In this document: one piece after another, positions 1-64,000 of the stretch
Numbering within the stretch: position 1 is the first letter of the stretch
Layout: every line of letters starts with the position of its first letter
NCBI GenBank assembly: GCA_000004985.1
Contig: GG738884.1
DNA length: 64,000 bases
Reading direction: 5' to 3' (one strand)
Source: Naegleria gruberi
Taxonomy: Eukaryota
Notes under the pieces: generated by a model
Told to the model about the DNA's origin: nothing
Database searches by the model: none
Seen by the model: the letters and a program-made list of their open reading frames with translations, nothing else
Position numbers and translations under genes: made by a program

Positions 1-158
1 TATGATGACATTTTCATTATTGTTATTAAATAATATAAATTGAAGAGTTTGTGATTTGATGAAGAGAAAATAATATTTTGATTATAATAAAAGTATTGAA
101 TACATAAGTAACACAACAAGTGAAACAATAAAAATCTTGTTTGATCGGAAAAACCTAC

Positions 159-417
159 AAAGAGCATAGTAATTCTTTGGGCTAAGACTTGATGATCTCA
201 ACTCACTCAACATTTTAGCAGCGTGATCCAAAGCAGCATTTAAATTATTCTTGTCCAAACATCTGATCATTCTGTGAGCCTCAACCTCCACAACTTCCTT
301 GGCTTGATTCAAGTATTGGACTTGTCTCTCTTGAGGACTCATATTTTGAGTTCCTTGTTGAATATATTCCTCTTCATCGTCATCAACAGGAGGTTGATTA
401 TTGTAGTTGGAAGACAT
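159..417 (-). CDS. VPS35: Retromer subunit VPS35, first coding exon (partial; gene continues past the window start)
   Basis: Translation ...HRMIRCLDKNNLNAALDHAAKMLSELRSSSLSPKNYYAL matches the conserved VPS35 N-terminus ([36 protein letters not shown]). A GTAGGT donor follows ...CTT T at about 158. The rest of ORF 82..417 is hydrophobic junk from intron read-through. Confidence 0.6.
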
Positions 418-884
418 TTTTTTTACACTGTGATGATAAGAAGATTATATCCAAGTGGTCTCTAATGTGGTGTGGAAAAATCTTCTTGGTGGGTGGAATC
501 ATTTCTCCTATGAACAAGCCTCCCTTCATTGAATTTTTCAATATACTCTTCCATCACATTCACCATCATGATTGTGGCCTATTATTGTTGACCTGAGCAC
601 TGGAAATTGGCAATGGTTCATTCTGAAGATGATTCACACAAGAATAATATGTTTATTTGGTTATTTGACATTATTGTAGCCATGATAACAGGTAGGCCAT
701 TACAACATTTCATCTTACTCAGTAGTTGTTTTCACATTGATGAAGACAGCATCTCGTAAAAGTGGCTTCATTTGTTATTCATTCCTCTTTCAAAAATATG
801 TTGGTGAGCACTTGTGTTGTAAAGAACATATCTTGATTGTCAACCAAATATTTTAGAAAACTTGTTGAAAAAAAATACGTAAAA

Positions 885-1853
885 ATGGTACGTTATCTGT
901 GGGAATGGATCTTGTCTAACTAAAAACTCTTGCTAATAATTTTATTATTGCTTACTCCTTCTCTCTCTTCAATCACTCTATGATGTTAATATATTATGAT
1001 AACAATTATTATTGATGATGATTATATATAGGCCAGAGGACCAAGAAAGCACACCAAGAGAATTGCTGCTCCAAAGCACTGGATGATGTCCAAGTTGGGT
1101 GGTGTTTATGCACCAAAGCCAAAGCCAGGCGCTCACGCTGCTAGAGAATCATTGCCACTTTTGTTGTTGTTGAGAAACAGACTCAAGTATGCCGCTACTG
1201 CCAAGGAAGTTAACGTTATTTTGAAGCAAAGATTGGTCAAGGTTGACGGTTTGGTTAGAACTGATAAGAGCTATCCATCTGGTTTCAATGATGTCATCTC
1301 CATTGATAAGACCAACGAACACTTCAGACTTTTGTTCGATACCAAGGGTAGATTCGTCATTCACCCAATCTCTGAAAGAGAAGCCAACTATAAGCTCTGT
1401 AAGGTTACCAAGAGAGGTACTGCCACTCAAGGTGTTCCATACATCCAAACCAACGATGGTAGACTCATCAGATTCCCAGACCCATCCATCAAGGTCAATG
1501 ATACCGTTAAGGTTGATATTGAAACTGGTAAGGTCACCAAGTCTGTCCACTTCGAATCTGGAAACTTGTGTATGGTCACTGGTGGTCACAATCAAGGTCG
1601 TATTGGTGAAATCGTCAACAGAGAATTGCACCCTGGTTCCTTCGAAATTGTCCACGTTAAGGATATTGCTGGTAACAACTTCACCACTCGTGCCAACAAT
1701 GTTTTCGTTCTCGGTCAAGGACACTCCTCCATGATCACTCTTCCAAAGGGCAAGGGTTTGAAGTTGAACGTTGTTGAAGACAGAAAGAAGCAAATGAGAT
1801 TGGCCAAGAAGTCCAAGAAGGCTGGTCTTAAGAAGAAGACTGAATCCAAGTAA
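885..1853 (+). CDS. RPS4: 40S ribosomal protein S4 (eS4). Exon 1 is the start codon only (885..887), the intron is 888..1031, and exon 2 is 1032..1853.
   Basis: ORF 1083..1853 is a full eS4 homolog. The upstream frame reads [17 protein letters not shown], the canonical eS4 N-terminus minus its Met. The sequence is ATG|GTACGT at 885..893 and the acceptor is tatatag|GCC at 1031/1032. Codon usage is the high-expression type (TTG, AGA, GGT, AAG). Confidence 0.9.
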
Positions 1854-1966
1854 ATTCACTAAAACTATTTAAAATAAACAAAATTTCAAAAAACAATTAA
1901 ACATTTCTCTTTTTTTGAGTCAATTCTAGTTGCTTCTTGAAGTTGTTTAAGAAATACATCAAAAAA

Positions 1967-4468
1967 ATGGTCACATTGGCTTGCAAATCTTGGCTTTTAC
2001 CATTCATGAATGACAATTTAGAAGCGGCTGTGATGAAGAAACCTCTGGAGGAGTATCCCAAACCATCAAAGCAGAGAAATCTTGTTCAAGTTATAGATCA
2101 CAGTGAAAATTTACATTCCGAATCAGTTTCATTCAATGATCTCTATGTGTTACATCTTTCCGATGGGTTTCATTTTGTGACTGCCAAACTCTCTCCCAAA
2201 TCTATTAAGAGATTGTACAAGTAAGTTGAATTTTCAAGAGTAATCAGAATTAATCCTTTTCATCATTCAATTCCTTTATTAATATACTAAAAATCCATTA
2301 CGTTGTTAATACATTCATTGAAATGCAGACGATTTCCCAACTTTAAACCACTTTCCAAACTCAGAGGAGCCATCATTCGACTCGATGATTATTTCTTTGT
2401 GTTGGGAGGTCCCAATCGATCTCTGTGCTCCATTGTTGTTAACAAGTTTGATTATGTTGGAGCTGCATTGTCCGGAACTTTTCGATCTCCCTCTAACCTT
2501 TCTTCAACTCTCTCAAAACACTTTTCCTTCCAAAATCAACAATTAACCAGACTAAACAATCACCTTATTAATCCAAACAACCTCTTCCTTCAAAACAATC
2601 AAAAAAAACTCCATTCACCTCTTCGACCATTCGTTCCTGGAAGAAACTCAATTCTCAATCATCATACTGCTAGTAATAACAACATTGCTTCTCATTCAAA
2701 CAAAAGTAATTTCAACAACCCTCAAGATTCTCACCAACAAAAACAAACCTTCCCAAGCAATATTGTGAATAATAATACTGCAATTGCTCATCCTTTTCAT
2801 AATAACATCATTCAACCAACAATAACATCCTCATCAACAATGAACCAAGTGCAGAGCAATTTTTTCGCGCCATTTTTGAATGTTTTTAGTTCGACCCAAA
2901 AAACAAACGAAAAAATACCACAACATCAACCCTCTGCACCAATTTTGATAACGGAAGAATTGGACAAGACTAAAAGTGCATCAGGAATAGAGGTATTTCA
3001 TCATAACAAACAAGTAGAATTGTTGCAACAAGAACAACATCAAGGAGAGGAAATCATGGATCAACGAAAAGAATTGACCAAGGAGATTACGGTAAATCAT
3101 CACCATATGGAAGATGCACAATTATCACAAAATTCATTCTTTGTGGAGAATGTTGAAGATGCTTGTGAAATTCCAGCCTCTCAAATGGAACAATTAAAGA
3201 GGATGGAAATACCAGGATTTTCCAATGAAGAATCAATGATGGAAATTCCGATTCCTTCAACTCAACAACTTAAAGCACCAGAACCTTCGAATAGTGTTTC
3301 TTCAATTACTGTTACAGAGTTGGTATCGACATCGGTAACATTGCAAAGTGATAATACCGAAGAGGAATACACTCAAAGAAATGAATCACCATCATATGTG
3401 AGAGTGATATCCACCCCACATAAAAGAAGAACAATTACTGGGATACTGTCTCCAGATCTTGAAATTCCTTCGAGGATACCCCAAAAATTAGAAGTGACTC
3501 CTTCAATAATTCAATCACAAGAAATTACAAGTGACAATGACAGTGATGATGCTATGGAAGATGCTCCAGAAATAATACCCTTCTCCTACAGAAGTGGCTC
3601 TGTATTTTCCCCTTCAAGATATAAGAACATGGCTCCTCCTATAGTCTATCTTCACAGTCAAAATTTCCATACTCAAAAGGCTCCAAGCACTCCTTTACAA
3701 TCCTCTTCAATTAATAATAATAATACTTCTGCTGCCAAAGTTGCTTCAAATCAGAACACATTAGAGATTAAAGAAACACCAGTAAAGGACATTGACGAAT
3801 TTCAAGATCTCATAAATCGAAGGAATAATAGAATAGAAGATGAATCATTTGATTCCTCTGAGGATGAAAATGAAAAGTATGAGGCCTACATGAATAGATC
3901 ACTATTCAGAAATCCTTTACATTTGGAGGAGCATGCCTTCAAGAAGCTTGAACAACGTGCATTACCTCATCATAAAAAAATTATTCAAGCTAGGGAGAGA
4001 AGAAGACAGGAAGAGGATCAAAGGTCAAGAACTATTACAACTATTGAGGTAGAAACTGATATTGAAATAACACCAGACACCATGCTGGAAATACTGAAGG
4101 ATCCACCACTTGAAAGTAGAAAGAGACAAATTATTGAGGAAAAACCAAAAGATAATTTGAAAAAACAAAAAACCAATCCTTCACAATCCTCTCCAAACAC
4201 CACAAGTAGTAGTGAAACAGTTACAAAAAATCCTACACAAAAAGTCCTCTCCTCTTCAAGCACTACTACAAAAATTCAGGATTCTCCAAAACCTGTACAG
4301 ACACAACCAAAACCACAAGAATCTTCAAAAACAGTACTGCAGACACAACCAGTATCACAAGCTCAATTACAACAATCATCCAACCAATCAACTAAACGAA
4401 TCGAAAAGAAACCAACTGAAAAACCTAGGAAAAAAGCAAATTATAGCAATTGGTCTGCCTTTTTGTAA
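1967..4468 (+). CDS. RPA70N-like OB-fold N-terminal domain protein with a ~650-aa N/Q/S-rich disordered tail. Exons are 1967..2220 and 2329..4468.
   Basis: GTAAGT donor at 2221 and acceptor aaatgcag at 2328 restore the frame (AA + A). The spliced N-terminus KPSKQRNLVQVIDHSENL...LYVLHLSDGFHFVTAKLSPKSIKRLYKRFPNFKPLSKLRGAIIRLDDYFFVL resembles the RPA70 N-terminal OB fold. No DBD-A/B/C or zinc ribbon follows, only low-complexity sequence. Confidence 0.5.
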
Positions 4469-4473
4469 AATAT

Positions 4474-5504
4474 TTATTTCTTCTTTTTACTAGATACTGG
4501 CCTAGAGCTTGATTGTTTTTGTTTTTGTTGTGACGTTGTTGCCAATACTTTCTTTCTTCTCTGTTCAAGAATGGTTTCTCTTTGCTTTTCCTTTTCTTCC
4601 TCTTCGTCCAGTTTTGATTTGATTGAGAGAGGAAGCCAATTATCCAATTCTTGAACTAGGAGGGCATCTCGTTTTCGTTCTGCTTCAATTTCTTGCATCT
4701 TTAATCTTTTATAGAACTCATCATTTTCTTCCAGTAAGGTTCTTGATGTTTTGCTAAGAGTTTCACACAATCTGTCTCCACTGTTGTTTTTCAAGTTCAT
4801 GATTGGTGAATTCATTTGAAATCTTATCTAAAGACTTACTTTGGGTGAATATATTTTGGGTGATCCGAGTGAACACTCAGAACAGGAGGGTACATTACAT
4901 TCGATGCAGTGGCCCTACTTAAATCATGTCCAGAAAATACTGATGGCCTCTGATTAATATTATTCTTTTTTCTTCCCATGAATTGTTCCAAAGCTACTTC
5001 AGTTCCTCTTTTTTGTTCAACTCGTTTACCACTCTCATCATAAACCTTCTTTGGTTTTGGAACTCCAAATAAATGGTCTAACTCGGTCTTGTTATTTACA
5101 TGATCTAGTAAACACAATTGAAGATCAAAATTGATCATCATTCTCAATTAAAACCTACCTGGAAACATTGCCTTTCTCTTCACTTTAATTTCCTCAGTTG
5201 TTGGTCCATCAATCATCTTTTTCCTCACACTTTTATATTCTGGTTGTGGTTCACTTAATACTCTTATTTGTGGTTTATATTCAAATTCACTTGTTGGTTC
5301 TTGCAGAGGGTAATGTTTTCGGATACTATCACCATGAGTTATCCTTGGAAATTCACTTGTATAGAATGTTGAAAATCCCTTCCCCAAAGTTTCCGTCGTT
5401 GCTGTTGTATCATTATTCAAATAGGTTCTCTTCTGTCCGTACATCCAATGATTAGGAGAGGATCCGACAATTCCCTCTAATCCACCCGAGAAATTACTAG
5501 TCAT
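4474..5504 (-). CDS. Hypothetical protein with a C-terminal charged coiled-coil (~305 aa). Three exons: 5504..5159, 5104..4840, 4780..4474.
   Basis: Three consecutive minus-strand ORFs join in frame through a 54-nt intron (GTAGGT...ttactag) and a 59-nt intron (GTAAGT...aacaacag). The C-terminal tail is rich in E/K/R heptads. Product not recognised. Confidence 0.45.
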
Positions 5505-6109
5505 GCTTATTTTTTTCTAAGTAAGATTTTAAAAAACTGTAAAATTTTAAATTGGCGCCAAAATTAATGGGTCTTGGTGTTCTTAACGTTTTTACTGAAT
5601 TTATTAGTTTTTTCAATTTTATTTAATAATTCCTTATTTAGTAGCTATGTTATTTTTCAAAATTATTTTTTACTTTCATAACCAGCTACCAATCCAGAAA
5701 CTACTGTCTTGGATGGTTGTGGTTGTGGAGGGCATGCATGAATTTTCAATGTAGTACCAGTAACTGTGTGAGTAGTGACAGGTGGCACACCAGCACTTGT
5801 TGGTGGAATAGAATTATCTTGTTGTTGAGACATTTGGCTTGATGATGTTGAATAGTTTTTTTATGCTTGTTTCTTTGAAGCGAATCCAACTTGAGTGAAA
5901 TAGTCAATTTCGTTCCTTTTTATTCCTTTTGATTTTTGATGCAACCTTTCCTATGGTTGATCATATTTTAGCCGAAACCAATTTATTGTTTTCAACAACC
6001 ATTTTTTATTAAGGAGGAACAATGAACTAAGTAAATTGTTTACAACAACAAAATTAATAAAATTATTACACAAAAAAAAACAACAATATTTTTTCCTTTC
6101 AATTATTCA

Positions 6110-6985
6110 ATGAATCAACTAATACCAATTCCCATTCTTTCATTCAAAAATCTCTCCACAGAACAATTAAAACAATTTTTCCTCGATTCACAGCCTGTGA
6201 TTATTCGAGGAATCTCCGAGAATCAGATTTTCTCTCATGTTATGGAATGGTCATTGGATGATCTTTTGAAAAAGGTTCCAAATGTTGAATTTCCAATTAC
6301 TTATCGTGGTGAGGATAGTCATGTGGTTGGAGCTGAATCTGTTTCCAAGATGAAACTTGGAGAATTTATTGGAAAGTGTAGTGAGATTAAATCAGCAGAG
6401 TTGGAGAAGAAATCTTGTATTCGATACTACTTGTCAGGAAGTAATTTATTGGAAGATCTGAATGGGGATAATGCGAATGATGAACTAGTTCAAATAAGAA
6501 ATGAAACTTTGCAATTTAAACAATTTATTGAGGAAAAATTATCAGAAACTAAACGATTGTCCTCTTTAGGATTTTGGATTGGTTTGGATGGACAGAAAAC
6601 TCATCTCCACTTTGATTGTGTAAATAATCTCATGTTGCAAATTAGAGGAAGAAAGACTTTTCTACTAGTTTCTCCCCATAATCATTTGAAACTTAATTTA
6701 CATTCGTATAAATCGTCGAAAGGTCAAGATATGGATGGAGAAATTTACCGATTCTCTCAGTATGATATCTTCAATACGGAAATTCCAAAAGTTGAAATAT
6801 TTAAAGGAACAATTGAAAGAGGAGATTGCATTTTGATTCCTTTAGGTTGGTTTCATGCAGTTTATTCTGAAGGAGAGGAAACAAATTATGGATCTTACAA
6901 TATTGCCTTAAACGCATTTTGGAATGCAACTGAGAGTGAATGGGATACATGGAAACATTTAAAACTATTCAGAAATAATTATTAA
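6110..6985 (+). CDS. JmjC/cupin-like 2-oxoglutarate/Fe(II) hydroxylase domain protein
   Basis: Single ORF of 291 aa. The metal-binding triad HxD...H is present (GQKTHLHFDCVNNLMLQIRGRKTFLLVSP ... WFHAVYS), as is typical of JmjC/HSPBAP1-like proteins. Confidence 0.75.
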   Translation: MNQLIPIPILSFKNLSTEQLKQFFLDSQPVIIRGISENQIFSHVMEWSLDDLLKKVPNVEFPITYRGEDSHVVGAESVSKMKLGEFIGKCSEIKSAELEKKSCIRYYLSGSNLLEDLNGDNANDELVQIRNETLQFKQFIEEKLSETKRLSSLGFWIGLDGQKTHLHFDCVNNLMLQIRGRKTFLLVSPHNHLKLNLHSYKSSKGQDMDGEIYRFSQYDIFNTEIPKVEIFKGTIERGDCILIPLGWFHAVYSEGEETNYGSYNIALNAFWNATESEWDTWKHLKLFRNNY

Positions 6986-7326
6986 TTTGTTTTTTTGGAC
7001 ATGTGACAGTCTTTAGAATTTAACAGAATGAAATTTCAAATGGGATGGACTATGTATGATTGAATATTCGTGTAATAGTTGTGTCCAATCTTTTGCAGAT
7101 TATGCTTTTGGATTAAGGTGTTGTATAAAAATTCGTCCAGTTTCGAATATACTTTCGCACTGTAAGAAATAATTACATCTTATATAATTGTAAAGGAAAA
7201 GGATTGTAATCAACACAATCCGTAACCTCCAAACTTCCAAAATTCACACAGTGGAACGTCAATGCAAAAACTTTCTAATCACAAATCATTTCGAATAAAA
7301 AAAAAACTCTTTCAACAAGTGAACCG

Positions 7327-8326
7327 ATGAAAAATCGCTCCACAATCCTTCTCACCACTCTTCTGGTTCTCCTTTCTGTTGTTTTTCAACAAGTCAACCT
7401 TGCAACTGGTCAAACATTTAAAAATTGTTATAGACATTCGACAGGTAAACAAATTGAATGGACCATTGATGACACAAACAATGAATTCAGAGCTCTAGTT
7501 ACATTACCTAACGCTAAAGGTTGGGGAGCTTTTGGTTTAAAGACAACTTCTGCTGGTATGACTGGAGCTACCATTGTGATGGCATATTTAGGTTCGAATA
7601 ATGTTACAACGAATATTAATGAAGTAAGTTGATTGTTTGGTTCTCTATCGCATTAACCACCTTGAAAATTCTCCTTTTATTCAACTGCATATTTCACATC
7701 CATGATGGTGATGATAATGATGAATTTTTATTCGAAACTAAAAGTATTATGCTGCTTCGACTACTATTCCAACAAGAATTAAAGCAACAGGCACAACGTC
7801 ATTCACTAACTTTTTCGTTAATGCAGCCATGAATTATACTGGAAATAATTTATATATCCATGTTGTGAGAAGAATGACTCGACCATCCAATGCACCATCA
7901 ACCTATTTCCAATTCACTGGAAAGAGTACAAGTTATGATTTGCTGTTTGCTCTCCACTCTTCCACAAAGCCAAAGAGTGCTGATTCTTTCTTTCAACATT
8001 CTGAAACACTTCACTTGCAACCATTCACATTTTACACACAACAAAATTATTCAATCAATTGTAATGCCACACCAGCAAGGAATATTCCAGTGTTACCTTC
8101 TACCCCACCTCCACCTGCTCCAACTCCTGTTACTAATACTACCAATGGAACAACACCAGTAACATCAACATCAACAACAACAAATTCAACACGTAACAAT
8201 AATACTGCAGTTTCATCATCTTGGAGTATTCACCAAAATGGTGAAAATAGTTTTATTGGAAATTCATTCAAGTGGATTTGCTTTATTGCCTGTTTTGTTA
8301 CCATGTACATTATGAGAAATGATTAG
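7327..8326 (+). CDS. Secreted or GPI-anchored DOMON-domain protein with an S/T/P-rich stalk. Two exons, about 7327..7623 and 7827..8326.
   Basis: There is an N-terminal signal peptide. DOMON-like motifs (EWTIDDTNNEFRALVTLPNAKGWGAFGL ... MTGATIVMAYLG ... LYIHVVRR ... YDLLFALHSS) are followed by a PAPTPVTNTTNGTT stalk and a C-terminal hydrophobic tail. A GTAAGT donor lies at 7624, with a cactaac branch-like element and a cag acceptor ending at 7826. The junction is off by 1 nt (see findings). Confidence 0.55.
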
Positions 8327-8400
8327 ACTATTTTCCTCAAGAAACAATTTTGTAATTTTAGTGAGATTAAAAATAATTCATTCTTTTATTTTCAATGTAA

Positions 8401-11400
8401 TTAATTAGTGCCCCCTCCAACATTATTACTGGAATTATTATTCTTTGATATATATTGATATTCTAATTGGTCACTATCCTTAGATAAATTAGAGTCTGGA
8501 TAACTTTGCTTTTCAGTATTATGAATGTTATGATTACTATTATTATTACTATTTTGTTGAGGGTCATCTTGGCTAACTACATGACCTGCCACCTCGTCTT
8601 CACTTACAACTGCACAAGCATGGTGATGAGCTTTCATCATGTAGGTTGTACATAAGCCTTTTCCTTTCACTTCAACCATTCTTTCTTCAAATTCAAAACC
8701 TAAATCATAAACTCTTTCGTAGGTTGATCGAGAACAGTGGATTCTACCGCCTAAACTTGTACTTTCCATTCTTGAGGCCATATTAATGGTATCACCCCAC
8801 AAATCATAAGCAAACTTCTTGGTACCAATAACACCAGCAACTACACCTCCTGTATTAATACCAACACGAACATTGATTTGATGTCCAAGTGCTTGACGAT
8901 TCTCCAAGTTATAATTTCTCAATACTGCGAAAATATCCATTGCAAATCTGAGAGTTCTTTCAGGGTGATCTGATTGAGTATTACCAATACCACCAACACA
9001 AAAGTAAGCATCACCAATGGTCTTGATCTTTTCCAATTGATACTTGTCTGTGAGTGAGTCAAAACCATTGACCACAGAGTTCAACATCATGACAATTTCA
9101 GTTGGTGTAAGACAACTACTAATAGATGTAAATCCAACCATATCAGAGAAGAAACATGTAATATCATTGAACTTTTCAGCAATGAATGTTTCACCTGATT
9201 TGAGTCTATTGGCAACAGCTTCAGGAAGGATTGAACGAAGGAGATTTTCCGACTTTTTCTTTTCTTCTGCCAACAGGGCATTTTGTTTCTTCTCTGAAGT
9301 GACATCCTTAATAAAGCAAGTGACAACAGGCTTGTTATCAAAGAGTGTTGAGAACAAGTTAATCTTGGCAGGGAATTTGGTATTATTCTTTCTGATACAT
9401 TCCACTTCAATAGTTTCTCCTTGAGCATCAGCATTGGTATTATCCTTTGATGCCTTAATCAAATCATCAATAACTTTACCAAGTGTATCTCTGTTAGAGG
9501 AGTCAAACAAATTGAATAATGGCAAACCAACAAAATCAGTTTGCTTACAGCCAAACATTCTCTGGGCTGCTGGATTAAAAATTTCAATATCACCACGATG
9601 GCTACACAACACGGCACCATCAACAGCAGCATTAAGAATATTCTTCACTTTGGAATCATCATTCTTGGCATTTTCCTTTGTTTCTCTATTCTTGAACATT
9701 GTAATTCTTGAAGGTAATGTATGGTACATGATAAAGTTTCTCATTGTTTCTTCAGAGTCCATCAAATCCAAAGGAATGTAATTGAACATAATTCTCACAT
9801 GGAAAACATTATTCCAATGTGAATCAAATATATTGTAAAGAGCAAAGGAGAATACTAACAACAGCACCGCCCCAACTAGTGAAAAGGCAATAACATATGA
9901 CACTGAAGTTACAGAGAATACTGAAATTAATGTATCCAAGAATACTAACAAACGATCAGTCAGAGCATCTGCCAACACATAGGTTTGCACTTGATTGGAG
10001 AAGAGTTTGAAAGTGGCTGATTTCATTGCAAAAATGTCAGCAGTATTTTCAGATGAAAGTTGAGCATAGATTTCAATCAAATGTTCCAAACCCTTGCATG
10101 AATAAATAGTAGAGTTTGATGTGCAGTTTGTGTCTTGCACCATTGAATCAATCTTTGTAGAGATACCAACACTTGGTAACTTGTTATCTTCAACATTACC
10201 ATAGGCCAGATTATTCCAGCTTGAAACAAGATTTGTTGTGAGTGTTTTCATTTCAGTCTTGTAAGAAATAACATCAGATCCTTCCTTTGATAACTGAGGA
10301 TCATTAATAGCAAGTCCACTTGGTAAGGAAATGTAATTAAATAATTCACCAACGTTGAATGTTGTTCTTTGAATGGATGAGAGAGCTGTTGTTGCTTCCT
10401 TAATATTTAACATGGTACGGTGGGTAGAAATGGTATTGAATGAAGATTCCATGTAGAACATTCCTGAGCACAGAATTGTCACACCCACAATACACAAACC
10501 AATGAGAGCAGCACTCATGTACGGTTTTAGAATTCTCTTTGGTAATTGAATAGAGGCATCATCCACTTCAGATTGCTTTCCTAGGTTATGGTAAATCTTA
10601 CCAATAACATCTTTAGGTACATTCTTTTCCAAGAGTTTAACAAATGTCTTGAGGGAAGAAAAGCTAATTGTTACATAAACCACATAGACAATAGTAAGGA
10701 CACCATAAAGTGAATTGGATGCTAAAAAGTAAATGAAAAAGCTTTGGTCAAGTACTTCCGTTTTTTGTTGAGTTCTGGAAATAAAACTTTGACAAAAAAC
10801 ATCAAAGGCCCCTTGGAATGCATCTTGGTTCAACCACAAGAACATGAATGGATATGAACTGAGCGTGCTATTGTACTCATTTGGTGAGAGGCCTTCAAAA
10901 TATTCTATGTGTTTCATCATTGAGTAGACCATTTGGGAAATCGAGACATTACTTGGGTTAGTATTATTAAAGATACCCAAATCGTTTGGATTTTCAACGT
11001 TTGGAACAACAATTTGCCTGCTAACAGAAATATAATCAGAGTACATCTCTGGTGTGAATAAACCTTTTTGACCCATTACCCTAAGGTCATCAATGAATTG
11101 CTTTGCTTTTGATAACTTTCCTTTCAGCTTGGCAATGAACTCTTCAGTGCTGCTCATATCGAGAGTATGTAATAATTTTAGATTTTCAGATGGGCTGTTC
11201 TTGTAGAGATTCAAGTAGGTTTGTTGTAAACGAATATCTCTCAATGCAAGAAGAGGGACCATTCTTGGCTTGCATGCACTTTGCACTGCCTTAATATCAC
11301 TTAATACCAAGCTTGAAATAACAGAGTCCCATATTATACCTGATGCCAATAGTAAGAAAGAAGCAATAACGAAAATTAAAAAGGAAAGTAGCTGAACATT

Positions 11401-13587
11401 ATGTTGCTGAGGAGTAGCAAGCGATGATCTGAGAATACTTTCTCTCTTCAGTTGAGGATTGTTTTCAACGCCATCCATTCTTTGAGATCCAAGATCAAAT
11501 TCCGAGGCTCTTTCGAATGGTTCATCTGGATCATCAAATTCATTAAAATCAGCTGTTGAAGCAATATTATTACCCTTCTTGATACCAAATGAGAAGGTTT
11601 TACCTCCTGCTTCAGAGAATTTGGTCGAAGATGGAGGTGGATTGTCATCAAATGAAAAGTTTGGAACTATACGATTCTTCTTACTAGCTCCCTTTTTCAA
11701 ATTTGGTCTGAACTTCATTTTGGCTTCTTCATCTTCAATAGCCATAGCTTCTTGGAAGAGCTCTTGAGCAAATTCCTTATTGAATTTGAATTTTTCCACA
11801 TAAGATGCATAGTAACGAAGGACAGTCTTGTTATTTCTATGCTTGGCTATCAAATTTTGGAATGTTGATTCACACTCTGACATTAATTCGGAAGCTCTAG
11901 TGTTGGTTTGCTCAATCTTGTCAAAATTGATGATATCATTGGTCATTTCCTTCCAAAAAGCTCTGTGCAATGCTGCTAATTCGGACTGATTCTTCTCCAT
12001 TCTTTGCAAGAAGAATTTCAATTCGTATGGATTAGAGTTGTCAATCATTTCAAATTCCTTTTCTCTTTCAGAAATTAAGAATTTGTATAAAAAGTTTGGC
12101 TTTGCTTTCAGGGCCTTCTTTAAAAGTGATGAGGCAAAGACTTGAGCATTGACTTCATTCTTCCAATAGTAGGAAACAATTAAACTGCATGTAAGCAAGA
12201 GTCGAGAATCATTAAAGCTCTTTTGTAAAGATGCACCCTTAATAAGACTGAGAGCAATTTCTGGATCTGTAATGTCATCACCCTCTGTTCTATTCTTTGA
12301 TTTAAGAGAAAATTTAAAGAAGAGATTCAACTGTTTCAATCTATTATCTTCTTCAAATTCTTGATAGACAAGCTGAGCCTCCTTTTCCAGCATTTTAAGT
12401 GGAAGCTTTTCAGCATCAGCGTTTCCATCATTGCTTCTTCTGAGAATAGAGGATAATGCCTCAGCACGACGAATACTCACCATGAATCTACCTCTGACCT
12501 TTCTATAAATTACCGTCATGTATATTTCCAATCCTGCCATTCCCACCAAGAAACCAGTCATGATCAAACCCAAGGTAAGACCTGCGCCGAGACCAATACC
12601 CAATATGGAATTATCATCTGAATTGACTATTGAAGTTATTAATGCACCAATGGCTGCTCCCAATCTAGCCCCTGCAACACCAAAAACAAAAGAATTTTCA
12701 GTCTTTCTATAGAATGGTAAAAAGTAAAAAATCAAGACCATGAATACAAGTGTGATAGTGATATGTATCACAGATCTAATGTAGGCATATTGCTGAGGTA
12801 CCACATACATTAGCATTAATTGAAGTGGATTAGCAACAGACAAAAAACCCATTGGTATATTATTATCACCAATAAAGTAGCCTCCCTTAGTTTGTTCGGA
12901 TTCTTGTGAAATCATAATTGATAAAAAGTTCAAAATAAGCATTGGTATAAAGGCTATAATCATCAAGACAATGAGGACAATATTACCTGACATGACACAT
13001 GGTGTGGTATTAAATCTCGAGAGAACATAAATCTGTTCATCATAATTACTAATTGTGTGTAAAGCACTTGTATCACAATCAATAAAGGATGTAAATATAA
13101 AAGTCATTATCATACTAAGAACTTGAATAATATTTCCTAGTGTGGTGGCAGCCTTCTTGTAACGATCTAATTGTTTGCTAGATCGAAAGATTGCATGTAA
13201 GGCAAGGAAGAAACTCACCACTCCACAAGCTATTAACAAAAAGCTTGCTGCTCCAAGTGCTGCAATAGCACCAAAAGGTAAAAGGTGGAATGAAAGTGTT
13301 ATTGGATAATTAATAACTGTGAATAACCATTCTCCATATTCTCCCCAATTATAAGAACCTAGTGTTGGAAGAAATATAGAGACCCAAAATATGTACAAGT
13401 AGTATATTATAGACAGAGTTTTCCTTTTCCATCCATATTGCTTAACTTCGGATGATTCCATCGAAATCACAAACTTTGTAAAGCCCTCCTGTATCTTTAA
13501 CCATACTGATGCATAGAGTGAGGAACCTCCAGATGACTCTGATGAAACATTTGAACCTAGGGCAGAACCTTCATGATTTTGGTCCAT
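8401..13587 (-). CDS. Multi-pass membrane class III adenylyl cyclase with a PAS domain and a single C-terminal cyclase homology domain (1728 aa)
   Basis: Single uninterrupted ORF. There are hydrophobic TM clusters in the N-terminal ~400 aa and again at ~aa 700-1150. A PAS-like segment (AAVDGAVLCSHRGDIEIFNPAAQRMFG...) lies at about nt 9360-9720. The cyclase domain at about nt 8640-9240 carries both metal Asp (FFSDMVGFT, IGDAYF), transition-state N/R (GINTG...ASRMES) and substrate-specifying Lys (EKIKTIGD) and Asp (YDLWGD), giving ATP specificity in a homodimer-type cyclase homology domain. Confidence 0.9.
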   Translation of the reverse strand: MDQNHEGSALGSNVSSESSGGSSLYASVWLKIQEGFTKFVISMESSEVKQYGWKRKTLSIIYYLYIFWVSIFLPTLGSYNWGEYGEWLFTVINYPITLSFHLLPFGAIAALGAASFLLIACGVVSFFLALHAIFRSSKQLDRYKKAATTLGNIIQVLSMIMTFIFTSFIDCDTSALHTISNYDEQIYVLSRFNTTPCVMSGNIVLIVLMIIAFIPMLILNFLSIMISQESEQTKGGYFIGDNNIPMGFLSVANPLQLMLMYVVPQQYAYIRSVIHITITLVFMVLIFYFLPFYRKTENSFVFGVAGARLGAAIGALITSIVNSDDNSILGIGLGAGLTLGLIMTGFLVGMAGLEIYMTVIYRKVRGRFMVSIRRAEALSSILRRSNDGNADAEKLPLKMLEKEAQLVYQEFEEDNRLKQLNLFFKFSLKSKNRTEGDDITDPEIALSLIKGASLQKSFNDSRLLLTCSLIVSYYWKNEVNAQVFASSLLKKALKAKPNFLYKFLISEREKEFEMIDNSNPYELKFFLQRMEKNQSELAALHRAFWKEMTNDIINFDKIEQTNTRASELMSECESTFQNLIAKHRNNKTVLRYYASYVEKFKFNKEFAQELFQEAMAIEDEEAKMKFRPNLKKGASKKNRIVPNFSFDDNPPPSSTKFSEAGGKTFSFGIKKGNNIASTADFNEFDDPDEPFERASEFDLGSQRMDGVENNPQLKRESILRSSLATPQQHNVQLLSFLIFVIASFLLLASGIIWDSVISSLVLSDIKAVQSACKPRMVPLLALRDIRLQQTYLNLYKNSPSENLKLLHTLDMSSTEEFIAKLKGKLSKAKQFIDDLRVMGQKGLFTPEMYSDYISVSRQIVVPNVENPNDLGIFNNTNPSNVSISQMVYSMMKHIEYFEGLSPNEYNSTLSSYPFMFLWLNQDAFQGAFDVFCQSFISRTQQKTEVLDQSFFIYFLASNSLYGVLTIVYVVYVTISFSSLKTFVKLLEKNVPKDVIGKIYHNLGKQSEVDDASIQLPKRILKPYMSAALIGLCIVGVTILCSGMFYMESSFNTISTHRTMLNIKEATTALSSIQRTTFNVGELFNYISLPSGLAINDPQLSKEGSDVISYKTEMKTLTTNLVSSWNNLAYGNVEDNKLPSVGISTKIDSMVQDTNCTSNSTIYSCKGLEHLIEIYAQLSSENTADIFAMKSATFKLFSNQVQTYVLADALTDRLLVFLDTLISVFSVTSVSYVIAFSLVGAVLLLVFSFALYNIFDSHWNNVFHVRIMFNYIPLDLMDSEETMRNFIMYHTLPSRITMFKNRETKENAKNDDSKVKNILNAAVDGAVLCSHRGDIEIFNPAAQRMFGCKQTDFVGLPLFNLFDSSNRDTLGKVIDDLIKASKDNTNADAQGETIEVECIRKNNTKFPAKINLFSTLFDNKPVVTCFIKDVTSEKKQNALLAEEKKKSENLLRSILPEAVANRLKSGETFIAEKFNDITCFFSDMVGFTSISSCLTPTEIVMMLNSVVNGFDSLTDKYQLEKIKTIGDAYFCVGGIGNTQSDHPERTLRFAMDIFAVLRNYNLENRQALGHQINVRVGINTGGVVAGVIGTKKFAYDLWGDTINMASRMESTSLGGRIHCSRSTYERVYDLGFEFEERMVEVKGKGLCTTYMMKAHHHACAVVSEDEVAGHVVSQDDPQQNSNNNSNHNIHNTEKQSYPDSNLSKDSDQLEYQYISKNNNSSNNVGGGTN

Positions 13588-14234
13588 TTTGTTATTATTG
13601 TTGTTATGTGAGTGATGTGGTTTTGAATTTGTGTGTGTTCAGTTATTGTATGAAGAGCCAATCTACAAACAATATATTAACCAACGTTGTTGTGTTTATC
13701 CGTTATGATGTTTGTAGATGTTTATAATGTCGTTCTTTTTAAATAAATATTAAGGCAGTTTCGAGAATGGAAATATTTTCATCCCACCCGATGTAATATT
13801 TACGATTATCCCTTTTTAATCCATAAGAAGCTACTTACATCTGGACTAGATTGATGACTATTACGTTTTCAAAAAACAATAAAACTCGAACTAGAGGAGA
13901 GGTTGAAATTCCTTAATGTTTGCTGTTGAGAATTTTCTCTCCGTTTTATATTGTTTTTTAACTTTCCCTATATTATTGACTGAAAAATACAATTTGATGA
14001 TTTTCCTTATTGTTCTTCTTCTGTATGATGATAAAACAATAATAATGTGAGATGTTGCTCTTATGGTGTGATGAGTGTTTTTTAACGCTTTGGTTTTGGC
14101 AAGTTTGGCGCGCATACAATTATTCTCACCACCACCAGTTTGCATTCTCGAATTGTATTGAATTTGCCCTTACTTGTTCTTGGTGATTTGGTCTCAATCT
14201 CACAACATTACTGTTTGAGGATGCTTAGAGGCAA

Positions 14235-14260
14235 GTTACTGCCAAGGAACAAGCAGTAAC
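14235..14260. repeat. Perfect 8-bp inverted repeat GTTACTGC-N10-GCAGTAAC within a long divergent intergenic region
   Basis: Read directly from the sequence: gttactgccaaggaacaagcagtaac. It sits in a locally GC-richer patch (14160..14600) of the 1.8-kb gene-free region. Confidence 0.5.
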
Positions 14261-15383
14261 ATTACCTTTTGGAAAGGTCTGAATGCAGTTAAGTGTTGGT
14301 TTGGGAAATTTGAAACAACTTTTTCAAATTCCAAGCAACGAACTGTGGCATAATTATGTACTTATGGAGGGGTTAGTTGGGCGAGCGTGGAAGTTTAAGG
14401 AACATTAAGCAGCTTACCAGTCGTAAGTATTGAAAGAAAATTGGAATCAAGCAATACATATTTCTAAAGAAATATGCTTGTATAGCTTGCTTAATTGCAT
14501 TGAGCTATTTAAGAACAGAGTAAGTGCACTTCCCCATACCGGAGTGGTTGAACATTTTCAGTAGTCATTCGCTCAACAAAGCCAATGAGCCAATGAGCAC
14601 TGTAAAGAAACTGAACTAGGTGATGAAAATTCCTTCTTTATACAATACTACGTTTTGGTTTAATCATTTCCGTTTAAAGAGTTTCTTTTTCCAATTGAGT
14701 AATGTCATTTGGAGCAACTTCAAATGATTTGTTACAATACATTTAACTACAGCCAAACCCAATTTGTGAAAGGCTAATAGACCAATCACCTCTTTATTGA
14801 TTTTTTTATCAATTTCCTTTCCTGGTTATCACCTTTTTTGATAGAAGTCAATTGCAAAATCTGATTTCAAAGCCACAAACTGTAATGTTTCCTTAAAGGC
14901 ATCACCTACCATAAGGTTCTCGTTTTGTTATCAGCAATATTCCACAACTGTTCCAATTGTGGAATTATTGCTGGTAACTATCAAGGGTCTTTTCTCGTAC
15001 AGTTTTATTTTGTCATCCGATTACCGAACAGAATCTGTTGCAGCATCCACAATTTAAATCACACCTGAATTTTCACACACAACCCAAGAAATTTGAGAAA
15101 CTCAAAAAAACATTGCCTGCTTCCGTGCACATCCATCATCATTGTTCTTGATTCAGGTTTTCTTCGGAATTAGTTTTCACATCAAAGAGTTGACGTAAAA
15201 ACCACTCTGAGGTATAAACAGTGATGTAACAAGACCAATACAAGAAGAGAGAACTCCATCATAGTATTGATTATATAAAACAAAAGGAATAATAGAACAC
15301 TTTCTATTCTCAATCTAACTCTTAATTGCCACACTCACAGTACTTAGACTTGTAGATATAACTGTTAATTTTCAAACCTCTCT

Positions 15384-16721
15384 ATGAAAGTAATTGTTGA
15401 AAATAATATTAAGGAAGGAATGAATCAATTAATGAACAGAAACAAGAGAACCGAGCCATCCCTACTGTTGATGACTGAAGATTCAAGCAGTGATCATCTA
15501 ACCATTAATGAATCATCCCCAATTAAATCACTAAATTCAGAACCATCATCATTCTCGGAAGGTTTTTATCATACATCCCTAATCACTACCACATCAGAAG
15601 AAACAAACCAATTGAATCATCAATACTCAATGCTTGATAATGCCAGAGATGAGGGTAACAATAATAATAAGGACAATTATATGAGTGTCATTGAGGAAGA
15701 AATATTTCCTGAAGAGTCACCAACAATTTTGGGCCCTACACCTCTCAATAATACCAACCCACAAATCGTCCATCTTAATACTTCACTCCCTAAGAATGGA
15801 TATCCTCTCTATAATTTAGCTCCATCCCTTCCTAGAATGAGCAATGTAAATTCTGTAAATAACCAAAATAGCAAACAAACTGAGAAGAATCAATTAAGAA
15901 TGAGGGCTGCCCTTAATGGACATGTTATATTCTCTCATCATCCAAAAGAATTGGGAGAATTTTATCATGTGGAGTGGTGGTATTATTTGAGTACTTTTGA
16001 TCATACCATGATTCCATTCTTTAAACATTCACAGGATGGTGATACTTCTATAGTTCAGATTGGGAATGCAATTCATTGTAGAGATTATCAATTGAAATTG
16101 GTCAGTCAATGTAAGGATTTATCATGTGATGATTTGTCTCACTTTTGGTCAACTTATTATTTTGATAATCAACATCGAATTCTTACTCAAAGTCCAGTAT
16201 CCATTTCAATGAGTCCCTTGTATCATAATGCGCCATCCAAGTCAGTTCAAGGAGGAGGTCATGATAATTCCATGATTGTCGATGAAGAATCTCTTTCAGA
16301 ATTTGACACCATCTCACAAGATGAAATTCATTCCATAAACTATGAACAATGGATTGAAACCAAGCATAATCATGAAGAACCTCAAATGGATGACAATTTT
16401 GAACAAGATGAATTCTTCCCATCTCACAATGATGAAGATTATATGGCAGATATTAGTAACATGTCAAATTCTTTCCACAAAAATGACACTTCTCATCAAG
16501 ATGAGATAGCCCACATCGCAGACTCAAGAATACAAGATACTCATCCATCCCATTCTGCAAAAGAACAAGACGAAGACAAGCAAGAAGCAATTTCCACAAC
16601 CTCCTCAAGAACAGATGAAGAAATTATGCTCTCTCTTGATCAATTCATTGAATCTTCCTCTTATCACATCAATGAACAATTCAAAATCATTTCAAGAGAA
16701 TTTTCACGAATTTTCTTCTAA
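15384..16721 (+). CDS. Hypothetical protein, 445 aa, with low-complexity N- and C-termini
   Basis: ORF starting with ATG at 15384. It has S/N/D/E-rich tracts and a central region (HVEWWYYLSTFDH...CRDYQLKLVSQCKDLSCDDLSHFW) with no recognisable domain. Confidence 0.5.
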   Translation: MKVIVENNIKEGMNQLMNRNKRTEPSLLLMTEDSSSDHLTINESSPIKSLNSEPSSFSEGFYHTSLITTTSEETNQLNHQYSMLDNARDEGNNNNKDNYMSVIEEEIFPEESPTILGPTPLNNTNPQIVHLNTSLPKNGYPLYNLAPSLPRMSNVNSVNNQNSKQTEKNQLRMRAALNGHVIFSHHPKELGEFYHVEWWYYLSTFDHTMIPFFKHSQDGDTSIVQIGNAIHCRDYQLKLVSQCKDLSCDDLSHFWSTYYFDNQHRILTQSPVSISMSPLYHNAPSKSVQGGGHDNSMIVDEESLSEFDTISQDEIHSINYEQWIETKHNHEEPQMDDNFEQDEFFPSHNDEDYMADISNMSNSFHKNDTSHQDEIAHIADSRIQDTHPSHSAKEQDEDKQEAISTTSSRTDEEIMLSLDQFIESSSYHINEQFKIISREFSRIFF

Positions 16722-16799
16722 TAAACTCTTTTTAATTTTAAGTGCATACAAATCTAGGAGAATTGTTTGTTGTAATTTGAATATTTGAAACTTGTCTTT

Positions 16800-17381
16800 A
16801 TGGAAATTTCTAAAATGATTACAATCAAAAAAATGGCGCAACTGCTCGGCAATTATCACCTCAGCAATAATAGGCTTATGGTTCTTGTTGGAATTTTAAT
16901 GGCTTTTATATTGTTGATGATGATGAATAATTGTGTTATAGGTGGAATTGTCTCGGATGAAAAACATTCCGATGATGATCATCAGGAAGGGATGAAAATA
17001 GGAAGAACAAATAAGTGGATGAATAGAGCAGTGATGGCCTCTACGAATCAAACTGTTGCCAATAGCACAAACCCTATTGTTATTGATAATACTCTGCAAT
17101 ATTATTCATTGATACCAATCTTGTTGATGGGAGTGGTTGGATTGATAGTCTTTTGTGTTACGACAATTTCTACTATTATCTATTGTTGGAAGGAGTTTCA
17201 TGTCAAGAGGAAACAAGAACAGGATGGATTATCGGGTGCTAAAGAGGACATTATGGATAAACATTCAAATTTTAACAAGTTGAACACTAAATTAATTAAT
17301 AATAATGAAGATGATCAGAACGAGGAATCATTCACTAGAATTAGAAGACCTCACAGACCTAGCATTACAGAAGACGTTTAA
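16800..17381 (+). CDS. Small type I/bitopic membrane protein (hypothetical)
   Basis: First ATG of ORF 16785..17381 is at 16800. There is an N-terminal signal/anchor (LMVLVGILMAFILLMMM) and a second TM segment (LIPILLMGVVGLIVFCVTTISTIIY) before a charged tail. Confidence 0.4.
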   Translation: MEISKMITIKKMAQLLGNYHLSNNRLMVLVGILMAFILLMMMNNCVIGGIVSDEKHSDDDHQEGMKIGRTNKWMNRAVMASTNQTVANSTNPIVIDNTLQYYSLIPILLMGVVGLIVFCVTTISTIIYCWKEFHVKRKQEQDGLSGAKEDIMDKHSNFNKLNTKLINNNEDDQNEESFTRIRRPHRPSITEDV

Positions 17382-17610
17382 TTATTTTCATTATTGTTTA
17401 TTTCAATTGGCACTTCACAGTGAGTGCTAAAGAAGAACTTTGTACATTATAGATGATCTTCCATAATCGTCTGTTCATGTATTGAACTTGATTAGTCAAT
17501 TATTATACTCTAATTGATATCACGGTAATCAATGATTGAAATTGATCTCCTTAGTAAAATGTCGGCGAGAAAGAATCAAGTAGTTGAATTGATTGGAAGG
17601 CGAATTTGAT

Positions 17611-19683
17611 TTATTGAACAGAACATCCCGTTTGTTGAGATTGGGCAATTTGCCTACAGATTGACAATAAAACTCTTAATCTTTCCTTAGTATTGGTAAT
17701 TGAAAGCAAGTCAAGTTTGAGTTGTGTTGTGAGAGGAAGCATGGCACTCACCCAAAAACTCAACTTTTCTGGTTCGTTTTCCTTTGGGAATGGTCCAATC
17801 TTTTGGAGAATGGCTTGCTTGGTTTCGTCACCAACTTCCATCATGAAAGTCTCAACCATCATGTAGAGTTGGTCATGTAATTGTTGGAGAGACAATCTCT
17901 CTGCTTGACGCCACACATTGGTTTGCAATTCAGCCAATGATGCAAAGGAGGTGAGGGGAATATTAGAACTAGCACCTGAATTGAGTGTTTCAGATTGTTG
18001 CTGCTGGCCATTGTTACCATTATTAGTAGTACTATTATTCGAGGATGAGCTCACAACAGCAGAAATAGTATCCCTATTTCTTTGAGAATTCTCAATGACA
18101 GATATTTCATTTTCAGTCTTATCTTTGAGAATTTGAACTTTGGCACAAATATATCCATCAGTGTCCCACTTTTCCAGAATTTTGAATCGTTCAGTACCAA
18201 CTGTCTCAATGATACTTCTACCATCTGGCAACATTTTAAAGCTCGTAATCTTGGCAATACACCCATACTTGGCAATGTCACCATTTCTATTGGGTCCACA
18301 ACAAACCAATCCAAAGCATTTACTTCCACTCATACATCTTCTCATCATGAGTCGATATCTTGGTTCAAAAATGTGCAATGGTAGTACGGTATGTGGATAG
18401 AGTACAAAGTCTAATACAAAGATTGGAATGTGATTCACATTGAGTTGTCTTGTCCCAACCTCTTCTTCCATTTCCTTCTTTCTCTCTTCGTATTGAGCTT
18501 TACAATACTTTTGACAGAGTTCATTAATAACCACAGTAATTGGATAATCGTATGGCACCACGTGAATGGTCTGTCTACACAGTGGACACTTATCACTATA
18601 ATCGTGCACTCTACAAATGCAACTTCTATCAAACGTATGTCCACAACTCAACGTTACAGGTTCATAGAATACTCTGTAACAAAGTGGACACTCAAGCTCT
18701 TCACAATCCTCGCTGAAATCATAGACAGTATTCGTTCTCTTTCTCTCAGTAACATCTTGATCCAAGGTTGGTTCTTCTTCTTGCTGTTGGAGTTTGGCCA
18801 ATCGTTCCTGTTCCTCCCTGTACATTTTGTCTTGAATTTGTTTTTCAAGTTGAGCTACATATCTATTGGCAGTATCATTTTGTGGATCATTTTGGAAGAT
18901 TGTCTTTAAATCTCTCTCAGCTTCTTGTTCCAGTTGCATTGGTAAAAGCATTTCAACCTTTTTCAAGAGTACACTAATCAATTGTGAACGAACTGCATAA
19001 ATTGTATCATTGATTTGCCTTAATCTTTCCTGATCGTGATAGAAAGTTTGCTGGAAATTCTTAATATCATCAAAGAATTGAAACTTTAGTTTGGATTCTC
19101 GTGTTTTCTGTAATAACTGATCTTGCTGACCCATCAAATCTTCTAAATGAGTTTGAAAATTCTTTGCCTTATTAGCCAACAATGAAAGAGCCTGATGTGG
19201 TTTCCTCTCTCTCACAAAACCATTCACTCGTTCCATAAATTGTTTCATCTCCTCTGGAGTCATTACAAAAAAGAATAGTTCATTATTAGAATTCAACACT
19301 TGCTTTTCTTCTTCTTGTCCTGAATTGTTGTTGTGCTGTTGAATTTTGGCATTGTTTTCATGTTGGGAGAGACATGAATCATGAGAAACTATTGTATCAT
19401 GATTATTATTGTAATGTTGATGAGGATTTACAGAGTGTTGATGATGTTGTTGTTGATTGGTGGAGGAAGTACTATAGGAACAATTGGTTGTTGGTGAATG
19501 TTGTTGTTGTTGTTGTTGGTCTTGTTGATTGGTAGAAGTAGAATTGTTATTAGGAGAGGATGTGGAAGAATAACCTCCATGATAGGCTTGATTATTGTTG
19601 CCATCATTCGGAGAGTTGCAATGTTCTTGTTGCTGATTAAAATTCATCATGCGTTGTTGATACTGCTGATTGTTATTATTCAT
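17611..19683 (-). CDS. LONRF-type E3 ligase: Q/N-rich N-terminus, C3HC4 RING finger and LON N-terminal substrate-binding domain
   Basis: RING finger: ECPLCYRVFYEPVTLSCGHTFDRSCICRVHDYSDKCPLCRQ. LON-N domain: IPIFVLDFVLYPHTVLPLHIFEPRYRLMM...GCIAKITSF...GRSIIETVGTERFKI. The N-terminal 140 aa are poly-Q/N/H/S. Confidence 0.8.
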   Translation of the reverse strand: MNNNNQQYQQRMMNFNQQQEHCNSPNDGNNNQAYHGGYSSTSSPNNNSTSTNQQDQQQQQQHSPTTNCSYSTSSTNQQQHHQHSVNPHQHYNNNHDTIVSHDSCLSQHENNAKIQQHNNNSGQEEEKQVLNSNNELFFFVMTPEEMKQFMERVNGFVRERKPHQALSLLANKAKNFQTHLEDLMGQQDQLLQKTRESKLKFQFFDDIKNFQQTFYHDQERLRQINDTIYAVRSQLISVLLKKVEMLLPMQLEQEAERDLKTIFQNDPQNDTANRYVAQLEKQIQDKMYREEQERLAKLQQQEEEPTLDQDVTERKRTNTVYDFSEDCEELECPLCYRVFYEPVTLSCGHTFDRSCICRVHDYSDKCPLCRQTIHVVPYDYPITVVINELCQKYCKAQYEERKKEMEEEVGTRQLNVNHIPIFVLDFVLYPHTVLPLHIFEPRYRLMMRRCMSGSKCFGLVCCGPNRNGDIAKYGCIAKITSFKMLPDGRSIIETVGTERFKILEKWDTDGYICAKVQILKDKTENEISVIENSQRNRDTISAVVSSSSNNSTTNNGNNGQQQQSETLNSGASSNIPLTSFASLAELQTNVWRQAERLSLQQLHDQLYMMVETFMMEVGDETKQAILQKIGPFPKENEPEKLSFWVSAMLPLTTQLKLDLLSITNTKERLRVLLSICRQIAQSQQTGCSVQ

Positions 19684-20483
19684 TGATGATGTTAGATGAT
19701 GATGTTGATAATTATTGTTATTGTTGTTGTTGATTATTAATTGATGATTCGGAGTGATGATGATTATTCATCTTGTTTTTATATTTGGAAAAATTAATGT
19801 TGTGTTGTGATGACTTGTTTTAAAACACAACTCTAATGCGCAGAGTGCACTAACAATATACTATTATAAGAAGTTGCAAATTTTCTTCTTCTTCTTGTGT
19901 CAAGTATAATTCTTGAGGAGTAAAGTGAATTGTTATGATTGAACAAATTGAAATTCTTTTTTAGATGGTTTGCTAATTGGCTTGCAGATTTTCAAAACTG
20001 CTGAACGCACGAATCAAACATTACTTGGACTTGAAGTCCGTCAATTATAAGATAGTTATCTGAGGCAAAATGCATTGTTCAAGCATGGAGAGAGATTCTG
20101 AATAAAGGGTATCTGAAAAAATGAGAATCATATTTCTATTATTTGAGATTGAACAGAGATTTTTCCAAAAATTACTTTAACTTGGTTTGTTAGTAGTGGA
20201 ATAGTGGAAGGAGGATTACAACAAGTAAAATTACTTGGATTTTTAATGAAATTTAGAGTGATAAGTAGTGGTTGTGGTGGTTACATTATGCAGTATAATG
20301 ATTGAGTTGAAGGGCAACTTGCAGTATTGGAAGAGAAGTGTTTTGTGTTGCACAGCTGCTTGAACATTTCCTTTTTGGATCTTCAATTAGCTCAATGCAA
20401 CTTTGGTTTAGTCCTTGATTTAATCCTAATCTTTTTCTTTGTATACTTTGTTTGCTGAACAATGTTCAATTAATGGTGGTTGA

Positions 20484-21194
20484 CTAGCAATTATTTCTTG
20501 GCTTGGAATTGGGAAAAGTATCATCGATAATAGTCTTATGAAGCTCATTCGAATCATCATAAAGTAGATCCAATGGAGTGTTTCCATCAATATTGACTTC
20601 GTGTGCCATTTCTGGAAGTGCTTTGAGTAATGAAAGCAATGGAAATAGATGAATTTTGGAAAGATTATTTCCTCTTTTGCTTGCAATAATATGGAGAATA
20701 TTGTCATTTCTTTCGTTATTCTTGAAATATTTTTTGACAGCGTCTGGATATTGGCTTAGAAAATTCAGCAAATTTTCATTATAGACCCTTACAATGAGTG
20801 GAACTGAAACATCTCCATCCTGGATGAACTCTGCCAATTTTTCAATCAACTGTTGAGGTTGTGTCATCATCAACATGAGAATAATATCATCAATCCTATG
20901 ATTTTGAGATAATACCAAACCTTTGAAATTTTCTAACAAGTTTACACACTTCCAAATAACTTTCACTGACAAATTAGGGGAGAAGGTCATTGCCGAAAGT
21001 TCTTGCAGTTGATTTTCTGGATTCCATCCATAAAGAATCATACTATCATCAACTATTGATAGCGGTTCATACAATCTTCCATTTTGATATTGATTAACCA
21101 AGTAGATAATGTATTGGAAGTGTGGATCTACTTCAATTGAATTATTTCTGGGAATGAATAGAGTTTCAACAGGTACCAATAGGTCAGCAAACAT
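20484..21194 (-). CDS. Hypothetical protein with C-terminal ankyrin-like repeats. Possibly the 3' part of one larger gene with the two ORFs upstream.
   Basis: 236-aa ORF. Motifs NILHIIASKRGN...IDGNTPLDLL are ankyrin-like. It lies only 70 nt downstream of the stop of ORF 21265..22362 on the same strand. Confidence 0.4.
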   Translation of the reverse strand: MFADLLVPVETLFIPRNNSIEVDPHFQYIIYLVNQYQNGRLYEPLSIVDDSMILYGWNPENQLQELSAMTFSPNLSVKVIWKCVNLLENFKGLVLSQNHRIDDIILMLMMTQPQQLIEKLAEFIQDGDVSVPLIVRVYNENLLNFLSQYPDAVKKYFKNNERNDNILHIIASKRGNNLSKIHLFPLLSLLKALPEMAHEVNIDGNTPLDLLYDDSNELHKTIIDDTFPNSKPRNNC

Positions 21195-21264
21195 TCTTTC
21201 GAAAAGTTCCTTCTTTTTTTCAAATGGAAAAATTAATATATTGTGGAAAATGGTGGATATTTGA

Positions 21265-22362
21265 TTAAGGCTGGCATGCTTCTAGAGAAGATTCACCAAA
21301 CTTGGAAAGTAATTGTTTTTCAATAAATTCAGGGAAATTCATAGAGCTTTCAATTGAAATTTTGTCTTTCAAATGTGCAGATTCTGGAGATTTAAAATTG
21401 AAGAGAAGTAATGTTCTCAAATTGCTAAGGGTAGAAAAATCTTGTTGTTGAGAAAATAATTTTTGAGGGGAAAAGGAAACTATTTCTTCCACTGAATCAT
21501 TAGAAAATCCTTCCAATAACTCACTTTTCACCAATATTAATTTTTTGAGTTCTTTCAAATTTGACAAGAAACTGTGGTGTTTCAAATCGAAAATCATCAA
21601 CTCTTTAACTGTGGTATTGCTTCCAATAAAATCTGGCGAAATTTCTTCAATTCTTTCTGCATAATTGATTGTTGTTGGTTTAAAATAAGAAAAAGTTGAT
21701 GTGTTACTTCTTTTCACAGTATTGCTTTCCTCTCCACTAGCTGATTTAAATGAAAAATTTCCAAAAATTGATGAGAAGACTGGTGGCTTTGGTTTCAATA
21801 TTTCAATATCCTGATACAATAGTAATGCATCTGTGTCTAATTTACACCCATTCTCCACAAATTTCCTCTGTTCTCTAAAAAGTGTAAAGTAATATTTGAT
21901 ACAAGGATCAACTGTTGAATTGATCATAAATTCAGACATTTTCAACAATTTCAGCATCATTCTTCTATTGAAGTGTTTAGAAACTAGTCTCATTTTGTGA
22001 ATGGTGGTGATCGGAGAGTCAATTCTTTCCTCCTTCTTTCTCTTTTTAATCTTGCTCATGCCAAGTTGTTCAAGTTTCTTATCCATCTTGGCGATCTTCT
22101 TCCACTTTGAATAGGTTGGAATAAATTCGATAATTTCATATTTCACACTTTCATCAAGCCTATGAATTAATTCAACATTTAATTCTTGATGTTGGTATTC
22201 TGGGGGAGGCACATGATTTGCAATCATTTGTTCGGTCAATGTATCCACCAGATGATTTCTAATATTTTCCAGTTCTTCCCTCGAGGAATTTTCTTCTATT
22301 TGCACCAAATCTTCTCTACCCAACAGAATGGCAGCAATATTTGCTATTAGATTATTGTTCAT
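21265..22362 (-). CDS. Hypothetical protein, 365 aa
   Basis: ORF with ATG at 22362. There is a Lys-rich stretch (KIKKRKKEER) and no recognised domain. It starts 28 nt after the stop of ORF 22391..23662. Confidence 0.4.
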   Translation of the reverse strand: MNNNLIANIAAILLGREDLVQIEENSSREELENIRNHLVDTLTEQMIANHVPPPEYQHQELNVELIHRLDESVKYEIIEFIPTYSKWKKIAKMDKKLEQLGMSKIKKRKKEERIDSPITTIHKMRLVSKHFNRRMMLKLLKMSEFMINSTVDPCIKYYFTLFREQRKFVENGCKLDTDALLLYQDIEILKPKPPVFSSIFGNFSFKSASGEESNTVKRSNTSTFSYFKPTTINYAERIEEISPDFIGSNTTVKELMIFDLKHHSFLSNLKELKKLILVKSELLEGFSNDSVEEIVSFSPQKLFSQQQDFSTLSNLRTLLLFNFKSPESAHLKDKISIESSMNFPEFIEKQLLSKFGESSLEACQP

Positions 22363-22390
22363 TTTTTTTGTAAAATAAATCTAATGTTTC

Positions 22391-23662
22391 TTAATTCTGA
22401 ATATTTAACACAATATCAGCGTATGATATTTTGGCATTTTCAGTGAGTATCAATGGAGGCAAAACAAATGAGGGAAGTTTCATTTCAATAAATGAAATAT
22501 TCCTAAACCTAATAACTTCCTTTGATTTGTAAAGCAGAAAACTCTTGCATCCTCCAAATAATAATATGTGATTTCCTCTGATTAGATAGTGAGCTTGAGA
22601 ATCATTTCGCAAGAGTTCATCTTTATCCTTCTCTGAGCAATCCAAACTTAAATGACCAATTCTGCAATTGTAAAGACAATCAAATATACCAACCGTTTCT
22701 GTGTTAACGAACCTATCTTTGTAATATCCACCAAAACTGATTAGATATCGACCAGCTATGAGTGCAGTCGCATTTCTACCAGCTTCTGCATCATATATGG
22801 ATTCAAAATCTCTTGTTTGCCCACTACCATATGTATTAAAATCAAATCTAATAATCTTGGATGAGGTGTAAGATCTATATGAAGAGCCACCATATGAAAC
22901 CACACTTCCACTTCCTTCTTCTGCATTATATTTCAATAATTGAGAACTGTGGGTGCTTGGTGTAAGAGTTGCACCCATTTCTTTGAGACTTTCCTCATAA
23001 ACTTCAAAGCATGAAATTGATGATCTACTCTCCAACACTTCTTTGCTTAAATATTTCAGTTTAAAAACTGATGTATGGAATACCAAAAGATCACTTTCTT
23101 TCAATTCGAGCCCCATTAACCTTTCCAAGTCTTTCACGAATGTAATTTTCCCATTCTCATGAATTTTCATCAACTTGATACATTCCAATGAATAACAAAG
23201 AAAGTAGGGACTATTTTCAAAAACTATCAAATTAATTTCTGAACTCTCCCACATAGCATTGTCCATCACATATTCCGATTCTCCAATAAATTCCTTCTTC
23301 CATAAATCAAATATTGCAACTCCACCAGTAACAGCCGAATGTTGTTGGATAAGGAATGCTAAAAGCAAAAATCTCTCATTACTCATATTATTAGGTAAAT
23401 TGACAAATTTTGATGCTGATAGGACTTGTCTATAAAATAGGTTGTATGGTGTGGTTTGTTGTTGATTTTCCTTGTGCTTGTTTTCTAATCTTACTTCAAT
23501 GGGAAGTGAATTCTTTGGAAAGTGGACTGAACAGCAAATTTTACCAAGACATTTATTCATTTCTTCATGATCCATCGATGATTCATTGTTTTCCGAATCA
23601 TCATCATCATCGTCTTGTCTTTTTCTTTTCAGTTCCTCCCCACTTGCCGACAAGTGGCTCAT
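22391..23662 (-). CDS. Hypothetical protein, 423 aa, with an acidic N-terminus and a possible Kelch/beta-propeller-like C-terminal region
   Basis: ORF with ATG at 23662. The N-terminus reads KRKRQDDDDDDSENNESS. C-terminal blocks such as ALIAGRYLISFGGYY...GNHILLFGG resemble Kelch blades (weak). Confidence 0.4.
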   Translation of the reverse strand: MSHLSASGEELKRKRQDDDDDDSENNESSMDHEEMNKCLGKICCSVHFPKNSLPIEVRLENKHKENQQQTTPYNLFYRQVLSASKFVNLPNNMSNERFLLLAFLIQQHSAVTGGVAIFDLWKKEFIGESEYVMDNAMWESSEINLIVFENSPYFLCYSLECIKLMKIHENGKITFVKDLERLMGLELKESDLLVFHTSVFKLKYLSKEVLESRSSISCFEVYEESLKEMGATLTPSTHSSQLLKYNAEEGSGSVVSYGGSSYRSYTSSKIIRFDFNTYGSGQTRDFESIYDAEAGRNATALIAGRYLISFGGYYKDRFVNTETVGIFDCLYNCRIGHLSLDCSEKDKDELLRNDSQAHYLIRGNHILLFGGCKSFLLYKSKEVIRFRNISFIEMKLPSFVLPPLILTENAKISYADIVLNIQN

Positions 23663-23718
23663 ATTGATCTGCTATTTTTCTTTAATTATTAATTTATTTA
23701 AATAAATTACAAAAGAAA

Positions 23719-24600
23719 ATGAATCAATTGGAATCAATCATTGCCGATTACCTCTCCAATCATTGTTCTTCATCTCCGTTGGATGATGATGAATTTTCCA
23801 TTATTAAATTAAAAATTGAAACTCTAAAAAATTCGATAAGCGAAAAGGAATGGAAGGCAATCAGGGAAGATATAAGAGTGGAGGATTTATTTGGTTCAAT
23901 ATATTTGTTAATTTTGAAGGAATTGATGCCATTCCGAGATGGATATTCGCAAGAATTTCGAGATTGCTCACTCTGTCCCGAACGTTACATTAATTTTCAA
24001 ATCAAGCCTTCGTGTTGTACCTCAAAGTGTACTAAAACTACTTGTGAAATAATTAAGTATCTGGTGATGAATGTTTATGAGAGTGAATTATTGGTAGATA
24101 GACAGGCTTCATGTTGGTTTGATGGATATTATGTAAGATCAATGCATTGGTTGGCTCACTTTGGTCAATTATCACTTGTGAGATTTTTGGTGAATGAATG
24201 TGGATTTAAGGCACAAGTCCAATCTGATATTGATTGGGTCTCAGATTGGTCAATTAATCAGGCCTTTATTGAAAAACACTTTGATTTGGTTAGAGAAATG
24301 TGTAAGGGAGATTATTCCTTCATGTTGAGAGATAGGTGTGATCATATTCCAGCTGGAATGTTATATTCTTGTTTTGAAATGATCAAAATGGAAGTAGAAA
24401 ACACTTGGGATTATTGGCTATTTATTGTAGAGGAATGTTTGAGGGGAAAGATTACAGATGAAATATTGGATGAAGCAATGGAGACATGGGATAGAAAACC
24501 GAAAGATTTTCTGAGAGCCAAACAAGATCTTTGTTTGAGGGAAAATCCAATACGATCTCACAAACAACTTTCTGATATCATATTTGAATTTGAACTTTGA
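23719..24600 (+). CDS. Hypothetical protein, 293 aa, cysteine-rich middle region
   Basis: ORF with ATG at 23719. It is transcribed divergently from 22391..23662, with only 56 bp between the two start codons. No domain recognised. Confidence 0.5.
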   Translation: MNQLESIIADYLSNHCSSSPLDDDEFSIIKLKIETLKNSISEKEWKAIREDIRVEDLFGSIYLLILKELMPFRDGYSQEFRDCSLCPERYINFQIKPSCCTSKCTKTTCEIIKYLVMNVYESELLVDRQASCWFDGYYVRSMHWLAHFGQLSLVRFLVNECGFKAQVQSDIDWVSDWSINQAFIEKHFDLVREMCKGDYSFMLRDRCDHIPAGMLYSCFEMIKMEVENTWDYWLFIVEECLRGKITDEILDEAMETWDRKPKDFLRAKQDLCLRENPIRSHKQLSDIIFEFEL

Positions 24601-24864
24601 TTCAATACAATCGAATAGCTCAATCATGAAAATGAATAACCAAAACTAAACTGTACAATTCTAACAATCTGATTCCAATTCATCTCTTAAACGTGTAACA
24701 TCATCACCTCTACAAGCAGCTCTCGCTTTAAATCTCATTTCTAATGAGTGTTACCCTTTTCATGGCAGATTACAAATTTCAAACTTTAAATTTACGCTTC
24801 AATTTACAAAAGCTAAATTTAAACCAGAAAACTCAAACTTTCAAAATTCAACAAAACAAAAAAA

Positions 24865-26552
24865 ATGTTCATCTCATCTCTGATAGAAAACGTGAGTCAA
24901 GGAGGAGGTATTGTCAGTTCCTCGGAGAATGTCACTCTATTCTCATCATCTTTTATAATTTTGATGGGTGTTGTGGGTTATGTCATGTATTTTCTGAAGG
25001 ATACTTTGGAGGAATTTATTAGAAGGTTATTCTTTTTCATGTTGGATTTGTCGGATGCTGATCAGGAGTTTGTTTGGTTCTTTACCTTCTTTTCATTCCA
25101 TCCCTATACGAATCATGGTTCTTCACATATTAAACCATATCAAAAGAAGGCCAATAAGGTGAATGATTATGATGATGATCCACTTGAATATGATGGTTTT
25201 GATTTGGGAAAGGATGAGGAATTTAAAAAGACCAAGTTTGTTCCTGCACCTGGCTATCATGTAATTTACATTGAGGGAAAGCCATTATTGATTAATATGA
25301 TTAGTACCATGCCAACTAATGGAAATATTATGAAAGCTAAGGAAAATGTGGAAATTTACAAGCCAAAGTATGATTTTATTGATGCCATTTTGAGAATGAT
25401 TGTCCCATGCACTGATGACAATAATTGTCCAGATCCATTGACTATGGCCAAGAGAGCTGGTTTGAACACTTCAAGTTTCCTCTCACAAAGATATGATGAG
25501 AATGGAAAGGTCATTGCTAAAACTCAAAAGATTTCTTCCAGTAATTATTTCAAGGAATTGATGGCCAATTGCTATTATATCAATACTCTTTATATGAAAT
25601 CCAAGACAACAATTTATACACAAAATTATGGTAGATGGGCTGCTTCATGTGTTAAACATAAGAGAGATAAGAATTCTGTCATTTTGGATAATGGTGTCTG
25701 GGAGAGTCTTTACACGGATGTTGAACAATTCTTGAATAGCAGAGATTGGTATTTCGATCAAGGTATTCCATACAGAAGAGGTTATTTATTATATGTAAGT
25801 TTTTTTAAATTATTGGAGGATTTAATTTTTAACACAATATCTATCTCACTAAACTTTCTATATTCATGAATTTTCAATCAATCAAATAACAACAGGGACC
25901 ACCAGGTACAGGTAAATCAAGTACTATTGGATCTATTGCAGCAGCTTTCAATATGAATATTTGTGTTGTCAATTTGGCTTCTAAGGAATTGAGTGATGAA
26001 GACCTTAATGCAATGTTCAGTAGTGCTCCATTGGATGCCTTGATTGTTCTTGAAGATATTGATTCTTCCTTCATGAATTCTACTGTTGAGGAGAAGAAAC
26101 CTTCCAAGAAGGAAGATGGAGAAGAAAAGGAAGATGAAGAGCCATCAGAAATCAGTAATGTCATTCAAACCAAATCTCAAGTTACTTTCAGTGGTATTTT
26201 GAATGCCATTGATGGTATTGCTGCTTAAGAATCAAGAATGATTTTCATGACAACTAATTACAAGGATAAGCTTCCACCTGCACTTATTAGAAATGGTAGA
26301 ATTGACAAGAAGATTTTCATTGGATATGCCACAGAACATCAAGTCAAGGCCTATGTTAAAAAGTTCTACGAAAAGGATAATCTTTCAGAGGAGGAATTCT
26401 CAACTTTAATTGAACAATTCTGGAATAAGATCAAGAACATGTCCATCTGTATGGCTCAATTGCAAGGTTTCTTATTACTCTATAGACATTCTCTTAAGGA
26501 TCTCGTCAATGCTGCTGATGAATTTGAAAAATTCACCAAAGATGAAATTTAA
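24865..26552 (+). CDS. BCS1: BCS1-like mitochondrial AAA ATPase. Exons are 24865..25794 and 25896..26552. An in-frame TAA at 26226..26228 interrupts the AAA domain.
   Basis: The BCS1_N-like N-terminal region ends ...RRGYLLY|GTAAGT. After acceptor aacaacag the frame continues GPPGTGKSSTIGSIAAAFNMNICVVNLAS (Walker A), ...LIVLEDIDS (Walker B), ...[47 protein letters not shown] (sensor/arginine finger region). The stop falls inside the conserved DG(V/I)A-S/T-E-x-R(I/M)(V/I)FMTTN block, and the reading frame is unchanged across it. Confidence 0.75.
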
Positions 26553-26733
26553 TTTATTAACTTAGTTAAATAGATCATTAAGATAATCAATAAATAGATT
26601 GTTCATTAACTATTACAATAGTAATTTAATTAATCAAGTTCTTGACCTTTCCAATGATGTTGGAATAAGAAAACACAAGACGACTAAACAGATTTAAAGA
26701 GATTGAAAAATTGATAAATTTTGTTTTTACTGT

Positions 26734-28212
26734 TTAAACTTGTTGAGCTCTTCTTGAATTTCTCTTAATTGTTATAACTACAACCAGGATAGCAATCAAA
26801 CCAAATAATGGGAAAACAACAGCAGAAGTGATAATAACTGGTAATCTATAACTCCATCCAAAATAATAAATATTTGAAATATATGGAATAAATTCCATAT
26901 TTGTAGTAGTGGAACTTGAAGTAGGTCTAACAGAAACATAAACAGTCTTTGCATTAGTATAATAATTAGTATAACTCAATGATGAGTATTGAGAAGTGGA
27001 ATAAACATAAATTTCACTACTGCTATAGTAACTATCAGCATTAATTGTAATATAACCACTATAGCTTGATGAGGTGAATAAATTGATATCTTTCAATGTC
27101 AATGTAAAACCAGATGGAACTGAAATCTTGTAGTATTTTGTCGAATAGAGTGTACCAGTATTGACATAAGTTGCAGAATACAAGGTAGTTGCAGAACTCA
27201 TTGGATCAGAATTAGCAGCATTAATTGTTTGAGCAGCAATTGAAAGATATTGACAACTTGAAGGAATATTGCTACATGTCAAGCCAGTGGAAGTGACACT
27301 AACTGTAGTTTTAGAATATGAATTTCCATCAGCAGAGCAAAAACAAGCAAGAGTGCTTTTCTGAATCAGAACAGAATTTCCATTCACATCATAAAAATTA
27401 TTTCCACTAGCATATGAATATTGTAAACTAGCTCCATATACATTAGGATTGGATAAACTTGTTACACTGAATGCATACAATGTACTATAACCAGTTGTTT
27501 TATAGGCATAGACGGCGTTAGCAATTGAAAATCCATAACCATTCAAGTTAGGCCAAACATTTGGCAATAAATAACTCATTGATTCAACCAATTGACCAAA
27601 TGCATTACTTCTCAATTGATAATTAAATTGATAAGGTCCAAAAAAGTTTTTAAATGGACCCAAAGTTGACTTTCCATCCTCAACAATTGCTGCAAATCCA
27701 ATAGTTGCACTTCCACTTGTTGCATTCTGAGTGAATGTATAACCAATAGTAGAGCCACTACTAGCAGCAGCATCAGTCGATTTAAAATAATACGAAACAC
27801 TTGGATTCAGTGTGAAAATTGCCATACTTTGAGGTCTGACATTTAACATGCCATTCGTACAAATATAAGTAAATGTAAAATCAACAGCAGCAGTAGCACT
27901 ATTATTTGCAGAATTGACACTATAAGATAAACCAGAAACACCCACCAAACTATATGGTAAAGTATTTAAACGACCTGAATAGGCAGAAGTTGCATAATTG
28001 CTAATGGTAAGAGTGAGAGGATCTGTTGAAGTTCTGTTGATATAAACATAGAGGGAACAGGAAGAGGTGGTTGTTGCTCCTGCGAAGGAATAGCTTGCGA
28101 AGGGAGAGGTGGTTGTGTATTGCACATTAAAGTCAGATGCGCTGACAAGTGTGAGTAGTGACAGGAGTAAAAGTGTGAAGAAAAATATTGTTCGAGGAGT
28201 GTTGTTGGGCAT
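26734..28212 (-). CDS. Ser/Thr/Tyr-rich type I membrane glycoprotein (adhesin-like surface protein)
   Basis: Probable start MPNNTPRTIFFFTLLLLSLLTLVSA at 28212 (signal peptide). There are ~430 aa of S/T/Y/N/G-rich repeats with many NxS/T sites, then a C-terminal TM helix (LPVIITSAVVFPLFGLIAILVVVITI) and a short basic tail. Confidence 0.6.
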   Translation of the reverse strand: MPNNTPRTIFFFTLLLLSLLTLVSASDFNVQYTTTSPFASYSFAGATTTSSCSLYVYINRTSTDPLTLTISNYATSAYSGRLNTLPYSLVGVSGLSYSVNSANNSATAAVDFTFTYICTNGMLNVRPQSMAIFTLNPSVSYYFKSTDAAASSGSTIGYTFTQNATSGSATIGFAAIVEDGKSTLGPFKNFFGPYQFNYQLRSNAFGQLVESMSYLLPNVWPNLNGYGFSIANAVYAYKTTGYSTLYAFSVTSLSNPNVYGASLQYSYASGNNFYDVNGNSVLIQKSTLACFCSADGNSYSKTTVSVTSTGLTCSNIPSSCQYLSIAAQTINAANSDPMSSATTLYSATYVNTGTLYSTKYYKISVPSGFTLTLKDINLFTSSSYSGYITINADSYYSSSEIYVYSTSQYSSLSYTNYYTNAKTVYVSVRPTSSSTTTNMEFIPYISNIYYFGWSYRLPVIITSAVVFPLFGLIAILVVVITIKRNSRRAQQV

Positions 28213-28978
28213 TTTTTTGTTGTGTAATTTGTTGTTGAATGATTTGATTTGAAAATTAAATAGAAATGATCTTAAACTCCACAAATTAGAAACTTAACTA
28301 AACTCTTATTAGAATCTTGTTTTATCCATCAAAATCAGAAAATTGTAACATATTGTAAATATTATTTGTATAATAATAAAATTGTTATTCTTCAGCAAAT
28401 TTTCCTCTCAAACATTCCAAAAATGTCAATGCCAATAAAAAATATCAAGAGAAGTGTTTGTTTTGGGTTGTGGCTTAACTCATATTCATATAGATTGAGA
28501 GCTATTGCATATTTAGTATGGATTGGTGGAAGCATTGTTGGTTCGATCTTTGATTCATGTGTAATGTTAAGGGAGAAAATGAAAAGTATTGAATGCATTC
28601 AGTGGGTTATGTTGTTAGAAACTATTTTAAATAACATTTCATAAAGATCTTTTTTGAGGATTTGTTCCTCTGGAAGTTTGGAAGTGTGTCTGAGAGTTCT
28701 TGGGAACAAACTTGCTGAGAACACAATTCTTCAATTTATGTAAAAGAAAGAATTCCTTCAATGAACAACCAACAGAGAGAACTGAAATGTAATTATTATC
28801 AATTTCATGTTAATTGCCATTCTAGAAATTGTGTCAATCAAATAAAGAAGAATCACCTTCCATAATTCAATGTTCTTCATATGCTATTGAGCTTTTTTTA
28901 CTAAACATTCATTGGAAAAGTATTAAAGTTGACTATTTTGGCATGCAATAAATATGCAGCTGAATTTAGAAGGTGAAT

Positions 28979-29758
28979 TTATTCATCAAAAACAAGTTTG
29001 AGTGGGAATAATGCATTCCAAGGACAATTATTCTCTTCCAGCTGTCCTATCTGCTGCTCACTGTTATTCACTTCTTCAACTTCTTGAATGCTGGAAATGC
29101 AGAGAAATGATCCATCATCAGAAGATGAAACACTCTCCTTTTGATTTTCAAACGATTTTTGTTGAAACTCAACGTGTTGAATATGTTGGAATTCGTTCGA
29201 ATTAGTATGTTGAAATTGTTGATTGCTAGCTTGCTTTCTCTTTCTGGTTCTCTTCTTTTTCTGAGATTTCCAAGATAATTCAAAGTAATTAGATCCAAAT
29301 TCATCATCTGAAACCATCTTTTTCATTCTGAGACATTTTGGAGGAGAAAGAAATTTGTTAGGATGTGGAGGAAGCTTGACTATTTTTTGATATTTTGCAT
29401 GTTTCGTCCTCTTTTCCAAATCTGTTTTCATGTTATGTGAAACCAAGTTTCCACAATTTCCAATACTTTTCATTATTGGTTTGAATACGTTATGATGATG
29501 ATTATGTTGAGAAGAGAGGAAAGGAGGTGTGTTAAACATGCATGAATTCATGTTTGAATGATCATGGATTGGACACATGTTTTGAGAGTATTGCAAGCAT
29601 TCAGATTGATGTTGGTATGGTTGACCTGGATTGGGTTGTTGTGGCACCGTAAAACTATTGCATGTGTGGCAGCTGGCTTGCATTTGATTGTTGTTCACAC
29701 ACTGCAACATGCTTGCTGTATTCGAAAGGTTTGGATGGTGAAGAGATGGTACGTGCAT
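28979..29758 (-). CDS. Hypothetical protein, 259 aa, His/Cys/Gln-rich N-terminus with a basic KKKRTRKRK patch
   Basis: ORF only. There is a possible nuclear localisation signal (SWKSQKKKRTRKRKQ). No domain recognised. Confidence 0.4.
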   Translation of the reverse strand: MHVPSLHHPNLSNTASMLQCVNNNQMQASCHTCNSFTVPQQPNPGQPYQHQSECLQYSQNMCPIHDHSNMNSCMFNTPPFLSSQHNHHHNVFKPIMKSIGNCGNLVSHNMKTDLEKRTKHAKYQKIVKLPPHPNKFLSPPKCLRMKKMVSDDEFGSNYFELSWKSQKKKRTRKRKQASNQQFQHTNSNEFQHIQHVEFQQKSFENQKESVSSSDDGSFLCISSIQEVEEVNNSEQQIGQLEENNCPWNALFPLKLVFDE

Positions 29759-30655
29759 GGTTGATTTAGAGAAATAGTTTGGATGTTGAGTGAAGGGTAT
29801 TAGTTATCATATATTTGAGCGTTTTTTTTGTGAATAGTTTGGTTTCTTCAAGCATGCTAAGAAAATAAACTCATCCAAAAAATGGGATCACCGTTCCAAA
29901 TCTGTACATCCATTACATTTCGTACATAAAAACTAAATCGCCACACCTTAAACGAAACTTTCAAATAAGATATACCTGGGCTTTTTTAAATATGAAGAGT
30001 CGCTGAGTGCTTGCCATGCTCAATTAATGTAGATCCCTTTCTTCTTTTGTTGTGATGGGTTCTTCATAAAACAATGCTTGTACAATAGGAAATATGTCAG
30101 TCTAAACAATCAACTATCAATCGTCGGTTATGTAAGTTGAATAGTTACTAGAATAGTCTTATATATATGTAGAGATAATACGTCTTATTAAATTGTCTAT
30201 TCCTTTAAGAATCAAAAAGGTACATCATGCATAATATAGTCATATTGAATTCGAATCAATCAACACGTTATCTGAATCTTAATCCATGCTTGATCTTTGC
30301 GGTCTTGTAGCCGAAGTAAGTACCTAACAAATCAGAAAGTCCTTATCAATTATAAAACAATAGAAAAGGCCATCCAATTAAGTATGAAATTCAGTCTGAA
30401 ATGTAATTTCACCTTCTCTTGAGATCTAAAGACCTAGCTGATCATTTCTGTGTATGTAGGAGGAGAAGGATGAAAGTTTTTCCTAATAATGTTCACTTTA
30501 TTAGTGGACTATAACCTGATGTTGTAAATCAAAATAAAATCCATACTGTTGGTTGGATTTTAAGATAGTCAGCTGCTTCCACATTCCTTAATAATATTCA
30601 TCTATTGTTGTTGATAGAATAGAGATCAATCTCTTTTCCAATCATTCACATTGAA

Positions 30656-31012
30656 TTATCTGTGCAACAAGTAAATTCCAAGAATTGCAAAGAAAGCAGA
30701 ACCACCAGAAACCCACATCCAACCCTTTCTATCCATACCATTCTTCCATGCAATAAGTCCAGCTCCAACATCTACCAAATCACAGAACAATCCCATTTGC
30801 AAAGCCATCTTTAAAGCTTCAGGATTCTTTGCGTACAACAATGAAACTCCCAAAATAAAGTCTCTGGCACCAAACATTCTTCCAACAAGAACACCCTCTA
30901 CAGAAGATGGTGCAGCCTTGGTAAGGTGTTCGAGAGTTTGATTAGGAAGGATATAGGTTGAAGCTCCAACTCCCATACGAAGATAGGCAAGTGTTTGAAG
31001 AATGGCAGACAT
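30656..31012 (-). CDS. Small hydrophobic protein (118 aa), probably a 3-4 TM membrane protein
   Basis: ORF with ATG at 31012. It contains Gly/Ala-rich hydrophobic helices (MGVGASTYIL..., ILGVSLLYA..., VDVGAGLIAW..., SGGSAFFAILGIYLL). Confidence 0.4.
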   Translation of the reverse strand: MSAILQTLAYLRMGVGASTYILPNQTLEHLTKAAPSSVEGVLVGRMFGARDFILGVSLLYAKNPEALKMALQMGLFCDLVDVGAGLIAWKNGMDRKGWMWVSGGSAFFAILGIYLLHR

Positions 31013-31282
31013 TTGTAATATATTGTTGTTATTGTAATATATTGTTGTTGTTTAATGTATTAAATTGTATAATGAATAGAAAATGATGATGAATATTAAT
31101 GCGCAATTTTCTTCACAATTTTTCAAGTTGAGATTTTTGCGATTTTTTTTAAATTTAATTTTGAAAAAGATTTTACGCGGGAAAGAACTTATTTGGACCT
31201 TCACACAAAGAAGAAATAAGAAGAAACTTATTGAAACTTTTCTCAATATATTTGTTTCAATGCAACAACAATAAAATGTTTA

Positions 31283-33508
31283 TTAGTTTTTCAGAATTAT
31301 ACTCATGGTTTTTTGTGGATCATCAAATGGACATGCCAATACTTCACAACATCCAAGAGTTGAATCACTCATGTCGAGATCAGTCATTTCAAAAACATTT
31401 TCCTGTTTTTCATAGAGTGGTCTCATGTCTGGATTATCCTTGAATGCCAAGTGTCGAATCCAAAATGCTCTATCAAATCCTTTGAGTAGAATCCATTCAT
31501 TCTTATGATTGTGCTTAAAATCTGGATCCTTAGTTTCCAATTGTTTAACAAAGAGATCCAATTCGGAGTGAGTTAGGAATTTCTTGACCTTTTCCTTAAT
31601 GGAAAACTTTTCTCTAAAGGCAGGGTTTAGTTTAATTTCCATCTGGCATCTTCCATATTTACGCATATCTCGCATGTATTGTCCCATTGGACTGTCACTG
31701 TTGAGTAGATTTTCCAACACTTCTCTCTTTCCAATACTATCCAAAATGTCAAAGATGAAATCTTGGCAATTACCAGTATTCACATAATTTTTCAATGATT
31801 TGCTAGATTTCTTAGGTTTTTTAGATTTCTTCTTTCGTTTTCTCTCGCTATAAATCATGGTGGTATTCCATCGACAAATTACCTCGGAAAGTTTCTTTAC
31901 AATATCTTCCAAATCGTGAGCTGTCGTAATTTCTTCAATATCTGCTGAAAAGAAACTAGATTGAGAACTTAATTTACGTGGTATACATAGTGAGCTATCT
32001 GTCCATTCAAGTTTAAATTCTGAAATGACAAGAGCTGTATGGAACATGCCAAATGCAGGAAGAATTTTAACTGGTGACAAGAGTGGGCTCACTATTTGAC
32101 GAATAGTTTGTTTCGTCTTGTTATGGTGATGCATATCTGTCACAATCAACTTGATTTTGATGGATTTTTCAAGAGTTGGATTCGAACGCCACCAATCTTT
32201 CAAATTATCTTCTGACAAATTTTCAGTAAATGATCCCTGAGTATTATTACTTGTTCCAGCAAATGATTCTGAAAGTCCAGCACTTGTCATGGAAGCTCCA
32301 ATATTTGCAGAATTGCTCTCAATTCCATGATGACTCAATGTCAAATCTCTTGGAATATCAGCTGCTGCACTACTTCTTGTTAAATTACTTCCTGGAGTTG
32401 ATTGTTGAATGTTTGAAGGAGTATTTGATGAATTATTGATGAATTGAGGTGGTGTCATTAATACCTGATCCATTACAATACTAGTGGTGAGAGCTGTAAT
32501 TGGAGTATGATTAGAATGTAAGTTTGGAGTATTAGAAACTGAATTACTTGTTGGTTTCTTGATTGGAGTGTTATTGTTACTATTGGCGAGGTCTAGAATT
32601 TCATCTGACCACTTGACTTCCTTCTTATTAGTTTGATTTGAGGAATCGTCTACTGTTTCACTTTGTGAAGTAATATTATTCGAAAGACCTTCAAATACTT
32701 TGGCTACATTTTCTTGAATCATATTCGAAGAACTATTCTCAAAATCCATCTGAGAAAGTCCAACATCAAACGAAAGTATTTCATCAAGTTCTTTCTTTTC
32801 ACTTTCCAATAAATTTTCTTCATTTCCTGAGTCACTTTCGTTCAATGTTTTTTCTGTTGTAGCTTTAGCACTTGCAATAATTTCATAGAATTGTGGAGAG
32901 AATAGATGCATATTCTTTGCATTCTTCTTTTTGACCGTATGATTTAAAGTAGCATTCAAGGAAGAAGAATTATTCGAAAGTGTATTTTCAGAAGAAGAAA
33001 CATTTTCAGTTTTTTCTTCATTTTCATGAATATGTTCATCTTCACCTGCACTGCTCATCATTTCACTTTCTAACATTCTCACCTTCTCATCCCATTGTTT
33101 CGTAATTGTATTATCCAAGTTTAGGTAAGTTTCCAACATACTCTTCGGATCAGACAAACACATTGAATAACGTTCCATAATATACTCATCATTATGAATA
33201 TCTTCAAAAAGCACACAATTCTTAATTTTCGAATAAGTTACCCTTTGCGGAGGTAAAAGATGTGCCGGAGCATTTAAATTAGCATGATTAATTAATTGTT
33301 GATACATTTCTTCATCGATAATGATGGAATTTGTTGTGGTTGTGGTTTGTATTGATGAATTGTGAGTGGAAGTTGATGTAGAGTTGTGAGTTTCAGAATT
33401 TGTCTGATTGAAAGAGTCAGTTGATTGGTCATGTTGATGGGTGGCAGGTGGCAGGGAGTTGTTGTTGTTGGGGTTATCACCAGCTAGACGGCTAGTTTTG
33501 GAACCCAT
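31283..33508 (-). CDS. N-myristoylation-motif protein with a long low-complexity region and a C-terminal PPPDE/DeSI-like (permuted papain fold) putative peptidase domain
   Basis: Starts MGSKTSR (Gly2, Ser6 consensus). C-terminal motifs FGMFHTALVI and NTGNCQDFIFDILDSIG, ~75 aa apart, match the His...NCNhF catalytic dyad arrangement of PPPDE/DeSI proteins. Confidence 0.5.
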   Translation of the reverse strand: MGSKTSRLAGDNPNNNNSLPPATHQHDQSTDSFNQTNSETHNSTSTSTHNSSIQTTTTTNSIIIDEEMYQQLINHANLNAPAHLLPPQRVTYSKIKNCVLFEDIHNDEYIMERYSMCLSDPKSMLETYLNLDNTITKQWDEKVRMLESEMMSSAGEDEHIHENEEKTENVSSSENTLSNNSSSLNATLNHTVKKKNAKNMHLFSPQFYEIIASAKATTEKTLNESDSGNEENLLESEKKELDEILSFDVGLSQMDFENSSSNMIQENVAKVFEGLSNNITSQSETVDDSSNQTNKKEVKWSDEILDLANSNNNTPIKKPTSNSVSNTPNLHSNHTPITALTTSIVMDQVLMTPPQFINNSSNTPSNIQQSTPGSNLTRSSAAADIPRDLTLSHHGIESNSANIGASMTSAGLSESFAGTSNNTQGSFTENLSEDNLKDWWRSNPTLEKSIKIKLIVTDMHHHNKTKQTIRQIVSPLLSPVKILPAFGMFHTALVISEFKLEWTDSSLCIPRKLSSQSSFFSADIEEITTAHDLEDIVKKLSEVICRWNTTMIYSERKRKKKSKKPKKSSKSLKNYVNTGNCQDFIFDILDSIGKREVLENLLNSDSPMGQYMRDMRKYGRCQMEIKLNPAFREKFSIKEKVKKFLTHSELDLFVKQLETKDPDFKHNHKNEWILLKGFDRAFWIRHLAFKDNPDMRPLYEKQENVFEMTDLDMSDSTLGCCEVLACPFDDPQKTMSIILKN

Positions 33509-34008
33509 TTAAATGTTGTTGTTTGATAGTATGTTGTGTGTTATGAATTTTGATTTTTTTTTAAATTGTTTTTTGGCGGGCAATGATTGGTGACATTTTT
33601 ACATGAGCATGTTCATTCTACCACAATCTTATTTAAGGTTGTGGTGATTTCATTGAAATTGGATTCAAAGTTTTTTAAAGGTTAGTTTTTGATCAAACTC
33701 TTCACATTGTGGAGTTGGAACTATTCGAAAGTTGTAGCAAAACCTGGCTAAAGATCTCATAGACTGTTTCACAAATTGAAACCCAAGATTGATAAGAATG
33801 AAAAAGAGAGAATGTTGGTGATTGGAATTATTGATGAGTTGAATTTATTAATAATTAAGAAATTAAGCAAATCAGTTGCACATATATATTATCATTATTA
33901 TATGTAAAAATGGTGATTGGAGCGAGAGTGGACATCATCTCCCTTATTAGAGTTATTAGTTTATTGAATCACACACAATATTTATCTTCTTCATCAGGAG
34001 ATTTAGAA

Positions 34009-35109
34009 TCAGAATTGAAATTTTCCAAAACCATCCTCATTACCTCCATGTAATTCATTCCGTGTTGATGATCTAAATCCAAGAAATGTTAAACTGGGCA
34101 TTGATTTCACAAGTAAAAACCCCTCTTGTGTGATGGGATTTCTTCCAATTTGCAACTCTTTCAAATGTCGCATTTCACTTATTGAGCTGGCTCCTTGGAA
34201 TCCAATTTGATTTTCTCTCAAATCGAGAATTTCCAAAAACGAAAGTTTTGAAAGGCACTTGGCACCATCGTTTCCAATACGATTGTACGTGATGGATAAT
34301 TGTTTCAATAATTCTAGTTGACCAATTTGTTTGGCTCCTTCATCACCCAAATTATTGTAATTAGCATCCAAATATGTTAATTTCTTCAATTTACTTAAAT
34401 ATTTTCCTGATTCACTTGATAAAACATTTCCAGAAATATTTAAATGTGTTAAATTGCATAATTCACTCAAATATTGAGCTCCTTTATCTCCTAAATAATT
34501 TGAATCCACACTTAGTAATGTCAAGTTGGTCAATTTGGTCAAATATTGAACTCCTTCACCAATTGAATTATTAAAAAGATTCAATTTGGTCAATTGGGAC
34601 ATTTCACTAATTATTTCAACACCAATCGCTCCAATACTATTACCTCCCATATTAAGAGATTTTAAATTAGTCAACCTCTTCTTCATTAAAACAATACACG
34701 ATTTTGTTACCTTATTAAATGAAACATCAAGTTCCTCTAAATTTTTCAATTTGCAAAAATGTTTAAAACCCTCCTTTGAAATTTCATTACATGTTAAATT
34801 TAAATATTTCAAATTTATCAAATGGTGAATTTCTGAAATATTCTCATCTTTAAAACAGTATGCTTTGGCTTCGTATCTTTGAATATTATTGACTAATTGA
34901 CTGTTTTTAACAATTTCCAAATTTACAATAGAAGGAGTGATGGAAATTGGTATGTTGCGTTCGATAATTATTCGAAACCATTGTTTGGAAAGTAGAAAAC
35001 AACAAAGAATACTTTTAGAATCTAAAAATGTTAAAATTTCATAACAAATATCATCGGGAAAGGTTGAATGTGGAGGTGATGAATTGATCAGCGAATCATC
35101 TTGTTGCAT
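34009..35109 (-). CDS. F-box/LRR-repeat protein
   Basis: First ATG is at 35109 (MQQDDSLINSSPP...). F-box: DICYEILTFLDSKSILCCFLLSKQWFRII. About ten tandem LRRs of 24-26 aa follow (LTxLxxLDxSxNxIGDxGAKxLS pattern). Confidence 0.7.
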   Translation of the reverse strand: MQQDDSLINSSPPHSTFPDDICYEILTFLDSKSILCCFLLSKQWFRIIIERNIPISITPSIVNLEIVKNSQLVNNIQRYEAKAYCFKDENISEIHHLINLKYLNLTCNEISKEGFKHFCKLKNLEELDVSFNKVTKSCIVLMKKRLTNLKSLNMGGNSIGAIGVEIISEMSQLTKLNLFNNSIGEGVQYLTKLTNLTLLSVDSNYLGDKGAQYLSELCNLTHLNISGNVLSSESGKYLSKLKKLTYLDANYNNLGDEGAKQIGQLELLKQLSITYNRIGNDGAKCLSKLSFLEILDLRENQIGFQGASSISEMRHLKELQIGRNPITQEGFLLVKSMPSLTFLGFRSSTRNELHGGNEDGFGKFQF

Positions 35110-35259
35110 TTTTTTAAAATGTTTATTTTGCAATTATACTAATATTAACTTTCAATTGTGATATTTACAATGAGAATTGTAATGAAAGCCCAAGAAAGTA
35201 TTCTGGAAAGTGAAGATTTATTTGTGCCTACCAAAATCATACACTATTCTTCATATAAC

Positions 35260-37299
35260 TTAGATAAATCTACTCTCCACAAGTTTGGAAACTTTGTTGT
35301 AAACTCGCTCAATATCAATCTCAACTTGACCCAATGAATCTGACTCTGTAAAATGGCTTGCCTTTACATCTTCTTGTGTCAAACTTAAAACTTGCATGTG
35401 AGATAGTGAATGATGGAAGGCAAGAGAGCTACTTGAAGGTTCGTGGCATGATTGTTTGTTTTCGCTTGGTTGTTTGGATGCACCTACCTTATTGACACCA
35501 TCTGCAGCTGCTTGCTTTTGACGAGGACAAAAAGGAGTAATGATGAGATGAGAATTTTCTGGCATAAACAAAGACCAATAGGATGCACTTCCAGAATTTG
35601 TAATAAAAACATCAACCGATGAGAAGAATCTCACCATTTGAATTAATGAATTTTCCTCATTCTTTCCATAGAGTCCTGATGAAGTTGCTGATGAAACATC
35701 GAGTGGAATTATTTGAACAGAATAACCCAAGTCAATCATGAATTTTTCCTGTGCAAGATTTTCCAATTTCTTTTCCAATTCTTTAGAGTTGAAAATATTG
35801 TTGCTTTCGTGTGTTGTTAATTTTCCTAAAACTACAATCTTGATAGTCTTTTTAGGTTTTCCTCCTCCAAGTAAACCCAAATTTGAAATAATTCTCTTTC
35901 TCAAAAGTTGAATGGAAATATCTCTATATTTTCCATAATTTTTACCAAATGAAATAGATCGTTCTCCAACTCCAAATACGAGCTTTTTGAAACATATATC
36001 AACTTGATTTCTATCGAGAATGGCTTTTTCCTCAGAAAATATCATTGAAGTTGGTCTCTTGGATTCTGGATCATCCATTGGACAAGGTGCTTTTTCAATT
36101 CTATAAATGAGTTGACTGGAAGGTTGTTCAGAGATTTTCATTTCTCTCTTTTCAATCTTGTACGAGCATTTCTGTAAAATAGGTTGTGTAGAGAATATCT
36201 GAGTCCACTGCAAAGATTGTTGAATGGCTTCCTTCTTTTTTCCGTGATAGGTAGACATTTCCTCCGCACAGAATAAATGTTTTCCAGTTTTGACATTCAC
36301 TTGATGTTGTAAATGGACTTGTCTCGAAGGACTAGTTTCACACGAACTATCCTCTTTAACTCCTCTCTCATAAATTATTTCATCCATGAATAAAATAGCA
36401 AGATCCTTAACATCCAAATCAAATTTGTAAATAAGCTCATTGAGTGCAATCAAATTATCATTGAAAAAGTGAGCTAAACTTCCTGCTGCATATCTATTCA
36501 TGGCAATTGTTGGATTTTGAATGAAATTAAAGTCCTTATTAGTCTTTTTGAACATGAAATTCAAACTGACTGATCCTCTCTTTCCACTTCTCCATGTTTG
36601 CAAGAAGGAAATTACCTTTTCATTATGTGTAATTCCAAATAATTGTTTGTAAACCGAATCATATAATTCCTGAGTTGTGTAAAAGATCAAATCTCCCTTC
36701 TTATTCATGCAAACATTTTCCATTACAAATGATGCTTGTGAAAAATCAATCGATTGTCCATTGCCATGATGCGCCGAATTGTGAAATCTCAATTTACTAT
36801 ACAATTCCTCATTCTGTTGTTTGTGTGAAATCTTATCATTCATAGGATCAATAAGTCCACCCACTCCCGATGTGGATGCATACTGATTCACCACTAAATG
36901 TCTAATCCTATTCGTTATTTGTGTATAGTCTGCTCTTTCAAAATTATTTAATGCTGATGAGGGTCCATCTGGCACTACAAGTATATTTTCCTTTCCGACA
37001 ATTTCACTCTTCGACTTGTTCATCCGAATGGAAACATATCCACAACCCATTAACACTACAAGTACTAGAAAGACAAATAGTAATCGTGCCTTGAGTGAAA
37101 ACTTTCCAAAGCCAGAATCAATCTTGTATGGGTCCTTCCTCCGAGTATTATTTAAATTATTGTAATTTATTGCATTGTGATGATGATGCTCTGATGTCTC
37201 GTCATCCGAAGGTGAACCAAATATTTCATCCAAGTCATCAAGTACTCGTTCTCTTTCTTCGTTAATTTTCACATCAACTGTTGTTGTTCGTTTAGACAT
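35260..37299 (-). CDS. Type II membrane protein, possible GT61/DUF563-family glycosyltransferase
   Basis: Probable start MSKRTTT at 37299 (the ORF extends to 37443 with a non-ATG start). An N-terminal signal anchor (LLFVFLVLVVLMGCGYV) precedes a large lumenal domain with the motif NRYAAGSLAHFFNDNLIALNELI, which resembles the NxxHxF(x)D motif of GT61/EOGT-like transferases. The family call is weak. Confidence 0.4.
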   Translation of the reverse strand: MSKRTTTVDVKINEERERVLDDLDEIFGSPSDDETSEHHHHNAINYNNLNNTRRKDPYKIDSGFGKFSLKARLLFVFLVLVVLMGCGYVSIRMNKSKSEIVGKENILVVPDGPSSALNNFERADYTQITNRIRHLVVNQYASTSGVGGLIDPMNDKISHKQQNEELYSKLRFHNSAHHGNGQSIDFSQASFVMENVCMNKKGDLIFYTTQELYDSVYKQLFGITHNEKVISFLQTWRSGKRGSVSLNFMFKKTNKDFNFIQNPTIAMNRYAAGSLAHFFNDNLIALNELIYKFDLDVKDLAILFMDEIIYERGVKEDSSCETSPSRQVHLQHQVNVKTGKHLFCAEEMSTYHGKKKEAIQQSLQWTQIFSTQPILQKCSYKIEKREMKISEQPSSQLIYRIEKAPCPMDDPESKRPTSMIFSEEKAILDRNQVDICFKKLVFGVGERSISFGKNYGKYRDISIQLLRKRIISNLGLLGGGKPKKTIKIVVLGKLTTHESNNIFNSKELEKKLENLAQEKFMIDLGYSVQIIPLDVSSATSSGLYGKNEENSLIQMVRFFSSVDVFITNSGSASYWSLFMPENSHLIITPFCPRQKQAAADGVNKVGASKQPSENKQSCHEPSSSSLAFHHSLSHMQVLSLTQEDVKASHFTESDSLGQVEIDIERVYNKVSKLVESRFI

Positions 37300-37399
37300 T
37301 TTTTTGATGATTGATTTGTGAAAATTGATGGAGTTGTTCAACTCTTCTAGATTGTGATAATCAGGTTGAGTGTATTGTGATAATTGAATAATGGATGAC

Positions 37400-38932
37400 T
37401 TATTCAATGCTGAAATTAGAACTGTTACCCTGTCTGTGTTCAATCAAATCAATTGAAGAACGAACATCTGTACAATATTCGAAAAGAACACCAACCAGAG
37501 CTTCATCCTTGTTGGTTTTGATTTCAGCCAAAAGTTGACCTTCTTTTCTGTCTTCAAGAGTGACATGAGTAGTTGGGTGATTCTCATTCAAAGATCCATG
37601 CCACACTTGTCCAATCTTATCGTGTGTAATACAGTGGAGTGTATATCCAAGTTTGAGAGGCAATGTCTCAACAATAACAACCCTACTCGAGGTAATCATG
37701 TAGTGAATGCCCTGATAGACTGGAATGAGTTTAACCAAACTGGTGTGAGTAAGGAAAAAGACAATAATGATAGAAATTTCCCACAAGAATAATGAAATAA
37801 TAATACTCTCCAACAAGACAAGTGAAAGAATGGCCATAATGAACATGATGAAGAATGTTGGAATGACCAAAATCCAAAATATCATCAACATTCTCAATGT
37901 ACTCTTTCTAGAACGTTTCATATTGTCTGTTGAAGGTCTTTCATAGTAGAGGAGTGTTTCATGTTCTTCAGTGGCAGTACTTCTCATGAGTAAATAAACT
38001 GGATGTACCTTATTACCATCATCATTGGTATCGAGTGAGGCAAGAGCAATTTCTTGAAGTTGTGAAGTTGGCTCCTCATCTTGTTGATTGTTTTCCGATA
38101 ATAACAATGCTCTCTTATCAAGTCTTAAAAGAACTTCCTTGTGTCTTTCTGTTGGATCTTGCAAAATAACATTCATTGAAGAGCTCTCCTCCAATCTGTA
38201 TGTTGTTGAATCTCCGCTCAACACGAACGGATCCTTAATAACTTGTCTAACAAATCTATCAAGTGAAAACTTGCTTCTTCCCTCAAAGTAGAAAAATCCA
38301 AACAGAATATAACCAACAATAATAATTAGAACAATAATTAATGCAAGTGGAATGGCCCAATACAACTCTGCAATGTACTGTCTGGTCATATCCATTCGGA
38401 GAGAAATATTAATACTATTTCCTCCAATATTATTAATCTTTTTAGTGGCAAATCTCTCAACATTTGCTTGAATAGCATAGCAAGTGAATGAATCGTCATG
38501 ATCACTTCCAATATATTCCTCCAGACACTTCTTACTCTCTGCAGATGAAGAAGTCTTACAAAAATCATCCCATAGCACTGATGATAAAACAACCAAGTCT
38601 TGTCCATTAGTACTAGCATCATCATGATACAGGGTAACATTGAGAATATAATAATAATAGGTAGAAGAGGAATCAGCACCCTTGTATTCAATCAATGATG
38701 GAGCACTCTCATCAATATATTTACAATCATATGATTTGTAGTGTAGTATCGAAGAGGTATCAACAGATAAACACATGGCAATAAATAACGCATTCACAGT
38801 TATCAAACATAACAGTAATAAACTCCATAGCCATCGTGGTACTTTAAGAAAAGTCTTTGAAGTCATGTTCCCATAGAGGAGGGAATTATCGGATGATCCC
38901 GAACATTTCAATAGGTTCATAACTTTATCCAT
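37400..38932 (-). CDS. Multi-pass membrane protein (hypothetical, 510 aa)
   Basis: ORF with ATG at 38932. There is an N-terminal signal/TM segment, an extracellular Cys-containing region, and at least 4 further hydrophobic helices (LALIIVLIIIVGYILFGFFYF, MLMIFWILVIPTFFIMFIMAILSLVLLESIIISLFLWEISIIIVFFL). Confidence 0.45.
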   Translation of the reverse strand: MDKVMNLLKCSGSSDNSLLYGNMTSKTFLKVPRWLWSLLLLCLITVNALFIAMCLSVDTSSILHYKSYDCKYIDESAPSLIEYKGADSSSTYYYYILNVTLYHDDASTNGQDLVVLSSVLWDDFCKTSSSAESKKCLEEYIGSDHDDSFTCYAIQANVERFATKKINNIGGNSINISLRMDMTRQYIAELYWAIPLALIIVLIIIVGYILFGFFYFEGRSKFSLDRFVRQVIKDPFVLSGDSTTYRLEESSSMNVILQDPTERHKEVLLRLDKRALLLSENNQQDEEPTSQLQEIALASLDTNDDGNKVHPVYLLMRSTATEEHETLLYYERPSTDNMKRSRKSTLRMLMIFWILVIPTFFIMFIMAILSLVLLESIIISLFLWEISIIIVFFLTHTSLVKLIPVYQGIHYMITSSRVVIVETLPLKLGYTLHCITHDKIGQVWHGSLNENHPTTHVTLEDRKEGQLLAEIKTNKDEALVGVLFEYCTDVRSSIDLIEHRQGNSSNFSIE

Positions 38933-39314
38933 CTTGTTAATCCGATAGAGTTTGATAATATTAAAAACTTGATGATGATAACAAAAATTTTAGGGTTTGA
39001 TGTTGCGAAGATTTTTTTGTATTTATTTTTTCGTTTTTTCTTCCAATTCTTTTCTATTTTATTTCTTTCGGCCTTAAAATAGATTCGAATTAAGGAATGA
39101 ATAGAAAATTGACTTTTTAATTGGTTTTGATGACGAATAATCTCTGCTTATTGGCGCTGTTTTAAAGGGCTGATTTTTGAATTAGAAATGATTTTATTGT
39201 TCATACAATTAGTTCAATTAGAATATACAGTTTGTTGTTTCCTCGTTTCGTGGTGTCAAAAATTAAAGAGTTTAAATAATCAAAATATCGAATAATTATT
39301 CTATATAATACTCA

Positions 39315-40571
39315 TTATACATTCAATGATGTATTATTGAGTGGATTAACTGTTTCAGTATTTTCCTTACTCTTCTTTTCTCTCTTTCTTTGTTTGGCAA
39401 AGAGACAAGTTGAGGCACAGCAGAACCAGCAACAACAGACAAAGGCCATGAAACCACAAACCAGAATTGTCAATACACACAGGCCAAACATTGCCAAAGC
39501 AACCATGAGAGGAGCGGCAGCAATATTGTCTTTAAGGGTTGAAAAATCTTGGAAAACTGGCATAATCTTGTCAACTATGAGTTTTGTCGAGTAACCTTCC
39601 ACTCCTCCTCTAACAGCCAATAATAGGAGAAAAACTGCAGTAAAACCAATGACAATCATTGAAACAACAAATCTATTTTTGGTATCAATCTTACTTTGGG
39701 AATTATCACACATTGAGGAAACTGCCAATAAGGTTGCACCTGCACAACATAGCATGACAGCAAGGAAAGTCACTGCTTGTCCAACAATGACCATAATAAA
39801 GATTGTCTTATTATTGGCATGGTCAGTTGGATCGTATCCAATGGTTTGCAATGAGTTGAACAAGACAATGGCAGCCACTTCAACAATTGAGAATAAACAA
39901 ACAAGTGTAAGCATTGGACATGCACAGACGAAACTGAAACATCCACAAATAGTCTTGGAGAGGGATGATTTGTCCTGAATACTTCTTGGACTAGCAATCT
40001 TTTCTTGTGGCATTTCTTCATTATTCAATGCAGCAACAGTTCCAGTTCCTTTCAAGGAAATTCCTCCAACCTGTTGTTGAGGAGATATCTCAGTACTTGT
40101 ATTCATCACTGTCGAATAAATATTATTATTCCTATTGGCATTTGGATCAAATTTCGATTGTGAATAGGAGGGTGGCTTTTCTGCCTTTTCCTGTTGTTGT
40201 AGAGCTTGAGCTGCAGCAGAATCCCTCGAAGGTGAAACACTCACTGCATTATATTGTCCAGAATTTCTATTATTCAAATGACTTCTTATTGAATCAGTTG
40301 GTGAATGGGCTGCACTAAATCTCCTCAGTGGATCCAAAGCATCACCTCTAATAGCTCCAATAGGTTGTTGTTGAAGGGAGAATCGATTGTGTGCTGCTGG
40401 GTTGTTGTTGATTCCTACTGGTGATGGAGTGGATGGAGTATGATGATTCGGTGATGGATAAACATTTGTATTGACAGCATTTGGTAATGTGGAGGCGTAG
40501 AATGGAGATTGGTCCATTGCTATGGAAGCTCGGAATGAAGGAGGTGGACCAGTTGGAGGTGATGATGACAT
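39315..40571 (-). CDS. Pro/Ser-rich N-terminal, 4-TM C-terminal membrane protein with a Cys-rich tail (hypothetical)
   Basis: ORF with ATG at 40571. The N-terminus reads MSSSPPTGPPPSF. Four hydrophobic helices span aa 200-380, followed by CCCWFCCASTC, a possible palmitoylation cluster. Confidence 0.45.
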   Translation of the reverse strand: MSSSPPTGPPPSFRASIAMDQSPFYASTLPNAVNTNVYPSPNHHTPSTPSPVGINNNPAAHNRFSLQQQPIGAIRGDALDPLRRFSAAHSPTDSIRSHLNNRNSGQYNAVSVSPSRDSAAAQALQQQEKAEKPPSYSQSKFDPNANRNNNIYSTVMNTSTEISPQQQVGGISLKGTGTVAALNNEEMPQEKIASPRSIQDKSSLSKTICGCFSFVCACPMLTLVCLFSIVEVAAIVLFNSLQTIGYDPTDHANNKTIFIMVIVGQAVTFLAVMLCCAGATLLAVSSMCDNSQSKIDTKNRFVVSMIVIGFTAVFLLLLAVRGGVEGYSTKLIVDKIMPVFQDFSTLKDNIAAAPLMVALAMFGLCVLTILVCGFMAFVCCCWFCCASTCLFAKQRKREKKSKENTETVNPLNNTSLNV

Positions 40572-41075
40572 TTTGATGGAATATTTTGTTTGGAATTAAA
40601 TTGTTATATGTATTTGCTATTTTTCAATATTCGAATAGTTTAGAATAAATTCTATGGGAAAGTTTGGATGAAGGCTTGGTTTTAGCCTAATGTTTTATCT
40701 TTGAAAGCTTAGGAAGAATTGGGAATTGACAATTTTTTCTTGTATTAAAAATTACGATTTTTGTTTTTGGTGGCATTTCAAGGCATGTCATATGGAGATA
40801 CAAGTTTACTGCACTTTCGAATAATATGTAAAACAATTGTAGGATTTGAAGGAGGGTGACAAGGAGAAGACTTTGGTTGATTGAATTCGATATTGAAAAA
40901 TAGGAGTGTTTAATGTCATAATAGTTAAATGGTGTTGACATGTTCTAATTTGGGAACTTTAAAAAAGGAACAAATTCAATTTCATATTTACAAAGTTTTA
41001 ATAGGAAATCAAACTGATCAATAATTTTGAAGGTGGAATGAGAAGGTGAATGAATTATAGAAAATTCACACAATA

Positions 41076-42371
41076 TTATTGGAAAGATATGGAAATATCT
41101 GAAACTTTACAACCAGTGTAACAATCATAGAGTCTATTTCTGAAACGAGAGGGTTTTTCTGAATGTCTATGATCGAAAGCAACACAGCAATGCCAACCTG
41201 CATTCACAACAGAATTGTAAGCTGCTCCATTTCTTAATTCTCTTGTTCGAACAGCAATTTCGTCCAAATTCATCACCTGGACGAAACTATACTTTTTGTG
41301 AGTGAATGCAGTTTTAAAGTCGCCAAACATTTCAGCCACAAAAAATACATCATTCTTTGCATTGATGAGATAGTGACCTCGAGAAAAACATCCAATTCGA
41401 ATACAAGAATCCAAGTTCAAAAGGTTTGATTGTTCCATAAAATTGGGTTGACCATCCATGTTAATACCAAAAGTAATTTGATTTAAATTGTCAAAACCTG
41501 CAGCAAATACTCGTCCATCCCATGTTCTGAAAACACAATGGAAAAAACCACATTGTACATCAGCAATAGGTCCCATCACTGATTTGGTTACTGATTCAAA
41601 TTTAGGACCTAAAATGTGATCATTTTCCAGTGTTGAATTTATACCCAGCTCTCGCTTAATATACTCTGAAGATTCATAAACATGAATATTATCAAACTTA
41701 TCCACTAGCACAATACCTGTGTTTGTAGCACTTCCACACTTGATTTCAACCTGTGGATAATTTAATGTGGTTTGTAATTTCCCACTCAGATCCACAATTT
41801 TCCAATCTTTGAATTGAACCAAAAAATAGGGAGAAACAGGTCCTGTAATAATCTTGATCGCCTCCTGTTCCAATGTCAAGAAATTCACAAATTCCAATGT
41901 TGATCCCAATTTCAACACATGTCTATTCCACCGATCCACAATATAAAAGTCCGAATAATTTCTAAAATATTGACCAGGAATAAATTGAACCTTCTCAGGA
42001 ATGTACTTTTCAATATCGACAATCATTCCCTTGCATTCCACCTTCTTAAGGAATGTCATTTCGGGATAATTATACACCTCAAGAGTGTGATTTTCAGTGG
42101 TTGCATGTTCGGTTTTATATGTATCGTGAATGGGTCTCAACATCATCAACCGATCATCGGGCAACACGAAACAAAATTTCCGATCACCAGCAAATATTAA
42201 TTTGTATGAAAAATCGAGTTGAACAAAAACAAAACTCTTTGATACTTGTTCAATTGGAATATCTAAATTGAAATGAATTAATTATTAATTAATAGAGGAA
42301 TTTAATAAGGCTAAATACTAACCATGTGATTCAAATCCGCAACAGTAAAGGAACGAGCTGCATGATGACAT
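41076..42371 (-). CDS. Hypothetical protein with RCC1/beta-propeller-like repeats. Exons are 42371..42323 and 42262..41076.
   Basis: A 49-nt first exon (ATGTCATCATGC...CACATG) is followed by GTTAGT, and the 60-nt intron ends tcaatttag. This restores the frame with the long ORF, whose upstream part FNLDIPIEQVSK... is otherwise open but lacks an ATG. Repeats such as GFFHCVFRTWDGRVFAAGFDNLNQ and GWHCCVAFDH resemble RCC1 blades. Confidence 0.5.
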
Positions 42372-42461
42372 TTTTTTTTTAAATTTAGAAAATTATTCGA
42401 ATCAAATTCTGATACAATTACAATGAATTGTTTATTGATTGATTTTTTCATATTTCTTGAA

Positions 42462-44264
42462 TTAAAATATGCCATACTTTCCAGGAGAGAGAATATTATT
42501 AGGATCAAGCGTTTTCTTTAAAGTTTGAAGAAGAGGTGGAACTGCATTATTGTCTTGTAACCAATTGACTGATTGAATTCCCAATCTGTATGGAACGTAG
42601 CCCAGTTTTTGACCTGCGTTCATTAGTTCATGATAGCACACTTGTGCACGTTTCATTTCTTCCTCATTATTTCTATCAAATAATAGAGGAATAGTACCAA
42701 CGCAACATCTATCCGAAAGACTGGTCAAAGTCATGAGTGGTTCAGTTTTGTGTTTCTTACAAATTTCATTGACCATTGAGGTGAATGAGTTCAAGTCTTG
42801 AGGAGTGATTGGTATGAGTGGATTGTACCAAATAATACCAGCTCCATCTTTGGATGGATTCCAAGGTTTATCTGTTGGTCTTTCACCTGATTTCCAATAA
42901 GCAATACGAAGACCAGTTTCATTTGGAATACCAGAAAATAACTCTAAAGATTTGGAAAGAACATTCGCATAGGTTGCCAAGTGTGTCTTGTTCACAATTG
43001 GAATTTGGTTTAAAAAGCTGGAAGTGGAGTGGACGAAATTGGCAGAAAGAAAGATATTTCTCTTACTTCCATACCTTCTCAAAATCTTCTTGATATCACT
43101 TCTTGCAGCTTTGATCACTGCAGAACTGCCATACAAATTACCAACTCCGTTCCATGCTGTGAATTGATTCTTCTTACAGAACGAATCAATATACGATTGT
43201 GGTAGCATTCCATCGACTGCTTGATCTTTCGGATAAGGCCCAGCCATAGGCACCATGGCATAGTTATTGATTAGTTTTACAGAACCAATAATTCCATTAG
43301 AACATCTCAAGATTTCTTTGGAAGCAGAAACAGCATTCGAAAGGTCATCAAAAAAGAAGAAGAAACTTTCAACCTTTTCTGGTTTAGGATACAAGGCAAT
43401 CGACATCTTGGTTACAATTCCCAAATTACTTTGAGAAAACAAACCCTCCAAATAAGGACCAGTTTGCCATTTGTAAAGTGTGGAAACATGTTTCCCGCCC
43501 ATTTTGTCCAACATGGATTCATGGACATTACCTGTTGGTAACACAATTCTCATACTTGTAGCAGCACCAAAATGATCAATGTATGGTGAGATTCCATATC
43601 CTCTTTCCAGAGCATTGGAAAGTAAACTACATGTTGGACCAGCACCAGTAACAGGAACTGTATAGTCAAGATTCCTTTCTTGTAAATAATCCAAAAGTTG
43701 TTGTTGAGTAACACCTGGTTCGACATGTGCAACACCATTTTCTTCATCCATATCTAATCTTGTCATTTTACTCATCTTTAACAAGACAGTTCTTTGATTA
43801 GTGGCAGGAAGAGCTGAGCCATAACCCCAATTCTGACCAGAACTGACAGGATTTAAAGGTACTTGATATCTGTTGGCTATCTTGACAATCTGAACAACCT
43901 GATCATGACTTGTTGGATAAACAATAGCTGGAACGTTTCGAATATTTCCAGAGCAATCAGCAAGCTCTCTCGAAAGACTTTCCTCATCTGTTGCCACATT
44001 AGTTGCACCAACAATAGAACGAAAGTGTTCCAGAGCTCTTGCCAACAAAATATCACCATTCGTCAAAGAGTCTTTGTTAGTAATCTTGAGTGAAGCTTGC
44101 TCGACATGTGAAAGCTCTTCTTTGACTTTCAATGGAGAATGAGTAATAATAGAAGATGAAGAATAGAAAGAGAGTGTATTAGGTGAAGTATTATTGGTAA
44201 AAGAACCAATGAACAACAACTTATTCTTATGGACATTCGCTAATTGATTTCGAATAGTTTTCAT
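42462..44264 (-). CDS. FAD-linked oxidoreductase, PCMH-type FAD-binding domain (VAO / D-lactate dehydrogenase family), probably mitochondrial
   Basis: 600-aa ORF with a basic N-terminal presequence-like leader. The FAD_binding_4-type block reads VPLNPVSSGQNWGYGSALP...VLLKMSKMTRLDMDEENGVAHVEPGVTQQQLLDYL...VPVTGAGPTCSLLSNALERGYG. A C-terminal oxidase domain follows. Confidence 0.75.
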   Translation of the reverse strand: MKTIRNQLANVHKNKLLFIGSFTNNTSPNTLSFYSSSSIITHSPLKVKEELSHVEQASLKITNKDSLTNGDILLARALEHFRSIVGATNVATDEESLSRELADCSGNIRNVPAIVYPTSHDQVVQIVKIANRYQVPLNPVSSGQNWGYGSALPATNQRTVLLKMSKMTRLDMDEENGVAHVEPGVTQQQLLDYLQERNLDYTVPVTGAGPTCSLLSNALERGYGISPYIDHFGAATSMRIVLPTGNVHESMLDKMGGKHVSTLYKWQTGPYLEGLFSQSNLGIVTKMSIALYPKPEKVESFFFFFDDLSNAVSASKEILRCSNGIIGSVKLINNYAMVPMAGPYPKDQAVDGMLPQSYIDSFCKKNQFTAWNGVGNLYGSSAVIKAARSDIKKILRRYGSKRNIFLSANFVHSTSSFLNQIPIVNKTHLATYANVLSKSLELFSGIPNETGLRIAYWKSGERPTDKPWNPSKDGAGIIWYNPLIPITPQDLNSFTSMVNEICKKHKTEPLMTLTSLSDRCCVGTIPLLFDRNNEEEMKRAQVCYHELMNAGQKLGYVPYRLGIQSVNWLQDNNAVPPLLQTLKKTLDPNNILSPGKYGIF

Positions 44265-44472
44265 TTTGTTTTTTAAATTGATTGCAAAGAGTTCACTGGT
44301 GTGAGCACTCTATCCCAACAAAAACACAAAATGATTCAAACAAATTCATTTGAGATGGCTATACTGGAATGTTTACAATATTTTTCATTGGTTGAGTAAT
44401 TGATCTTGTGCACAGCATTGGGAAACCTAATCCTTTCCGGTATTTTGAACAAGATTTTCTCATGAGACTTCT

Positions 44473-44522
44473 NNNNNNNNNNNNNNNNNNNNNNNNNNNN
44501 NNNNNNNNNNNNNNNNNNNNNN
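44473..44522. other. Assembly gap (run of 50 N)
   Basis: Literal n characters in the sequence. It interrupts the 5' end of the gene at 44523..46122. Confidence 1.
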
Positions 44523-46122
44523 GTCACAAAAACACAACATTCTCCTCATCTTTCGTCGATTTGTAAGTTTCGGCGGGTGTGCCTTCTGCAATAGACGAAT
44601 GGTAGAGTTGATGGAATTTTACAGATCGCTCACACAGTTGAACATTGTACCAATTGTTGTTTATCCGGAAACTGAGGAAAGAGGAGAAGATTTTTTCAAT
44701 TCTGTAAGTTTACTACTGTTCAATGTTCAATAATATTAAATATTAAATACTATATTTACAATAATAATTAACTATTACTATTGAATATTTAACAACTTAC
44801 AAAAAAAATATTTAAAGTGGGAAATTCCCGAAATTTCATCACTCATTCGCGTTCCCGATCCAAACAATGAATTCGCCACTGTTTTTGATATTTACTCCGG
44901 CTCAGTTTCCAAAAAAGTAATCCTGACCTATCTCATTCCACAACTACTACTCACCAAAATGGATGGATTCTCACAGGAACGTAAGAAGAGGGATGAATAC
45001 CATGGGAAAAGTTTCTACATTCGACCTGCAATGTTTCTGATTAGGAGAGGGAAGGTCATCCATTCGTGGCGATTGAATTATGCCGATCATTGTCCTAAGG
45101 TTTTGGAAGAAATTGTTTTGAAATTGGATTTGAAAAGTGGTGGAGGTGATGATTTGGAAAGTTTGAAAATGAATGAGAAAAATGTTGTGAAAATTGAAAG
45201 TAAGAAAGTTATTGGAAAGGAAGAAGAGATGTTGAATGAAGTTTCTAATGAAAATGAAACAAGGAAGGAAGAATGTCAAAATGTAATAATGGAAATGGAA
45301 TTGAAAGAATGTGAATCTCAAATCAAGGAACAAATTCAAATGGAAGAAACTAAACTTGACGAATCTACCCTTCAAACCATTGAAATTTCCACACAAATCG
45401 ACATGCCAATCATTGACACTTCTAGAGAAATTCCAATCTACAAGAGAAAACAAGCAAGCTCATCATTGGAAATAATCACACCAACTGAAAAGAAGGAAAA
45501 TGAAAAAATTCAAACAATCAAAGCAAAGAAATCTCTCCAACCTAAATATTCCTGTTTTGGAAATCGAAATGTGGTAGGAGATTCGGATTTGAACATGTTG
45601 GTAGTTTTGGAAAATCCGAAACTTCGTAAATATTTCAAACTGTTTGCACATATGGAATTTAATATTGAGAATATTCTATTTTGGGAAGAAGTTAATACTC
45701 ACTACAAGCCAATTGCTTCATTTTCCAAATTTGACAAGACGAAATCAATTGCTACAAGTATTGGAAACCTTTTCCTATTCGATTCTCATTCAGTCATGCA
45801 CGTAAATACTTCGGATAAATTAAGGGAACAAGTAAGGGAACAAATTCAATTTCATTTCGAATCAAAATCCATTACTGAACTATTACCATCGAAATATAGA
45901 GTTAATAGATCATTAGAAGACACTGCTGTCGATCCACTTTCGAATACACCAGAAGAATCTGACAACATTTCACAACTTTCAATTGCTGATCGATTTAATG
46001 AAACAGTTACTGGAATATTTGATCCCATCATTAACGAAATGTTATCCTCTTCCATACAGGACATGTTTTTAAGATTCAGGACAAGTGATTTATTCTCCCA
46101 AATGATTTCTTCAGTAAAATAA
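44523..46122 (+). CDS. Thioredoxin-fold (PRXL2/AhpC-TSA_2-like, CxxC) :: RGS-domain fusion protein. The 5' end is lost in the gap. Exons are 44523..44703 and 44818..46122.
   Basis: The frame is open from the gap edge: ...ILLIFRRFVSFGGCAFCNRRMVELMEFYRSL, which resembles the PRXL2 motif VLFVRRPGCVLCREEA. A GTAAGT donor lies at 44704 and acceptor tttaaag at 44817. The thioredoxin fold continues (YHGKSFYIRPAMFLIRRGKVIHSW), followed by an acidic linker and an RGS domain (LENPKLRKYFKLFAHMEFNIENILFWEEVNTHYKP...FDPIINEMLSSSIQDMFLRFRTSDLF). Confidence 0.6.
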
Positions 46123-46212
46123 ATCTACAGATTTTTGGTCAACTAATCCAACATGATTACTATATGATTTTTATACACTTTGGTTACAATGAGTAGAGTG
46201 TTATGTGTAGTA

Positions 46213-46245
46213 GAACATGGAAACATGGAAAACATGGAAACATCC
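46213..46245. repeat. Short tandem repeat (AACATGG / AAACATGG units, ~4.5 copies) in the 3' flank of the RGS gene
   Basis: Read directly: gaacatggaaacatggaaaacatggaaacatcc. Confidence 0.5.
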
Positions 46246-46657
46246 ACAAGAAGAACAAGCTGGTACTCACTAGTTTCGTATTGACCTTATGGTTTCACAT
46301 TTTGTAATAAAAAAGTTTTAACAAGTTGCGTTTTCAAAGGTATTACAATCCAAAAGAGTGAGGTGAATGGATATTGTTATTTCGATTTCCTTATGTCGTT
46401 CATAATCATGAAATGTCATGATTATTTTTTTTATTGACATGTAAATGGTTCCAGTTGGGTTAATCGATGTTTCGAACAATATTGAGAGATTACCTCTTGA
46501 ATGTAGCTACAATTCATGATAAATCAGCTTCCATTACAAATATTCGTGAGCCTCTCCCGTGATTTTGATTTGCTTTTTTGGAGTATTACATATTGTTTCG
46601 AATAGTTTCCACAAGTTATAATAAAAATCAAGAAAAAATAGAGTAACAACAATAATA

Positions 46658-48415
46658 ATGGATATACTCAAAGCCAAACTCAATCCTCAACATGCTGGCA
46701 TGCTGCTTAGAGACCAGGTGTTAAAAACAGACAAGGAATGGAATGTCCTCCCATCAGATTCGAATAACATTCCTTACTATTTCTTCTGGTTGATGAATCC
46801 TGATAATCAAGCAGCCGCTCAACTGCAACATCGCTTACTCATCAAACAAGCAACTACTCCACAAGAACTCTCTTATAACTCTCTATTAGAAACTCTAAAC
46901 GATAGAGATGACATTTACCATGATGAACAAGATTGGTTTCAGAGAGAATTATACGATTTAGATGTTCAGAAGGAGAATCTCAATGAATACTTTTACTACT
47001 TTCAAAAGCATACGACTAAGAGTATGTTGAAGGTGCATGAAAACGTTCATGATAGATGGGCACAGTTTTCTCGAGTGGTTAGGGAACCAACAGCAAACGA
47101 AAGTCAACTAAACATATTCGAAACCTCAAAATTCACTCCCATGCAAAGTATGAATAATAGATCCCACTTTATTGTTGCGCTGAAGATATTGGACACTGAA
47201 TATCATGCACAGAATCCTACAATGCCACCAAAATATAACTCTGTTGGTCATGTTGCCTTCTCTGTAAAAGATCTATACATTGATGGGAAAGTTTACAAAG
47301 TTGGGTTGGCTGGTTCTGGATGGTGTGCTCAGAAATACCGTACCCAATGTCCATCTATCAAGTTTAGTGCATGGTTTATGAAGATTCTAATGATGATTCA
47401 CATGAATATTCGTTACTGCTATGCCCATGTCTTTGCTGAAAATTCGAAAAGTTTCGGTTACATTGCAAAGAGTGGAATGGCTGCAACAAGATTTCGTTTA
47501 AAGTATTTAGGTTTCAATTTGAGTTTAGAAGATCATGTCAACATTTCTTCCTTTGACTCTCAAAAACAATTGCAAAACAAGGCAACTCCTCAATTGACCG
47601 ATCTTCACAAGGTCCAATCTTTGGAAGAATACAAAACTCTGATGGACAAAATCTATGGGAAATCCAATTTCCTCATCACACACTTGGACAACATCTTTTA
47701 CCATCCATTCTTTGCTGGATGTTTCATTGACGAGAAGGCACAAGCTTCCTTCCAAGTATGGAAATGTAAATATGCCACCGATCAAAAGACAAACACTCAA
47801 ATTCCAGCATTCATCATCTTTAACACTGTACATTTATCACAATGTGATATTCCACTCACTTCTCAACAAGGTGATCAACTCATGCACTCCATTCGTGAGT
47901 CACTCATTCCACAACTTGTCAAACAAGATACCAAACTTGTCAATTTAGCATTTGCCACTCATGGCGGATCCATTTATCAATATCTATTGAGAAATTACTC
48001 CCATTTAGAGAGTATTTCATTTGCCTCATTGTACTATACCTTTCAGGATAACTTTAAATTGGCTGGCTTGACTAAGAGAGCTCAGCAAACATCTCTTGAT
48101 CCAGTTTCGAAATTCCTCATGCCATCTCAACAAGATTCTAATGAAGAAGAAGCAACAGGTCAACAAGAACAACATATGGAGAGGAATCTCTTTTTGGATA
48201 TCAGAGATTGCACTGGTAAGCCAATGGTATGGTCGGAGGAAATTAAGGAAACTGAGATGGCCACAATCAAACATGTTTCATTGTCTGCATCTGGCATTGT
48301 TGATAGAACAGCAAGACTTGCTGATCAATTGGCTACTAGTAAGAGTACTCCTCCTCCTCCAATTGCTGTATCTTCTCCATTCACTTCACATTCATTGTTT
48401 GCCTCCAAATTGTAA
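46658..48415 (+). CDS. Hypothetical protein, 585 aa
   Basis: ORF with ATG at 46658 and a C-terminal PPPP/S-rich tail. No domain recognised from the sequence. Confidence 0.5.
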   Translation: MDILKAKLNPQHAGMLLRDQVLKTDKEWNVLPSDSNNIPYYFFWLMNPDNQAAAQLQHRLLIKQATTPQELSYNSLLETLNDRDDIYHDEQDWFQRELYDLDVQKENLNEYFYYFQKHTTKSMLKVHENVHDRWAQFSRVVREPTANESQLNIFETSKFTPMQSMNNRSHFIVALKILDTEYHAQNPTMPPKYNSVGHVAFSVKDLYIDGKVYKVGLAGSGWCAQKYRTQCPSIKFSAWFMKILMMIHMNIRYCYAHVFAENSKSFGYIAKSGMAATRFRLKYLGFNLSLEDHVNISSFDSQKQLQNKATPQLTDLHKVQSLEEYKTLMDKIYGKSNFLITHLDNIFYHPFFAGCFIDEKAQASFQVWKCKYATDQKTNTQIPAFIIFNTVHLSQCDIPLTSQQGDQLMHSIRESLIPQLVKQDTKLVNLAFATHGGSIYQYLLRNYSHLESISFASLYYTFQDNFKLAGLTKRAQQTSLDPVSKFLMPSQQDSNEEEATGQQEQHMERNLFLDIRDCTGKPMVWSEEIKETEMATIKHVSLSASGIVDRTARLADQLATSKSTPPPPIAVSSPFTSHSLFASKL

Positions 48416-48582
48416 CATTCTTCCGATAATAATAATTATTATTATACTATTATTATAATAATACTCATCATTAAAATCATGTAAATATTATATTAATATT
48501 GTTAGTAATATATTATTTAATTCCGATAATAAATACTAAAATCATCATCATCAATAAATTAATTTAATTTAACAAAATTGGT

Positions 48583-49068
48583 TTAATTGAAACCCAACAA
48601 TTCAATTTCAAAAACAAGAGTAGAATTTGGTGGAATGCTTGGAGGTGCACCTCTTTGACCATATCCATAAGTTGAATCCAATTCAAAGATACTCTTTTCT
48701 CCGACCTTCATTGAAAGACAAGCATGTTCCCATCCACTAATAACTTGATGAGCACCTAATTTGAATTCAAAAGGTTGATTTCTAGTACGAGAGCTATCAA
48801 ATTGAGCACCTGTTGATTTAAGAGTTCCTACATAATGAACACTGACTGTATTTCCGTTTGATGGAGAAGCAGCATCATCCTTTGCAGCAGTGATAATCTT
48901 CTTCTTTACCAATCCGTCTTGAGTCAAAGAAATCCACAAAGCAGCCTTCTTTTGTTCCTTTGCATCCTTCTTCTTTTGTTTTTGTTCATTCTTCTTGGCC
49001 ATATCTTGCAAGAACTTTAAATCATCATCATTTTGCTTTTTTGTTGTTGGGGCCTTCTTGTTGGTCAT
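48583..49068 (-). CDS. FKBP-type peptidyl-prolyl cis-trans isomerase with a Lys-rich N-terminal extension (FKBP25/nucleolar Fpr-like)
   Basis: The C-terminal 105 aa read GNTVSVHYVGTLKSTGAQFDSSRTRNQPFEFKLGAHQVISGWEHACLSMKVGEKSIFELDSTYGYGQRGAPPSIPPNSTLVFEIELLGF, the canonical FKBP fold signature. The N-terminal region is KKQNDDDLKFLQDMAKKNEQKQKKKDAKEQKK. Confidence 0.85.
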   Translation of the reverse strand: MTNKKAPTTKKQNDDDLKFLQDMAKKNEQKQKKKDAKEQKKAALWISLTQDGLVKKKIITAAKDDAASPSNGNTVSVHYVGTLKSTGAQFDSSRTRNQPFEFKLGAHQVISGWEHACLSMKVGEKSIFELDSTYGYGQRGAPPSIPPNSTLVFEIELLGFN

Positions 49069-49290
49069 TTTTTTTAAATATTAATTTTCAATTTTTTAAA
49101 AATAGAAATTTCACGATTTCCTTCAGAATTTTTCAATCTTTTCATGAATTTTATTAAGGTGATAATCTGTTCGAAACGATTGATCTATTGGTTGTATCAA
49201 TTCTCAAAGGAACAATTACATGGAGGAAATCAAGTTACAATAGAAATTTAGTTTACTTTCAATTTATTGTGAATTAGAAAATGAGAAACC

Positions 49291-49752
49291 TTAATAAACT
49301 GGCCGTATTTGGCGACCATCATCAATGTTTGAATTGTTGAGAAGTGAATCATTCAGAGAAGATTTTTCATTCTTCTCCAAATCCTTCTTCTTTTCACTAG
49401 CTCTCTTTTTACATCGATCTGAAATTTTAATAAAACTAAAGAGAAGCATAGTTGAAAAACAACAACATGAGCATACGAGAATTACTGAACAAGTAATTAT
49501 TTCATCAACATTATATTGTATCTGGTGAGAATAGTAAATTCCATACGCTGAACCTCCAACTAGTGCCATTGCAATTAGAAGCGCAAGAATGAAAAAGCAA
49601 TAAAGTACTGAGGGTGGTAATGGTCGAACTGTTACGGGGGGAAGTTGTCGAGCTGGGACAACTGGCTCGTAGACCTCCTCTACTCTATGGACTGTGATAA
49701 TGTAATTTCCTTTCTTGATTACTGACATTTTTTTATGTGATTTGAATTGCAA
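49291..49752 (-). CDS. Small membrane protein (hypothetical)
   Basis: ORF with one strong TM helix (LYCFFILALLIAMALVGGSAYGIYY), a second Cys-rich hydrophobic stretch (SVILVCSCCCFSTMLLFSF) and an acidic/Ser tail. Confidence 0.35.
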   Translation of the reverse strand: MQFKSHKKMSVIKKGNYIITVHRVEEVYEPVVPARQLPPVTVRPLPPSVLYCFFILALLIAMALVGGSAYGIYYSHQIQYNVDEIITCSVILVCSCCCFSTMLLFSFIKISDRCKKRASEKKKDLEKNEKSSLNDSLLNNSNIDDGRQIRPVY

Positions 49753-49981
49753 GTAAGAATAACCAACTATTTTAAACCTCTGCAGACGAAACGTGATTTC
49801 TCAAAATAGATAATGCCATAACGTGATTTGAATTATGAATTTGAATATTAGAATCTCTTTTCATTCATTAGTTGATGATGACAATTCATATTGTGTAAGA
49901 TCAAATCTGAAAACAAGTTTATGTGTATTTTTTAAGGGTTGTGTGTACAATATTTACAGTAAAGGTAAGAAGTTTAGTTTT

Positions 49982-51370
49982 TTACCTGTAGAATGATGTG
50001 ACCATGTCAGTAACAGAATCCTCATAAACTCCAATAATGTGCATGAGAATGATACCAGCAGTGACGCTTCCAATGGCATAGTAGAGCTTGGTTGGGAAAT
50101 CAGAAGTTTGAGCATCCTTATGAACCTTCTTTTCAGTCTTTTCATCTTCGTTTTTAATTTCTGGAACGGCCACTAATTCACTACTTTCCACTAATTGATC
50201 CAAGATTATTGGAATCATGGATGTGGCAATGTACATAAAACTACCAGCACTCAAAGCAACCAGATGCTTTTCATTAATAAACAAAAATTCAAATCCATGA
50301 TCAGATGTCAAAATTAATCCAAATAAGCAACCAACAACTGACAAGACTCCACTCAGGAAATTGAAGAATAGAGCCTTCTTTACACTAAATCCAGCACTCA
50401 ATAAAATTCCATAATCTGACAATTCTTGTGGAATTTCATGCATACAAATACACAAAACATTGGCAATACCAACAGGAATTGAAACTTGAAAAGCACCTGC
50501 AATTCCTGCACCATCCATAAAATTGTGAATACCATCTCCAATCAAATTGATCCATCCTACTGCCTTAATATGAGAATGACCGTGGTGGTGAGAGTGTCCT
50601 CCTAATTTCACCTCATTGGCCTTCTCCTTCTTTTCCTCTCTCCTTTGACGAACTCTGAGATAGACCTCAATCAACAAACACAAGATGAATCCAAATAATA
50701 TGACAAATGAGTGACCAGAAGCTTCCAAATTATGAACATGTTTTCCTCCACTGCCATGACTGTGACCACTATCATGGCTGTGTTCTTCCGAAGCATAGAG
50801 AATTGGCAACAAGTGCAAGAAACAATCTCCTAACAAGGATCCAACAGCCAAACAACTCAATATAAATTGTAAATTACTCATTGTTGCACCATTCTCTTGT
50901 CCTCTAATACCATAAAACAGTAAACTAGCCCCAACAAAAGACAATAAAGAAACTCCAAAGGAACTTCCCAACGAATACATCCAAATCGATAATTTAGAAG
51001 GTTGATGTTGTTGCTTTTCTTCATGAAGGTTGTGATCATGGTGATGATGATCTCCTTCCTTGTGTATTTCTTTTGTTTCCAATAAATGTCGATGAATTTG
51101 CTGATGTTTTTCATTGTTATTATTTGTATTAACTTCCTTGTGCTCATAATGATGCTCGTGATGCTCATGTTCGTGATGATGCTGGCACTTGTGTTTCTCC
51201 GAAGAGTGTTGTTTATGATGATGGTGATGAGATCCATGAGCATTCACGAGTGAAGATTCGTAATGATGAAAATTTAATAACAACAAGCTCGCCACCAACA
51301 CAACTCCCATCAGCAATAACAAGACGGCTGAGAATCTTCGTGGCCGCTTCTGTTGTTGTATTAAAGACAT
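49982..51370 (-). CDS. ZIP (SLC39) family zinc transporter, LIV-1-like with His-rich loops
   Basis: The signature HEIPQELSDYG matches the ZIP HExPHExGD motif. There are eight predicted TM helices. The extracellular N-terminus and cytoplasmic loop are His-rich (HGSHHHHHKQH..., GHSHHHGHSH). Confidence 0.85.
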   Translation of the reverse strand: MSLIQQQKRPRRFSAVLLLLMGVVLVASLLLLNFHHYESSLVNAHGSHHHHHKQHSSEKHKCQHHHEHEHHEHHYEHKEVNTNNNNEKHQQIHRHLLETKEIHKEGDHHHHDHNLHEEKQQHQPSKLSIWMYSLGSSFGVSLLSFVGASLLFYGIRGQENGATMSNLQFILSCLAVGSLLGDCFLHLLPILYASEEHSHDSGHSHGSGGKHVHNLEASGHSFVILFGFILCLLIEVYLRVRQRREEKKEKANEVKLGGHSHHHGHSHIKAVGWINLIGDGIHNFMDGAGIAGAFQVSIPVGIANVLCICMHEIPQELSDYGILLSAGFSVKKALFFNFLSGVLSVVGCLFGLILTSDHGFEFLFINEKHLVALSAGSFMYIATSMIPIILDQLVESSELVAVPEIKNEDEKTEKKVHKDAQTSDFPTKLYYAIGSVTAGIILMHIIGVYEDSVTDMVTSFYR

Positions 51371-51710
51371 TTTTTTGTAATTTAATATTTATTATAATTT
51401 AATTTATTATTAATATTGATAAGGTCCTAAATTGAACTCTTAGTAGCATTCGTAGTCACCCTTAATATAGTTGTTGGTTTTGCTATTGGAAATCTGTAAA
51501 TGCAAAGCAACTAGAGTAATTAAACAAGTTGGTTGAACCCAATTACTTTATTGGATGTGGTGTTATTGGAACGGATGAGATTTTAGTTGCGATCCAAAAA
51601 TTGATACTTTCCATTTAATAACAGCTTTGACATTTGCAACTTTTATGGATCAAAGGGAGAAAATATGAAATTAGATTGAGTGAACCTTGTAAATACTAAA
51701 CAACAAATAA

Positions 51711-53339
51711 ATGATGCAAGTTCATCAAAAAAAAATGCAAGATTTATCCATTCTCATTCCACCAGAATTATGGCGAACTGTTTATTCATTCCTCAACACA
51801 CCATATCGACCACATTTTGAAAGAGTCAATCTCCTATTCAGATCTTTATGTCTCGAAGAGGAAAGAAGAGAAATCAATGAAATATTTCAACTCCACAATA
51901 GGTATTTGTTAAAGCCACTATGTGAAGCACCTGTTGCAGAGGAAAAGATTAGAAAAATTGAAGAAATGATTCAGAGAAAGATTCCTTTCCACTTGAGAGA
52001 ATTTATTAAAGTATCGGATGGAAGAATCAAGACTATTAGAAGAAGAGAAATGCCTTCAGTGATTAATATGTCTCCTCATTGGAGTAATTGCTTGTATAGT
52101 TTTGATAATTGGTGTTTTTCTGGAAGATTTTTGACAATTTCAACTTTTCACAAACAAAAAACAGAGTTTCGTATTGACTTGGAGAATGGGAAAGTAGAAA
52201 CTTGTTCAAACTCATGTAGAGAAGGGATTTCTGTAAAGGAGTGGTTGAAGATGAGCTTTGATTGTTCAAGAACTATTAATCCATTTAATATTGACAAGCT
52301 ATGTCATGAATCGAATAGAAATGATCTGAAATCAATTTTAAGACATTGTGGGTATTTATTTGAAATATTACCAGAAAATCTCAGAAAAGATAGAGAACTT
52401 GTAAAAAGTGCTTTAGTTTCGTCCAATTTACCTTTCCGATTAACCAGCAAAGAGATTGCAGATGACACTGAATTAGTGAGATGGTATTTCGAGAATGGAA
52501 ACACTAAATTTCAATATCTTTCAGATAAGTTTCGACAAGATAAGAATCTAATACTCAAATATTCCAAAGAATGGGAAGATGCTCATGAATCCCTTTACAC
52601 CGATACGGAAATATTATTGCACTATTTAAAGACGAGTAGACAGAGAATAGTTCCAGAGTTGAAAACTCTCTCAGAAGATTTGATTATTGAAGCCACCAAA
52701 TATGGAAAAGAAGTTAACATTGACAATTGCTTTTCTAATGAGCTTGTTCTAAAGATGTTGGAATATACAACACCCAAGGAAAGAAGTTTACTTGGAAAGA
52801 ATCTCAAAAACCATGAAAAGAGCCTTGATGAGAGAGTTCTGAAAAGACTTTTTGAAGTGAATCCAATTTTTGTGTGTCTCAATTTTGAAAATGAGAATTT
52901 CAAGTTGACAAAAGAACAACTATTACTTGACTTGACTGAATTGGGAGAAAACTTTAAGAATCTTCCTTATCAATGGAGAATGGATAGAGAGGTAGCAAGA
53001 GCAGCCACTCAAAAACAGTTTTATAATTACATATATCTTGATAATGAATTGGCAAATGACATTGAATTCCTGGCACCAATTCTTGAAAATGCAAAAATTC
53101 CACTTTCATTGCCACAACAATATTTCAATCAATTACTTCGAGTTATTAATAAGGATGAGGAAATATTGAGGAAGATACTAACCAATAATCCATCATTACT
53201 TGCTCATACTCCCAATTTGGATGAGGAATTTGTTAATTCTTTGGATTTTAAATATTGTAGTGGAAGATTTATTGAAATCTTGCAAAGGACTAGTTTCGAA
53301 CAATATTGCGAGCACTACAAGCAAAATTATGATTATTGA
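51711..53339 (+). CDS. Hypothetical protein with an F-box-like N-terminus and repeated ~35-aa helical repeats (possibly DUF4116-like)
   Basis: The N-terminus LSILIPPELWRTVYSFLNTPYRP is F-box-like. Repeats of the form LPENLRKDRELVKSALVSSNLPF... / LPYQWRMDREVARAATQKQ recur. The family call is weak. Confidence 0.4.
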   Translation: MMQVHQKKMQDLSILIPPELWRTVYSFLNTPYRPHFERVNLLFRSLCLEEERREINEIFQLHNRYLLKPLCEAPVAEEKIRKIEEMIQRKIPFHLREFIKVSDGRIKTIRRREMPSVINMSPHWSNCLYSFDNWCFSGRFLTISTFHKQKTEFRIDLENGKVETCSNSCREGISVKEWLKMSFDCSRTINPFNIDKLCHESNRNDLKSILRHCGYLFEILPENLRKDRELVKSALVSSNLPFRLTSKEIADDTELVRWYFENGNTKFQYLSDKFRQDKNLILKYSKEWEDAHESLYTDTEILLHYLKTSRQRIVPELKTLSEDLIIEATKYGKEVNIDNCFSNELVLKMLEYTTPKERSLLGKNLKNHEKSLDERVLKRLFEVNPIFVCLNFENENFKLTKEQLLLDLTELGENFKNLPYQWRMDREVARAATQKQFYNYIYLDNELANDIEFLAPILENAKIPLSLPQQYFNQLLRVINKDEEILRKILTNNPSLLAHTPNLDEEFVNSLDFKYCSGRFIEILQRTSFEQYCEHYKQNYDY

Positions 53340-54290
53340 TGTAAAGGTCAACTTTAAATGTTCTGGTTGACCTTCCAAGGATGTGTGGTGGCATCCAGAT
53401 TAGAAAGTATTAGAAACTTCTTAAGCATGGATATCTAGATATGGAAAGCGAATATTTCTATAAATGCATTTTTGTATGAGCAACTTGGGAAAGTGAAGAT
53501 ACGATACAACGAAACTGTAATGATACGTTTGTATGCCACGTCTGGAGATTGGCTTCGCACATGATTTTAAGCAATTTGGCAAAACAACTTTTTTGTGTTT
53601 TAAAGTGCTTTATTTTGAAACAACACAAGAAATCAAACAACAATCTTTTGATAATTAGCTGAAGATTGAGCCAACTTTGAAATCTTTTCAAATAACATCA
53701 AGTCTTTATTCAATAATTGCCAAATCCTTAAAATTTTCATCTCACGATCTGGCAATTTCTGCAAACTAGTTGAGAATAGGTTTAGTTTAGTCTTGTCCAC
53801 CTTCTATTTCAGTATTTTGTTGAAACACTGAAAACCGCTACATATCCATCTCCACTAATTTTAAAAATCTAGTCATCAAATATGGAATATTTAAAAATCT
53901 CTATATAAAACCCTTCCTTTACTTATTGGCGATCGCTACAATGCAATTCCTTAATAGCTTTATTCGAAACTTAGAAAGTCTTTATAGCCAAGCTTCAAAC
54001 ACTATCAAAAAAACATTCAAACTGGTTTAGAGCATTTGTTCAGTCTTTAATTCAACGTTTCGTACAAAATAGACAGCTTACTTTAATTTATTAGAAACTC
54101 CAAGCTAACCTAAAGGTTTCGAATACTTCATCCCTCCTATTTCAAATTTACTTCCTCGATCAGTCAATAAGAAACTTGGTCATTGTACATTTCAGATAAG
54201 CTGTTATCTAAAAGAAATTTAATATTTATGTAGATTGCTGACAAGTTGCTTATTTGGAAACACCTAATTTATCTAAAACAACATTTTGCA

Positions 54291-55151
54291 ATGTGTCTTC
54301 ACACCCAGAAAAAAATGTCAAGTCCTTCAACCTCAGTTTCGAATAATTTGGTTTCGTCTGGTTCATTTCACTTTCACAATTTTGATCCAAAAGCAAATGA
54401 AGAGAAGAAACGATTGAATAGAGAAATGATTGCAAAGAATACACATAATGGAATGGCATTTAAACCAAGCAAGTATATGGTTGATATTCAACATTCGAAT
54501 AATAATCAAAGACAAGTTTCACCTGCATCTCCAGTTTCGTATAGAACAAGCCGATCAAATTCTTCTTCGAACAAGTCTGCTGCTAAAACGATTAGCAATT
54601 CTCATTCATCGATTTCCAAACAACACAAGCTACTTTCGAATAATCACCAATACTCTAAGAGTAGAATCTGTGAGAAACAACTGACCATTAATGCTTCTGA
54701 ATGGAACTCCATCAAGCAATCTATTGAATCAAGAAGCAGAAATGTTTCTAATTGTTCAAATTCAAGCACTCTAAGCAAATCTAGTTGTTACATTGACAAA
54801 AACTCTGTAAATGGTGATTATTCGAAAGGTTTCGTAAATTGCCCGTCCAACCGTAACTATTCAAGCAACTACCAAGTCTATTCTCCTCTGGCTCACTACT
54901 CTGAATACTCTCAAAATATATCACTAAGCAACACATCAAATCTGCCAAGTCAATTATCAATCAGCAAAACTATTCCACTAACCAGTTCAATATCACCAAA
55001 TAATGTCCCGTTCACCCGCTCCATGGCCACTCATTGTGAAAGATTACCCTCCATTCAACATTTACTTGAAACTATTCCAATAACAAAATTCGAAAGACGA
55101 AACAATAGTCAATTAAACACAGTTTCAATAATTGAATTGTTGAAACAATAA
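54291..55151 (+). CDS. Ser/Asn-rich hypothetical protein, tandem paralog A (shares a conserved N-proximal motif with 55372..56064)
   Basis: First ATG is at 54291. Motif: FHNFDPKANEEKKRLNREMIAKNTHNGMAFKPSKY. The rest is S/N-rich low complexity. Confidence 0.5.
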   Translation: MCLHTQKKMSSPSTSVSNNLVSSGSFHFHNFDPKANEEKKRLNREMIAKNTHNGMAFKPSKYMVDIQHSNNNQRQVSPASPVSYRTSRSNSSSNKSAAKTISNSHSSISKQHKLLSNNHQYSKSRICEKQLTINASEWNSIKQSIESRSRNVSNCSNSSTLSKSSCYIDKNSVNGDYSKGFVNCPSNRNYSSNYQVYSPLAHYSEYSQNISLSNTSNLPSQLSISKTIPLTSSISPNNVPFTRSMATHCERLPSIQHLLETIPITKFERRNNSQLNTVSIIELLKQ

Positions 55152-55371
55152 ATGTCATGAATTAAATTGCCTTCAAAAGATGTTAACTCTGCATAACATT
55201 AAAATTTGGAAAACCAAGATTTCCCTTCCTGCCAAGTTGTCATTCCCAAAATGGACAATTAAAAAAGTTGAAAGGCCAGTTACAGAGATAAATGCCGACG
55301 CATCTTTTATCGAATTGGTAACATCATACTAACATGAAGTGGTTTGTTTTGCATCAAAAAAAACAAAAGAA

Positions 55372-56064
55372 ATGCAACAAGACAGTCCTCGTCAAGTTTT
55401 GAATGCAAATTGTAATTATTCAAGCTCAACTGTTGTGAGTAGAAGGAAGGGAAGGGGAACGTCTGGAAAATGTAGTGGAATGATGGAGAGTCATCATTTG
55501 GTTTCGAATAATAATCCATGGTTGAGGTTTCATTCTTATGATCCAGTTGAACATGAAGAAAAGAAGAGAAAGTTGAGAGAATACTCAAAACGAAACGCAT
55601 ACAAGGGTTTACACTTTAGACCAAGCAAGTATAATCAAGAGGTAGTTAAATTTTCAGTACAAGCTCCTAACATGTTGAGTGAGCAGAATCTAACAGAAAG
55701 GTCTGTATTAAAAGTTGATGAGAAGGCATGTAGTGCACATCAAGTGATCACCAACTCAAAGATACCACTCACTCATTTTCAAGTTTCTTCCATTATTCAG
55801 TTGGAATCGAATAGCTTAATTTCAACAACAAACAACATCCAAGCACCAACCGCCTCCAAATCAACATGCATTCAATTCACCCATCAAAACTCTAGAAACG
55901 TTCTTCCCTCCATAAATGAAATACTATCTCTCTCCAAAATTCAAAAAGCACCACACAAAATGATTCACAACTCATCTCTCCAAATCATCCAACAAAACTC
56001 AATCAATTCTGACAATTTTCAATTGGAAAATCTAACTCTTGCACCAATCAACATGTACTTCTAA
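55372..56064 (+). CDS. Ser/Asn-rich hypothetical protein, tandem paralog B
   Basis: First in-frame ATG is at 55372. Motif: RFHSYDPVEHEEKKRKLREYSKRNAYKGLHFRPSKY, the same F-x-x-DP-x3-EEKKR-x-REx-x3-N-x3-G-x-F-(K/R)-PSKY pattern as its upstream neighbour. Confidence 0.5.
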   Translation: MQQDSPRQVLNANCNYSSSTVVSRRKGRGTSGKCSGMMESHHLVSNNNPWLRFHSYDPVEHEEKKRKLREYSKRNAYKGLHFRPSKYNQEVVKFSVQAPNMLSEQNLTERSVLKVDEKACSAHQVITNSKIPLTHFQVSSIIQLESNSLISTTNNIQAPTASKSTCIQFTHQNSRNVLPSINEILSLSKIQKAPHKMIHNSSLQIIQQNSINSDNFQLENLTLAPINMYF

Positions 56065-56208
56065 CTCTCCCCAACCATTCCCACACGATCATTCTCAACC
56101 AATTCTCTCATTCAATTTTACAATAAACCACTCAAGAAAATCTTCGAACGATGTTCTTGTTCAACAAAAAAGCTCAAAATCAAAAAAAACTCTTAAAAAT
56201 AAAAAAAA

Positions 56209-58140
56209 ATGGGAAAGAGAGAATTATACAGAAATAAACAAGCTTTGGCTAATGCTGCTCCTCTGGCTCAAGCACACTCCCAACCGCTTGGTATTACCAT
56301 CGGAGCACGTACATCTAATGTAAAGATGCCTAAGGAGGCCATTCCAGCCATCTATTATGAAAAGATTTTAAAATACATGAAAACAAAGGAAATGTTGAAT
56401 GATATTGCAGGAGCTTGCACTAAATATTTGTACAAACCATCGGATTGGAAGTATTATTACTTTGAACATCGTTGGAAGGAATATTCTAACGTGAGAAGAG
56501 CCTTGCGTAAATTAATTCAAATGGGAACACTTCAAGTCTTGTTGAGAGGAAAGTATTATAAGGAAGAGACTTCTGATCCAGAAGCTATTACAAGTGGTGG
56601 TGCCTCTTCTTCTACTGATAATAATCAATCAGCTGATGCTAGTAATGTTGCTTCCGAAGAAGTTTTACAAGTAAAAGAAGAAGAATTTGAAACTTTTGTA
56701 ATTGGAGGAAGAACATTAACTAGAAAAAAGTATGTAAAGGCTTCTTCTGTGCCATCGAATAAGAAGGCCACCACTCCAGTTGATCAAGAGGAAATTCAAA
56801 TTGAAGAAGAAGAAACAATTAATCAACAAGCAATGAATAAGAAGAATAAGAAGAAGAATAAGAAAAACAAAAAGAAGGATCCTTTTGAATTGGATGAGGA
56901 AAATGATGATCAAGATGATGGAACTTTTGATGGATTTGAAATTACCAGAGATGAGGATCGTCCACAATTATATGAATTGAATGAATGGAAAGATGATCCA
57001 AAGAAGAATAAGAAACAAAATAAGAAACAAAACAAAAAGCAAAGTTCTAGTTTGGAAATTGAAGAAGATACTTTTGTAAAGGAAGAAGAAGGTGGTGATA
57101 AGGGAATTCCTTCTAAAGCTGTACATATTGATTTTAATAATATCAAAAAGATTGTAAAGGCAACTGAAAAGATTGATTGTGCTGAAAATGAAGCAGTTCA
57201 GAATATTACTCTCAACTTGACAAGAAAATCAAAGGAAGAATCATCCAGCTCTCAGAAAACTGTGATTCAGGTTGTTAAAGGTGACATGTTGGAAACTGCA
57301 ATTAGTTTGAGAAGGATTTGTAAACTTAATCCACTCGTTTTGGTCTCTGGTAGCCAAACTGTTCCAGGAGGATCTTTTGCTAAGGGAGGAAATACTCAAG
57401 AGGAAGATTTCTGTAGAAGATCATCATTGTCTTTAGCAATTGCTGATCCATACAGATTTGATGAAACTAGAGAGTGGACTTACCCATTACCTGAATTTGG
57501 AGGAATTTATACACCAAATGTTGTAGTGTTAAGAGGTCCAAAGAGCGATGGATATGCCTTCTTGGATAGAACATGGGCTTGCTCAATGTTTATCACCTAT
57601 CCTTATGTGAATCCACCAACAGAGAAGAGAAAGGTAGCCGATCCAAATACTGTCATTCCAAATGAAGAGGACGATGACGAAGAAGTAACAACTGAGAATT
57701 TCCTCTCTACCAAATTGTCCAACTCAATGAAGAAGAAGATTGCTGCCTACTTTGATGTTGCATTAAAGAAGGGTCATGATTCTCTTGTTATTGGTGCTCT
57801 TGGTTGTGAAAATACTCACTCCAATCCTGCCTATCATATTGCTCAACTTTTCAAGGAAGTATTGGCAAGTGAAATTTTCAAGGACAAGTTCAAGGTTGTC
57901 ATTTTCTCTATTTTGGTTGATAAGGAAACTGATAGCAAGTTGGCCAATGAAGGTGGTGCTGACGATGTGGAAGAAGTTGAGGATAATGATGACGTCGAAG
58001 ATCAACAAGATATCTCAACCAATCTGCTCGATACTTCAATTGAAAGAAAGAATAATCTTTCAGTATTTTCCAAATTATTCCACGGAAAGGAAGAAGCTCC
58101 AACAGCTGAAGAATTCATTCCAACCATTGAATGTAAATAA
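56209..58140 (+). CDS. Bacterial-type poly(ADP-ribose) glycohydrolase (DUF2263/TIGR02452 macrodomain) with an N-terminal unknown domain and a K/N/E-rich linker
   Basis: The C-terminal 300 aa carry the PARG catalytic signature GGG-X6-8-QEE (LVLVSGSQTVPGGSFAKGGNTQEEDFCRRSSLSLAI) and the second conserved block LVIGALGCENTHSNPAYHIAQLFKEVL. The linker contains NKKNKKKNKKNKKKD and KKNKKQNKKQNKKQ repeats. Confidence 0.65.
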   Translation: MGKRELYRNKQALANAAPLAQAHSQPLGITIGARTSNVKMPKEAIPAIYYEKILKYMKTKEMLNDIAGACTKYLYKPSDWKYYYFEHRWKEYSNVRRALRKLIQMGTLQVLLRGKYYKEETSDPEAITSGGASSSTDNNQSADASNVASEEVLQVKEEEFETFVIGGRTLTRKKYVKASSVPSNKKATTPVDQEEIQIEEEETINQQAMNKKNKKKNKKNKKKDPFELDEENDDQDDGTFDGFEITRDEDRPQLYELNEWKDDPKKNKKQNKKQNKKQSSSLEIEEDTFVKEEEGGDKGIPSKAVHIDFNNIKKIVKATEKIDCAENEAVQNITLNLTRKSKEESSSSQKTVIQVVKGDMLETAISLRRICKLNPLVLVSGSQTVPGGSFAKGGNTQEEDFCRRSSLSLAIADPYRFDETREWTYPLPEFGGIYTPNVVVLRGPKSDGYAFLDRTWACSMFITYPYVNPPTEKRKVADPNTVIPNEEDDDEEVTTENFLSTKLSNSMKKKIAAYFDVALKKGHDSLVIGALGCENTHSNPAYHIAQLFKEVLASEIFKDKFKVVIFSILVDKETDSKLANEGGADDVEEVEDNDDVEDQQDISTNLLDTSIERKNNLSVFSKLFHGKEEAPTAEEFIPTIECK

Positions 58141-58258
58141 ACATATCTGTGAATAAATCGTTGAACATTTTCAATAGAATTTTTTTGCTAGATCAGAAAT
58201 TAATTGATCATCAAATATTATTCTAAATTAACTTTACAATTTTTAATTTACATAAATA

Positions 58259-59131
58259 TTAATTACTCTTGTCTGATTCTTCGCTCTTCTTGGCATTCTT
58301 GATGAGCCATTGTAAAGTCTTGTCAATATTTACAGAATTTTTAGCACTAATTGAGTAGCAAGATACTTCTCGTCCAGTAATAAGTTTGAGATCCAATTTG
58401 TCAATTAATTCTTGTACACCTCTAGCATTTGGTAAATCATTCTTATTTCCAAGTACCAGTAAAGGAATAGTCGAAAGAGAGGCTTTTCCAACCAATTCAT
58501 GAAGCTCCTTTTTGGCTACTTCCAATGTTTGTTCATCACTTGCAGAGTCCACAACATATACAATAGCTCCAACTCCTCTACAATATCTCTGTGTTTTTTG
58601 AAATGTAATATTATAACAATCATAATATTAGATAGAATGTGATGACAACAAGTATGAAATTAAAATTAAATATATTACGTTCATATCAAATACATACCTC
58701 CCACATGTTTCTGAATTTGGATTGACCTATTATTGTCAATTTAAATCATCGTTAGTATCATGATAATCCAAAGTTATTAGAAAAATATTAAATGATTAGA
58801 ATAACAATTTGTCATCACAGTTGAACAACATATGATGGACCATCATCATAGTTAATAGTGATGATTATAATAATAAATAATTGAATAGTTTTCAAAAGAA
58901 TGACATACCTCCGATATCCCACAACTTGATTTCTACACCTCCTTTACTCACTTTTCGCATATTAAAGCCAATAGTTGGTATAGTATCCTCATTCATCTGA
59001 CCAAATGAAATTGTATTTACAAGTGTCGTTTTACCAGCATTTTGCAATCCGACCAATGTAAGTTCCAACTCTTGCTTCCAGAAGAGTGATTTAATCCAAT
59101 CCATCAATGATTTCAAAGCTGCTGCTAACAT
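58259..59131 (-). CDS. ARL8: ARF-like small GTPase ARL8. Three exons: 59131..58909, 58726..58698 (a 29-nt micro-exon), 58588..58259.
   Basis: Spliced product: [75 protein letters not shown]|QSKFRNMWE|[20 protein letters not shown]...[12 protein letters not shown]...[20 protein letters not shown]. This closely parallels ARL8 ([14 protein letters not shown]...IPTVGFNMRK...[20 protein letters not shown]...GNKRDLPNAL...CYSISCKE..NIDITLQWL). Both donors are GTATGT. Confidence 0.85.
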
Positions 59132-59531
59132 TTTCCTCTATTATTACTATTATTTTGTACAAATTTTGCTTTCTCTATGATGTGCTATCTCAACGACTAC
59201 GATAATGATGACTATTAATGACGATGAAATAATATTATCGTTGTTGCTCGGTGATGACAAGATTTTTTTAATAAATTTTTTTTAAAGTTGTTGTTTGCTT
59301 TGCAACGTTTATTTGCTAAATTAAAAATTGATGACGAAAATAAACTCGACAACTCCAATTGGAAGAGGTTTTGAAAAAGATTCTCCGGTAAGAGAGACTT
59401 AGTGAAACATTGAAGATTGTTAAATAGTATTAATAGAGGAATGTACATTGAATATTTGTTGAATTTGATGAAATAATAATGATATCTGCTGTCAGCCATC
59501 AAACAACTTCAGTGAAAGGAAAAACAAAAAA

Positions 59532-61586
59532 ATGGGACAAAACCATTCAGGTGGATCAAATTCTGTGGGTGGAATGGGAGGAACACTAGTTGGAGATCAA
59601 TACAAACCACCAGATCGTACCACAAACAATCTAGCTTCCTCCTTTCATACCAAAGAATCCATCAAAATTCAACAGCAGCAACAACAACAACCCGATTCAA
59701 ATACAAACAACAATAATACATCGTCAGGTAATCTTGTTCTGATAGCAGCATCCAACACTTCCGATGCCTTGCTCATGTCCATCGCAGAGTTAGTCATTGT
59801 TCTCCAACAATTGGGTGAGATTCATCTCGTTGTCTTGCTGGAGGAAATTTCTCGTCACTACTACGAGATTCAAATTGGAGGCAATTTTTCTTCTCTGGAA
59901 GCAATTGCTGCTGCTAACAATAACACACAAGGAAATGGCGCCACTTCTCCAACACAAAATTTACAGGGTGGTGGCCCTCTCGCCAGTACATCATTTAAAA
60001 ATGGCGCCACTGGAAATTATGGCAACTCGAATGTAGATAATGGTCTGAAGAAGTACATTAATTGTGCCAAGTATACTCCCACTTGGTTGGAAGATGAGGG
60101 TGTATTTGGAGGTGGTGGTGGTATCGGAAGTGGATCGATTGGTAGAGGGAGTAGAATTAGTATTGGAGCAACATCAGGAAATAATGGCATGGATGAAGAT
60201 GATATGGAGGAGGATTATGGTGTAAATTATAATACGGATTCTGCTTTTCAGGTCTGGTTGATTGCATTGAAGGATAGACAATTACCGAGATTTAAGAGAA
60301 AATTGGAAAAGTTATTTGTGGATAATAGTGGAGGAGCAAGGAAGGTTGCCTTCTCTTTCAATGTACAAATGTCAACCTCATCGACAAATAGTTTGAGAAG
60401 AGCTTCTTCATTCCTACACGCACAAACTAATCCAAAAACTAATTATGTCATTGATATGGATAGTAAGCAGAAATATTTTGAGGTGAGGTCAGAGATGGAA
60501 ATTATTCTCACTCATACTCTTGAGGAAATTAAAGATTTGAAAGAATGTTTGGATGCAAAGAGAAAAATCGAAGGAGGAACATCAAGTACCAGTGGAGCTG
60601 ATGTTGCCGATGTTTCGGTTCTCCTTCAAGATTTTGATTTTGAATGTAGTTGGTGGGAGAAGAAGATTGGCTCCTCCAATTTCAGTGTCAAGAAGAAGGC
60701 ATTTATTGATGCCATTGAAGAAACTTTTGCTCACTTGAAAGTCAAGTTTGAAATTGAGGTTTTGGAAGAGATTTCAGATCCAACTTGTGATGGAGTTGTA
60801 AGTGTGACAGATTTGAAAACTCTCACTAGATGGTTGGGCAGTATTTACAAGTGGAATACTGACGAATTGAAATTGAGAAATATTGCTGGAAAAGAAGATG
60901 CTGCACCAGTTATTTTCCTTCCTCATTTTTGGGGTTCAGTGACATGTTACGATGCACAAGATATTTTACAAAAGGAAGAACCTGGAACGTACATTATTCG
61001 TTTCAATGAGAACGAGCCTGGGCATTACTACATTTCATGTGTTCAGGAAAATGTTGTGGAAAATGAGGAGACTAGCTCAAATACTGGATTTTTTGCCACT
61101 CGTCAAGTGTATCACTTTGTATTGAAGAGAGGAAAAACTGAGAAGGGAGAACCTTACTATTACTTGTCCGATGCTGATAAGAGTCACAAATTCAAGACCA
61201 TTACTGAGCTACTTGATAAGAATTACTTTTTGACATTCAAATATCCATATGTCAATGACGATCTCAAGTCTGCATTTGTTTCAAAGAAGAGAGATGTCGA
61301 TGTCTTTGGTGCATTGAAGAGTTTATCAGGAGAGGGTGATGATTTGAATCCTTATCCATTTGTTGTATATAAGGGAAAGTTCAATGTTAATGAAAAGAAG
61401 AAGGAATCAGACATGAAAAAGATTGCCAATTTAGCTAAAAAGACTACTGAGCCGTCATTGGGCAATCCAGTCAATAATAATTCATCCTCAAGCATTAAAG
61501 ATCAAGAACCAGGTATGGTACGAGTGGATTCCCTCAATTTACCACTGAGTAATAGCAAGGAAGAAACTTTAGATTTATCTGAATAA
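59532..61586 (+). CDS. SH2-domain protein with an N-myristoylation motif and a Q/N/G-rich N-terminal half (possibly STAT-linker/SH2-like)
   Basis: Starts MGQNHSG (Gly2, Ser6). SH2 signature near aa 470-520: FWGSVTCYDAQDILQKEEPGTYIIRFNENEPGHYYISCV (W-x-G, FLVR-type Arg). No kinase or phosphatase domain is present. Confidence 0.6.
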   Translation: MGQNHSGGSNSVGGMGGTLVGDQYKPPDRTTNNLASSFHTKESIKIQQQQQQQPDSNTNNNNTSSGNLVLIAASNTSDALLMSIAELVIVLQQLGEIHLVVLLEEISRHYYEIQIGGNFSSLEAIAAANNNTQGNGATSPTQNLQGGGPLASTSFKNGATGNYGNSNVDNGLKKYINCAKYTPTWLEDEGVFGGGGGIGSGSIGRGSRISIGATSGNNGMDEDDMEEDYGVNYNTDSAFQVWLIALKDRQLPRFKRKLEKLFVDNSGGARKVAFSFNVQMSTSSTNSLRRASSFLHAQTNPKTNYVIDMDSKQKYFEVRSEMEIILTHTLEEIKDLKECLDAKRKIEGGTSSTSGADVADVSVLLQDFDFECSWWEKKIGSSNFSVKKKAFIDAIEETFAHLKVKFEIEVLEEISDPTCDGVVSVTDLKTLTRWLGSIYKWNTDELKLRNIAGKEDAAPVIFLPHFWGSVTCYDAQDILQKEEPGTYIIRFNENEPGHYYISCVQENVVENEETSSNTGFFATRQVYHFVLKRGKTEKGEPYYYLSDADKSHKFKTITELLDKNYFLTFKYPYVNDDLKSAFVSKKRDVDVFGALKSLSGEGDDLNPYPFVVYKGKFNVNEKKKESDMKKIANLAKKTTEPSLGNPVNNNSSSSIKDQEPGMVRVDSLNLPLSNSKEETLDLSE

Positions 61587-61766
61587 ATACTTCAGAAGAT
61601 TCAATGTAAATAGATTAAGTATATTCAATTAAACAGAAAAGTTTGAAACTGGTATGACTCTTGCATTCTTACATAAGAATGTATACCCTGTTTTGGAGTG
61701 TCAAGACAATATGATATTCATTGTTAGCTATGGTTACTGGCAATAAAAATATGTGAAGCCAAAAGC

Positions 61767-61853
61767 TCCGATGAGACGGAATCGAACCGCCGACCACAGG
61801 ATTACAGTTTTTCTTGCTACAGTCCCATGCTCTACCAGCTGAGCTATCATCGG
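61767..61853 (-). tRNA. tRNA-Tyr (anticodon GUA) with a 14-nt intron 3' of the anticodon
   Basis: Reverse complement: CCGATGATAGCTCAGCTGGTAGAGCATGGGACTGTAG[caagaaaaactgta]ATCCTGTGGTCGGCGGTTCGATTCCGTCTCATCGGA. It shows a cloverleaf with acceptor CCGATGA/TCATCGG, D-arm GCTC/GAGC, anticodon stem TGGGA/TCCTG with GTA in the loop, and T-arm GGCGG TTCGATT CCGTC. Confidence 0.85.
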
Positions 61854-61967
61854 TTACATATGTAAAGAAAAGTTTTATGTTCATCATGTACTGAGTTCCA
61901 AGTCCAATTAAGGGACTTGGGTGAAAACATTGCTCACAATCGTGTAGTTCAGAGTATAAATGTGAAA

Positions 61968-62038
61968 TCGGGTGTGGTATAGTGGTAGCATTCCAGACTG
62001 TCACTCTGGCGACCCGGGTTCAATTCCCGGCACTCGAG
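61968..62038 (+). tRNA. tRNA-Asp (anticodon GUC)
   Basis: TCGGGTGTGGTATAGTGGTAGCATTCCAGACTGTCACTCTGGCGACCCGGGTTCAATTCCCGGCACTCGAG aligns nearly residue-for-residue with eukaryotic tRNA-Asp. Anticodon stem CCAGA/TCTGG with loop CTGTCAC. T-arm CCGGG TTCAATT CCCGG. Confidence 0.85.
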
Positions 62039-62317
62039 TAATAATTTTATGTTTATTCAATTCTTCGATATTTTTGCTTTTCAATATTTTGTGATCTGAT
62101 AGTCCACATCCTTATCTTGATTATTCATTTTTTATTTTTTAATAATTATTCTTATTTCCTTTTTTAGAAGCCTCGTCCTGACCACTATTTTTTTCAAATG
62201 AGTTAACAAGCTCTCTAAACTCAAAATCATCATGTTCTATAGAGGAAACGTATCTCTCCCATCCAATGTATGGTAAAATTTGAATAATAATAACAATTCT
62301 GAACTTTTCAAAAAAAA

Positions 62318-63407
62318 ATGAAATTTCTTGAACTTCCTCCTGAAATCGCTTGCATTATTCGTTGCTTTCTCATACGGGAAAATAATTCATCATCAATATC
62401 GGAATGTAAATTCAAATTTTCACATATTTCTACCAATCAACACGAGGAAATTATTTCATTCTATATGAAATTGGAAACTGAATGGTTTAAATTAAAAAAT
62501 GATCATATTTGGGTCGATTTATTGGAATATGAAGCTAAAAATTGTAATTTATCTGATTTGCAATTGAGCAAGTGGAAGAAACAATTTAAAAAGAATATCA
62601 ATTTTAGAAGGAAAGTATTATTAGTGAGATGGGCAAGAGCTCAATATATTACAAATATTTTGGAAAAAGACCTGCCAATGAATGGTGTGAAAGAGAGTTT
62701 GGTCTCCTTATTGGGAATAAGTATGTATTATAATGTCGTTTCATATAATTTCTAAATTTCAATTCGATTGTGTGTGAAATTCTAATATATAGGTGGAGTT
62801 GGTAAAACATCAATTTGTAATTACTTTGCAATGGGCCATTTCTATGAAGATTATTCGTGTGGAATTGAGGACACTACACGAAAAATGATAAATCCAAGCT
62901 TTGGTGGAGGTTGGTGATTCGTATGGAGATTACGAATTCTCAGCCATGCTGGAACACACTCTGAAAAGGTATCATTCATCAATTTATGTATTTTCCACAT
63001 CTCATTCCCTAGATGAACAAGTTGTGACTTCTACACGAAAGTTGTTTAATTCATTGCTGAGAGCGAGAGATAGGGAGTGGAATGATTTCCCAGTTCTGTT
63101 TGCAATTAACAAAGTTGATATTCCAGATCAGAAAAGAAGGAGCTCCATTGAAAATATTCAATCATTCATTGGAACAATTATTGAGGAATTTGATTTGAGA
63201 AATACAGCAATATTCGAAACAAGTGCAAGAGAAGGAATTAATATCAATGAAATATTCGAACATGTTGTGCTGAAAATGGAATATTATGAACAGTTTCCAT
63301 TCCTCCCTGCCTTGGAAGATGTACTTGTTAACGATATTGAAGCCCTCAAAAACTTGGAATTATGGAATATAACAAGAAGAAAACAAAGAAAGTGTCTTGT
63401 TTGTTGA
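62318..63407 (+). CDS. Ras-superfamily small GTPase with a ~130-aa N-terminal extension, a CaaX box and a Gln61-to-Asp substitution. Multi-exon: 62318..62720, 62793..~62900, then ~62901..63407 with an unresolved +1 frame step.
   Basis: Exon 1 ends ...VKESLVSLLGI-S|GTATGT. Exon 2 (after tatatag) gives GVGKTSICNYFAMGHFYEDYSCGIEDTTRKMINPSFGG, with the P-loop and switch-I Thr. The third segment gives VEVGDSYGDYEFSAM...LFAINKVDIPDQ (NKxD)...ETSAREGINI (SAK-like)...C-terminal CLVC. The G3 motif DxxGQ reads DSYGD. Confidence 0.6.
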
Positions 63408-63846
63408 AAAGTGGTAGGAGGATAAGCATTAGTTGGAGTCATGATGCTTTGTAATGACTATCATCCAATTTCACCATTTCGAAATCAAGTAAATAATAAT
63501 ATTAATTTGCACAACAATAATTTTTATTAATTGTTGTGGTGCAAAACAGGAGAGAAGTGATGCAACAAAACTATAAACACCACAACCCTTTTTCGTTCAA
63601 CCTAAGTGACTTCATGTTCGGAAGCGACAAACTTGCTATTTACAAAATAATAACAATAACAAGCTTGGCACTTTCAAAGTATTCCAAAATCTTTTCGCAT
63701 AGAATCTTTGAGACATGAGGTAGGAGTGCTGTTCTAAAATTTAGAAACGAGCACATCCTGGCGGAAATCACCTCAGTCGAAGATGGAGAGAAGAACCAAC
63801 ACAATTACACCACACTCTCCTCTTTGCTTTTTAGAGATGAGGGCGT

Positions 63847-64000
63847 TTAGACCTTGGTTGGTGCTCTCTTCAATGCCTTCTTTTCAGCAATCAAAGCAGC
63901 ATGCTCCTTCTTTTGAGCAACAACTTGTTGTTGTTTATCAATGCTGTTCAACTTCATCTTCATTGGATCTTGACCAGTCTTCAAGGATTCATATCTACAA
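63847..64000 (-). CDS. 3' end of a gene continuing beyond the window end (C-terminal Lys/Ala-rich tail ...KKEHAALIAEKKALKRAPTKV*)
   Basis: The minus-strand frame is open from position 64000 down to a TAA at 63849..63847. Product not identified. Confidence 0.35.
   Translation of the reverse strand, partial: CRYESLKTGQDPMKMKLNSIDKQQQVVAQKKEHAALIAEKKALKRAPTKV

Follow-up and report, generated by a model that had tools for sequence, protein, structure and literature searches.

Does a short CpG-containing word that recurs ahead of genes in Naegleria gruberi serve as a promoter element? The question is raised by the DNA just upstream of a DOMON gene (ATG at 7327), where a sequence-only reading had picked out TTCGAA(T/A), as it did ahead of many other genes of the window, the 64-kb stretch analysed here. 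Proteins with 100% identity place the window in the nuclear DNA of N. gruberi: of the 12 gene models that were compared with public proteins, eight agree at every residue with NCBI N. gruberi proteins (seven of ten in one comparison, plus the FAD oxidase gene), and a ninth, the LON-RING gene, has 100% identity to an N. gruberi protein with a different annotated start. The DNA is AT-rich and CpG-poor, as had been stated, with a GC content of ~34% and a CpG observed/expected ratio of 0.42. Word counts were set against dinucleotide-preserving shuffles, first-order and third-order Markov models and a codon-aware model. Location was assessed by circular-shift permutation, with distances running to ATGs rather than to mapped transcription starts. 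The statistics draw on these 64 kb together with 66 kb from relatives.

TTCGAA is indeed too frequent for chance, with 53 copies in the window against 17.1 +/- 4.4 in dinucleotide-preserving shuffles (TTCGAAW, 89 against 23). The individual sites listed by the sequence-only reading at 7142, 7290, 33724, 39084, 40630, 42396, 46471, 46597, 49170, 53963, 54118 and 56143 are present, 0-10 bp from where it had put them, while two are inexact: that placed at 24610 reads AATCGAATAG, which has TCGAATA and lacks TTCGAA, and that at 13750, given as a near-match, reads GTTTCGAGAAT rather than an exact TTCGAA. Its figure of ~11 promoters with a copy is about right (~10 carry TTCGAA), although it reflects a selective view in which only upstream copies were counted. 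The motif does not simply sit just 5' of genes, as 36 of the 53 sites are coding and 17 non-coding, and the observed/expected ratio under the first-order Markov model is equal in the two compartments (3.07x coding, 3.15x non-coding). An equal density in coding sequence, which that reading had itself named as evidence against a promoter role, is essentially what TTCGAA displays (0.75 per kb coding and 1.06 per kb non-coding, at the same observed/expected ratio). A motif confined to promoters is rejected on these grounds.

The non-randomness seen in TTCGAA(T/A) is real but the motif was drawn too short, since all of the TTCGAA excess belongs to a longer asymmetric word, TTCGAATA / (G/C)TTTCGAATA. 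In the window TTCGAATA occurs 33 times, 22 of them coding and 11 non-coding, against 2.12 +/- 1.38 in shuffles and 6.7 expected under the third-order Markov model, and it is the top over-represented 8-mer under both first- and third-order models. TTTCGAATA occurs 23 times against 0.8 expected and STTTCGAATA 19 times against 0.22, such that 8- to 10-mers stand 15-86x above the first-order (dinucleotide) expectation. TTCGAA sites without the TA extension number 21 against ~15 expected (a subtraction of the ~2 expected TTCGAATA from the ~17 expected TTCGAA), and within the window they are not associated with gene starts. A T occupies position -1 in 23 of the 33 TTCGAATA copies, and GAAT is followed by A and then W, giving a full consensus of STTTCGAATAW. 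The 27 one-mismatch neighbours of TTTCGAATA, when pooled, are merely 1.7-2.3x enriched. Because the real word is asymmetric (TTTCGAATA 23 times, TTTCGAAA three times, TATTCGAATA once), the self-complementarity of TTCGAA that had been offered as a feature is incidental. A palindromic dimer site is likewise rejected, given that independent half-sites predict 41.6 of the 53 TTCGAA sites, that the extended word is asymmetric and that the doubly extended palindrome occurs once. The TTCGAATA copies are as follows; those at 7140 and 7290 fall within the interval that the sequence-only reading had marked.

TTCGAATA, 3286..3293, plus strand: coding, sense, frame xxT-TCG-AAT-A, gene 2291-4465+
GTTTCGAATA, 7140..7149, plus strand: non-coding, 178 bp upstream of ATG 7327 (DOMON gene)
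TTCGAATA, 7290..7297, plus strand: non-coding, 30 bp upstream of ATG 7327, adjoining an A10 run
TTCGAATA, 7593..7600, plus strand: coding, sense, exon 1 of the DOMON gene, +266 from ATG
GTTTCGAATA, 7729..7738, minus strand: between the two DOMON coding segments (probable intron 1)
CTTTCGAATA, 29719..29728, minus strand: coding, sense, about +32 from ATG 29758 (NAEGRDRAFT_51005)
CTTTCGAATA, 32677..32686, minus strand: coding, sense, gene 31286-33508- (NAEGRDRAFT_70512)
TTCGAATA, 32722..32729, minus strand: coding, sense, gene 31286-33508-
CTTTCGAATA, 32971..32980, minus strand: coding, sense, gene 31286-33508-
TTCGAATA, 33228..33235, plus strand: coding, antisense, gene 31286-33508-, about +277 from ATG
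CTTTCGAATA, 33722..33731, minus strand: non-coding, 214 bp upstream of ATG 33508
GTTTCGAATA, 34969..34978, minus strand: coding, sense, F-box/LRR gene 34012-35109-, about +134 from ATG, with rare Arg codon CGA
TTCGAATA, 37476..37483, minus strand: coding, sense, 3' end of gene 37403-38932-
TATTCGAATA, 40628..40637, no single strand: non-coding, 57 bp upstream of ATG 40571, the sole doubly extended palindromic copy, equal to two overlapping 8-mers
CTTTCGAATA, 40814..40823, plus strand: non-coding, 245 bp upstream of ATG 40571
TTCGAATA, 41396..41403, plus strand: coding, antisense, gene 41079-42146-
TTCGAATA, 42394..42401, minus strand: non-coding, 248 bp upstream of ATG 42146
GTTTCGAATA, 43935..43944, plus strand: coding, antisense, FAD oxidase gene, conserved gap-free block (N-I-R-N)
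TTCGAATA, 44249..44256, plus strand: coding, antisense, 8-15 bp inside ATG 44264 (FAD oxidase gene)
CTTTCGAATA, 45937..45946, plus strand: coding, sense, 3' part of RGS-domain gene 44959-46119+, 716 bp upstream of ATG 46658
GTTTCGAATA, 46595..46604, plus strand: non-coding, 54 bp upstream of ATG 46658
TTCGAATA, 46759..46766, plus strand: coding, sense, +101 from ATG 46658
GTTTCGAATA, 47115..47124, minus strand: coding, antisense, +457 from ATG 46658
GTTTCGAATA, 53961..53970, minus strand: non-coding, 323 bp upstream of ATG 54291
GTTTCGAATA, 54116..54125, plus strand: non-coding, 166 bp upstream of ATG 54291
GTTTCGAATA, 54336..54345, plus strand: coding, sense, +47 from ATG 54291
TTCGAATA, 54494..54501, plus strand: coding, sense, +203 from ATG 54291
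CTTTCGAATA, 54633..54642, plus strand: coding, sense, +344 from ATG 54291
CTTTCGAATA, 54819..54828, minus strand: coding, antisense, +528 from ATG 54291
GTTTCGAATA, 55501..55510, plus strand: coding, sense, +131 from ATG 55372 (NAEGRDRAFT_70526)
GTTTCGAATA, 63211..63220, minus strand: coding, antisense, +265 from ATG 62946
TTCGAATA, 63253..63260, minus strand: coding, antisense, +307 from ATG 62946

Inside genes the word overrides synonymous codon choice. Serine in the context xTT-Ser-AAT-A is written TCG in seven of nine cases (78%) against a baseline of 6.5% (Fisher P 4e-7 for TCG use in the T-Ser-AAT context), and the number of such contexts is as expected, so that the shift is confined to codon choice. 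Among coding TTCGAA sites, the frame xxT-TCG-AAx accounts for 21 against 6.3 expected. The copy at 43935..43944 writes an invariant Arg of the FAD oxidase with the rare codon CGA; as it does so within a gap-free conserved block, it represents a substitution in place and not an insertion. An insertion or excision footprint is rejected on the same gap-free protein block and on the normal number of xTT-Ser-AAT-A contexts. The word arises by point substitution in place, even at the cost of rare codons, and it is kept up as DNA, in coding as well as non-coding sequence, with a similar excess of TTTCGAATA in both (15 against 0.48 coding, 8 against 0.33 non-coding).

These counts bear on whether the word is a by-product of composition, arising from the use of Phe-Glu (TTC-GAA) and Ser-Asn (TCG-AAT) together with TT and AA as the commonest flanks of surviving CpGs. 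For the hexamer such an account goes some way, since a codon-aware shuffle lifts the coding expectation from 12 to 24 (36 observed) and the prediction from independent half-sites, given above, also speaks for it. It breaks down on the 15-86x excess of the 8- to 10-mers, which for the 8-mer persists under the third-order Markov model, on the equally strong signal in non-coding DNA, and on the Phe-Glu frame itself, which is if anything depleted (10 against 14.9). In addition, the rise in TCG use occurs only where the full word can be completed, and N. lovaniensis, which is similar in composition to N. gruberi, lacks the N. gruberi word excess. We consider a compositional origin scarcely credible.

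Enrichment near gene 5' ends holds for the refined word and fails for TTCGAA without TA. Within +/-400 bp of a start codon lie 24-25 of the 33 TTCGAATA copies against 12.7-15.7 expected (circular-shift P = 0.002-0.007), a bias that survives the removal of possible internal exons, and these copies have a median of 233 bp to the closest ATG, against 425 bp for all positions. Both compartments contribute: each of the 11 non-coding copies has an ATG no more than 330 bp away (P = 0.002), at 30-323 bp, and 13 of the 22 coding copies are within 400 bp (P = 0.005). Copies stand at 0.7-0.9 per kb within +/-400 bp of an ATG, at 0.18 per kb in genes beyond their first 800 bp and at 0.1 per kb further than 400 bp upstream (one copy in 10.3 kb), whereas other CpGs vary just ~1.5x across the same position classes. 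The bias belongs to the complete word only, as the partial words GTTTCG, CGAATA and TTCGAA without TA show no start bias in the window. Copies are gathered in clusters at roughly a third of genes, with 13 of 45 coding-segment starts having one within +/-400 bp. The variance/mean ratio in 2-kb bins is 2.4, a value reached by none of 2000 random CpG subsets, and because the sites are clustered the effective sample is perhaps 10-13 gene neighbourhoods. Tracking of CpG density was rejected as a cause (rho = 0.14). So were repeats or paralogy as carriers, there being no flank similarity and, among site-bearing genes, no paralogy beyond one weak pair. No functional theme is evident among the site-bearing genes from their Pfam content.

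The same distribution argues against a core-promoter element. Elements of the TATA/Inr/DPE type hold a fixed position and orientation and are present at most promoters, none of which is seen here. Relative to the nearest ATG the copies range from -716 to +998 without a mode and keep no fixed distance (-327 to +350 and beyond), and about half of the start-proximal ones are downstream of the ATG within coding sequence (13 copies at -400..0, 12 at 0..+400). Orientation is mixed, with 21 copies in the same sense as the gene and 12 opposite (coding, 14 sense and 8 antisense; upstream, 7 same-strand and 4 opposite). The eight divergent intergenic regions of the window, equivalent to 16 promoters, contain no copies, whereas tandem gaps do. 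What the window has as a general promoter-proximal signal is a sense-strand A-run adjoining the ATG, present at 15 of 36 starts. The original proposal of a core-promoter or palindromic transcription-factor site 40-250 bp upstream of start codons agrees with the distances of the 11 non-coding copies and with the ~10 promoters that carry TTCGAA. Set against the coding majority of both TTCGAA (36/53) and TTCGAATA (22/33), the variable distance and orientation, the asymmetry of the word, the empty divergent regions and the A-run, it retains next to no plausibility in that form. The part of it that endures is the candidate site of transcription-factor type, which is the best current reading.

The many copies in the first 400 nt of coding sequences, with their rare codons, and the mild sense bias there (14 to 8) could instead point to a signal acting in the RNA, in the 5' portion of the message, either a site for an RNA-binding protein or a 'ramp' of rare TCG/CGA codons. 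Mixed orientation overall (21 against 12) fits recognition of DNA rather than RNA. Of the 33 copies, 12 are antisense or opposite and 11 are non-coding, several of these more than 150 bp upstream, and a codon ramp needs no 9-10-nt context extending across four codons. In N. lovaniensis genes the corresponding copies are 6 sense to 5 antisense. A signal in RNA is accordingly improbable.

Relatives of N. gruberi carry a sister word, TTCCGAAT, one base off. In 44 kb of N. lovaniensis it occurs 14 times against 2.0 expected, its neighbours being at 1.4x, and for 13 of the 14 copies an annotated ATG is no further than 450 bp away (permutation P = 1e-4), the word having been chosen after the fact among enriched 8-mers. 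In N. fowleri there are four copies against 1.0 expected, all at +116 to +569 from an ATG as obtained by subtracting copy positions from gene calls, and TTCGAATA has no copies in the N. fowleri sequence examined. Willaertia shows no excess of the word in the sequence examined. Within the genus the form changes between TTTCGAAT and TTCCGAAT. In these comparisons (G/C)TTTCGAATA is specific to the N. gruberi lineage. At the level of single sites, a metagenomic strain keeps six of six, although at ~98% identity it is too similar to be informative. Intergenic TTCCGAAT copies are not conserved individually between N. lovaniensis and N. fowleri, and the N. gruberi orthologue of the LON-RING gene has nothing corresponding to the copies in the N. 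lovaniensis gene. Such non-conservation fits fast turnover of sites and also a non-functional drive. The FAD oxidase loci of N. lovaniensis and N. fowleri lack synteny with the window, and the sequence L001 is syntenic solely with a motif-poor stretch of it.

A drive of this kind would need no regulatory reader. Sequence-specific repair, gene conversion or mutation bias in open, transcribed 5' chromatin could build up the word, for which very-short-patch repair and the molecular drive behind the spread of bacterial DNA uptake sequences are models; in eukaryotes we know of no repair or conversion mechanism of this type. The equal relative excess in coding and non-coding DNA, the overriding of synonymous sites nearly to saturation, the one-base difference between species (reminiscent of the 'dialects' of bacterial DUS), the quick turnover of single sites between N. 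lovaniensis and N. fowleri and the lack of a common functional theme all speak for it. The CpG-to-TpG neighbour TTTTGAATA is also absent (0 against 4.5 expected). Conversion of that one neighbour cannot yield 23 copies, given that only ~4.5 were to be expected; the flux needs many neighbours, which implies a force on the whole word. Moreover, the decay product on the opposite strand, TTTCAAATA, is undepleted (5 against 4.5), and tolerance alone does not explain a 5'-proximal gradient so steep that 10.3 kb beyond 400 bp upstream hold a single copy. A methylation-linked form of repair bias or CpG decay would be without substrate and is rejected, as N. gruberi has almost no 5mC (0.28%) with no CpG preference (PMC12344493) and its CpG depletion exists despite very low 5mCG (PMC12695648). 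Overall, a non-adaptive origin is unlikely, though it deserves serious weight.

Our preferred reading, to which we give a probability of roughly one half from the statistics on 64 kb of N. gruberi and 66 kb of relatives, with ATGs as reference points, is that the word is a candidate lineage-specific binding site for a factor at gene 5' ends and not a core-promoter element. It displays the over-representation with a defined consensus and the enrichment near gene 5' ends expected of sites for transcription factors or general regulatory factors. We infer that a sequence-specific DNA-binding protein would recognise (G/C)TTTCGAATA at gene 5' ends, acting as a promoter-proximal regulatory or chromatin-organising factor in the style of Drosophila DREF/BEAF or yeast general regulatory factors. 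Given how little intergenic DNA there is, sites would fall within the transcribed region as well as ahead of it, and N. lovaniensis and N. fowleri may use the one-base site variant TTCCGAAT. A genome-wide switch of one base between congeners is unusual for a transcription-factor site, and the lack of a functional theme, the eight divergent regions without copies and the turnover of sites between relatives count against the binding-site reading. As a bolder and more tentative possibility, each species might have its own genomic word (TTTCGAATA in N. gruberi, TTCCGAAT in N. lovaniensis and N. fowleri), with thousands of copies in promoters and the first few hundred coding bases that override codons and are read by a putative lineage-specific general factor marking or insulating gene 5' ends, factor and word having switched together by one base. 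For binding to GTTTCGAATA, the proposed comparison probes are GTTTTGAATA and GTTCCGAATA.

To our knowledge almost nothing has been described of cis-regulatory DNA in Naegleria or in Heterolobosea generally, and literature searches for TTCGAA, TTCGAATA or TTCCGAAT with Naegleria gave only primers and unrelated uses, with no paper found describing the word. If the density of the window held genome-wide, N. gruberi would carry of the order of 10,000-20,000 copies. The word would then open a way to its reader protein, through DNA-affinity purification for instance, and would mark where genes begin in a compact protist genome. It would also be a clear case of a DNA-level signal dictating synonymous codons (TCG use from 6.5% to 78%), and the one-base difference between N. 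gruberi and N. fowleri/N. lovaniensis would offer a tractable instance of rapid motif co-evolution or drive.

Among known systems, HSF (TTCnnGAA) and STAT (TTCnnnGAA) sites share inverted TTC/GAA half-sites with the Naegleria word, but these half-sites abut in TTCGAATA (spacing 0) and are 1 nt apart in TTCCGAAT, where the HSE needs 2 and the GAS 3. The heptamer TTCGAAT is also the centre of the tRNA B-box GGTTCGAATCC, and sites bound by TFIIIC only near Pol II promoters form boundaries in yeasts and humans. Extra-TFIIIC (ETC) or B-box-like sites would agree with the promoter-proximal location, and an insulator or roadblock of this type would suit copies in tandem and not divergent intergenic gaps. 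The flanks differ, however: TTCGAATA copies depart from the B-box consensus GGTTCGANTCC (G53, C56, C61), with T for G53 and A/W for C61-C62 in STTTCGAATAW, and the extra C of the sister word TTCCGAAT breaks the B-box. The single tRNA gene of the window, tRNA-Asp at 61968-62038, has no TTCGAA. This identity is a long shot.

Bacterial DNA uptake sequences (Haemophilus USS, Neisseria DUS) resemble the word in being exact 9-10-mers in tens-fold excess across coding and non-coding DNA, with tolerant reading frames and one-base species variants. An exact-word excess with frame bias, as in such 9-12-mers, is what we observe, but uptake sequences are not associated with gene starts, in contrast to the 5'-proximal gradient here, and they depend on competence machinery, of which we know none in eukaryotes. 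The intron-mediated-enhancement signals of plants (TTNGATYTG / CGATT; Rose laboratory), which work in exon and intron context, are like the word DNA-level signals in transcribed sequence a few hundred bp past the start; sequence and organism differ, and roughly half of the Naegleria copies precede the ATG.

Comparable in style are the Drosophila DRE (TATCGATA, bound by DREF) and the CGATA clusters of BEAF-32, short and sharply defined CpG words with AT-rich flanks that are orientation-independent, occur in clusters and, at some genes, are concentrated no more than a few hundred bp from the start. The Naegleria word differs from them in sequence, runs hundreds of bp into coding DNA, reshapes codons and shifts by one base between congeners. 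The sites of yeast general regulatory factors (Reb1 TTACCCG, Abf1, Cbf1, Sap1) are high-information words, often with a CpG, near many promoters, and both factor and motif usage switch between related lineages. Their place is the nucleosome-depleted region ahead of the transcription start, whereas Naegleria copies are also found in coding sequence. Reb1 acts in addition as a roadblock between tandem genes, a role that would suit the presence of Naegleria copies in tandem rather than divergent intergenic regions.

TTCGAA occurs 53 times in the window, compared with 17.1 ± 4.4 in dinucleotide-preserving shuffles, and TTCGAAW 89 times for 23 expected. This bears out the sequence-only reading that the motif is too frequent for chance in CpG-poor, AT-rich DNA (GC about 34%; observed/expected 0.42 for CpG and 0.60 for TpA). 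Ten of the promoter sites it named prove to be exact TTCGAA, no more than a few bases from where they were placed, but those at 24610 (AATCGAATAG) and 13750 (GTTTCGAGAAT) are inexact. Its upstream placement of the motif was a selective view, as coding sequence holds 36 of the sites (0.75 per kb) and non-coding sequence 17 (1.06 per kb). Relative to a first-order Markov expectation the excess is equal (3.07x coding, 3.15x non-coding), and since it is identical in both compartments the hexamer is not promoter-specific, by the equal-density test that the reading had itself proposed. The compartments are reliably drawn because 8 of the 12 gene models compared with public proteins, built from open frames and an iteratively trained codon score, match NCBI N. 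gruberi proteins at every residue (7 of 10 from one comparison set plus an FAD oxidase), and a ninth, a LON-RING gene (17611-19683, minus strand), is 100% identical to its predicted protein with a different annotated start. LON-RING orthologues stand at 66% in N. fowleri, 64% in N. lovaniensis and 58% in Willaertia magna. Genes are densely packed throughout, with short GT-AG introns.

The signal resides in a longer word. With all 8-mers ranked against Markov expectations, the top 8-mer of the whole window is TATTCGAA/TTCGAATA, with 33 copies for 2.2 (first-order) or 6.7 (third-order) expected; a separate count of TTCGAATA gave 33 versus 2.12 ± 1.38. In the aligned copies position -1 is T in 23 of 33 and -2 is G or C in 19, giving the consensus (G/C)TTTCGAATA(A/T). 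The 10-mer STTTCGAATA has 19 copies (0.22 expected) and the 9-mer TTTCGAATA 23 (0.8 expected), compared with three of TTTCGAAA and one of the full palindrome TATTCGAATA; the word is therefore asymmetric and the self-complementarity of TTCGAA, to which attention had been drawn, is incidental. It is also sharp: its 27 one-mismatch neighbours, pooled, are just 1.7-2.3x enriched, and the neighbour TTTTGAATA is absent from the window (4.5 expected). TTCGAA lacking the TA extension has 21 sites for an estimated ~15, our subtraction of the 8-mer from the hexamer expectation. Two other over-represented 8-mers, CCTTAATA (14 versus 2.1) and GTTTCGTC/GACGAAAC (9 versus 0.7), have no gene-start association.

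Measured to ATGs rather than to mapped transcription starts, the median distance to a start codon is 233 bp for the 8-mer and 425 bp for all positions. Within ±400 bp lie 25 of the 33 copies (15.7 expected; circular-shift permutation P = 0.002), or 24 versus 12.7 with possible internal exons left out (P = 0.002). Each compartment shows the bias by itself: all 11 non-coding copies are 330 bp or less from an ATG (P = 0.002), and 13 of the 22 coding copies no more than 400 bp (P = 0.005). The word reaches 0.7-0.9 copies per kb between -400 and +400, then thins to 0.41 per kb at 400-800 bp and 0.18 further into genes; more than 400 bp upstream it is at 0.1, and non-motif CpG density changes only about 1.5x across the same classes. 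Partial words (GTTTCG without AATA, CGAATA without TT, TTCGAA without TA) lack the start-proximal bias. The 8-mer sites, 21 same-sense and 12 opposite, do not track the other CpGs in the window (rho = 0.14) and are over-dispersed (variance/mean 2.4 in 2-kb bins, matched by 0 of 2000 random CpG subsets), a clustering that reduces the effective size of this 64-kb sample. The site clusters are:

7.1-7.7 kb
32.7-33.7 kb
40.6-44.3 kb
45.9-47.1 kb
54.0-55.5 kb

The word keeps close to gene 5' ends on either side of the ATG, has no fixed orientation and forms clusters at about one third of genes. Methylation-linked explanations are weak because N. gruberi carries 0.28% 5mC without CpG preference (PMC12344493) and is CpG-depleted independently of 5mC (PMC12695648). 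In this organism with almost no 5mC, non-motif CpG observed/expected declines from 0.53-0.57 immediately upstream of ATGs to 0.29 at more than 800 bp into genes, a mild CpG-island-like gradient; CCGG is nearly missing from coding DNA (2 versus 20 expected), with no deficit in non-coding DNA (7 versus 5.2).

TTCGAA is missing from the window's eight divergent (5'-5') intergenic regions, which total 4.5 kb and serve 16 promoters, but has 16 sites in tandem (3'-5') gaps, an asymmetry with P estimated at about 0.01-0.03 in a test picked post hoc. It might mean that the motif serves as an insulator or roadblock between tandem genes. The divergent gaps lacking TTCGAA are:

418-1082
2008-2290
5834-6109
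13588-15383
23663-23718
44265-44958 (a 50-N run at 44473-44522 is an assembly gap)
51371-51710
59132-59531

Separately, 15 of 36 start codons have a sense-strand A-run of at least 7 no more than 200 bp upstream, often adjoining the ATG, and all 29 AAAAAAAA/TTTTTTTT 8-mers fall within ±400 bp of a start. Compared with the word, these runs look like the more general signal of promoters or 5'UTRs in the window. Examples, with the tRNA gene discussed below, are:

7297-7306, sense strand, A-run
24858-24864, sense strand, A-run
49069-49075, sense strand, A-run
62310-62317, sense strand, A-run
61968-62038, plus strand, tRNA-Asp (GTC) gene

Since the tRNA gene lacks TTCGAA, its B-box is not the motif. 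Specific tests went against each of the core-promoter, compositional, RNA-level and B-box/ETC readings of the word.

Coding sequence carries an imprint of the word. A synonymous-codon shuffle yields 24 coding TTCGAA for the 36 observed; the Phe-Glu frame TTC-GAA is slightly under-represented (10 versus 14.9) and the frame xxT-TCG-AAx 3.3x over-represented (21 versus 6.3). The rare codon TCG, 6.5% of Ser overall, is used at 7 of 9 serines in the context xTT-Ser-AAT-A and at 3 of 28 where AAT lacks the following A (T-Ser-AAT versus the rest, Fisher P = 4e-7). These peptide contexts are not inflated in number, so the shift is in codon choice. In the FAD oxidase (NAEGRDRAFT_51010; 42465-44264, minus strand) one copy lies in a gap-free conserved block with an invariant Arg written CGA, which argues for substitution in place and rules out insertion as the source of copies. 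Antisense coding copies (8 of 22) and non-coding 9-mers (8 versus 0.33 expected) share the extended consensus, ruling out a peptide or codon-pair explanation. An exact, asymmetric, lineage-specific 9-10-mer is maintained as DNA, whether the sequence around it is coding or not. The equal excess in the two compartments, and permissive synonymous sites near saturation, count in favour of the main rival, a non-adaptive drive in which repair or gene conversion is biased within open chromatin at gene 5' ends; the steep 5' gradient and the lack of depleted neighbour pools big enough to supply 23 copies make this doubtful. The oxidase itself, whose N terminus is extended by about 70 residues, scores 48% against both Methylomonas 4-cresol-dehydrogenase-like flavoproteins and its N. 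lovaniensis counterpart, which suggests that Naegleria acquired the gene from bacteria long ago.

N. lovaniensis, sampled over 44 kb (L001, L003), shows no enrichment of TTCGAA (23 versus 18.4) and only a weak one of TTCGAATA (6 versus 2.1-3.4), but a sister word one base different, TTCCGAAT, noticed post hoc, occurs there 14 times for 2.0 expected (neighbours 1.4x). Of these 14 copies, 13 are no farther than 450 bp from an annotated ATG (permutation P = 1e-4), mainly at +90 to +450 in either orientation. In 22 kb of N. fowleri (L004) TTCGAATA was not found and TTCCGAAT occurs four times (1.0 expected), always at +116 to +569 from an ATG by our subtraction of the positions from the gene calls. 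The N. gruberi window has just three TTCCGAAT, two near gene starts by our arithmetic, and Willaertia sequence shows no word excess. Where N. lovaniensis and N. fowleri share coding copies, the surrounding sequence is highly conserved and the copies are uninformative; intergenic copies are not conserved between these species. Near their 5' ends the M17 peptidase and GSHPx genes of N. lovaniensis have several TTCCGAAT-like words that are unmatched at aligned N. fowleri positions, and the N. fowleri M17 gene has one copy elsewhere. The stretches compared are:

L003 16650-17040 with L004 18300-18740
L003 12880-13260 with L004 12830-13280

Such unmatched sites indicate rapid turnover, which, like the one-base switch of 'dialect' between species, counts in favour of drive. 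A metagenomic contig (L005; ENA ERZ929261, k127_169701), about 98% identical to the window at about 30.3-33.9 kb, keeps 6 of 6 TTCGAA sites, an identity too close for testing constraint; a close strain was therefore present in that environmental sample.

No description of the word was found in the searchable literature. It is best classed as a promoter-proximal cis-element, and at roughly even odds we take it for a putative recognition site, through which a sequence-specific DNA-binding protein would act on the 5' ends of genes. Drosophila DRE/BEAF sites and those of yeast general regulatory factors are similar in style, and plant downstream enhancing motifs are likewise tolerated within transcribed sequence; the word's unusual traits are its exactness, its codon-usage imprint and its one-base switch within a genus.

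What the first reader, a model, noticed from the sequence alone, without database searches (positions are those of the whole stretch)
8401..13587. Giant multi-pass membrane adenylyl cyclase with PAS domain and a single homodimer-type catalytic domain
The 1728-aa protein has two hydrophobic blocks (several TM helices in aa 60-400 and again aa 700-1150) separated by ~300 aa of soluble sequence. A PAS-like module and a single class III cyclase homology domain follow. That domain keeps every catalytic residue in one copy (two metal Asp, Asn/Arg transition-state pair) and the Lys/Asp substrate pair, which implies ATP rather than GTP. It is therefore neither the 12-TM two-domain metazoan or Dictyostelium ACA layout nor a receptor-GC layout. 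It looks like a sensor-coupled homodimeric AC whose input domain is an uncharacterised polytopic membrane module.
Basis: partly seen in the sequence, partly recalled or inferred. Interest (0 to 1): 0.8.

Follow-up and report, generated by a model that had tools for sequence, protein, structure and literature searches.

The report
Naegleria receptor-type adenylyl cyclase gene
This is an intact Naegleria gruberi gene for a very large membrane-bound enzyme predicted to make cAMP, with a 12-helix membrane module and two outward-facing helical-bundle domains as its likely sensor; it belongs to a gene family found so far only in Naegleria and its relatives, and nobody has tested what it senses.

Summary
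Window 8401-13587 (-) is an uninterrupted 1728-aa ORF, identical to an NCBI "predicted protein" of Naegleria gruberi.

The C-terminal part is PAS (aa 1314-1430), a coiled-coil transducer (1434-1468) and one class IIIa cyclase domain (1470-1652). That domain keeps D1482, D1526, R1574, N1602 and R1606, plus the ATP-type pair K1522/D1595. A homodimeric adenylyl cyclase is therefore the best reading.

The membrane part needs correcting:
- Block 1 is an 8-helix bundle (aa 56-383).
- The "soluble linker" is a TPR-like domain that hits Pfam TPR_TmcB, followed by a disordered stretch.
- Block 2 (aa 730-1253) has only four TM helices. They flank two ~180-200-aa ectodomains, each with a conserved Cys pair.

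The gene is not unique. The module occurs in 306 protein clusters, and every named one is heterolobosean. At least 9 N. gruberi proteins carry it, and 25-27 of 30 long members share the architecture.

Verdict: an uncharacterised variant of receptor-type class III cyclases. Interest is moderate.

The parts
8401..13587 (-). Complete single-exon coding sequence, 1728 aa plus the stop codon at 8401-8403
   Evidence: ORF listing. It matches the NCBI N. gruberi predicted protein P0001 at 100% identity over full length. The orthologue shares the same N-terminus.
13423..13587 (-). N-terminal cytosolic tail, aa 1-55, Ser-rich and poorly conserved
   Evidence: A KR-rich stretch (KQYGWKRK) precedes TM1. 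Mean pairwise identity in the family is 17%.
12439..13422 (-). TM block 1, aa 56-383: an eight-helix membrane bundle with a small ecto beta-hairpin (aa 171-189) and the conserved pair C171/C197. The last helix extends into the cytosol.
11713..12420 (-). Cytosolic TPR-like helical domain, aa 390-625. Pfam TPR_TmcB covers aa 523-623.
11467..11697 (-). Disordered acidic/basic linker, aa 631-707
   Evidence: AF2 pLDDT is below 50 for model residues 577-653, which are aa 631-707. Mean pairwise identity is 16%.
10621..11400 (-). Sensor unit 1, aa 730-989: TM9 continues into a long ecto helix, then a helical-bundle ectodomain of about 200 aa with a beta-hairpin, then a long return helix that becomes TM10. 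The near-invariant pair is C772/C932, and NxS/T sites lie at 874, 880 and 906.
   Evidence: Hydropathy and loop statistics. AF2 models. Each Cys is kept in 28 of 30 members.
10525..10620 (-). Short conserved cytosolic loop, aa 990-1021, between TM10 and TM11 (KLLEKNVPKDVIGKIYHNLG motif)
   Evidence: The loop aa 976-1025 has 9 K/R residues, consistent with the positive-inside rule. K992 and G996 are nearly invariant. Pairwise identity is 25%, against 19% for the ectodomains.
9829..10524 (-). Sensor unit 2, aa 1022-1253: TM11 continues into a long ecto helix, then a second helical-bundle ectodomain of about 180 aa, then TM12. The conserved pair is C1155/C1164, and NxS/T sites lie at 1154 and 1158.
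9658..9828 (-). Conserved juxtamembrane segment, aa 1254-1310 (LRxMLNYxP...NExLxNF motif), linking TM12 to PAS
   Evidence: The family consensus and the invariant residues R1265, M1267, N1269 and Y1270. Pairwise identity is 25.5%.
9298..9648 (-). Cytosolic PAS domain, aa 1314-1430
   Evidence: Pfam PAS_9 E 2e-15 and PAS E 5e-6. TIGR00229 E 5.6e-8. The best solved relatives are the FixL and DosP heme-PAS domains at E 1e-6, but no His aligns with the FixL proximal His.
9184..9288 (-). Coiled-coil signalling helix (cyclase transducer element), aa 1434-1468 (KKSENLLRSILPEAVANRLKSGE)
   Evidence: It aligns with the helix that precedes C2 of AC9, residues 1026-1050. There is a weak HNOBA C-terminal match at aa 1434-1462. 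It is the most conserved region of the family at 59%.
8632..9180 (-). Single class III (IIIa-like) cyclase homology domain, aa 1470-1652, with D1482, K1522, D1526, R1574, D1595, N1602 and R1606
   Evidence: Pfam Guanylate_cyc E 3.6e-53. PDB matches are AC9 at E 3e-63 and mycobacterial Cya at E 1e-47.
8404..8631 (-). Low-complexity Asn/Ser/His-rich C-terminal tail, aa 1653-1728
   Evidence: Read directly from the translation. It is not conserved, at 16%.

Best explanation
The gene encodes a receptor-type, homodimeric class IIIa adenylyl cyclase of Naegleria gruberi.

Proposed topology (inferred): the N-terminus is cytosolic. An eight-helix membrane bundle comes first, then a cytosolic TmcB-type TPR domain and a disordered linker. 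Two 'TM, four-helix-bundle ectodomain, TM' units follow, and the chain then re-enters the cytosol as PAS, coiled-coil transducer and cyclase domain.

Proposed mechanism (inferred by analogy with bacterial 4HB/NIT sensors, mycobacterial Rv1625c/Cya and receptor guanylyl cyclases): two chains dimerise through the coiled coil and the cyclase domains. This forms two symmetric active sites, each built from the metal-binding Asp pair of one chain and the Lys/Asp/Asn/Arg of the other. A ligand or physical cue acting on the disulfide-stabilised ectodomains shifts TM12. The conserved juxtamembrane segment and the PAS domain relay or gate that movement, and the coiled coil converts it into a change in cAMP synthesis.

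Shown here: the ORF, the domains, the catalytic and specificity residues, the family and its taxonomic range, and the confident fold predictions.

Inferred, not shown: the membrane orientation, dimerisation, ATP as substrate, and that the ectodomains are the input.
For: - The ORF is intact and identical to a database protein.
- There is a single CHD with the full catalytic set and the Lys/Asp pair. It aligns residue for residue with both AC9 C1 (the metal Asp residues) and C2 (K, D, N, R).
- The same residues are kept in most of 30 family members.
- PAS sits directly upstream of a coiled coil that aligns with the AC9 pre-C2 helix.
- Hydropathy and the positive-inside rule fit an N-in, 8 + 4 TM topology that places TPR, PAS and CHD in the cytosol. 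N-glycosylation sequons and three conserved Cys pairs fall in the predicted outside loops.
- The AF2 models are confident: aa 55-1254 has pLDDT 83.6 and pTM 0.67, and aa 708-1254 has pLDDT 88.9 and pTM 0.84.
- Across the family the conservation gradient runs output (57-59%) > PAS (33%) > cytosolic elements (25%) > ectodomains (19%), as expected for a receptor family with diversified inputs.
- The architecture is conserved in 25-27 of 30 long members from Naegleria, Willaertia and Acrasis.
Against: - Nothing here measures activity, substrate, dimerisation or ligand binding.
- The role of the eight-helix bundle and of the TPR domain is unexplained.
- The PAS domain could be the true input instead.
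- The membrane orientation rests on prediction only.
Confidence: 0.72

Rival explanations
1. The PAS domain is the real sensor, detecting an intracellular small molecule, redox state or gas. The 1250-aa membrane module then serves mainly for localisation, dimerisation or scaffolding, for example partner binding through the TPR domain.
For: PAS lies immediately before the transducer helix and is better conserved (33%) than the ectodomains (19%). Its nearest solved relatives are the ligand-binding PAS domains of FixL and DosP. TPR domains are typical protein-interaction modules.
Against: The FixL proximal His is absent, and I saw no LOV-type Cys motif when reading the sequence. A module of 12 TM helices with two disulfide-bonded ectodomains, kept in at least 25 of 30 long members across several heterolobosean genera, is far more than an anchor needs. 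The two readings are not exclusive, because PAS may integrate a second input.
Confidence: 0.15
2. The eight-helix bundle is a transporter or channel, and the protein is a transport-coupled cyclase, like the K+-channel-fused cyclases of Paramecium and Plasmodium. Flux or membrane potential would set cAMP synthesis.
For: The bundle is polytopic and carries conserved polar and Pro/Gly positions (P291, N298, G330). Foldseek lists glutamate-transporter chains (EAAT1, ASCT2) among its top matches.
Confidence: 0.08
3. The enzyme makes cGMP (or both nucleotides) rather than cAMP, or it is a catalytically dead regulator.
For: Pfam cannot separate AC from GC. UniRef names for relatives read 'Guanylate cyclase domain-containing protein'. 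Exceptions to the specificity rule are known (my own knowledge).
Against: The specificity positions are Lys1522 and Asp1595, not the Glu and Cys of guanylyl cyclases. All metal-binding, phosphate-binding and transition-state residues are intact.
Confidence: 0.05

Closest known systems
Mycobacterial membrane adenylyl cyclases Rv1625c / Cya (class IIIa, 6 TM, one catalytic domain, homodimer)
   Same: Both have a single CHD holding all six canonical residues plus the Lys/Asp pair, a helical transducer directly before the CHD, and a membrane module N-terminal to it. PDB sequence matches are E 1e-45 to 1e-47. A homodimer with two symmetric sites is expected.
   Different: The bacterial enzymes have a compact 6-TM bundle, with no ectodomains, no TPR and no PAS. 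The protein here has 12 TM helices, two ~180-200-aa ectodomains, a cytosolic TPR domain and a PAS domain, and is about four times longer.
Metazoan membrane adenylyl cyclases (AC1-9) and Dictyostelium ACA
   Same: These give the best sequence matches for the catalytic domain and the preceding helix (AC9, E 3e-63). The predicted TM count is also 12.
   Different: Those enzymes are 6TM-C1-6TM-C2 pseudo-heterodimers with one active site. Here there is one CHD that aligns equally well to C1 and C2, and the TM helices are arranged 8 + 4 with large ectodomains.
Dictyostelium TmcB (tiny macrocysts protein B) and Pfam PF25474 TPR_TmcB
   Same: The cytosolic domain at aa 523-623 matches the TmcB TPR model above threshold (E 1e-13; up to 1e-18 in paralogues). 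PMC12750705, citing Muramoto et al. 2005, describes TmcB as regulating the cAMP pathway during sexual development. That fits with the same domain being fused to a cyclase here.
   Different: Only the TPR part could be compared. I could not retrieve a Dictyostelium TmcB sequence, so it is not known whether TmcB shares the two membrane blocks. No amoebozoan protein was among the named hits of the profile search.
Bacterial extracytoplasmic four-helix-bundle sensors (NIT domain of NasR; 4HB_MCP domains of Tsr, PcaY and PilJ; TorS; LytS-N)
   Different: Sequence identity is 2-13% and there is no Pfam hit to NIT or 4HB_MCP. The two bundles here lie in two separate TM-flanked loops of one chain, whereas NIT is one contiguous soluble or periplasmic domain. 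Generic helical bundles score nearly as high as the single 4HB domains.
Prominin / Tweety-homologue (TTYH) pentaspan proteins
   Same: Block 2 shares their topology of two large helical extracellular loops separated by a short cytosolic loop. Prominin-like genes are reported in N. gruberi (PMC10967083; PMC11405016).
Other protist receptor-type cyclases (trypanosomatid receptor ACs, Dictyostelium ACG, Acanthamoeba kinase-flanked cyclases)
   Same: The logic is the same: an extracellular input, membrane passage and a single class III domain acting as a homodimer. The families are also large and lineage-specific (67 in Acanthamoeba, PMC4053784; at least 81 cyclases in Naegleria, PMC9928731).
   Different: Those are single-pass or two-pass proteins with periplasmic-binding-protein-like, CHASE-like or other ectodomains. 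None is described with an 8 + 4 TM module, a TmcB-type TPR domain and PAS.

Membership tests
Class III nucleotidyl cyclase (Pfam PF00211 Guanylate_cyc) | The catalytic domain profile matches above the curated threshold | tested here: met
   180.3 bits against a cut-off of 21.9, E 3.6e-53, covering profile positions 3-182 of 183.
Class III nucleotidyl cyclase (Pfam PF00211 Guanylate_cyc) | Two metal-binding Asp, a phosphate-binding Arg and the transition-state Asn/Arg pair | tested here: met
   D1482, D1526, R1574, N1602 and R1606. They align with the corresponding residues of AC9 C1 and C2 and are conserved in most of the family.
Adenylyl (rather than guanylyl) cyclase | A Lys/Asp substrate-specifying pair in place of Glu/Cys | tested here: met
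   K1522 in KTIGD and D1595 in YDLWGD align with the K and D of AC9 C2. Across the family K is kept in 25 of 26 and D in 22 of 22 aligned members.
Adenylyl (rather than guanylyl) cyclase | Measured conversion of ATP to cAMP | not testable with these tools
   This needs a biochemical assay.
Class IIIa subclass (mammalian ACs, GCs, Rv1625c) | The closest catalytic-domain relatives are IIIa enzymes, and a conserved helical transducer element lies directly N-terminal to the CHD | tested here: met
   The top PDB matches are AC9, AC8, AC5, mycobacterial Cya and NPR-A. Residues 1443-1466 align with the AC9 pre-C2 helix, and there is a weak HNOBA C-terminal match.
Metazoan / ACA-type 12-TM adenylyl cyclase | Two catalytic domains (C1 and C2) in one chain, each following a 6-TM block | tested here: not met
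   There is one CHD only, and the TM helices are arranged 8 + 4.
PAS domain | The PAS profile matches above threshold | tested here: met
   PAS_9 scores 57.4 bits against 27, PAS 26.9 against 22.6 and TIGR00229 33 against 22.9.
Heme-PAS (FixL / DosP type) | A proximal His on the F-alpha helix that ligates heme | tested here: not met
   In the HMMER alignments the FixL 'RSRHD' His falls opposite a gap or a non-His residue, and the query segment NLFDSSNRDTLGKVIDDLIK contains no His.
TmcB family (Dictyostelium tiny macrocysts B) | The TmcB-type TPR domain (Pfam PF25474) | tested here: met
   51.8 bits against a cut-off of 27, E 9.9e-14. It is present in 25 of 30 family members.
TmcB family (Dictyostelium tiny macrocysts B) | Full-length collinearity with TmcB, including the membrane blocks | not tested
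   No TmcB sequence could be retrieved: the word-index searches failed and the AFDB library was unavailable.
NIT / 4HB_MCP extracytoplasmic sensor domains | A four-helix-bundle fold continuous with the flanking TM helices | tested here: met
NIT / 4HB_MCP extracytoplasmic sensor domains | Sequence-profile membership (Pfam NIT, 4HB_MCP and related families) | tested here: not met
Prominin / TTYH | A match to the Prominin or Tweety profile, or a significant structural match to TTYH | tested here: not met

The most novel reading that the evidence does not exclude
The N-terminal 1250 aa would define a new eukaryotic receptor class. Its parts are an eight-helix bundle of unknown fold, a TmcB-type TPR domain, and two extracellular four-helix-bundle sensors arranged like a bacterial NIT domain but split across two TM hairpins. 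In Heterolobosea this receptor is wired directly to cAMP synthesis, and gene duplication has diversified its ectodomains for different environmental ligands. Because the same TPR domain marks Dictyostelium TmcB, a genetically defined but mechanistically unexplained regulator of cAMP signalling, the Naegleria fusion would act as a 'Rosetta stone'. It would indicate that TmcB-type membrane proteins are sensors acting on adenylyl cyclases.
Probability: 0.3. Interest if true: 0.65.

Novelty: new variant of a known kind. Interest (0 to 1): 0.42.

Why it matters
Class III cyclases with a single catalytic domain coupled to a sensor are a well-known design. What is open here is the input module.

If the ectodomains do bind ligands, this family would give free-living and pathogenic Naegleria (N. 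fowleri has members) a set of direct environment-to-cAMP receptors with no animal counterpart. At least 9 N. gruberi proteins carry the module, and there are 306 clusters overall. That bears on how these amoebae decide between feeding, flagellate transformation and encystment.

The fusion also gives a testable hypothesis for Dictyostelium TmcB.

The protein is already in public databases, belongs to a repertoire whose size has been published, and has no experimental data. Its present value is as a well-defined candidate, not as a discovery.

Tried and rejected
1. Word-index homology searches did poorly.
- The 1300-aa query returned only 4 proteins.
- A 4-sequence TPR alignment returned 2 fragments.
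- A 22-sequence TPR alignment returned nothing.
- As a result I never obtained Dictyostelium TmcB.

2. The first profile job failed because the profile exceeded 1200 positions. I trimmed it and reran it.

That search would have tested similarity to TmcB and prominin models.

6. Heme-PAS or LOV reading of the PAS domain. There is no proximal His, and I saw no LOV Cys motif.

7. Internal duplication of the two ectodomain units. hhalign gave probability 46% and E 2e-4, which is inconclusive.

8. A cyclase-less family member (P0004). This is a split gene model, since a PAS ORF follows directly on the contig.

9. A second cyclase in the window. There is none.

10. The literature searches found no paper on this architecture. 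The Naegleria genome paper and Muramoto et al. 2005 are not held in the library.
Full report
**1. Observation**

Window 8401-13587 on the minus strand is one uninterrupted ORF of 1728 codons starting at ATG. The window is about 33-36% G+C throughout. At that composition I estimate that roughly 7% of random codons are stops, so an open frame of this length cannot be chance.

The translation is 100% identical over its full length to a 1728-aa "predicted protein" of Naegleria gruberi held by NCBI, UniRef and EukProt. This identifies the organism and shows that the annotated gene model is this single exon.

The N. lovaniensis orthologue (64% identity over the N-terminal 1300 aa, 1709 aa long) begins with the same MD.NHEGSALG. 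The sequence upstream of the ATG is AT-rich, and no ORF of 100 aa or more is listed between 13588 and at least 15000.

**2. Output half**

- Cyclase domain. Pfam finds one Guanylate_cyc domain at aa 1470-1652 (E 3.6e-53). Against PDB sequences the best relatives are mammalian AC9, AC8 and AC5, then mycobacterial Cya, then receptor guanylyl cyclases, which is the class IIIa group.
- Hybrid of C1 and C2. The one Naegleria domain aligns about equally well with C1 and C2 of AC9. It carries what each of them has lost:
  - the two metal Asp of C1 (D1482 in FFSD, D1526 in KTIGD);
  - the adenine-specifying Lys/Asp of C2 (K1522, D1595);
  - the transition-state Asn/Arg of C2 (N1602, R1606);
  - the phosphate Arg (R1574).
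- Consequence. By the established rules for class III cyclases (my own knowledge of the Tesmer/Sprang and Linder/Schultz work), a chain with all of these must act as a homodimer with two equivalent sites, and Lys/Asp rather than Glu/Cys predicts ATP. The residues are also kept in most of 30 family members.
- Transducer helix. Residues 1434-1468 form the helix that aligns with the AC9 pre-C2 helix. This is the most conserved segment in the family (59% mean pairwise identity), consistent with a cyclase transducer coiled coil.
- PAS domain. Pfam finds PAS_9 at aa 1323-1430 (E 2e-15) and PAS at 1314-1429; TIGR00229 also hits. Its nearest solved relatives are the heme-PAS domains of FixL and DosP, but no His aligns with the FixL proximal His. 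Its ligand, if any, is unknown.

**3. Input half**

Hydropathy, charge, sequon and cysteine statistics and two confident AlphaFold2 models agree on the layout below. The models are aa 55-1254 (pLDDT 83.6, pTM 0.67) and aa 708-1254 (pLDDT 88.9, pTM 0.84).

- aa 1-55: a cytosolic tail.
- aa 56-383: eight TM helices with a small outside beta-hairpin and the conserved pair C171/C197.
- aa 631-707: disordered.
- aa 730-989: TM9 runs straight into a long outside helix, then a helical ectodomain of about 200 aa, then a long return helix that becomes TM10.
- aa 990-1021: a short, conserved, Lys/Arg-rich cytosolic loop.
- aa 1022-1253: the same pattern repeats (TM11, an ectodomain of about 180 aa, TM12).
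- aa 1254-1310: a conserved juxtamembrane motif (LRxMLNYxP...) leads into PAS.

Each ectodomain carries a nearly invariant Cys pair (C772/C932 and C1155/C1164) and NxS/T sequons. Both features fit an extracellular location.

So the "second hydrophobic block" is four TM helices framing two ectodomains, and the protein has 12 predicted TM helices arranged 8 + 4.

**4. What the module resembles**

- By sequence: nothing. There is no Pfam or NCBIfam family other than TPR_TmcB, and no PDB sequence matches.
- By Foldseek: the whole model has no significant match in the PDB (best E 0.09).
- The eight-helix bundle has no counterpart in either search.
- A prominin/TTYH resemblance suggested by the topology was not borne out.
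- Evidence that the two ectodomain units are an internal duplication is inconclusive.

**5. Family and distribution**

An exhaustive profile search with aa 55-1230 found 306 representative clusters at E <= 1e-3, of which 91 are at E <= 1e-30. Many are 1400-1800 aa long and cover the whole module.

Every hit that carries a name is heterolobosean: N. gruberi, N. lovaniensis, N. fowleri, Willaertia magna, Acrasis kona and Pharyngomonas kirbyi. The remaining hits are unnamed metagenome or SRA assemblies. Nine N. gruberi proteins with the module were seen, counting this one and not counting the 367-aa fragment P0005.

Of 30 long members, 27 have PAS, 25 have the cyclase domain and 25 have TPR_TmcB. 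An apparent cyclase-less member is a split gene model.

Conservation falls from the output domains (57-59%) through PAS (33%) and the cytosolic elements (25%) to the ectodomains (19%). This is the pattern of a receptor family that keeps its output and varies its input.

**6. Mechanism**

The best-supported reading is a receptor-type homodimeric adenylyl cyclase. A signal at the ectodomains moves TM12. The juxtamembrane segment and PAS relay or gate that movement, and the coiled coil sets the geometry of the catalytic dimer.

- Shown: the parts, their order, the catalytic competence at residue level, and the folds at prediction level.
- Inferred: orientation, dimerisation, substrate, and the ectodomains as the input.
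- Rivals: PAS as the sole sensor with the membrane part as a scaffold (0.15); a transport-coupled cyclase (0.08); and GTP as substrate or a dead enzyme (0.05).

**7. Relation to what is known, and novelty**

The catalytic logic is that of Rv1625c/Cya and of receptor cyclases generally. It is not the metazoan/ACA two-domain layout, since the one-CHD test is not met for that family. Naegleria's very large cyclase complement is published: at least 81 cyclases in PMC9928731, with a comparable expansion in Acanthamoeba in PMC4053784.

What I could not find described is this particular input module.

One link is worth noting. The TPR domain is the one that defines Dictyostelium TmcB, which PMC12750705, citing Muramoto et al. 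2005, describes as regulating the cAMP pathway in sexual development. A natural fusion of that domain to an adenylyl cyclase fits with TmcB-type proteins acting on cAMP synthesis. I could not retrieve TmcB to test whether the similarity extends beyond the TPR part.

**8. Verdict**

The protein is an uncharacterised variant of a known kind, one member of a family found so far only in Heterolobosea, and already present (unannotated) in public databases.

- Interest: 0.42.
- Most novel reading not excluded: a new eukaryotic receptor class with NIT-like split ectodomains that also explains TmcB. I give it probability about 0.3 and interest 0.65 if true.

Noticed in passing
window 7327-7632 (+) and 7829-8326 (+): Two adjacent same-strand ORFs. 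The first has a signal-peptide-like start and sub-threshold DOMON / cellobiose-dehydrogenase cytochrome-domain hits (E 1.5e-4 and 4.5e-4, both below the Pfam cut-offs). The second is Thr/Pro/Asn-rich and ends in a hydrophobic segment. This is probably one intron-split gene for a DOMON-type surface protein. It ends about 75 bp from the cyclase stop codon and is convergent with it.
   Followed up: partly
window 6110-6985 (+): A 291-aa ORF with a Cupin_8 / JmjC-like domain (E 9e-28).
   Followed up: partly
window 17611-19683 (-): A 690-aa ORF combining a RING / U-box zinc finger (aa 327-374) with a LON substrate-binding domain (aa 419-675, E 2e-34). This is a LONRF-like E3 ligase architecture.
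   Followed up: partly
window 13588 to about 15383: The roughly 1.8 kb upstream of the cyclase start codon shows no ORF of 100 aa or more up to position 15000, and none of 250 aa or more before 15384. This looks like a long gap for a compact protist genome. It could hold a promoter or UTR, a small or intron-rich gene, or a non-coding RNA.
   Followed up: no
L001 (Logan SRR29240419 contig), 1-11077: The family member P0004 sits next to a TrkH-family cation transporter gene and another Guanylate_cyc gene. Its own gene model is split from a PAS-encoding ORF that follows at 10136-10585. The source organism of this assembly was not identified.
   Followed up: partly
protein cluster of P0119 (N. fowleri FDP41_007269 / 007270 and CAG4708700.1): The N. 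fowleri sequences in this 90%-identity cluster are a 1139-aa cyclase protein (P0119, KAF0973882.1), a 481-aa protein named 'START domain-containing' (P0162, KAF0973883.1) and a single 1820-aa product (P0163, CAG4708700.1). This suggests two alternative gene models of one locus, and that some family members carry an extra START lipid-binding domain.
   Followed up: no
P0092 (N. gruberi NAEGRDRAFT_60042, 2426 aa): A much longer N. gruberi protein matches the family profile in three stretches, the best covering profile positions 4-140. Its remaining architecture was not examined separately.
   Followed up: no
tool behaviour: The word-index protein search, given TPR-region alignments, did not return even the close paralogues that the exhaustive search found. 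Negative results from that tool for this family should not be read as absence.
   Followed up: yes

Follow-up and report, generated by a model that had tools for sequence, protein, structure and literature searches.

A single-base difference makes a conserved Gln codon read TAA in a BCS1-like AAA ATPase gene of Naegleria gruberi NEG-M

Introduction

Is the TAA codon that interrupts the catalytic domain of NAEGRDRAFT_70508 in the genome sequence a real mutation, a sequencing error, or a stop that the cell removes or decodes? The window considered here, that is, the whole stretch of 64,000 nucleotides (64 kb) that was analyzed, belongs to the reference assembly of Naegleria gruberi NEG-M; four of its long ORFs are identical to the NEG-M proteins XP_002674478, XP_002674481, XP_002674489, and XP_002674417, all encoded on one 363-kb scaffold. 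The gene at positions 24865-26552, NAEGRDRAFT_70508, has two exons and encodes a BCS1-like AAA ATPase, with a homology-defined frame of 528 codons on the + strand. Bcs1, whose structures are available for mouse (6UKO/6U1Y) and yeast (6SH3), is an AAA ATPase that forms heptamers and translocates the Rieske Fe-S protein in its folded state. A search of the literature found no main text that names NAEGRDRAFT_70508.

Results

Gene structure and domain composition

The exons, the intron, and the domains and motifs of the gene are as follows.

24865-25794 (+): exon 1, codons 1-310, defined by the ORF and the splice model; the same exon is present in the public entry XP_002674410.1
24940-24996 (+): hydrophobic N-terminal segment FSSSFIILMGVVGYVMYFL, residues 26-44, spotted by eye
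Residues 36-164 (+): BCS1_N domain (PF08740), 36.8 bits versus a cut-off of 28.1
25795-25895 (+): intron of 101 nt, phase 0, GTAAGT...AACAG, 22% GC, just before Walker A
25896-26552 (+): exon 2, homology-defined, codons 311-528 and the terminal TAA at 26550-26552
25896-25919 (+): Walker A motif GPPGTGKS, which opens exon 2 (by motif location, as are the five motifs below)
26040-26063 (+): Walker B motif
26187-26216 (+): helix alpha-3
26226-26228 (+): in-frame TAA, codon 421, between helix alpha-3 and the sensor-1 strand; Gln in the orthologs
26235-26258 (+): sensor-1 strand RMIFMTTN
26277-26306 (+): arginine-finger region
26448-26471 (+): lid motif CMAQLQGF

Exon 1 ends with ...GIPYRRGYLLY, and excision of 25795-25895 rejoins ...GYLLY to GPPGTGKS. 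The 101-nt intron, which is also a part of the annotated gene model, is a genuine spliceosomal intron. In addition to BCS1_N, the Pfam search identified the AAA core (PF00004, 67 bits) and the lid domain AAA_lid_BCS1 (PF25426, 36 bits), and all three matches exceed the curated cut-offs. Both hallmarks of BCS1-like proteins are present, namely a BCS1_N region following an N-terminal membrane anchor, and the AAA core motifs combined with a BCS1-type lid. Sensor 1, the arginine fingers, and the lid are encoded 3' of the TAA, and hence are retained in the DNA but missing from a terminated product.

The architecture of BCS1_N, AAA core, and BCS1-type lid is that of the mitochondrial chaperone Bcs1. 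The AAA domain of mouse Bcs1 (6UKO/6U1Y) aligns to NAEGRDRAFT_70508 over ~210 residues (E=1e-43), and the two proteins have in common GIPYRRGYLLYGPPG-GKSS, LLEDxD, TFSG(I/L)LNA(I/L)DG, R(M/I)(I/V)FMTTNY, and PALIRxGR(I/V)D. With canonical Bcs1 proteins, the match is confined to the AAA half of NAEGRDRAFT_70508 (~40% identity, ~50% coverage). Unlike Bcs1, NAEGRDRAFT_70508 has an N-terminal region that is ~100 residues longer, in which the BCS1_N match is weak, an acidic, Lys-rich insertion after Walker B, and the stop at codon 421 in the assembly. Sequence similarity places the protein in a BCS1-like paralog clade specific to Naegleria/heteroloboseans, of which N. lovaniensis possesses at least three paralogs. 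Because of this specific clade membership, NAEGRDRAFT_70508 may not be a Rieske translocase.

The TAA codon lies within conserved coding sequence

When the N. lovaniensis ortholog was compared with the window by tblastn, its residues 321-553 aligned to 25896-26546 in a single frame running through the TAA, with 59.7% identity over 233 residues. The coding potential on the two sides of 26226-26228 is 0.29 and 0.22 per codon, versus a mean of 0.13 for the coding sequence of the window. The frame is unchanged across the TAA, and the homology is much stronger than chance would give; the in-frame stop is thus confirmed. The preliminary description of the locus, made from the letters of the sequence, had placed this TAA in the AAA core of a BCS1-like ATPase and had given the peptide around it; in the splice model it is codon 421, and the translation reproduces the peptide, and the tblastn alignment the identical frame before and after the stop. 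It was also stated there that the stop replaces one residue of a highly conserved block. The block is conserved as described, yet the replaced residue is the position 'x' of this block, which varies in the wider family (Thr in mouse Bcs1) and is Gln in seven proteins of the Naegleria clade.

Termination followed by reinitiation at the ATG at 26238, three codons past the TAA, was considered and rejected, since reinitiation after an ORF of 420 codons is inefficient in eukaryotes and the respective Met is Ile in N. lovaniensis.

Relatives and the ancestral codon

All Naegleria-clade orthologs and paralogs examined that cover the site of codon 421 have Gln in this position (7/7). In the N. lovaniensis ortholog C9374_008885 (P0001) the codon is CAA and the local sequence is DGIAAQEGRIIFMTTN; a relative from a JGI metagenome (P0003+P0121, locus L002) has the Gln codon CAG; and the five paralog sequences read (S/A)QESR. 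The aligned residue of mouse Bcs1 is the Thr of DGVASTEARIVFMTTN; in this alignment the TAA falls immediately ahead of the sensor-1 strand. The comparison with orthologs, which had been proposed as a check in the preliminary description, has therefore yielded sense codons in the relatives, and the TAA is a single C-to-T transition away from the CAA of N. lovaniensis.

The N. lovaniensis ortholog and the JGI relative are 60% and 68-69% identical, respectively, to NAEGRDRAFT_70508 over the full length. Like NAEGRDRAFT_70508, both have one intron near Walker A, and the local peptide, which ends with (S/G)R, is the same. In contrast to the TAA-containing gene of N. gruberi, they are intact, with CAA or CAG at the site, and the position of the intron is slightly different in each species.

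An annotated 39-nt intron that spans the stop

The public entry for NAEGRDRAFT_70508 (XP_002674410.1 / EFC41666.1 / D2VNI1) has 515 amino acids, and the exons 24865-25794, 25896-26190, and 26230-26552 translate exactly to XP_002674410.1. This model contains an additional intron.

26191-26229 (+): annotated 'intron' of 39 nt, GTGGTA...TTAAG, with GT...AG boundaries, which brackets the TAA

Excision takes out 12 residues and the stop, along with the initial base of the codon that follows; joining the two ends then makes a Lys codon. If the segment were truly spliced, intronization would have rescued the frame and the product would be the 515-aa protein. In accordance with this possibility, the span has GT...AG ends and a length that is a multiple of three, so that the downstream frame is kept; the model is present in RefSeq; a 37-nt intron in a close relative demonstrates that such a length is possible; and the gene product was detected by mass spectrometry against the 515-aa entry. 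The evolution of the segment argues for the opposite. Three Naegleria species encode the same 13 amino acids in it, although most of the 13 codons differ synonymously, and thus 26191-26229 is ancestral coding sequence. The part covered by a contig from a closely related strain (L001, see below), 26191-26212, has 0/22 differences from it, versus ~20% in the true intron of the same gene. At 38%, its GC content is above that of real introns (22-28%), and its donor, GTGGTA, does not have the GTNNGT common to the verified introns, only four of which were available for comparison. Hence the segment neither evolves as non-coding DNA nor has an intron-like composition or a consensus donor. Its removal would cost the protein helix alpha-3, including the LNALDG motif that is found across the family and aligned in mouse Bcs1, and the product would probably be misfolded.

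Gene predictors commonly invent short introns around in-frame stops or frameshifts. As a 39-nt, multiple-of-three GT...AG span bracketing a stop in conserved coding sequence, 26191-26229 is like such frame-rescue artefacts of annotation, and no feature distinguishing it from them was seen. We consider real splicing of this segment improbable; judging from its conservation and composition, the 39-nt intron was most likely introduced by the gene predictor to get around the stop. Therefore XP_002674410.1 / D2VNI1, with 13 conserved core residues missing, probably does not describe a natural protein. Other mini-introns over the TAA were rejected as well: spans of 15, 36, and 39 nt ending at 26229 were noted by eye, and every frame-preserving GT...AG span deletes conserved core residues.

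Genetic code and read-through

In the window, TAA terminates 22/26 long ORFs, in three of them with G in position +4, as at codon 421. TAA triplets cluster at the ORF ends, and an ORF of 1745 codons contains zero internal TAA. Stops flanked on both sides by coding-like sequence were found at two places in the 64 kb, codon 421 and 5148-5150 (-). The second candidate for an interrupted gene was discarded, as its TAA sits in an ordinary 54-nt intron. Codon 421 is the sole stop-interrupted coding frame in the 64 kb, an isolated event in a standard-code genome.

Codes in which UAA and UAG are translated as Gln are used by many ciliates, hexamitid diplomonads, and some oxymonads and green algae, and UAA has a dual meaning in Blastocrithidia and Condylostoma. 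The similarity of codon 421 to these systems is an in-frame UAA where the relatives carry Gln. However, in variant-code organisms in-frame UAA is frequent in all genes, whereas in the N. gruberi window it occurs once in 64 kb, and here TAA is a common rather than a rare terminator. A variant code with UAA=Gln, suggested by the AT-rich eukaryotic DNA and the ancestral Gln, is ruled out by the ORF statistics and by the organism itself.

Programmed read-through or recoding of this single codon, with UAA decoded as Gln or another residue, would give the full-length protein. The intact and conserved downstream frame, the detection of the protein by mass spectrometry, the Gln meaning of UAA elsewhere in eukaryotes, and the ancestral Gln at codon 421 are all compatible with it. 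Nevertheless we regard it as very improbable, given that TAA is the main terminator, including three cases with +4 G, and that no other in-frame TAA is present in the coding sequence of the window. Further, the stop is not conserved: the ortholog of N. lovaniensis has CAA, that of the JGI relative CAG, and all paralogs have Gln. It thus does not behave as a conserved regulatory feature. The stop context, GCU UAA GAA UCA, is not a leaky one: its +4 G is shared with three genuine terminators, and to our knowledge UAA-GAA-UCA matches no known leaky stop motif. The 120 nt following the TAA, analyzed for a stimulatory RNA structure, fold no better than shuffled sequences (z=+0.65). No suppressor tRNA was found in the window, whose sole tRNA gene is tRNA-Asp, and a search for literature on UAA read-through in Naegleria returned nothing.

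Selection on the gene and age of the lesion

In a relative-rate test with the N. lovaniensis protein as the outgroup, N. gruberi was compared with its sister lineage. In the 106 alignable codons after the TAA, there are 9 N. gruberi-specific versus 11 sister-specific amino-acid changes, and before the TAA the numbers are 49 and 22, respectively. Relaxed constraint downstream of the stop would be visible as an excess of N. gruberi-specific changes, and no such excess was observed. Together with the intact motifs, this means that the lesion is either very young or not real. The constraint that the preliminary description had seen downstream of the stop, including the arginine-finger region, thus holds for all later motifs.

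A contig from an environmental metagenome (L001; ENA ERZ929261, PRJEB11402), representing an N. gruberi-like strain, matches positions 23807-26212 of the window with 97.8% identity and ends 14 bp before the TAA site. It differs from the window at 6 positions in ~1250 coding nt, two of them non-synonymous, versus 49 in 365 intron and intergenic nt; the real intron 25795-25895 is ~20% different (25 differences in 101 nt), and the exons ~0.5%. The small number of coding differences compared to the non-coding ones indicates purifying selection on the gene within this group of species; the dN/dS ratio upstream of the TAA is ~0.15, a value resting on very few sites. The introns and the intergenic DNA of the contig are 10-20% different from the window, with many indels. 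Two further proteins encoded in the window (P0160 and P0163) also have near-identical counterparts in ENA metagenomes. When the flanking ORF and the 104-aa ORF downstream were looked up by exact match, no second near-identical copy of the site came to light; a protein search with exon 2 as the query gave no near-identical fragment either, and the scan of JGI metagenomes yielded only distant relatives.

An in-frame stop in the catalytic core could be the mark of an old, decaying pseudogene, for which several lesions and relaxed constraint would be expected. Instead, the gene has a single stop, and neither a frameshift nor a further stop occurs over 527 codons; all motifs and the boundaries of the intron are intact; substitutions are not accelerated after the TAA (9 versus 11 changes); the dN/dS ratio, although based on very few sites, is low (~0.15); and a protein product was detected. 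Such a pseudogene is next to impossible, in agreement with the preliminary description, which had already dismissed it. What is firmly established is a one-base difference, CAA to TAA, whose evolutionary age is negligible, in a genome with the standard code and in a gene that is otherwise selected and expressed.

Expression

The protein has been found in the NEG-M whole-cell proteome, where XP_002674410.1 is represented by 3 unique peptides with 9.5% coverage and 8 MS/MS spectra (PMC9035749, supplementary DataSheet1, PRIDE PXD032745) and is quantified in 5/6 NEG-M samples (PMC9035749). In this data set the peptides are listed without positions, and the database sequence is the 515-aa entry. 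Hence the peptides indicate that the NAEGRDRAFT_70508 locus is translated, and, being without positions, they are silent on the passage of codon 421. Among the entries listed in the mitochondrial proteome supplements of PMC8134430, the protein does not occur.

Discussion

Three explanations had been left side by side in the preliminary description: a recent nonsense mutation, a base-call error, and read-through or recoding. The first two stand; the third is unlikely in view of the standard code, the unconserved stop, and the lack of a leaky context or a downstream structure. We favor the nonsense mutation, and estimate at about one half the probability that the TAA at codon 421 is a real, recent, possibly heterozygous allele. 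If, on the other hand, the TAA is an error of base calling or consensus, position 26226 is really C and codon 421 reads CAA; the gene then specifies a complete ATPase of 528 aa, and the stop and the 39-nt intron are both artefacts. Such an error is possible, if somewhat doubtful. It would account for the single-base difference from the ortholog codon, for the fully preserved downstream sequence with its unrelaxed constraint, and for the purifying selection on the gene in the closely related strain, and an intact gene explains the detection of the protein in 5/6 NEG-M samples at least as well. The assembly is a draft with gaps, for example, the run of 50 N at positions 44473-44522. Base 26226 is seen in this assembly alone, the one near-identical contig, L001, stopping 14 bp upstream, and therefore a consensus error in the 2010 draft predicts an identical sequence picture. 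However, no other suspicious coding stop was found in the 64 kb, and errors are thus not obviously frequent in this region. Moreover, as a rough prior, genuine nonsense SNPs in a heterozygous diploid should in general occur at least as often as stop-creating substitution errors. It is this expected excess of nonsense SNPs over errors, along with the reported heterozygous diploid state of Naegleria, that makes us favor a real allele. Naegleria has been reported to be a heterozygous diploid (PMC9928731).

Taken together, the two routes by which a real and homozygous T could still lead to a C-terminally complete protein, 39-nt splicing and UAA decoding, are unlikely. Along them, the locus would present either a freshly intronized segment of conserved coding sequence or efficient decoding of UAA in an otherwise standard code.

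The nonsense allele that we favor would be restricted to the NEG-M laboratory clone or to one of its two haplotypes. Its translation would stop after residue 420. The 420-residue product would keep the membrane anchor, the BCS1_N region, Walker A, and Walker B, and would lose the sensor-1 strand, the arginine fingers, and the lid; because of these losses it is predicted to be unable to hydrolyse ATP or to form a working ring. The mass-spectrometric signal would then be due to the second, intact allele, to the truncated N-terminal product, or to the two together.

The significance of the locus is mainly a matter of data quality, that is, of the correction of one RefSeq/UniProt entry. In phylogeny, structure prediction, and proteomics, XP_002674410.1 should be replaced by the 528-aa sequence with Gln421, or else the locus should be marked as a nonsense allele. 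Should the T be both real and heterozygous, it would be a small example of loss-of-function variation in a standard laboratory clone, in a family with multiple paralogs. The locus would be of broader interest only if the 39-nt splicing or the UAA decoding were true.

Intron positions near Walker A

The intron adjacent to Walker A occupies three positions in three Naegleria orthologs. In N. gruberi (25795-25895) it is a phase 0 intron of 101 nt between LLY and GPPGTGKS; in the JGI relative (L002, 1872-1908) it has 37 nt and follows GPPGTGK; and in N. lovaniensis (L003, about 6942-6996) it has 55 nt, lies within the first Arg codon of PYRRGYLLY, and contains an internal 17-nt tandem duplication. 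From these alignments, it looks like intron sliding or turnover within ~13 codons.

Other features of the window

The 54-nt in-frame intron at 5105-5158 (-), GTAGGT...ACTAG, which holds the TAA at 5148-5150, belongs to a multi-exon gene at ~4474-5504 (-); although it gives the impression of an interrupted ORF, it is an ordinary intron. The assembly gap of 50 N at 44473-44522 is situated just downstream of a D-lactate dehydrogenase-like gene (42462-44264, -). The only tRNA gene of the window, tRNA-Asp (GTC), is located at 61968-62038 (+). Directly downstream of NAEGRDRAFT_70508, the gene at 26734-28212 (-) encodes XP_002674481, a predicted protein of 492 aa rich in Ser, Thr, and Tyr. With its signal-like N-terminus and a C-terminal hydrophobic segment, XP_002674481 is probably a surface or membrane protein.

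What the first reader, a model, noticed from the sequence alone, without database searches (positions are those of the whole stretch)
44523..46122. Thioredoxin-fold (PRXL2-like, CxxC) domain fused to an RGS domain, truncated by an assembly gap
A PRXL2/AhpC-TSA_2-like redox module containing an intact CAFC motif is joined in the same reading frame, across one 114-nt intron, to a canonical RGS domain. It is a candidate redox-regulated GAP for G-alpha. I am not aware of a described RGS protein with this N-terminal module. The true start codon and possibly more domain lie in or before the 50-N gap.
Basis: partly seen in the sequence, partly recalled or inferred. Interest (0 to 1): 0.7.

Follow-up and report, generated by a model that had tools for sequence, protein, structure and literature searches.

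The report
Thioredoxin-fold CxxC domain fused to RGS
A Naegleria gruberi gene joins a peroxiredoxin-like redox domain with an intact CxxC motif to a G-protein "off-switch" (RGS) domain; the same combination, which the public names seen here do not mention, recurs as a family in heterolobosean amoebae including N. fowleri and suggests, without proving, a direct link between cell redox state and G-protein signalling.

Summary
After a 50-N gap (44473-44522), an open frame runs 44524-44703, then a 114-nt GTAAGT...AG intron (15% GC), then one exon 44818-46122. The spliced product is 494 aa. It carries CAFC (44578-44589) and an RGS domain above Pfam's threshold.

The window is Naegleria gruberi. The public model (387 aa) starts at an internal Met and misses the redox module.

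The fusion does not depend on the splice. The last two-thirds of the module, the linker and the RGS domain lie in a single exon.

The architecture recurs in at least 41 protein clusters. All named members are Heterolobosea (Naegleria, Willaertia, Acrasis). CxxC is kept in 31 of 36 members, and the RGS residues that contact G-alpha are conserved.

A redox-gated GAP is the best reading but is untested. I found no paper describing this architecture. I rate it a new variant of a known kind, of moderate interest.

The parts
44473..44522 (.). Assembly gap (50 N) that removes the start codon, the N-terminal extension and about 10 residues preceding strand beta-1 of the module
   Evidence: Homologues extend about 30-90 aa further upstream. 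Attempts to bridge the gap failed.
44524..44703 (+). Exon 1 (partial, 60 codons): strand beta-1, the CxxC loop, helix alpha-1 and strand beta-2 of the peroxiredoxin-like module
   Evidence: Open frame. 75% identical to N. lovaniensis P0002 over this stretch.
44578..44589 (+). CAFC redox motif (residues 19-22 of the 494-aa product)
   Evidence: Aligned with the invariant CxxC of the family. Lies at the N-terminus of helix alpha-1 in the model of the N. lovaniensis homologue's module.
44704..44817 (+). Phase-0 intron, 114 nt, GTAAGT...AG, 15% GC
   Evidence: Position conserved in N. lovaniensis L001 and in L002. Read-through signatures in exon-1-only ORF calls P0004, P0009, P0011, P0045 and P0065.
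44818..46122 (+). Exon 2 (434 codons plus TAA): the rest of the module, the linker and the RGS domain in one uninterrupted ORF
44818..45144 (+). C-terminal two-thirds of the peroxiredoxin-like module, including the conserved DP (VPDPNN) and the Pro loop that I take, from general thioredoxin-fold knowledge, to be the cis-Pro loop (YIRPAMFLI, 45016-45042)
   Evidence: Model topology.
45145..45420 (+). Glu/Lys-rich low-complexity spacer, variable in length and sequence between homologues
   Evidence: The corresponding region of P0003 has pLDDT below 50.
45421..45564 (+). Conserved pre-RGS element (IPIYKRK...LEIITPTEKK...KAKK) ending in a conserved Cys (TGT, 45553-45555) in a basic and hydrophobic context
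   Evidence: A Cys is present in 24 of 32 members against about 21% expected. The P0003 model gives a hairpin plus helix here at pLDDT 57-85.
45586..46110 (+). RGS domain (residues about 317-491) with conserved equivalents of RGS4 E87, N88, N128, D163 and R167. Contains a 29-aa insertion absent from the two N. lovaniensis homologues (45904-45990).
   Evidence: Pfam; residue conservation; alignment to RGS10; insertion.

Best explanation
Shown. This is one real Naegleria gruberi gene, and its 5' end is lost in an assembly gap. It encodes a protein with no predicted membrane-spanning segment, probably soluble and cytosolic, with this layout:
- [missing N-terminal extension]
- a peroxiredoxin-like thioredoxin-fold module of the AhpC/TSA_2 (PRXL2/SelL) type with a CxxC
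- an acidic disordered spacer
- a short conserved pre-RGS element ending in a Cys
- an RGS domain that keeps the residues RGS4 uses to contact G-alpha.
It belongs to a multi-paralogue family in which every named member is a heterolobosean.

Inferred. The RGS domain acts as a GTPase-activating protein for one or more of the many Naegleria G-alpha subunits. The CxxC module is a thiol-disulfide input domain. Oxidation to a disulfide or reduction to a dithiol changes the module's conformation or its partners, and this changes how well, or where, the RGS domain meets G-alpha-GTP.

Some Naegleria G-alpha subunits load GTP on their own, so control sits at the GAP step. In 7TM-RGS proteins an N-terminal receptor part is thought to supply the input. 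Here the CxxC module would play that role as a cytosolic input reporting redox or peroxide state.

The conserved basic-hydrophobic Cys just before the RGS domain is most simply read as a palmitoylation or membrane-association site. It varies independently of the CxxC.

I put the gene structure and architecture at 0.95 or higher, a functional GAP at about 0.7, and redox gating of the GAP at about 0.4-0.45.
For: Gene and organism:
- 100% match to an N. gruberi predicted protein.
- Full-length homologues in N. lovaniensis.
- A conserved intron position.
- Single-exon continuity of module, linker and RGS domain.

Family:
- A Naegleria-only profile found 85 proteins, 41 of them with an RGS domain.
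- RGS was above Pfam's gathering score in 10 of 10 members tested.
- Named members are N. fowleri, N. lovaniensis, N. gruberi, Willaertia magna and Acrasis kona.

- The standalone hits pass PF13911 and PF00578.
- hhalign gives 98.7%, E 3e-16 over 148 columns with the CxxC motifs aligned.
- The AlphaFold model of the P0002 module has pLDDT 82.6 with the CxxC at the start of helix alpha-1.
- PRXL2B is the only PDB sequence hit in which the aligned stretch spans nearly the whole profile.

Selection on the redox motif:
- CxxC is kept in 31 of 36 RGS-bearing members that include that region.
- The Pro loop and the DP motif are kept.

GAP competence:
- Equivalents of RGS4 E87 (32/32), N88 (25/32), N128 (30/32), D163 (25/32) and R167 (27/32) are conserved, and all five are present in the window gene.

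Other:
- No transmembrane-like segment in the window product or in 33 family members scanned.
- Biological frame: self-activating N. fowleri G-alpha subunits, 7TM-RGS proteins and 79 further RGS proteins (PMC9283941); 229 RGS proteins in N. gruberi (PMC3971589).
- In human PRXL2B, CxxC reduction changes stability and disorder (PMC12938796).
Against: - There is no functional, expression or interaction evidence of any kind.
- The window's own module fails every Pfam threshold.
- Its clade has a 3-residue insertion before the CxxC, and a Tyr where the wider family has a nearly invariant His. Its chemistry may therefore differ from characterised relatives.
- Five family members have lost the CxxC while keeping the RGS domain, so the module can persist without redox chemistry.
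- The full-length model (of homologue P0003) is of low confidence (mean pLDDT 60). The tool reports no inter-domain contacts, and the model returned no RGS structural match among the 50 matches listed.
- A long disordered spacer separates the two domains, which gives no hint of tight allosteric coupling.
- The missing N-terminus could hold a further domain or a targeting signal.
Confidence: 0.5

Rival explanations
1. Targeted redox enzyme. The module is the business end: a CxxC reductase acting on a peroxide, lipid endoperoxide or protein disulfide, as PRXL2B does on PGH2. The RGS domain mainly docks it onto activated G-alpha at the membrane, as RGS-like domains do in effectors such as RGS-RhoGEFs and GRK2. 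G-protein activation would then control where redox chemistry happens, rather than redox controlling the GAP.
For: The closest characterised relative with a solved structure is an enzyme that uses its CxxC catalytically (PMC12938796). CxxC, the Pro loop and DP are conserved. A membrane-anchor-like Cys motif lies next to the RGS domain. An RGS-RhoGEF is a putative G-alpha effector that binds G-alpha in N. fowleri.
Against: The RGS domain keeps the full set of GAP-type contact residues, including the N128 equivalent. I recall that RGS-like docking domains in effectors usually lack these; I did not check that here. Five paralogues dropped the CxxC but kept the RGS domain, which suggests that the RGS domain is the indispensable part.
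Confidence: 0.2
2. Non-catalytic scaffold. The thioredoxin-fold module is a dimerisation or partner-binding domain, as the thioredoxin-fold domain of phosducin binds G-beta-gamma. The cysteines would be structural or vestigial, with no redox signalling involved.
For: The module is divergent: sub-threshold on Pfam, with a 3-residue insertion and a His-to-Tyr change. Five members lack the CxxC. Human PRXL2B is a homodimer with the CxxC helix at the interface (PMC12938796). A thioredoxin fold has precedent in G-protein signalling through phosducin (own knowledge).
Against: Both cysteines are retained in 31 of 36 members across deep divergence (about 20-25% identity), together with the Pro loop. 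That pattern is typical of active thiol-disulfide sites. There is no Pfam phosducin match.
Confidence: 0.2
3. Annotation or assembly artefact. Two adjacent genes or a pseudogene have been read as one, or exon 1 is not part of the RGS transcript.
For: The public N. gruberi model starts at Met 44959 and lacks the module. An assembly gap abuts exon 1. No transcript data were available.
Against: The C-terminal 109 residues of the module, the linker and the RGS domain are in one ORF without stops. Full-length gene models with the same order exist in N. lovaniensis (at least 5 paralogues), N. fowleri, Willaertia and Acrasis. The intron position is conserved and the junction aligns without gaps. The public model is explained by truncation at the first Met after the intron.
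Confidence: 0.03

Closest known systems
PRXL2 / SELENOU family (human PRXL2B = prostamide/prostaglandin F synthase, PDB 9us9/9usa; PRXL2A), Pfam PF13911 AhpC/TSA_2
   Different: PRXL2 proteins are standalone enzymes with no RGS domain. Sequence similarity is weak (E 0.0076 against the PDB). The window protein scores only 13.4 bits on PF13911 against a gathering score of 27. It has a 3-residue insertion before the CxxC, and Tyr in place of the His that is nearly invariant among the family members aligned here.
Bacterial 'SelL-related redox protein' / 'peroxiredoxin-like family protein' (about 175 aa; named examples from Planctomycetota)
   Same: These are the nearest non-RGS relatives by sequence: E 2e-7 to 1e-3 with the Naegleria-only profile, and hhalign 98.7%. 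They share the layout FLRHxGCxFC ... VH ... SDP ... MPG.F.
   Different: They are single-domain and prokaryotic. They pass PF13911 and PF00578, which the fused eukaryotic modules do not.
Canonical small RGS proteins (RGS4, RGS10; Pfam PF00615)
   Same: The RGS domain is above the gathering score. Equivalents of E87, N88, N128, D163 and R167 are present. A Cys in a basic and hydrophobic segment precedes the domain, reminiscent of the palmitoylated N-terminal segments of R4-type RGS proteins (own knowledge).
   Different: A roughly 165-aa redox-type domain plus a spacer lies N-terminal to the RGS domain. The N. gruberi RGS domain has a 29-aa insertion. Identity to animal RGS domains is low.
7TM-RGS proteins (Arabidopsis AtRGS1; N. 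fowleri 7TM RGS1-4)
   Same: Same logic: a sensory module N-terminal to an RGS domain, in organisms where some G-alpha subunits self-activate so the GAP step is the control point (PMC9283941).
   Different: There the input is a membrane receptor facing outside. Here it is a soluble cytosolic CxxC module, with no transmembrane segment.
ADO-RGS4/5 Cys N-degron oxygen-sensing pathway in animals
   Same: It couples oxidative chemistry on a cysteine to RGS function, and so to G-protein signalling (papers listed).
   Different: It works in trans, through a dioxygenase and proteasomal degradation of the RGS protein. It does not use a built-in thioredoxin-fold domain.
Phosducin / phosducin-like proteins
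   Same: A thioredoxin-fold domain recruited into heterotrimeric G-protein signalling (own knowledge).
   Different: Phosducin binds G-beta-gamma, has no CxxC and no RGS domain, and belongs to a different thioredoxin subfamily. There was no Pfam match here.

Membership tests
RGS domain family (Pfam PF00615) | Profile HMM score above the curated gathering score | tested here: met
   26.7 bits against 23.9, E 8e-6. Homologues score 33.6-64 bits.
RGS domain family (Pfam PF00615) | G-alpha switch-contact residues of GAP-competent RGS domains (RGS4 E87, N88, N128, D163, R167) | tested here: met
   All five are present in the window protein and in 25-32 of 32 family members. The RGS4 sequence was recalled from memory, but its numbering reproduced the known residues.
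RGS domain family (Pfam PF00615) | Nine-helix bundle fold | tested here: inconclusive
   The full-length model of homologue P0003 is all-helical over this region, but pLDDT is 38-90 per 10-residue block. There was no RGS structure among the 50 Foldseek matches listed.
RGS domain family (Pfam PF00615) | GAP activity on a G-alpha subunit | not testable with these tools
   Needs a single-turnover GTPase assay with Naegleria G-alpha subunits.
AhpC/TSA_2 (PF13911; PRXL2/SELENOU/SelL-type CxxC peroxiredoxin-like proteins) | Profile HMM score above the curated gathering score | tested here: not met
   13.4 bits against 27 (E 0.11) for the window module. The fused homologues also got only sub-threshold AhpC-TSA hits or none.
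AhpC/TSA_2 (PF13911; PRXL2/SELENOU/SelL-type CxxC peroxiredoxin-like proteins) | Demonstrable homology to proteins that do pass PF13911 | tested here: met
   The Naegleria-only profile hits such proteins at E 2e-7 to 1e-3 in 1.84 billion sequences. hhalign gives 98.7%, E 3e-16 over 148 columns.
AhpC/TSA_2 (PF13911; PRXL2/SELENOU/SelL-type CxxC peroxiredoxin-like proteins) | CxxC at the N-terminus of helix alpha-1, aligned with the family's invariant CxxC | tested here: met
   CAFC at 44578-44589. Aligned. Position in the homologue's module model.
AhpC/TSA_2 (PF13911; PRXL2/SELENOU/SelL-type CxxC peroxiredoxin-like proteins) | Peroxiredoxin-like thioredoxin fold | tested here: met
AhpC/TSA_2 (PF13911; PRXL2/SELENOU/SelL-type CxxC peroxiredoxin-like proteins) | Thiol-disulfide redox activity of the CxxC | not testable with these tools
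   Needs biochemistry: redox potential, insulin or peroxide reduction, and thiol trapping.
Classical peroxiredoxins (PF00578 AhpC-TSA) | HMM above the gathering score, and the PxxxTxxC peroxidatic motif | tested here: not met
   15 bits against 26. The second Cys aligns with the peroxidatic Cys of 1-Cys Prx, but the Thr position is occupied by the first Cys and the Pro position by Ser (sequence FVSFGGCAFC).
Phosducin-type thioredoxin-fold G-beta-gamma binders | Match to the phosducin profile | tested here: not met
   No phosducin family hit in Pfam scans at E up to 10.

The most novel reading that the evidence does not exclude
Heterolobosean amoebae have a dedicated family of cytosolic G-protein regulators with a built-in thiol switch. 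The peroxiredoxin-like CxxC domain would be oxidised, directly or by relay from peroxiredoxins, when H2O2 or oxygen rises. That would turn the attached RGS GAP on or off. Because Naegleria G-alpha subunits can self-activate, the RGS protein itself would then act as the 'receptor', giving a direct one-polypeptide link from intracellular redox state to heterotrimeric G-protein output. This would include the pathogen N. fowleri.
Probability: 0.3. Interest if true: 0.7.

Novelty: new variant of a known kind. Interest (0 to 1): 0.5.

Why it matters
RGS proteins are modular, and their accessory domains say what signals feed into G-protein shut-off. A conserved, multi-paralogue family pairs a CxxC peroxiredoxin-like domain with an RGS domain that looks competent as a GAP. 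That would add intracellular redox state to the list of inputs.

The setting also matters. In Naegleria the GAP step, not receptor-driven nucleotide exchange, appears to be a main control point. The family includes N. fowleri proteins, so it may bear on stress and oxygen responses of a lethal pathogen.

There is a practical point too. Standard Pfam thresholds, and the source names I saw, do not flag the redox module, and at least two N. gruberi gene models are truncated so that they lack it. Architecture surveys based on Pfam scans would therefore not have seen this family.

Tried and rejected
- Pfam on the whole protein and on the isolated module: only sub-threshold redox-family hits. This could not settle the module's identity.
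- phmmer of the module against PDB sequences: nothing.
- Word-indexed homologue search with the module alone: only one exon-1 fragment, missing even the known N. lovaniensis homologues. The exhaustive search was needed.
I used the N. lovaniensis homologue (60% identical over the module) as target, with the window's two exon peptides as alignment rows.
- Gap closure: an exact look-up of the public 387-aa product found no other contig. An exact 52-nt exon-1 pattern found nothing in metagenome contigs.
- afdb50 fold library: not available.
- Full-length AlphaFold model of P0003: low confidence outside the module. Its fold search returned only peroxiredoxin-like matches, so it gave no structural confirmation of the RGS fold and no inter-domain information.
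- Synteny: the SH2 gene that directly follows the P0002 gene in N. lovaniensis lies 13-14 kb downstream here. Orthology to P0002 rather than P0003 is therefore likely but not proven. No second copy of the fusion exists in the window.
- Idea that the conserved linker Cys is the redox partner of the CxxC: rejected as the default reading. The two features are lost independently: P0067 and P0082 keep the Cys without a CxxC, while P0014, P0021, P0029, P0054, P0072 and P0084 keep the CxxC without the Cys.
- Idea that the 29-aa insertion in the RGS domain is an unrecognised intron: rejected. It is 37% GC like the exons (the real intron is 15%), it has no GTAAGT donor, and it stays in frame.
- Literature: five full-text searches combining RGS with thioredoxin, peroxiredoxin, redox or Acrasis terms found nothing relevant. 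The most likely place for a prior mention, Anantharaman et al. 2011 (Gene 475:63; PMC3396428), is not held and could not be checked.
Full report
**What is in the sequence**

The window is AT-rich (about 34% GC) and eukaryotic. The region contains the only assembly gap, 50 N at 44473-44522. Directly after it, the frame starting at 44524 is open for 60 codons, to 44703. A 114-nt stretch follows (44704-44817). It begins GTAAGT, ends AG, is 15% GC against 34-39% in the flanks, and carries in-frame stops. The same frame then continues for 434 codons to a TAA at 46120-46122. The spliced product is 494 aa and contains CAFC, encoded at 44578-44589.

**Organism and public annotation**

The C-terminal 387 aa are 100% identical to a 'predicted protein [Naegleria gruberi]'. 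That public model equals the ORF 44959-46122, which starts at the first Met inside exon 2. It therefore lacks the whole CxxC-bearing part.

Two N. lovaniensis proteins (626 and 549 aa) align over the full 494 aa at 36-37% identity by BLASTP (41-44% in the MAFFT alignment). The alignment runs across the splice junction without a gap, and CAFC/CCFC is conserved. Genomic DNA of N. lovaniensis, and of a further Naegleria-like species from Logan/ENA assemblies, shows an intron at exactly the same codon boundary. Several exon-1-only ORF calls from other assemblies end in the tell-tale 'FFxx|V...' read-through of a GT donor.

**The fusion is real and does not depend on the splice**

The intron cuts the redox module after its second beta strand. 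The remaining 109 residues of the module, the spacer and the RGS domain are in one uninterrupted exon. So the two domains are joined even if the splice is ignored. Homologues have about 30-90 residues upstream of the point where the window sequence resumes. I could not bridge the gap.

**The C-terminal domain**

Pfam RGS scores 26.7 bits against a gathering score of 23.9. The match is partial because N. gruberi has a 29-aa insertion (45904-45990) that the N. lovaniensis proteins lack. The insertion is coding-like in composition.

I aligned the domain to RGS4 and to 31 family members. The equivalents of E87, N88, N128, D163 and R167 of RGS4, which contact the G-alpha switch regions, are all present in the window gene. 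They are conserved in 25-32 of 32 members. RGS10 is the best PDB sequence match. Structural confirmation failed: the full-length model is weak over this domain.

**The N-terminal module**

The module is below every Pfam threshold: AhpC-TSA E 0.025, Thioredoxin_8 E 0.085, AhpC-TSA_2 E 0.11. A profile built only from Naegleria sequences was searched exhaustively against 1.84 billion representatives and found 85 proteins. They fall into two groups.

- About half are the same fusion.
- The rest are mostly proteins of about 175 aa with the same FLRHxGCxFC...VH...SDP...MPG.F layout, or the same module behind an N-terminal membrane domain. Ten of them were scanned; eight of those passed both PF13911 and PF00578. 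Their sources name them 'SelL-related redox protein' or 'peroxiredoxin-like family protein'.

Further evidence on the module:

- Profile-profile comparison of the Naegleria-only alignment with 24 of those proteins gives 98.7% probability, E 3e-16 over 148 columns, with the CxxC motifs superposed.
It has thioredoxin-fold topology with the CxxC at the start of helix alpha-1.
- PRXL2B is the one PDB sequence whose aligned stretch spans nearly the whole profile (E 0.0076).
- It is not a classical peroxiredoxin. The Thr of PxxxTxxC is replaced by the first Cys, and the Pro by Ser.

The nearest relatives are the bacterial SelL-related clade. The Naegleria subgroup is divergent, with a 3-residue insertion before the CxxC and Tyr for a nearly invariant His.

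**A family, not a one-off**

Of the 85 hits, 41 carry an RGS domain, and 10 of 10 tested pass Pfam RGS. Named members are:

- N. gruberi: this gene plus EFC40784, EFC41756 and EFC44634
- N. lovaniensis: at least five paralogues
- N. fowleri: a 1050-aa form
- Willaertia magna
- Acrasis kona: at least six

All of these are Heterolobosea. Many further members come from unnamed metagenome, Logan or EukProt sequences.

Of the 36 RGS-bearing members that include the relevant region, 31 keep CxxC and five have lost one or both cysteines. Sources name these proteins only as 'RGS domain-containing protein', 'G protein signaling regulator' or 'hypothetical'.

I found no paper that mentions a thioredoxin- or peroxiredoxin-fold domain joined to an RGS domain. 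The N. fowleri G-protein study lists 28 7TM-RGS proteins and 79 other RGS proteins without mentioning it. The survey most likely to have noticed it, Anantharaman et al. 2011, is not held.

**The region between the domains**

A Glu/Lys-rich spacer (45145-45420) varies in length and sequence and is predicted to be disordered. A conserved pre-RGS element follows (45421-45564; in Naegleria-type members 'VP(R/K)YR(K/R)...LE..(T/S).E.K'). It is modelled as a hairpin plus helix at pLDDT 57-85.

The element ends in a Cys within a basic and hydrophobic context (KAKKSLQPKYSCFGN; Cys codon 45553-45555). A Cys occurs in this 22-residue zone in 24 of 32 members, against about 21% expected from the Cys content of the rest of the linkers. 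The sequences are related, so the nominal P of 1e-10 overstates the case.

This Cys and the CxxC are lost independently. I therefore read the Cys as a likely palmitoylation or membrane-association site rather than a redox partner. That reading is an inference. No transmembrane segment is present in the window product or in 33 family members scanned.

**Mechanism**

Shown: the architecture, the conservation of the redox motif and of the residues that contact G-alpha, and the absence of any predicted membrane-spanning segment.

Inferred: the RGS domain is a GAP for Naegleria G-alpha subunits, and the CxxC module is a thiol-disulfide input that modulates GAP activity or localisation.

The inference fits the biology reported for N. 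fowleri. Some G-alpha subunits there self-activate, and N-terminal sensory parts on 7TM-RGS proteins are thought to supply the input (PMC9283941). It also fits the report that reduction of the CxxC in human PRXL2B changes stability and local disorder (PMC12938796).

Two rivals remain open. In one, the module is an enzyme that the RGS domain docks onto active G-alpha. In the other, the module is a non-catalytic scaffold. A gene-model artefact is essentially excluded.

**Verdict**

The finding is real and correctly interpreted at the structural level. It is a new variant of a known kind: an RGS protein with an accessory domain that I could not find described. It is family-wide in Heterolobosea, and neither Pfam thresholds nor the source names I saw flag the redox module.

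Interest is moderate, for three reasons. RGS domain shuffling is common (229 RGS proteins in N. gruberi; PMC3971589). The proteins are already deposited. The redox-gating idea is untested.

Noticed in passing
window 45553-45555 (Cys in KAKKSLQPKYSCFGN), within 45421-45564: A Cys in a basic and hydrophobic context about 10-25 residues before RGS helix 1 (10 in the window gene) is present in 24 of 32 family members, against about 21% expected. It is lost independently of the CxxC. It looks like a polybasic-plus-palmitoyl membrane anchor. Upstream of it, Naegleria-type members share a 'VP(R/K)YR(K/R)...LE' element that AlphaFold models as a hairpin plus helix.
   Followed up: partly
window 44548-44577 (FRRFVSFGG) and 44662-44664 (Tyr in VVYPE): The Naegleria subgroup containing this gene has a 3-residue insertion between strand beta-1 and the CxxC. 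It also replaces the nearly invariant His of the wider AhpC/TSA_2-like family ('VH.E') with Tyr. The functional meaning is unknown.
   Followed up: no
window 45904-45990: A 29-aa acidic and Ser-rich insertion inside the RGS domain is absent from both N. lovaniensis homologues. Its composition is exon-like (37% GC), so it is probably a loop insertion rather than a missed intron. It is why the Pfam RGS match is only partial.
   Followed up: partly
window 44959-46122; also N. gruberi EFC40784 (P0017): At least two public N. gruberi gene models of this family are N-terminally truncated: they start inside or after the redox module and lack the CxxC exon. Prokaryote-style gene calls in Logan, ENA and JGI assemblies split the gene at the conserved intron. 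Architecture surveys would therefore undercount the family.
   Followed up: partly
window 42462-44264 (-): A divergently oriented neighbour encodes a 600-aa FAD-linked oxidase (FAD_binding_4 plus FAD-oxidase_C). Its start lies only about 210 nt from the gap, so the two genes probably share a short bidirectional promoter region. A redox enzyme next to a redox-module gene may be coincidence.
   Followed up: no
window 59532-61586 (+) and 61968-62038 (+): An SH2-domain gene is orthologous to the gene that directly follows the P0002 gene in N. lovaniensis and in L002. Here it lies 13-14 kb downstream, which implies a local rearrangement or insertion. A tRNA-Asp(GTC) follows it.
   Followed up: partly
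window 56209-58140 (+): A 643-aa ORF matches the microbial-type poly(ADP-ribose) glycohydrolase catalytic domain (PF10021, E 1.5e-17).
   Followed up: no
hits P0046, P0047, P0050, P0057, P0063, P0075; P0035: The same CxxC module occurs behind an N-terminal multi-pass membrane domain. These are probably bacterial, but their taxa were not looked up. In P0075 a DCC1-like thiol-disulfide oxidoreductase domain is also present. One unnamed RGS-bearing member (P0035) appears to have two Cys-less copies of the module, plus what looks by eye like a CAP-Gly-type stretch (not scanned against Pfam).
   Followed up: no
one search hit list: The nearest named non-RGS relatives of the module are from Planctomycetota (Aureliella, Pirellulaceae) rather than eukaryotic PRXL2 proteins. 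This could mean the heterolobosean module was acquired from bacteria, or it could simply reflect database composition.
   Followed up: no
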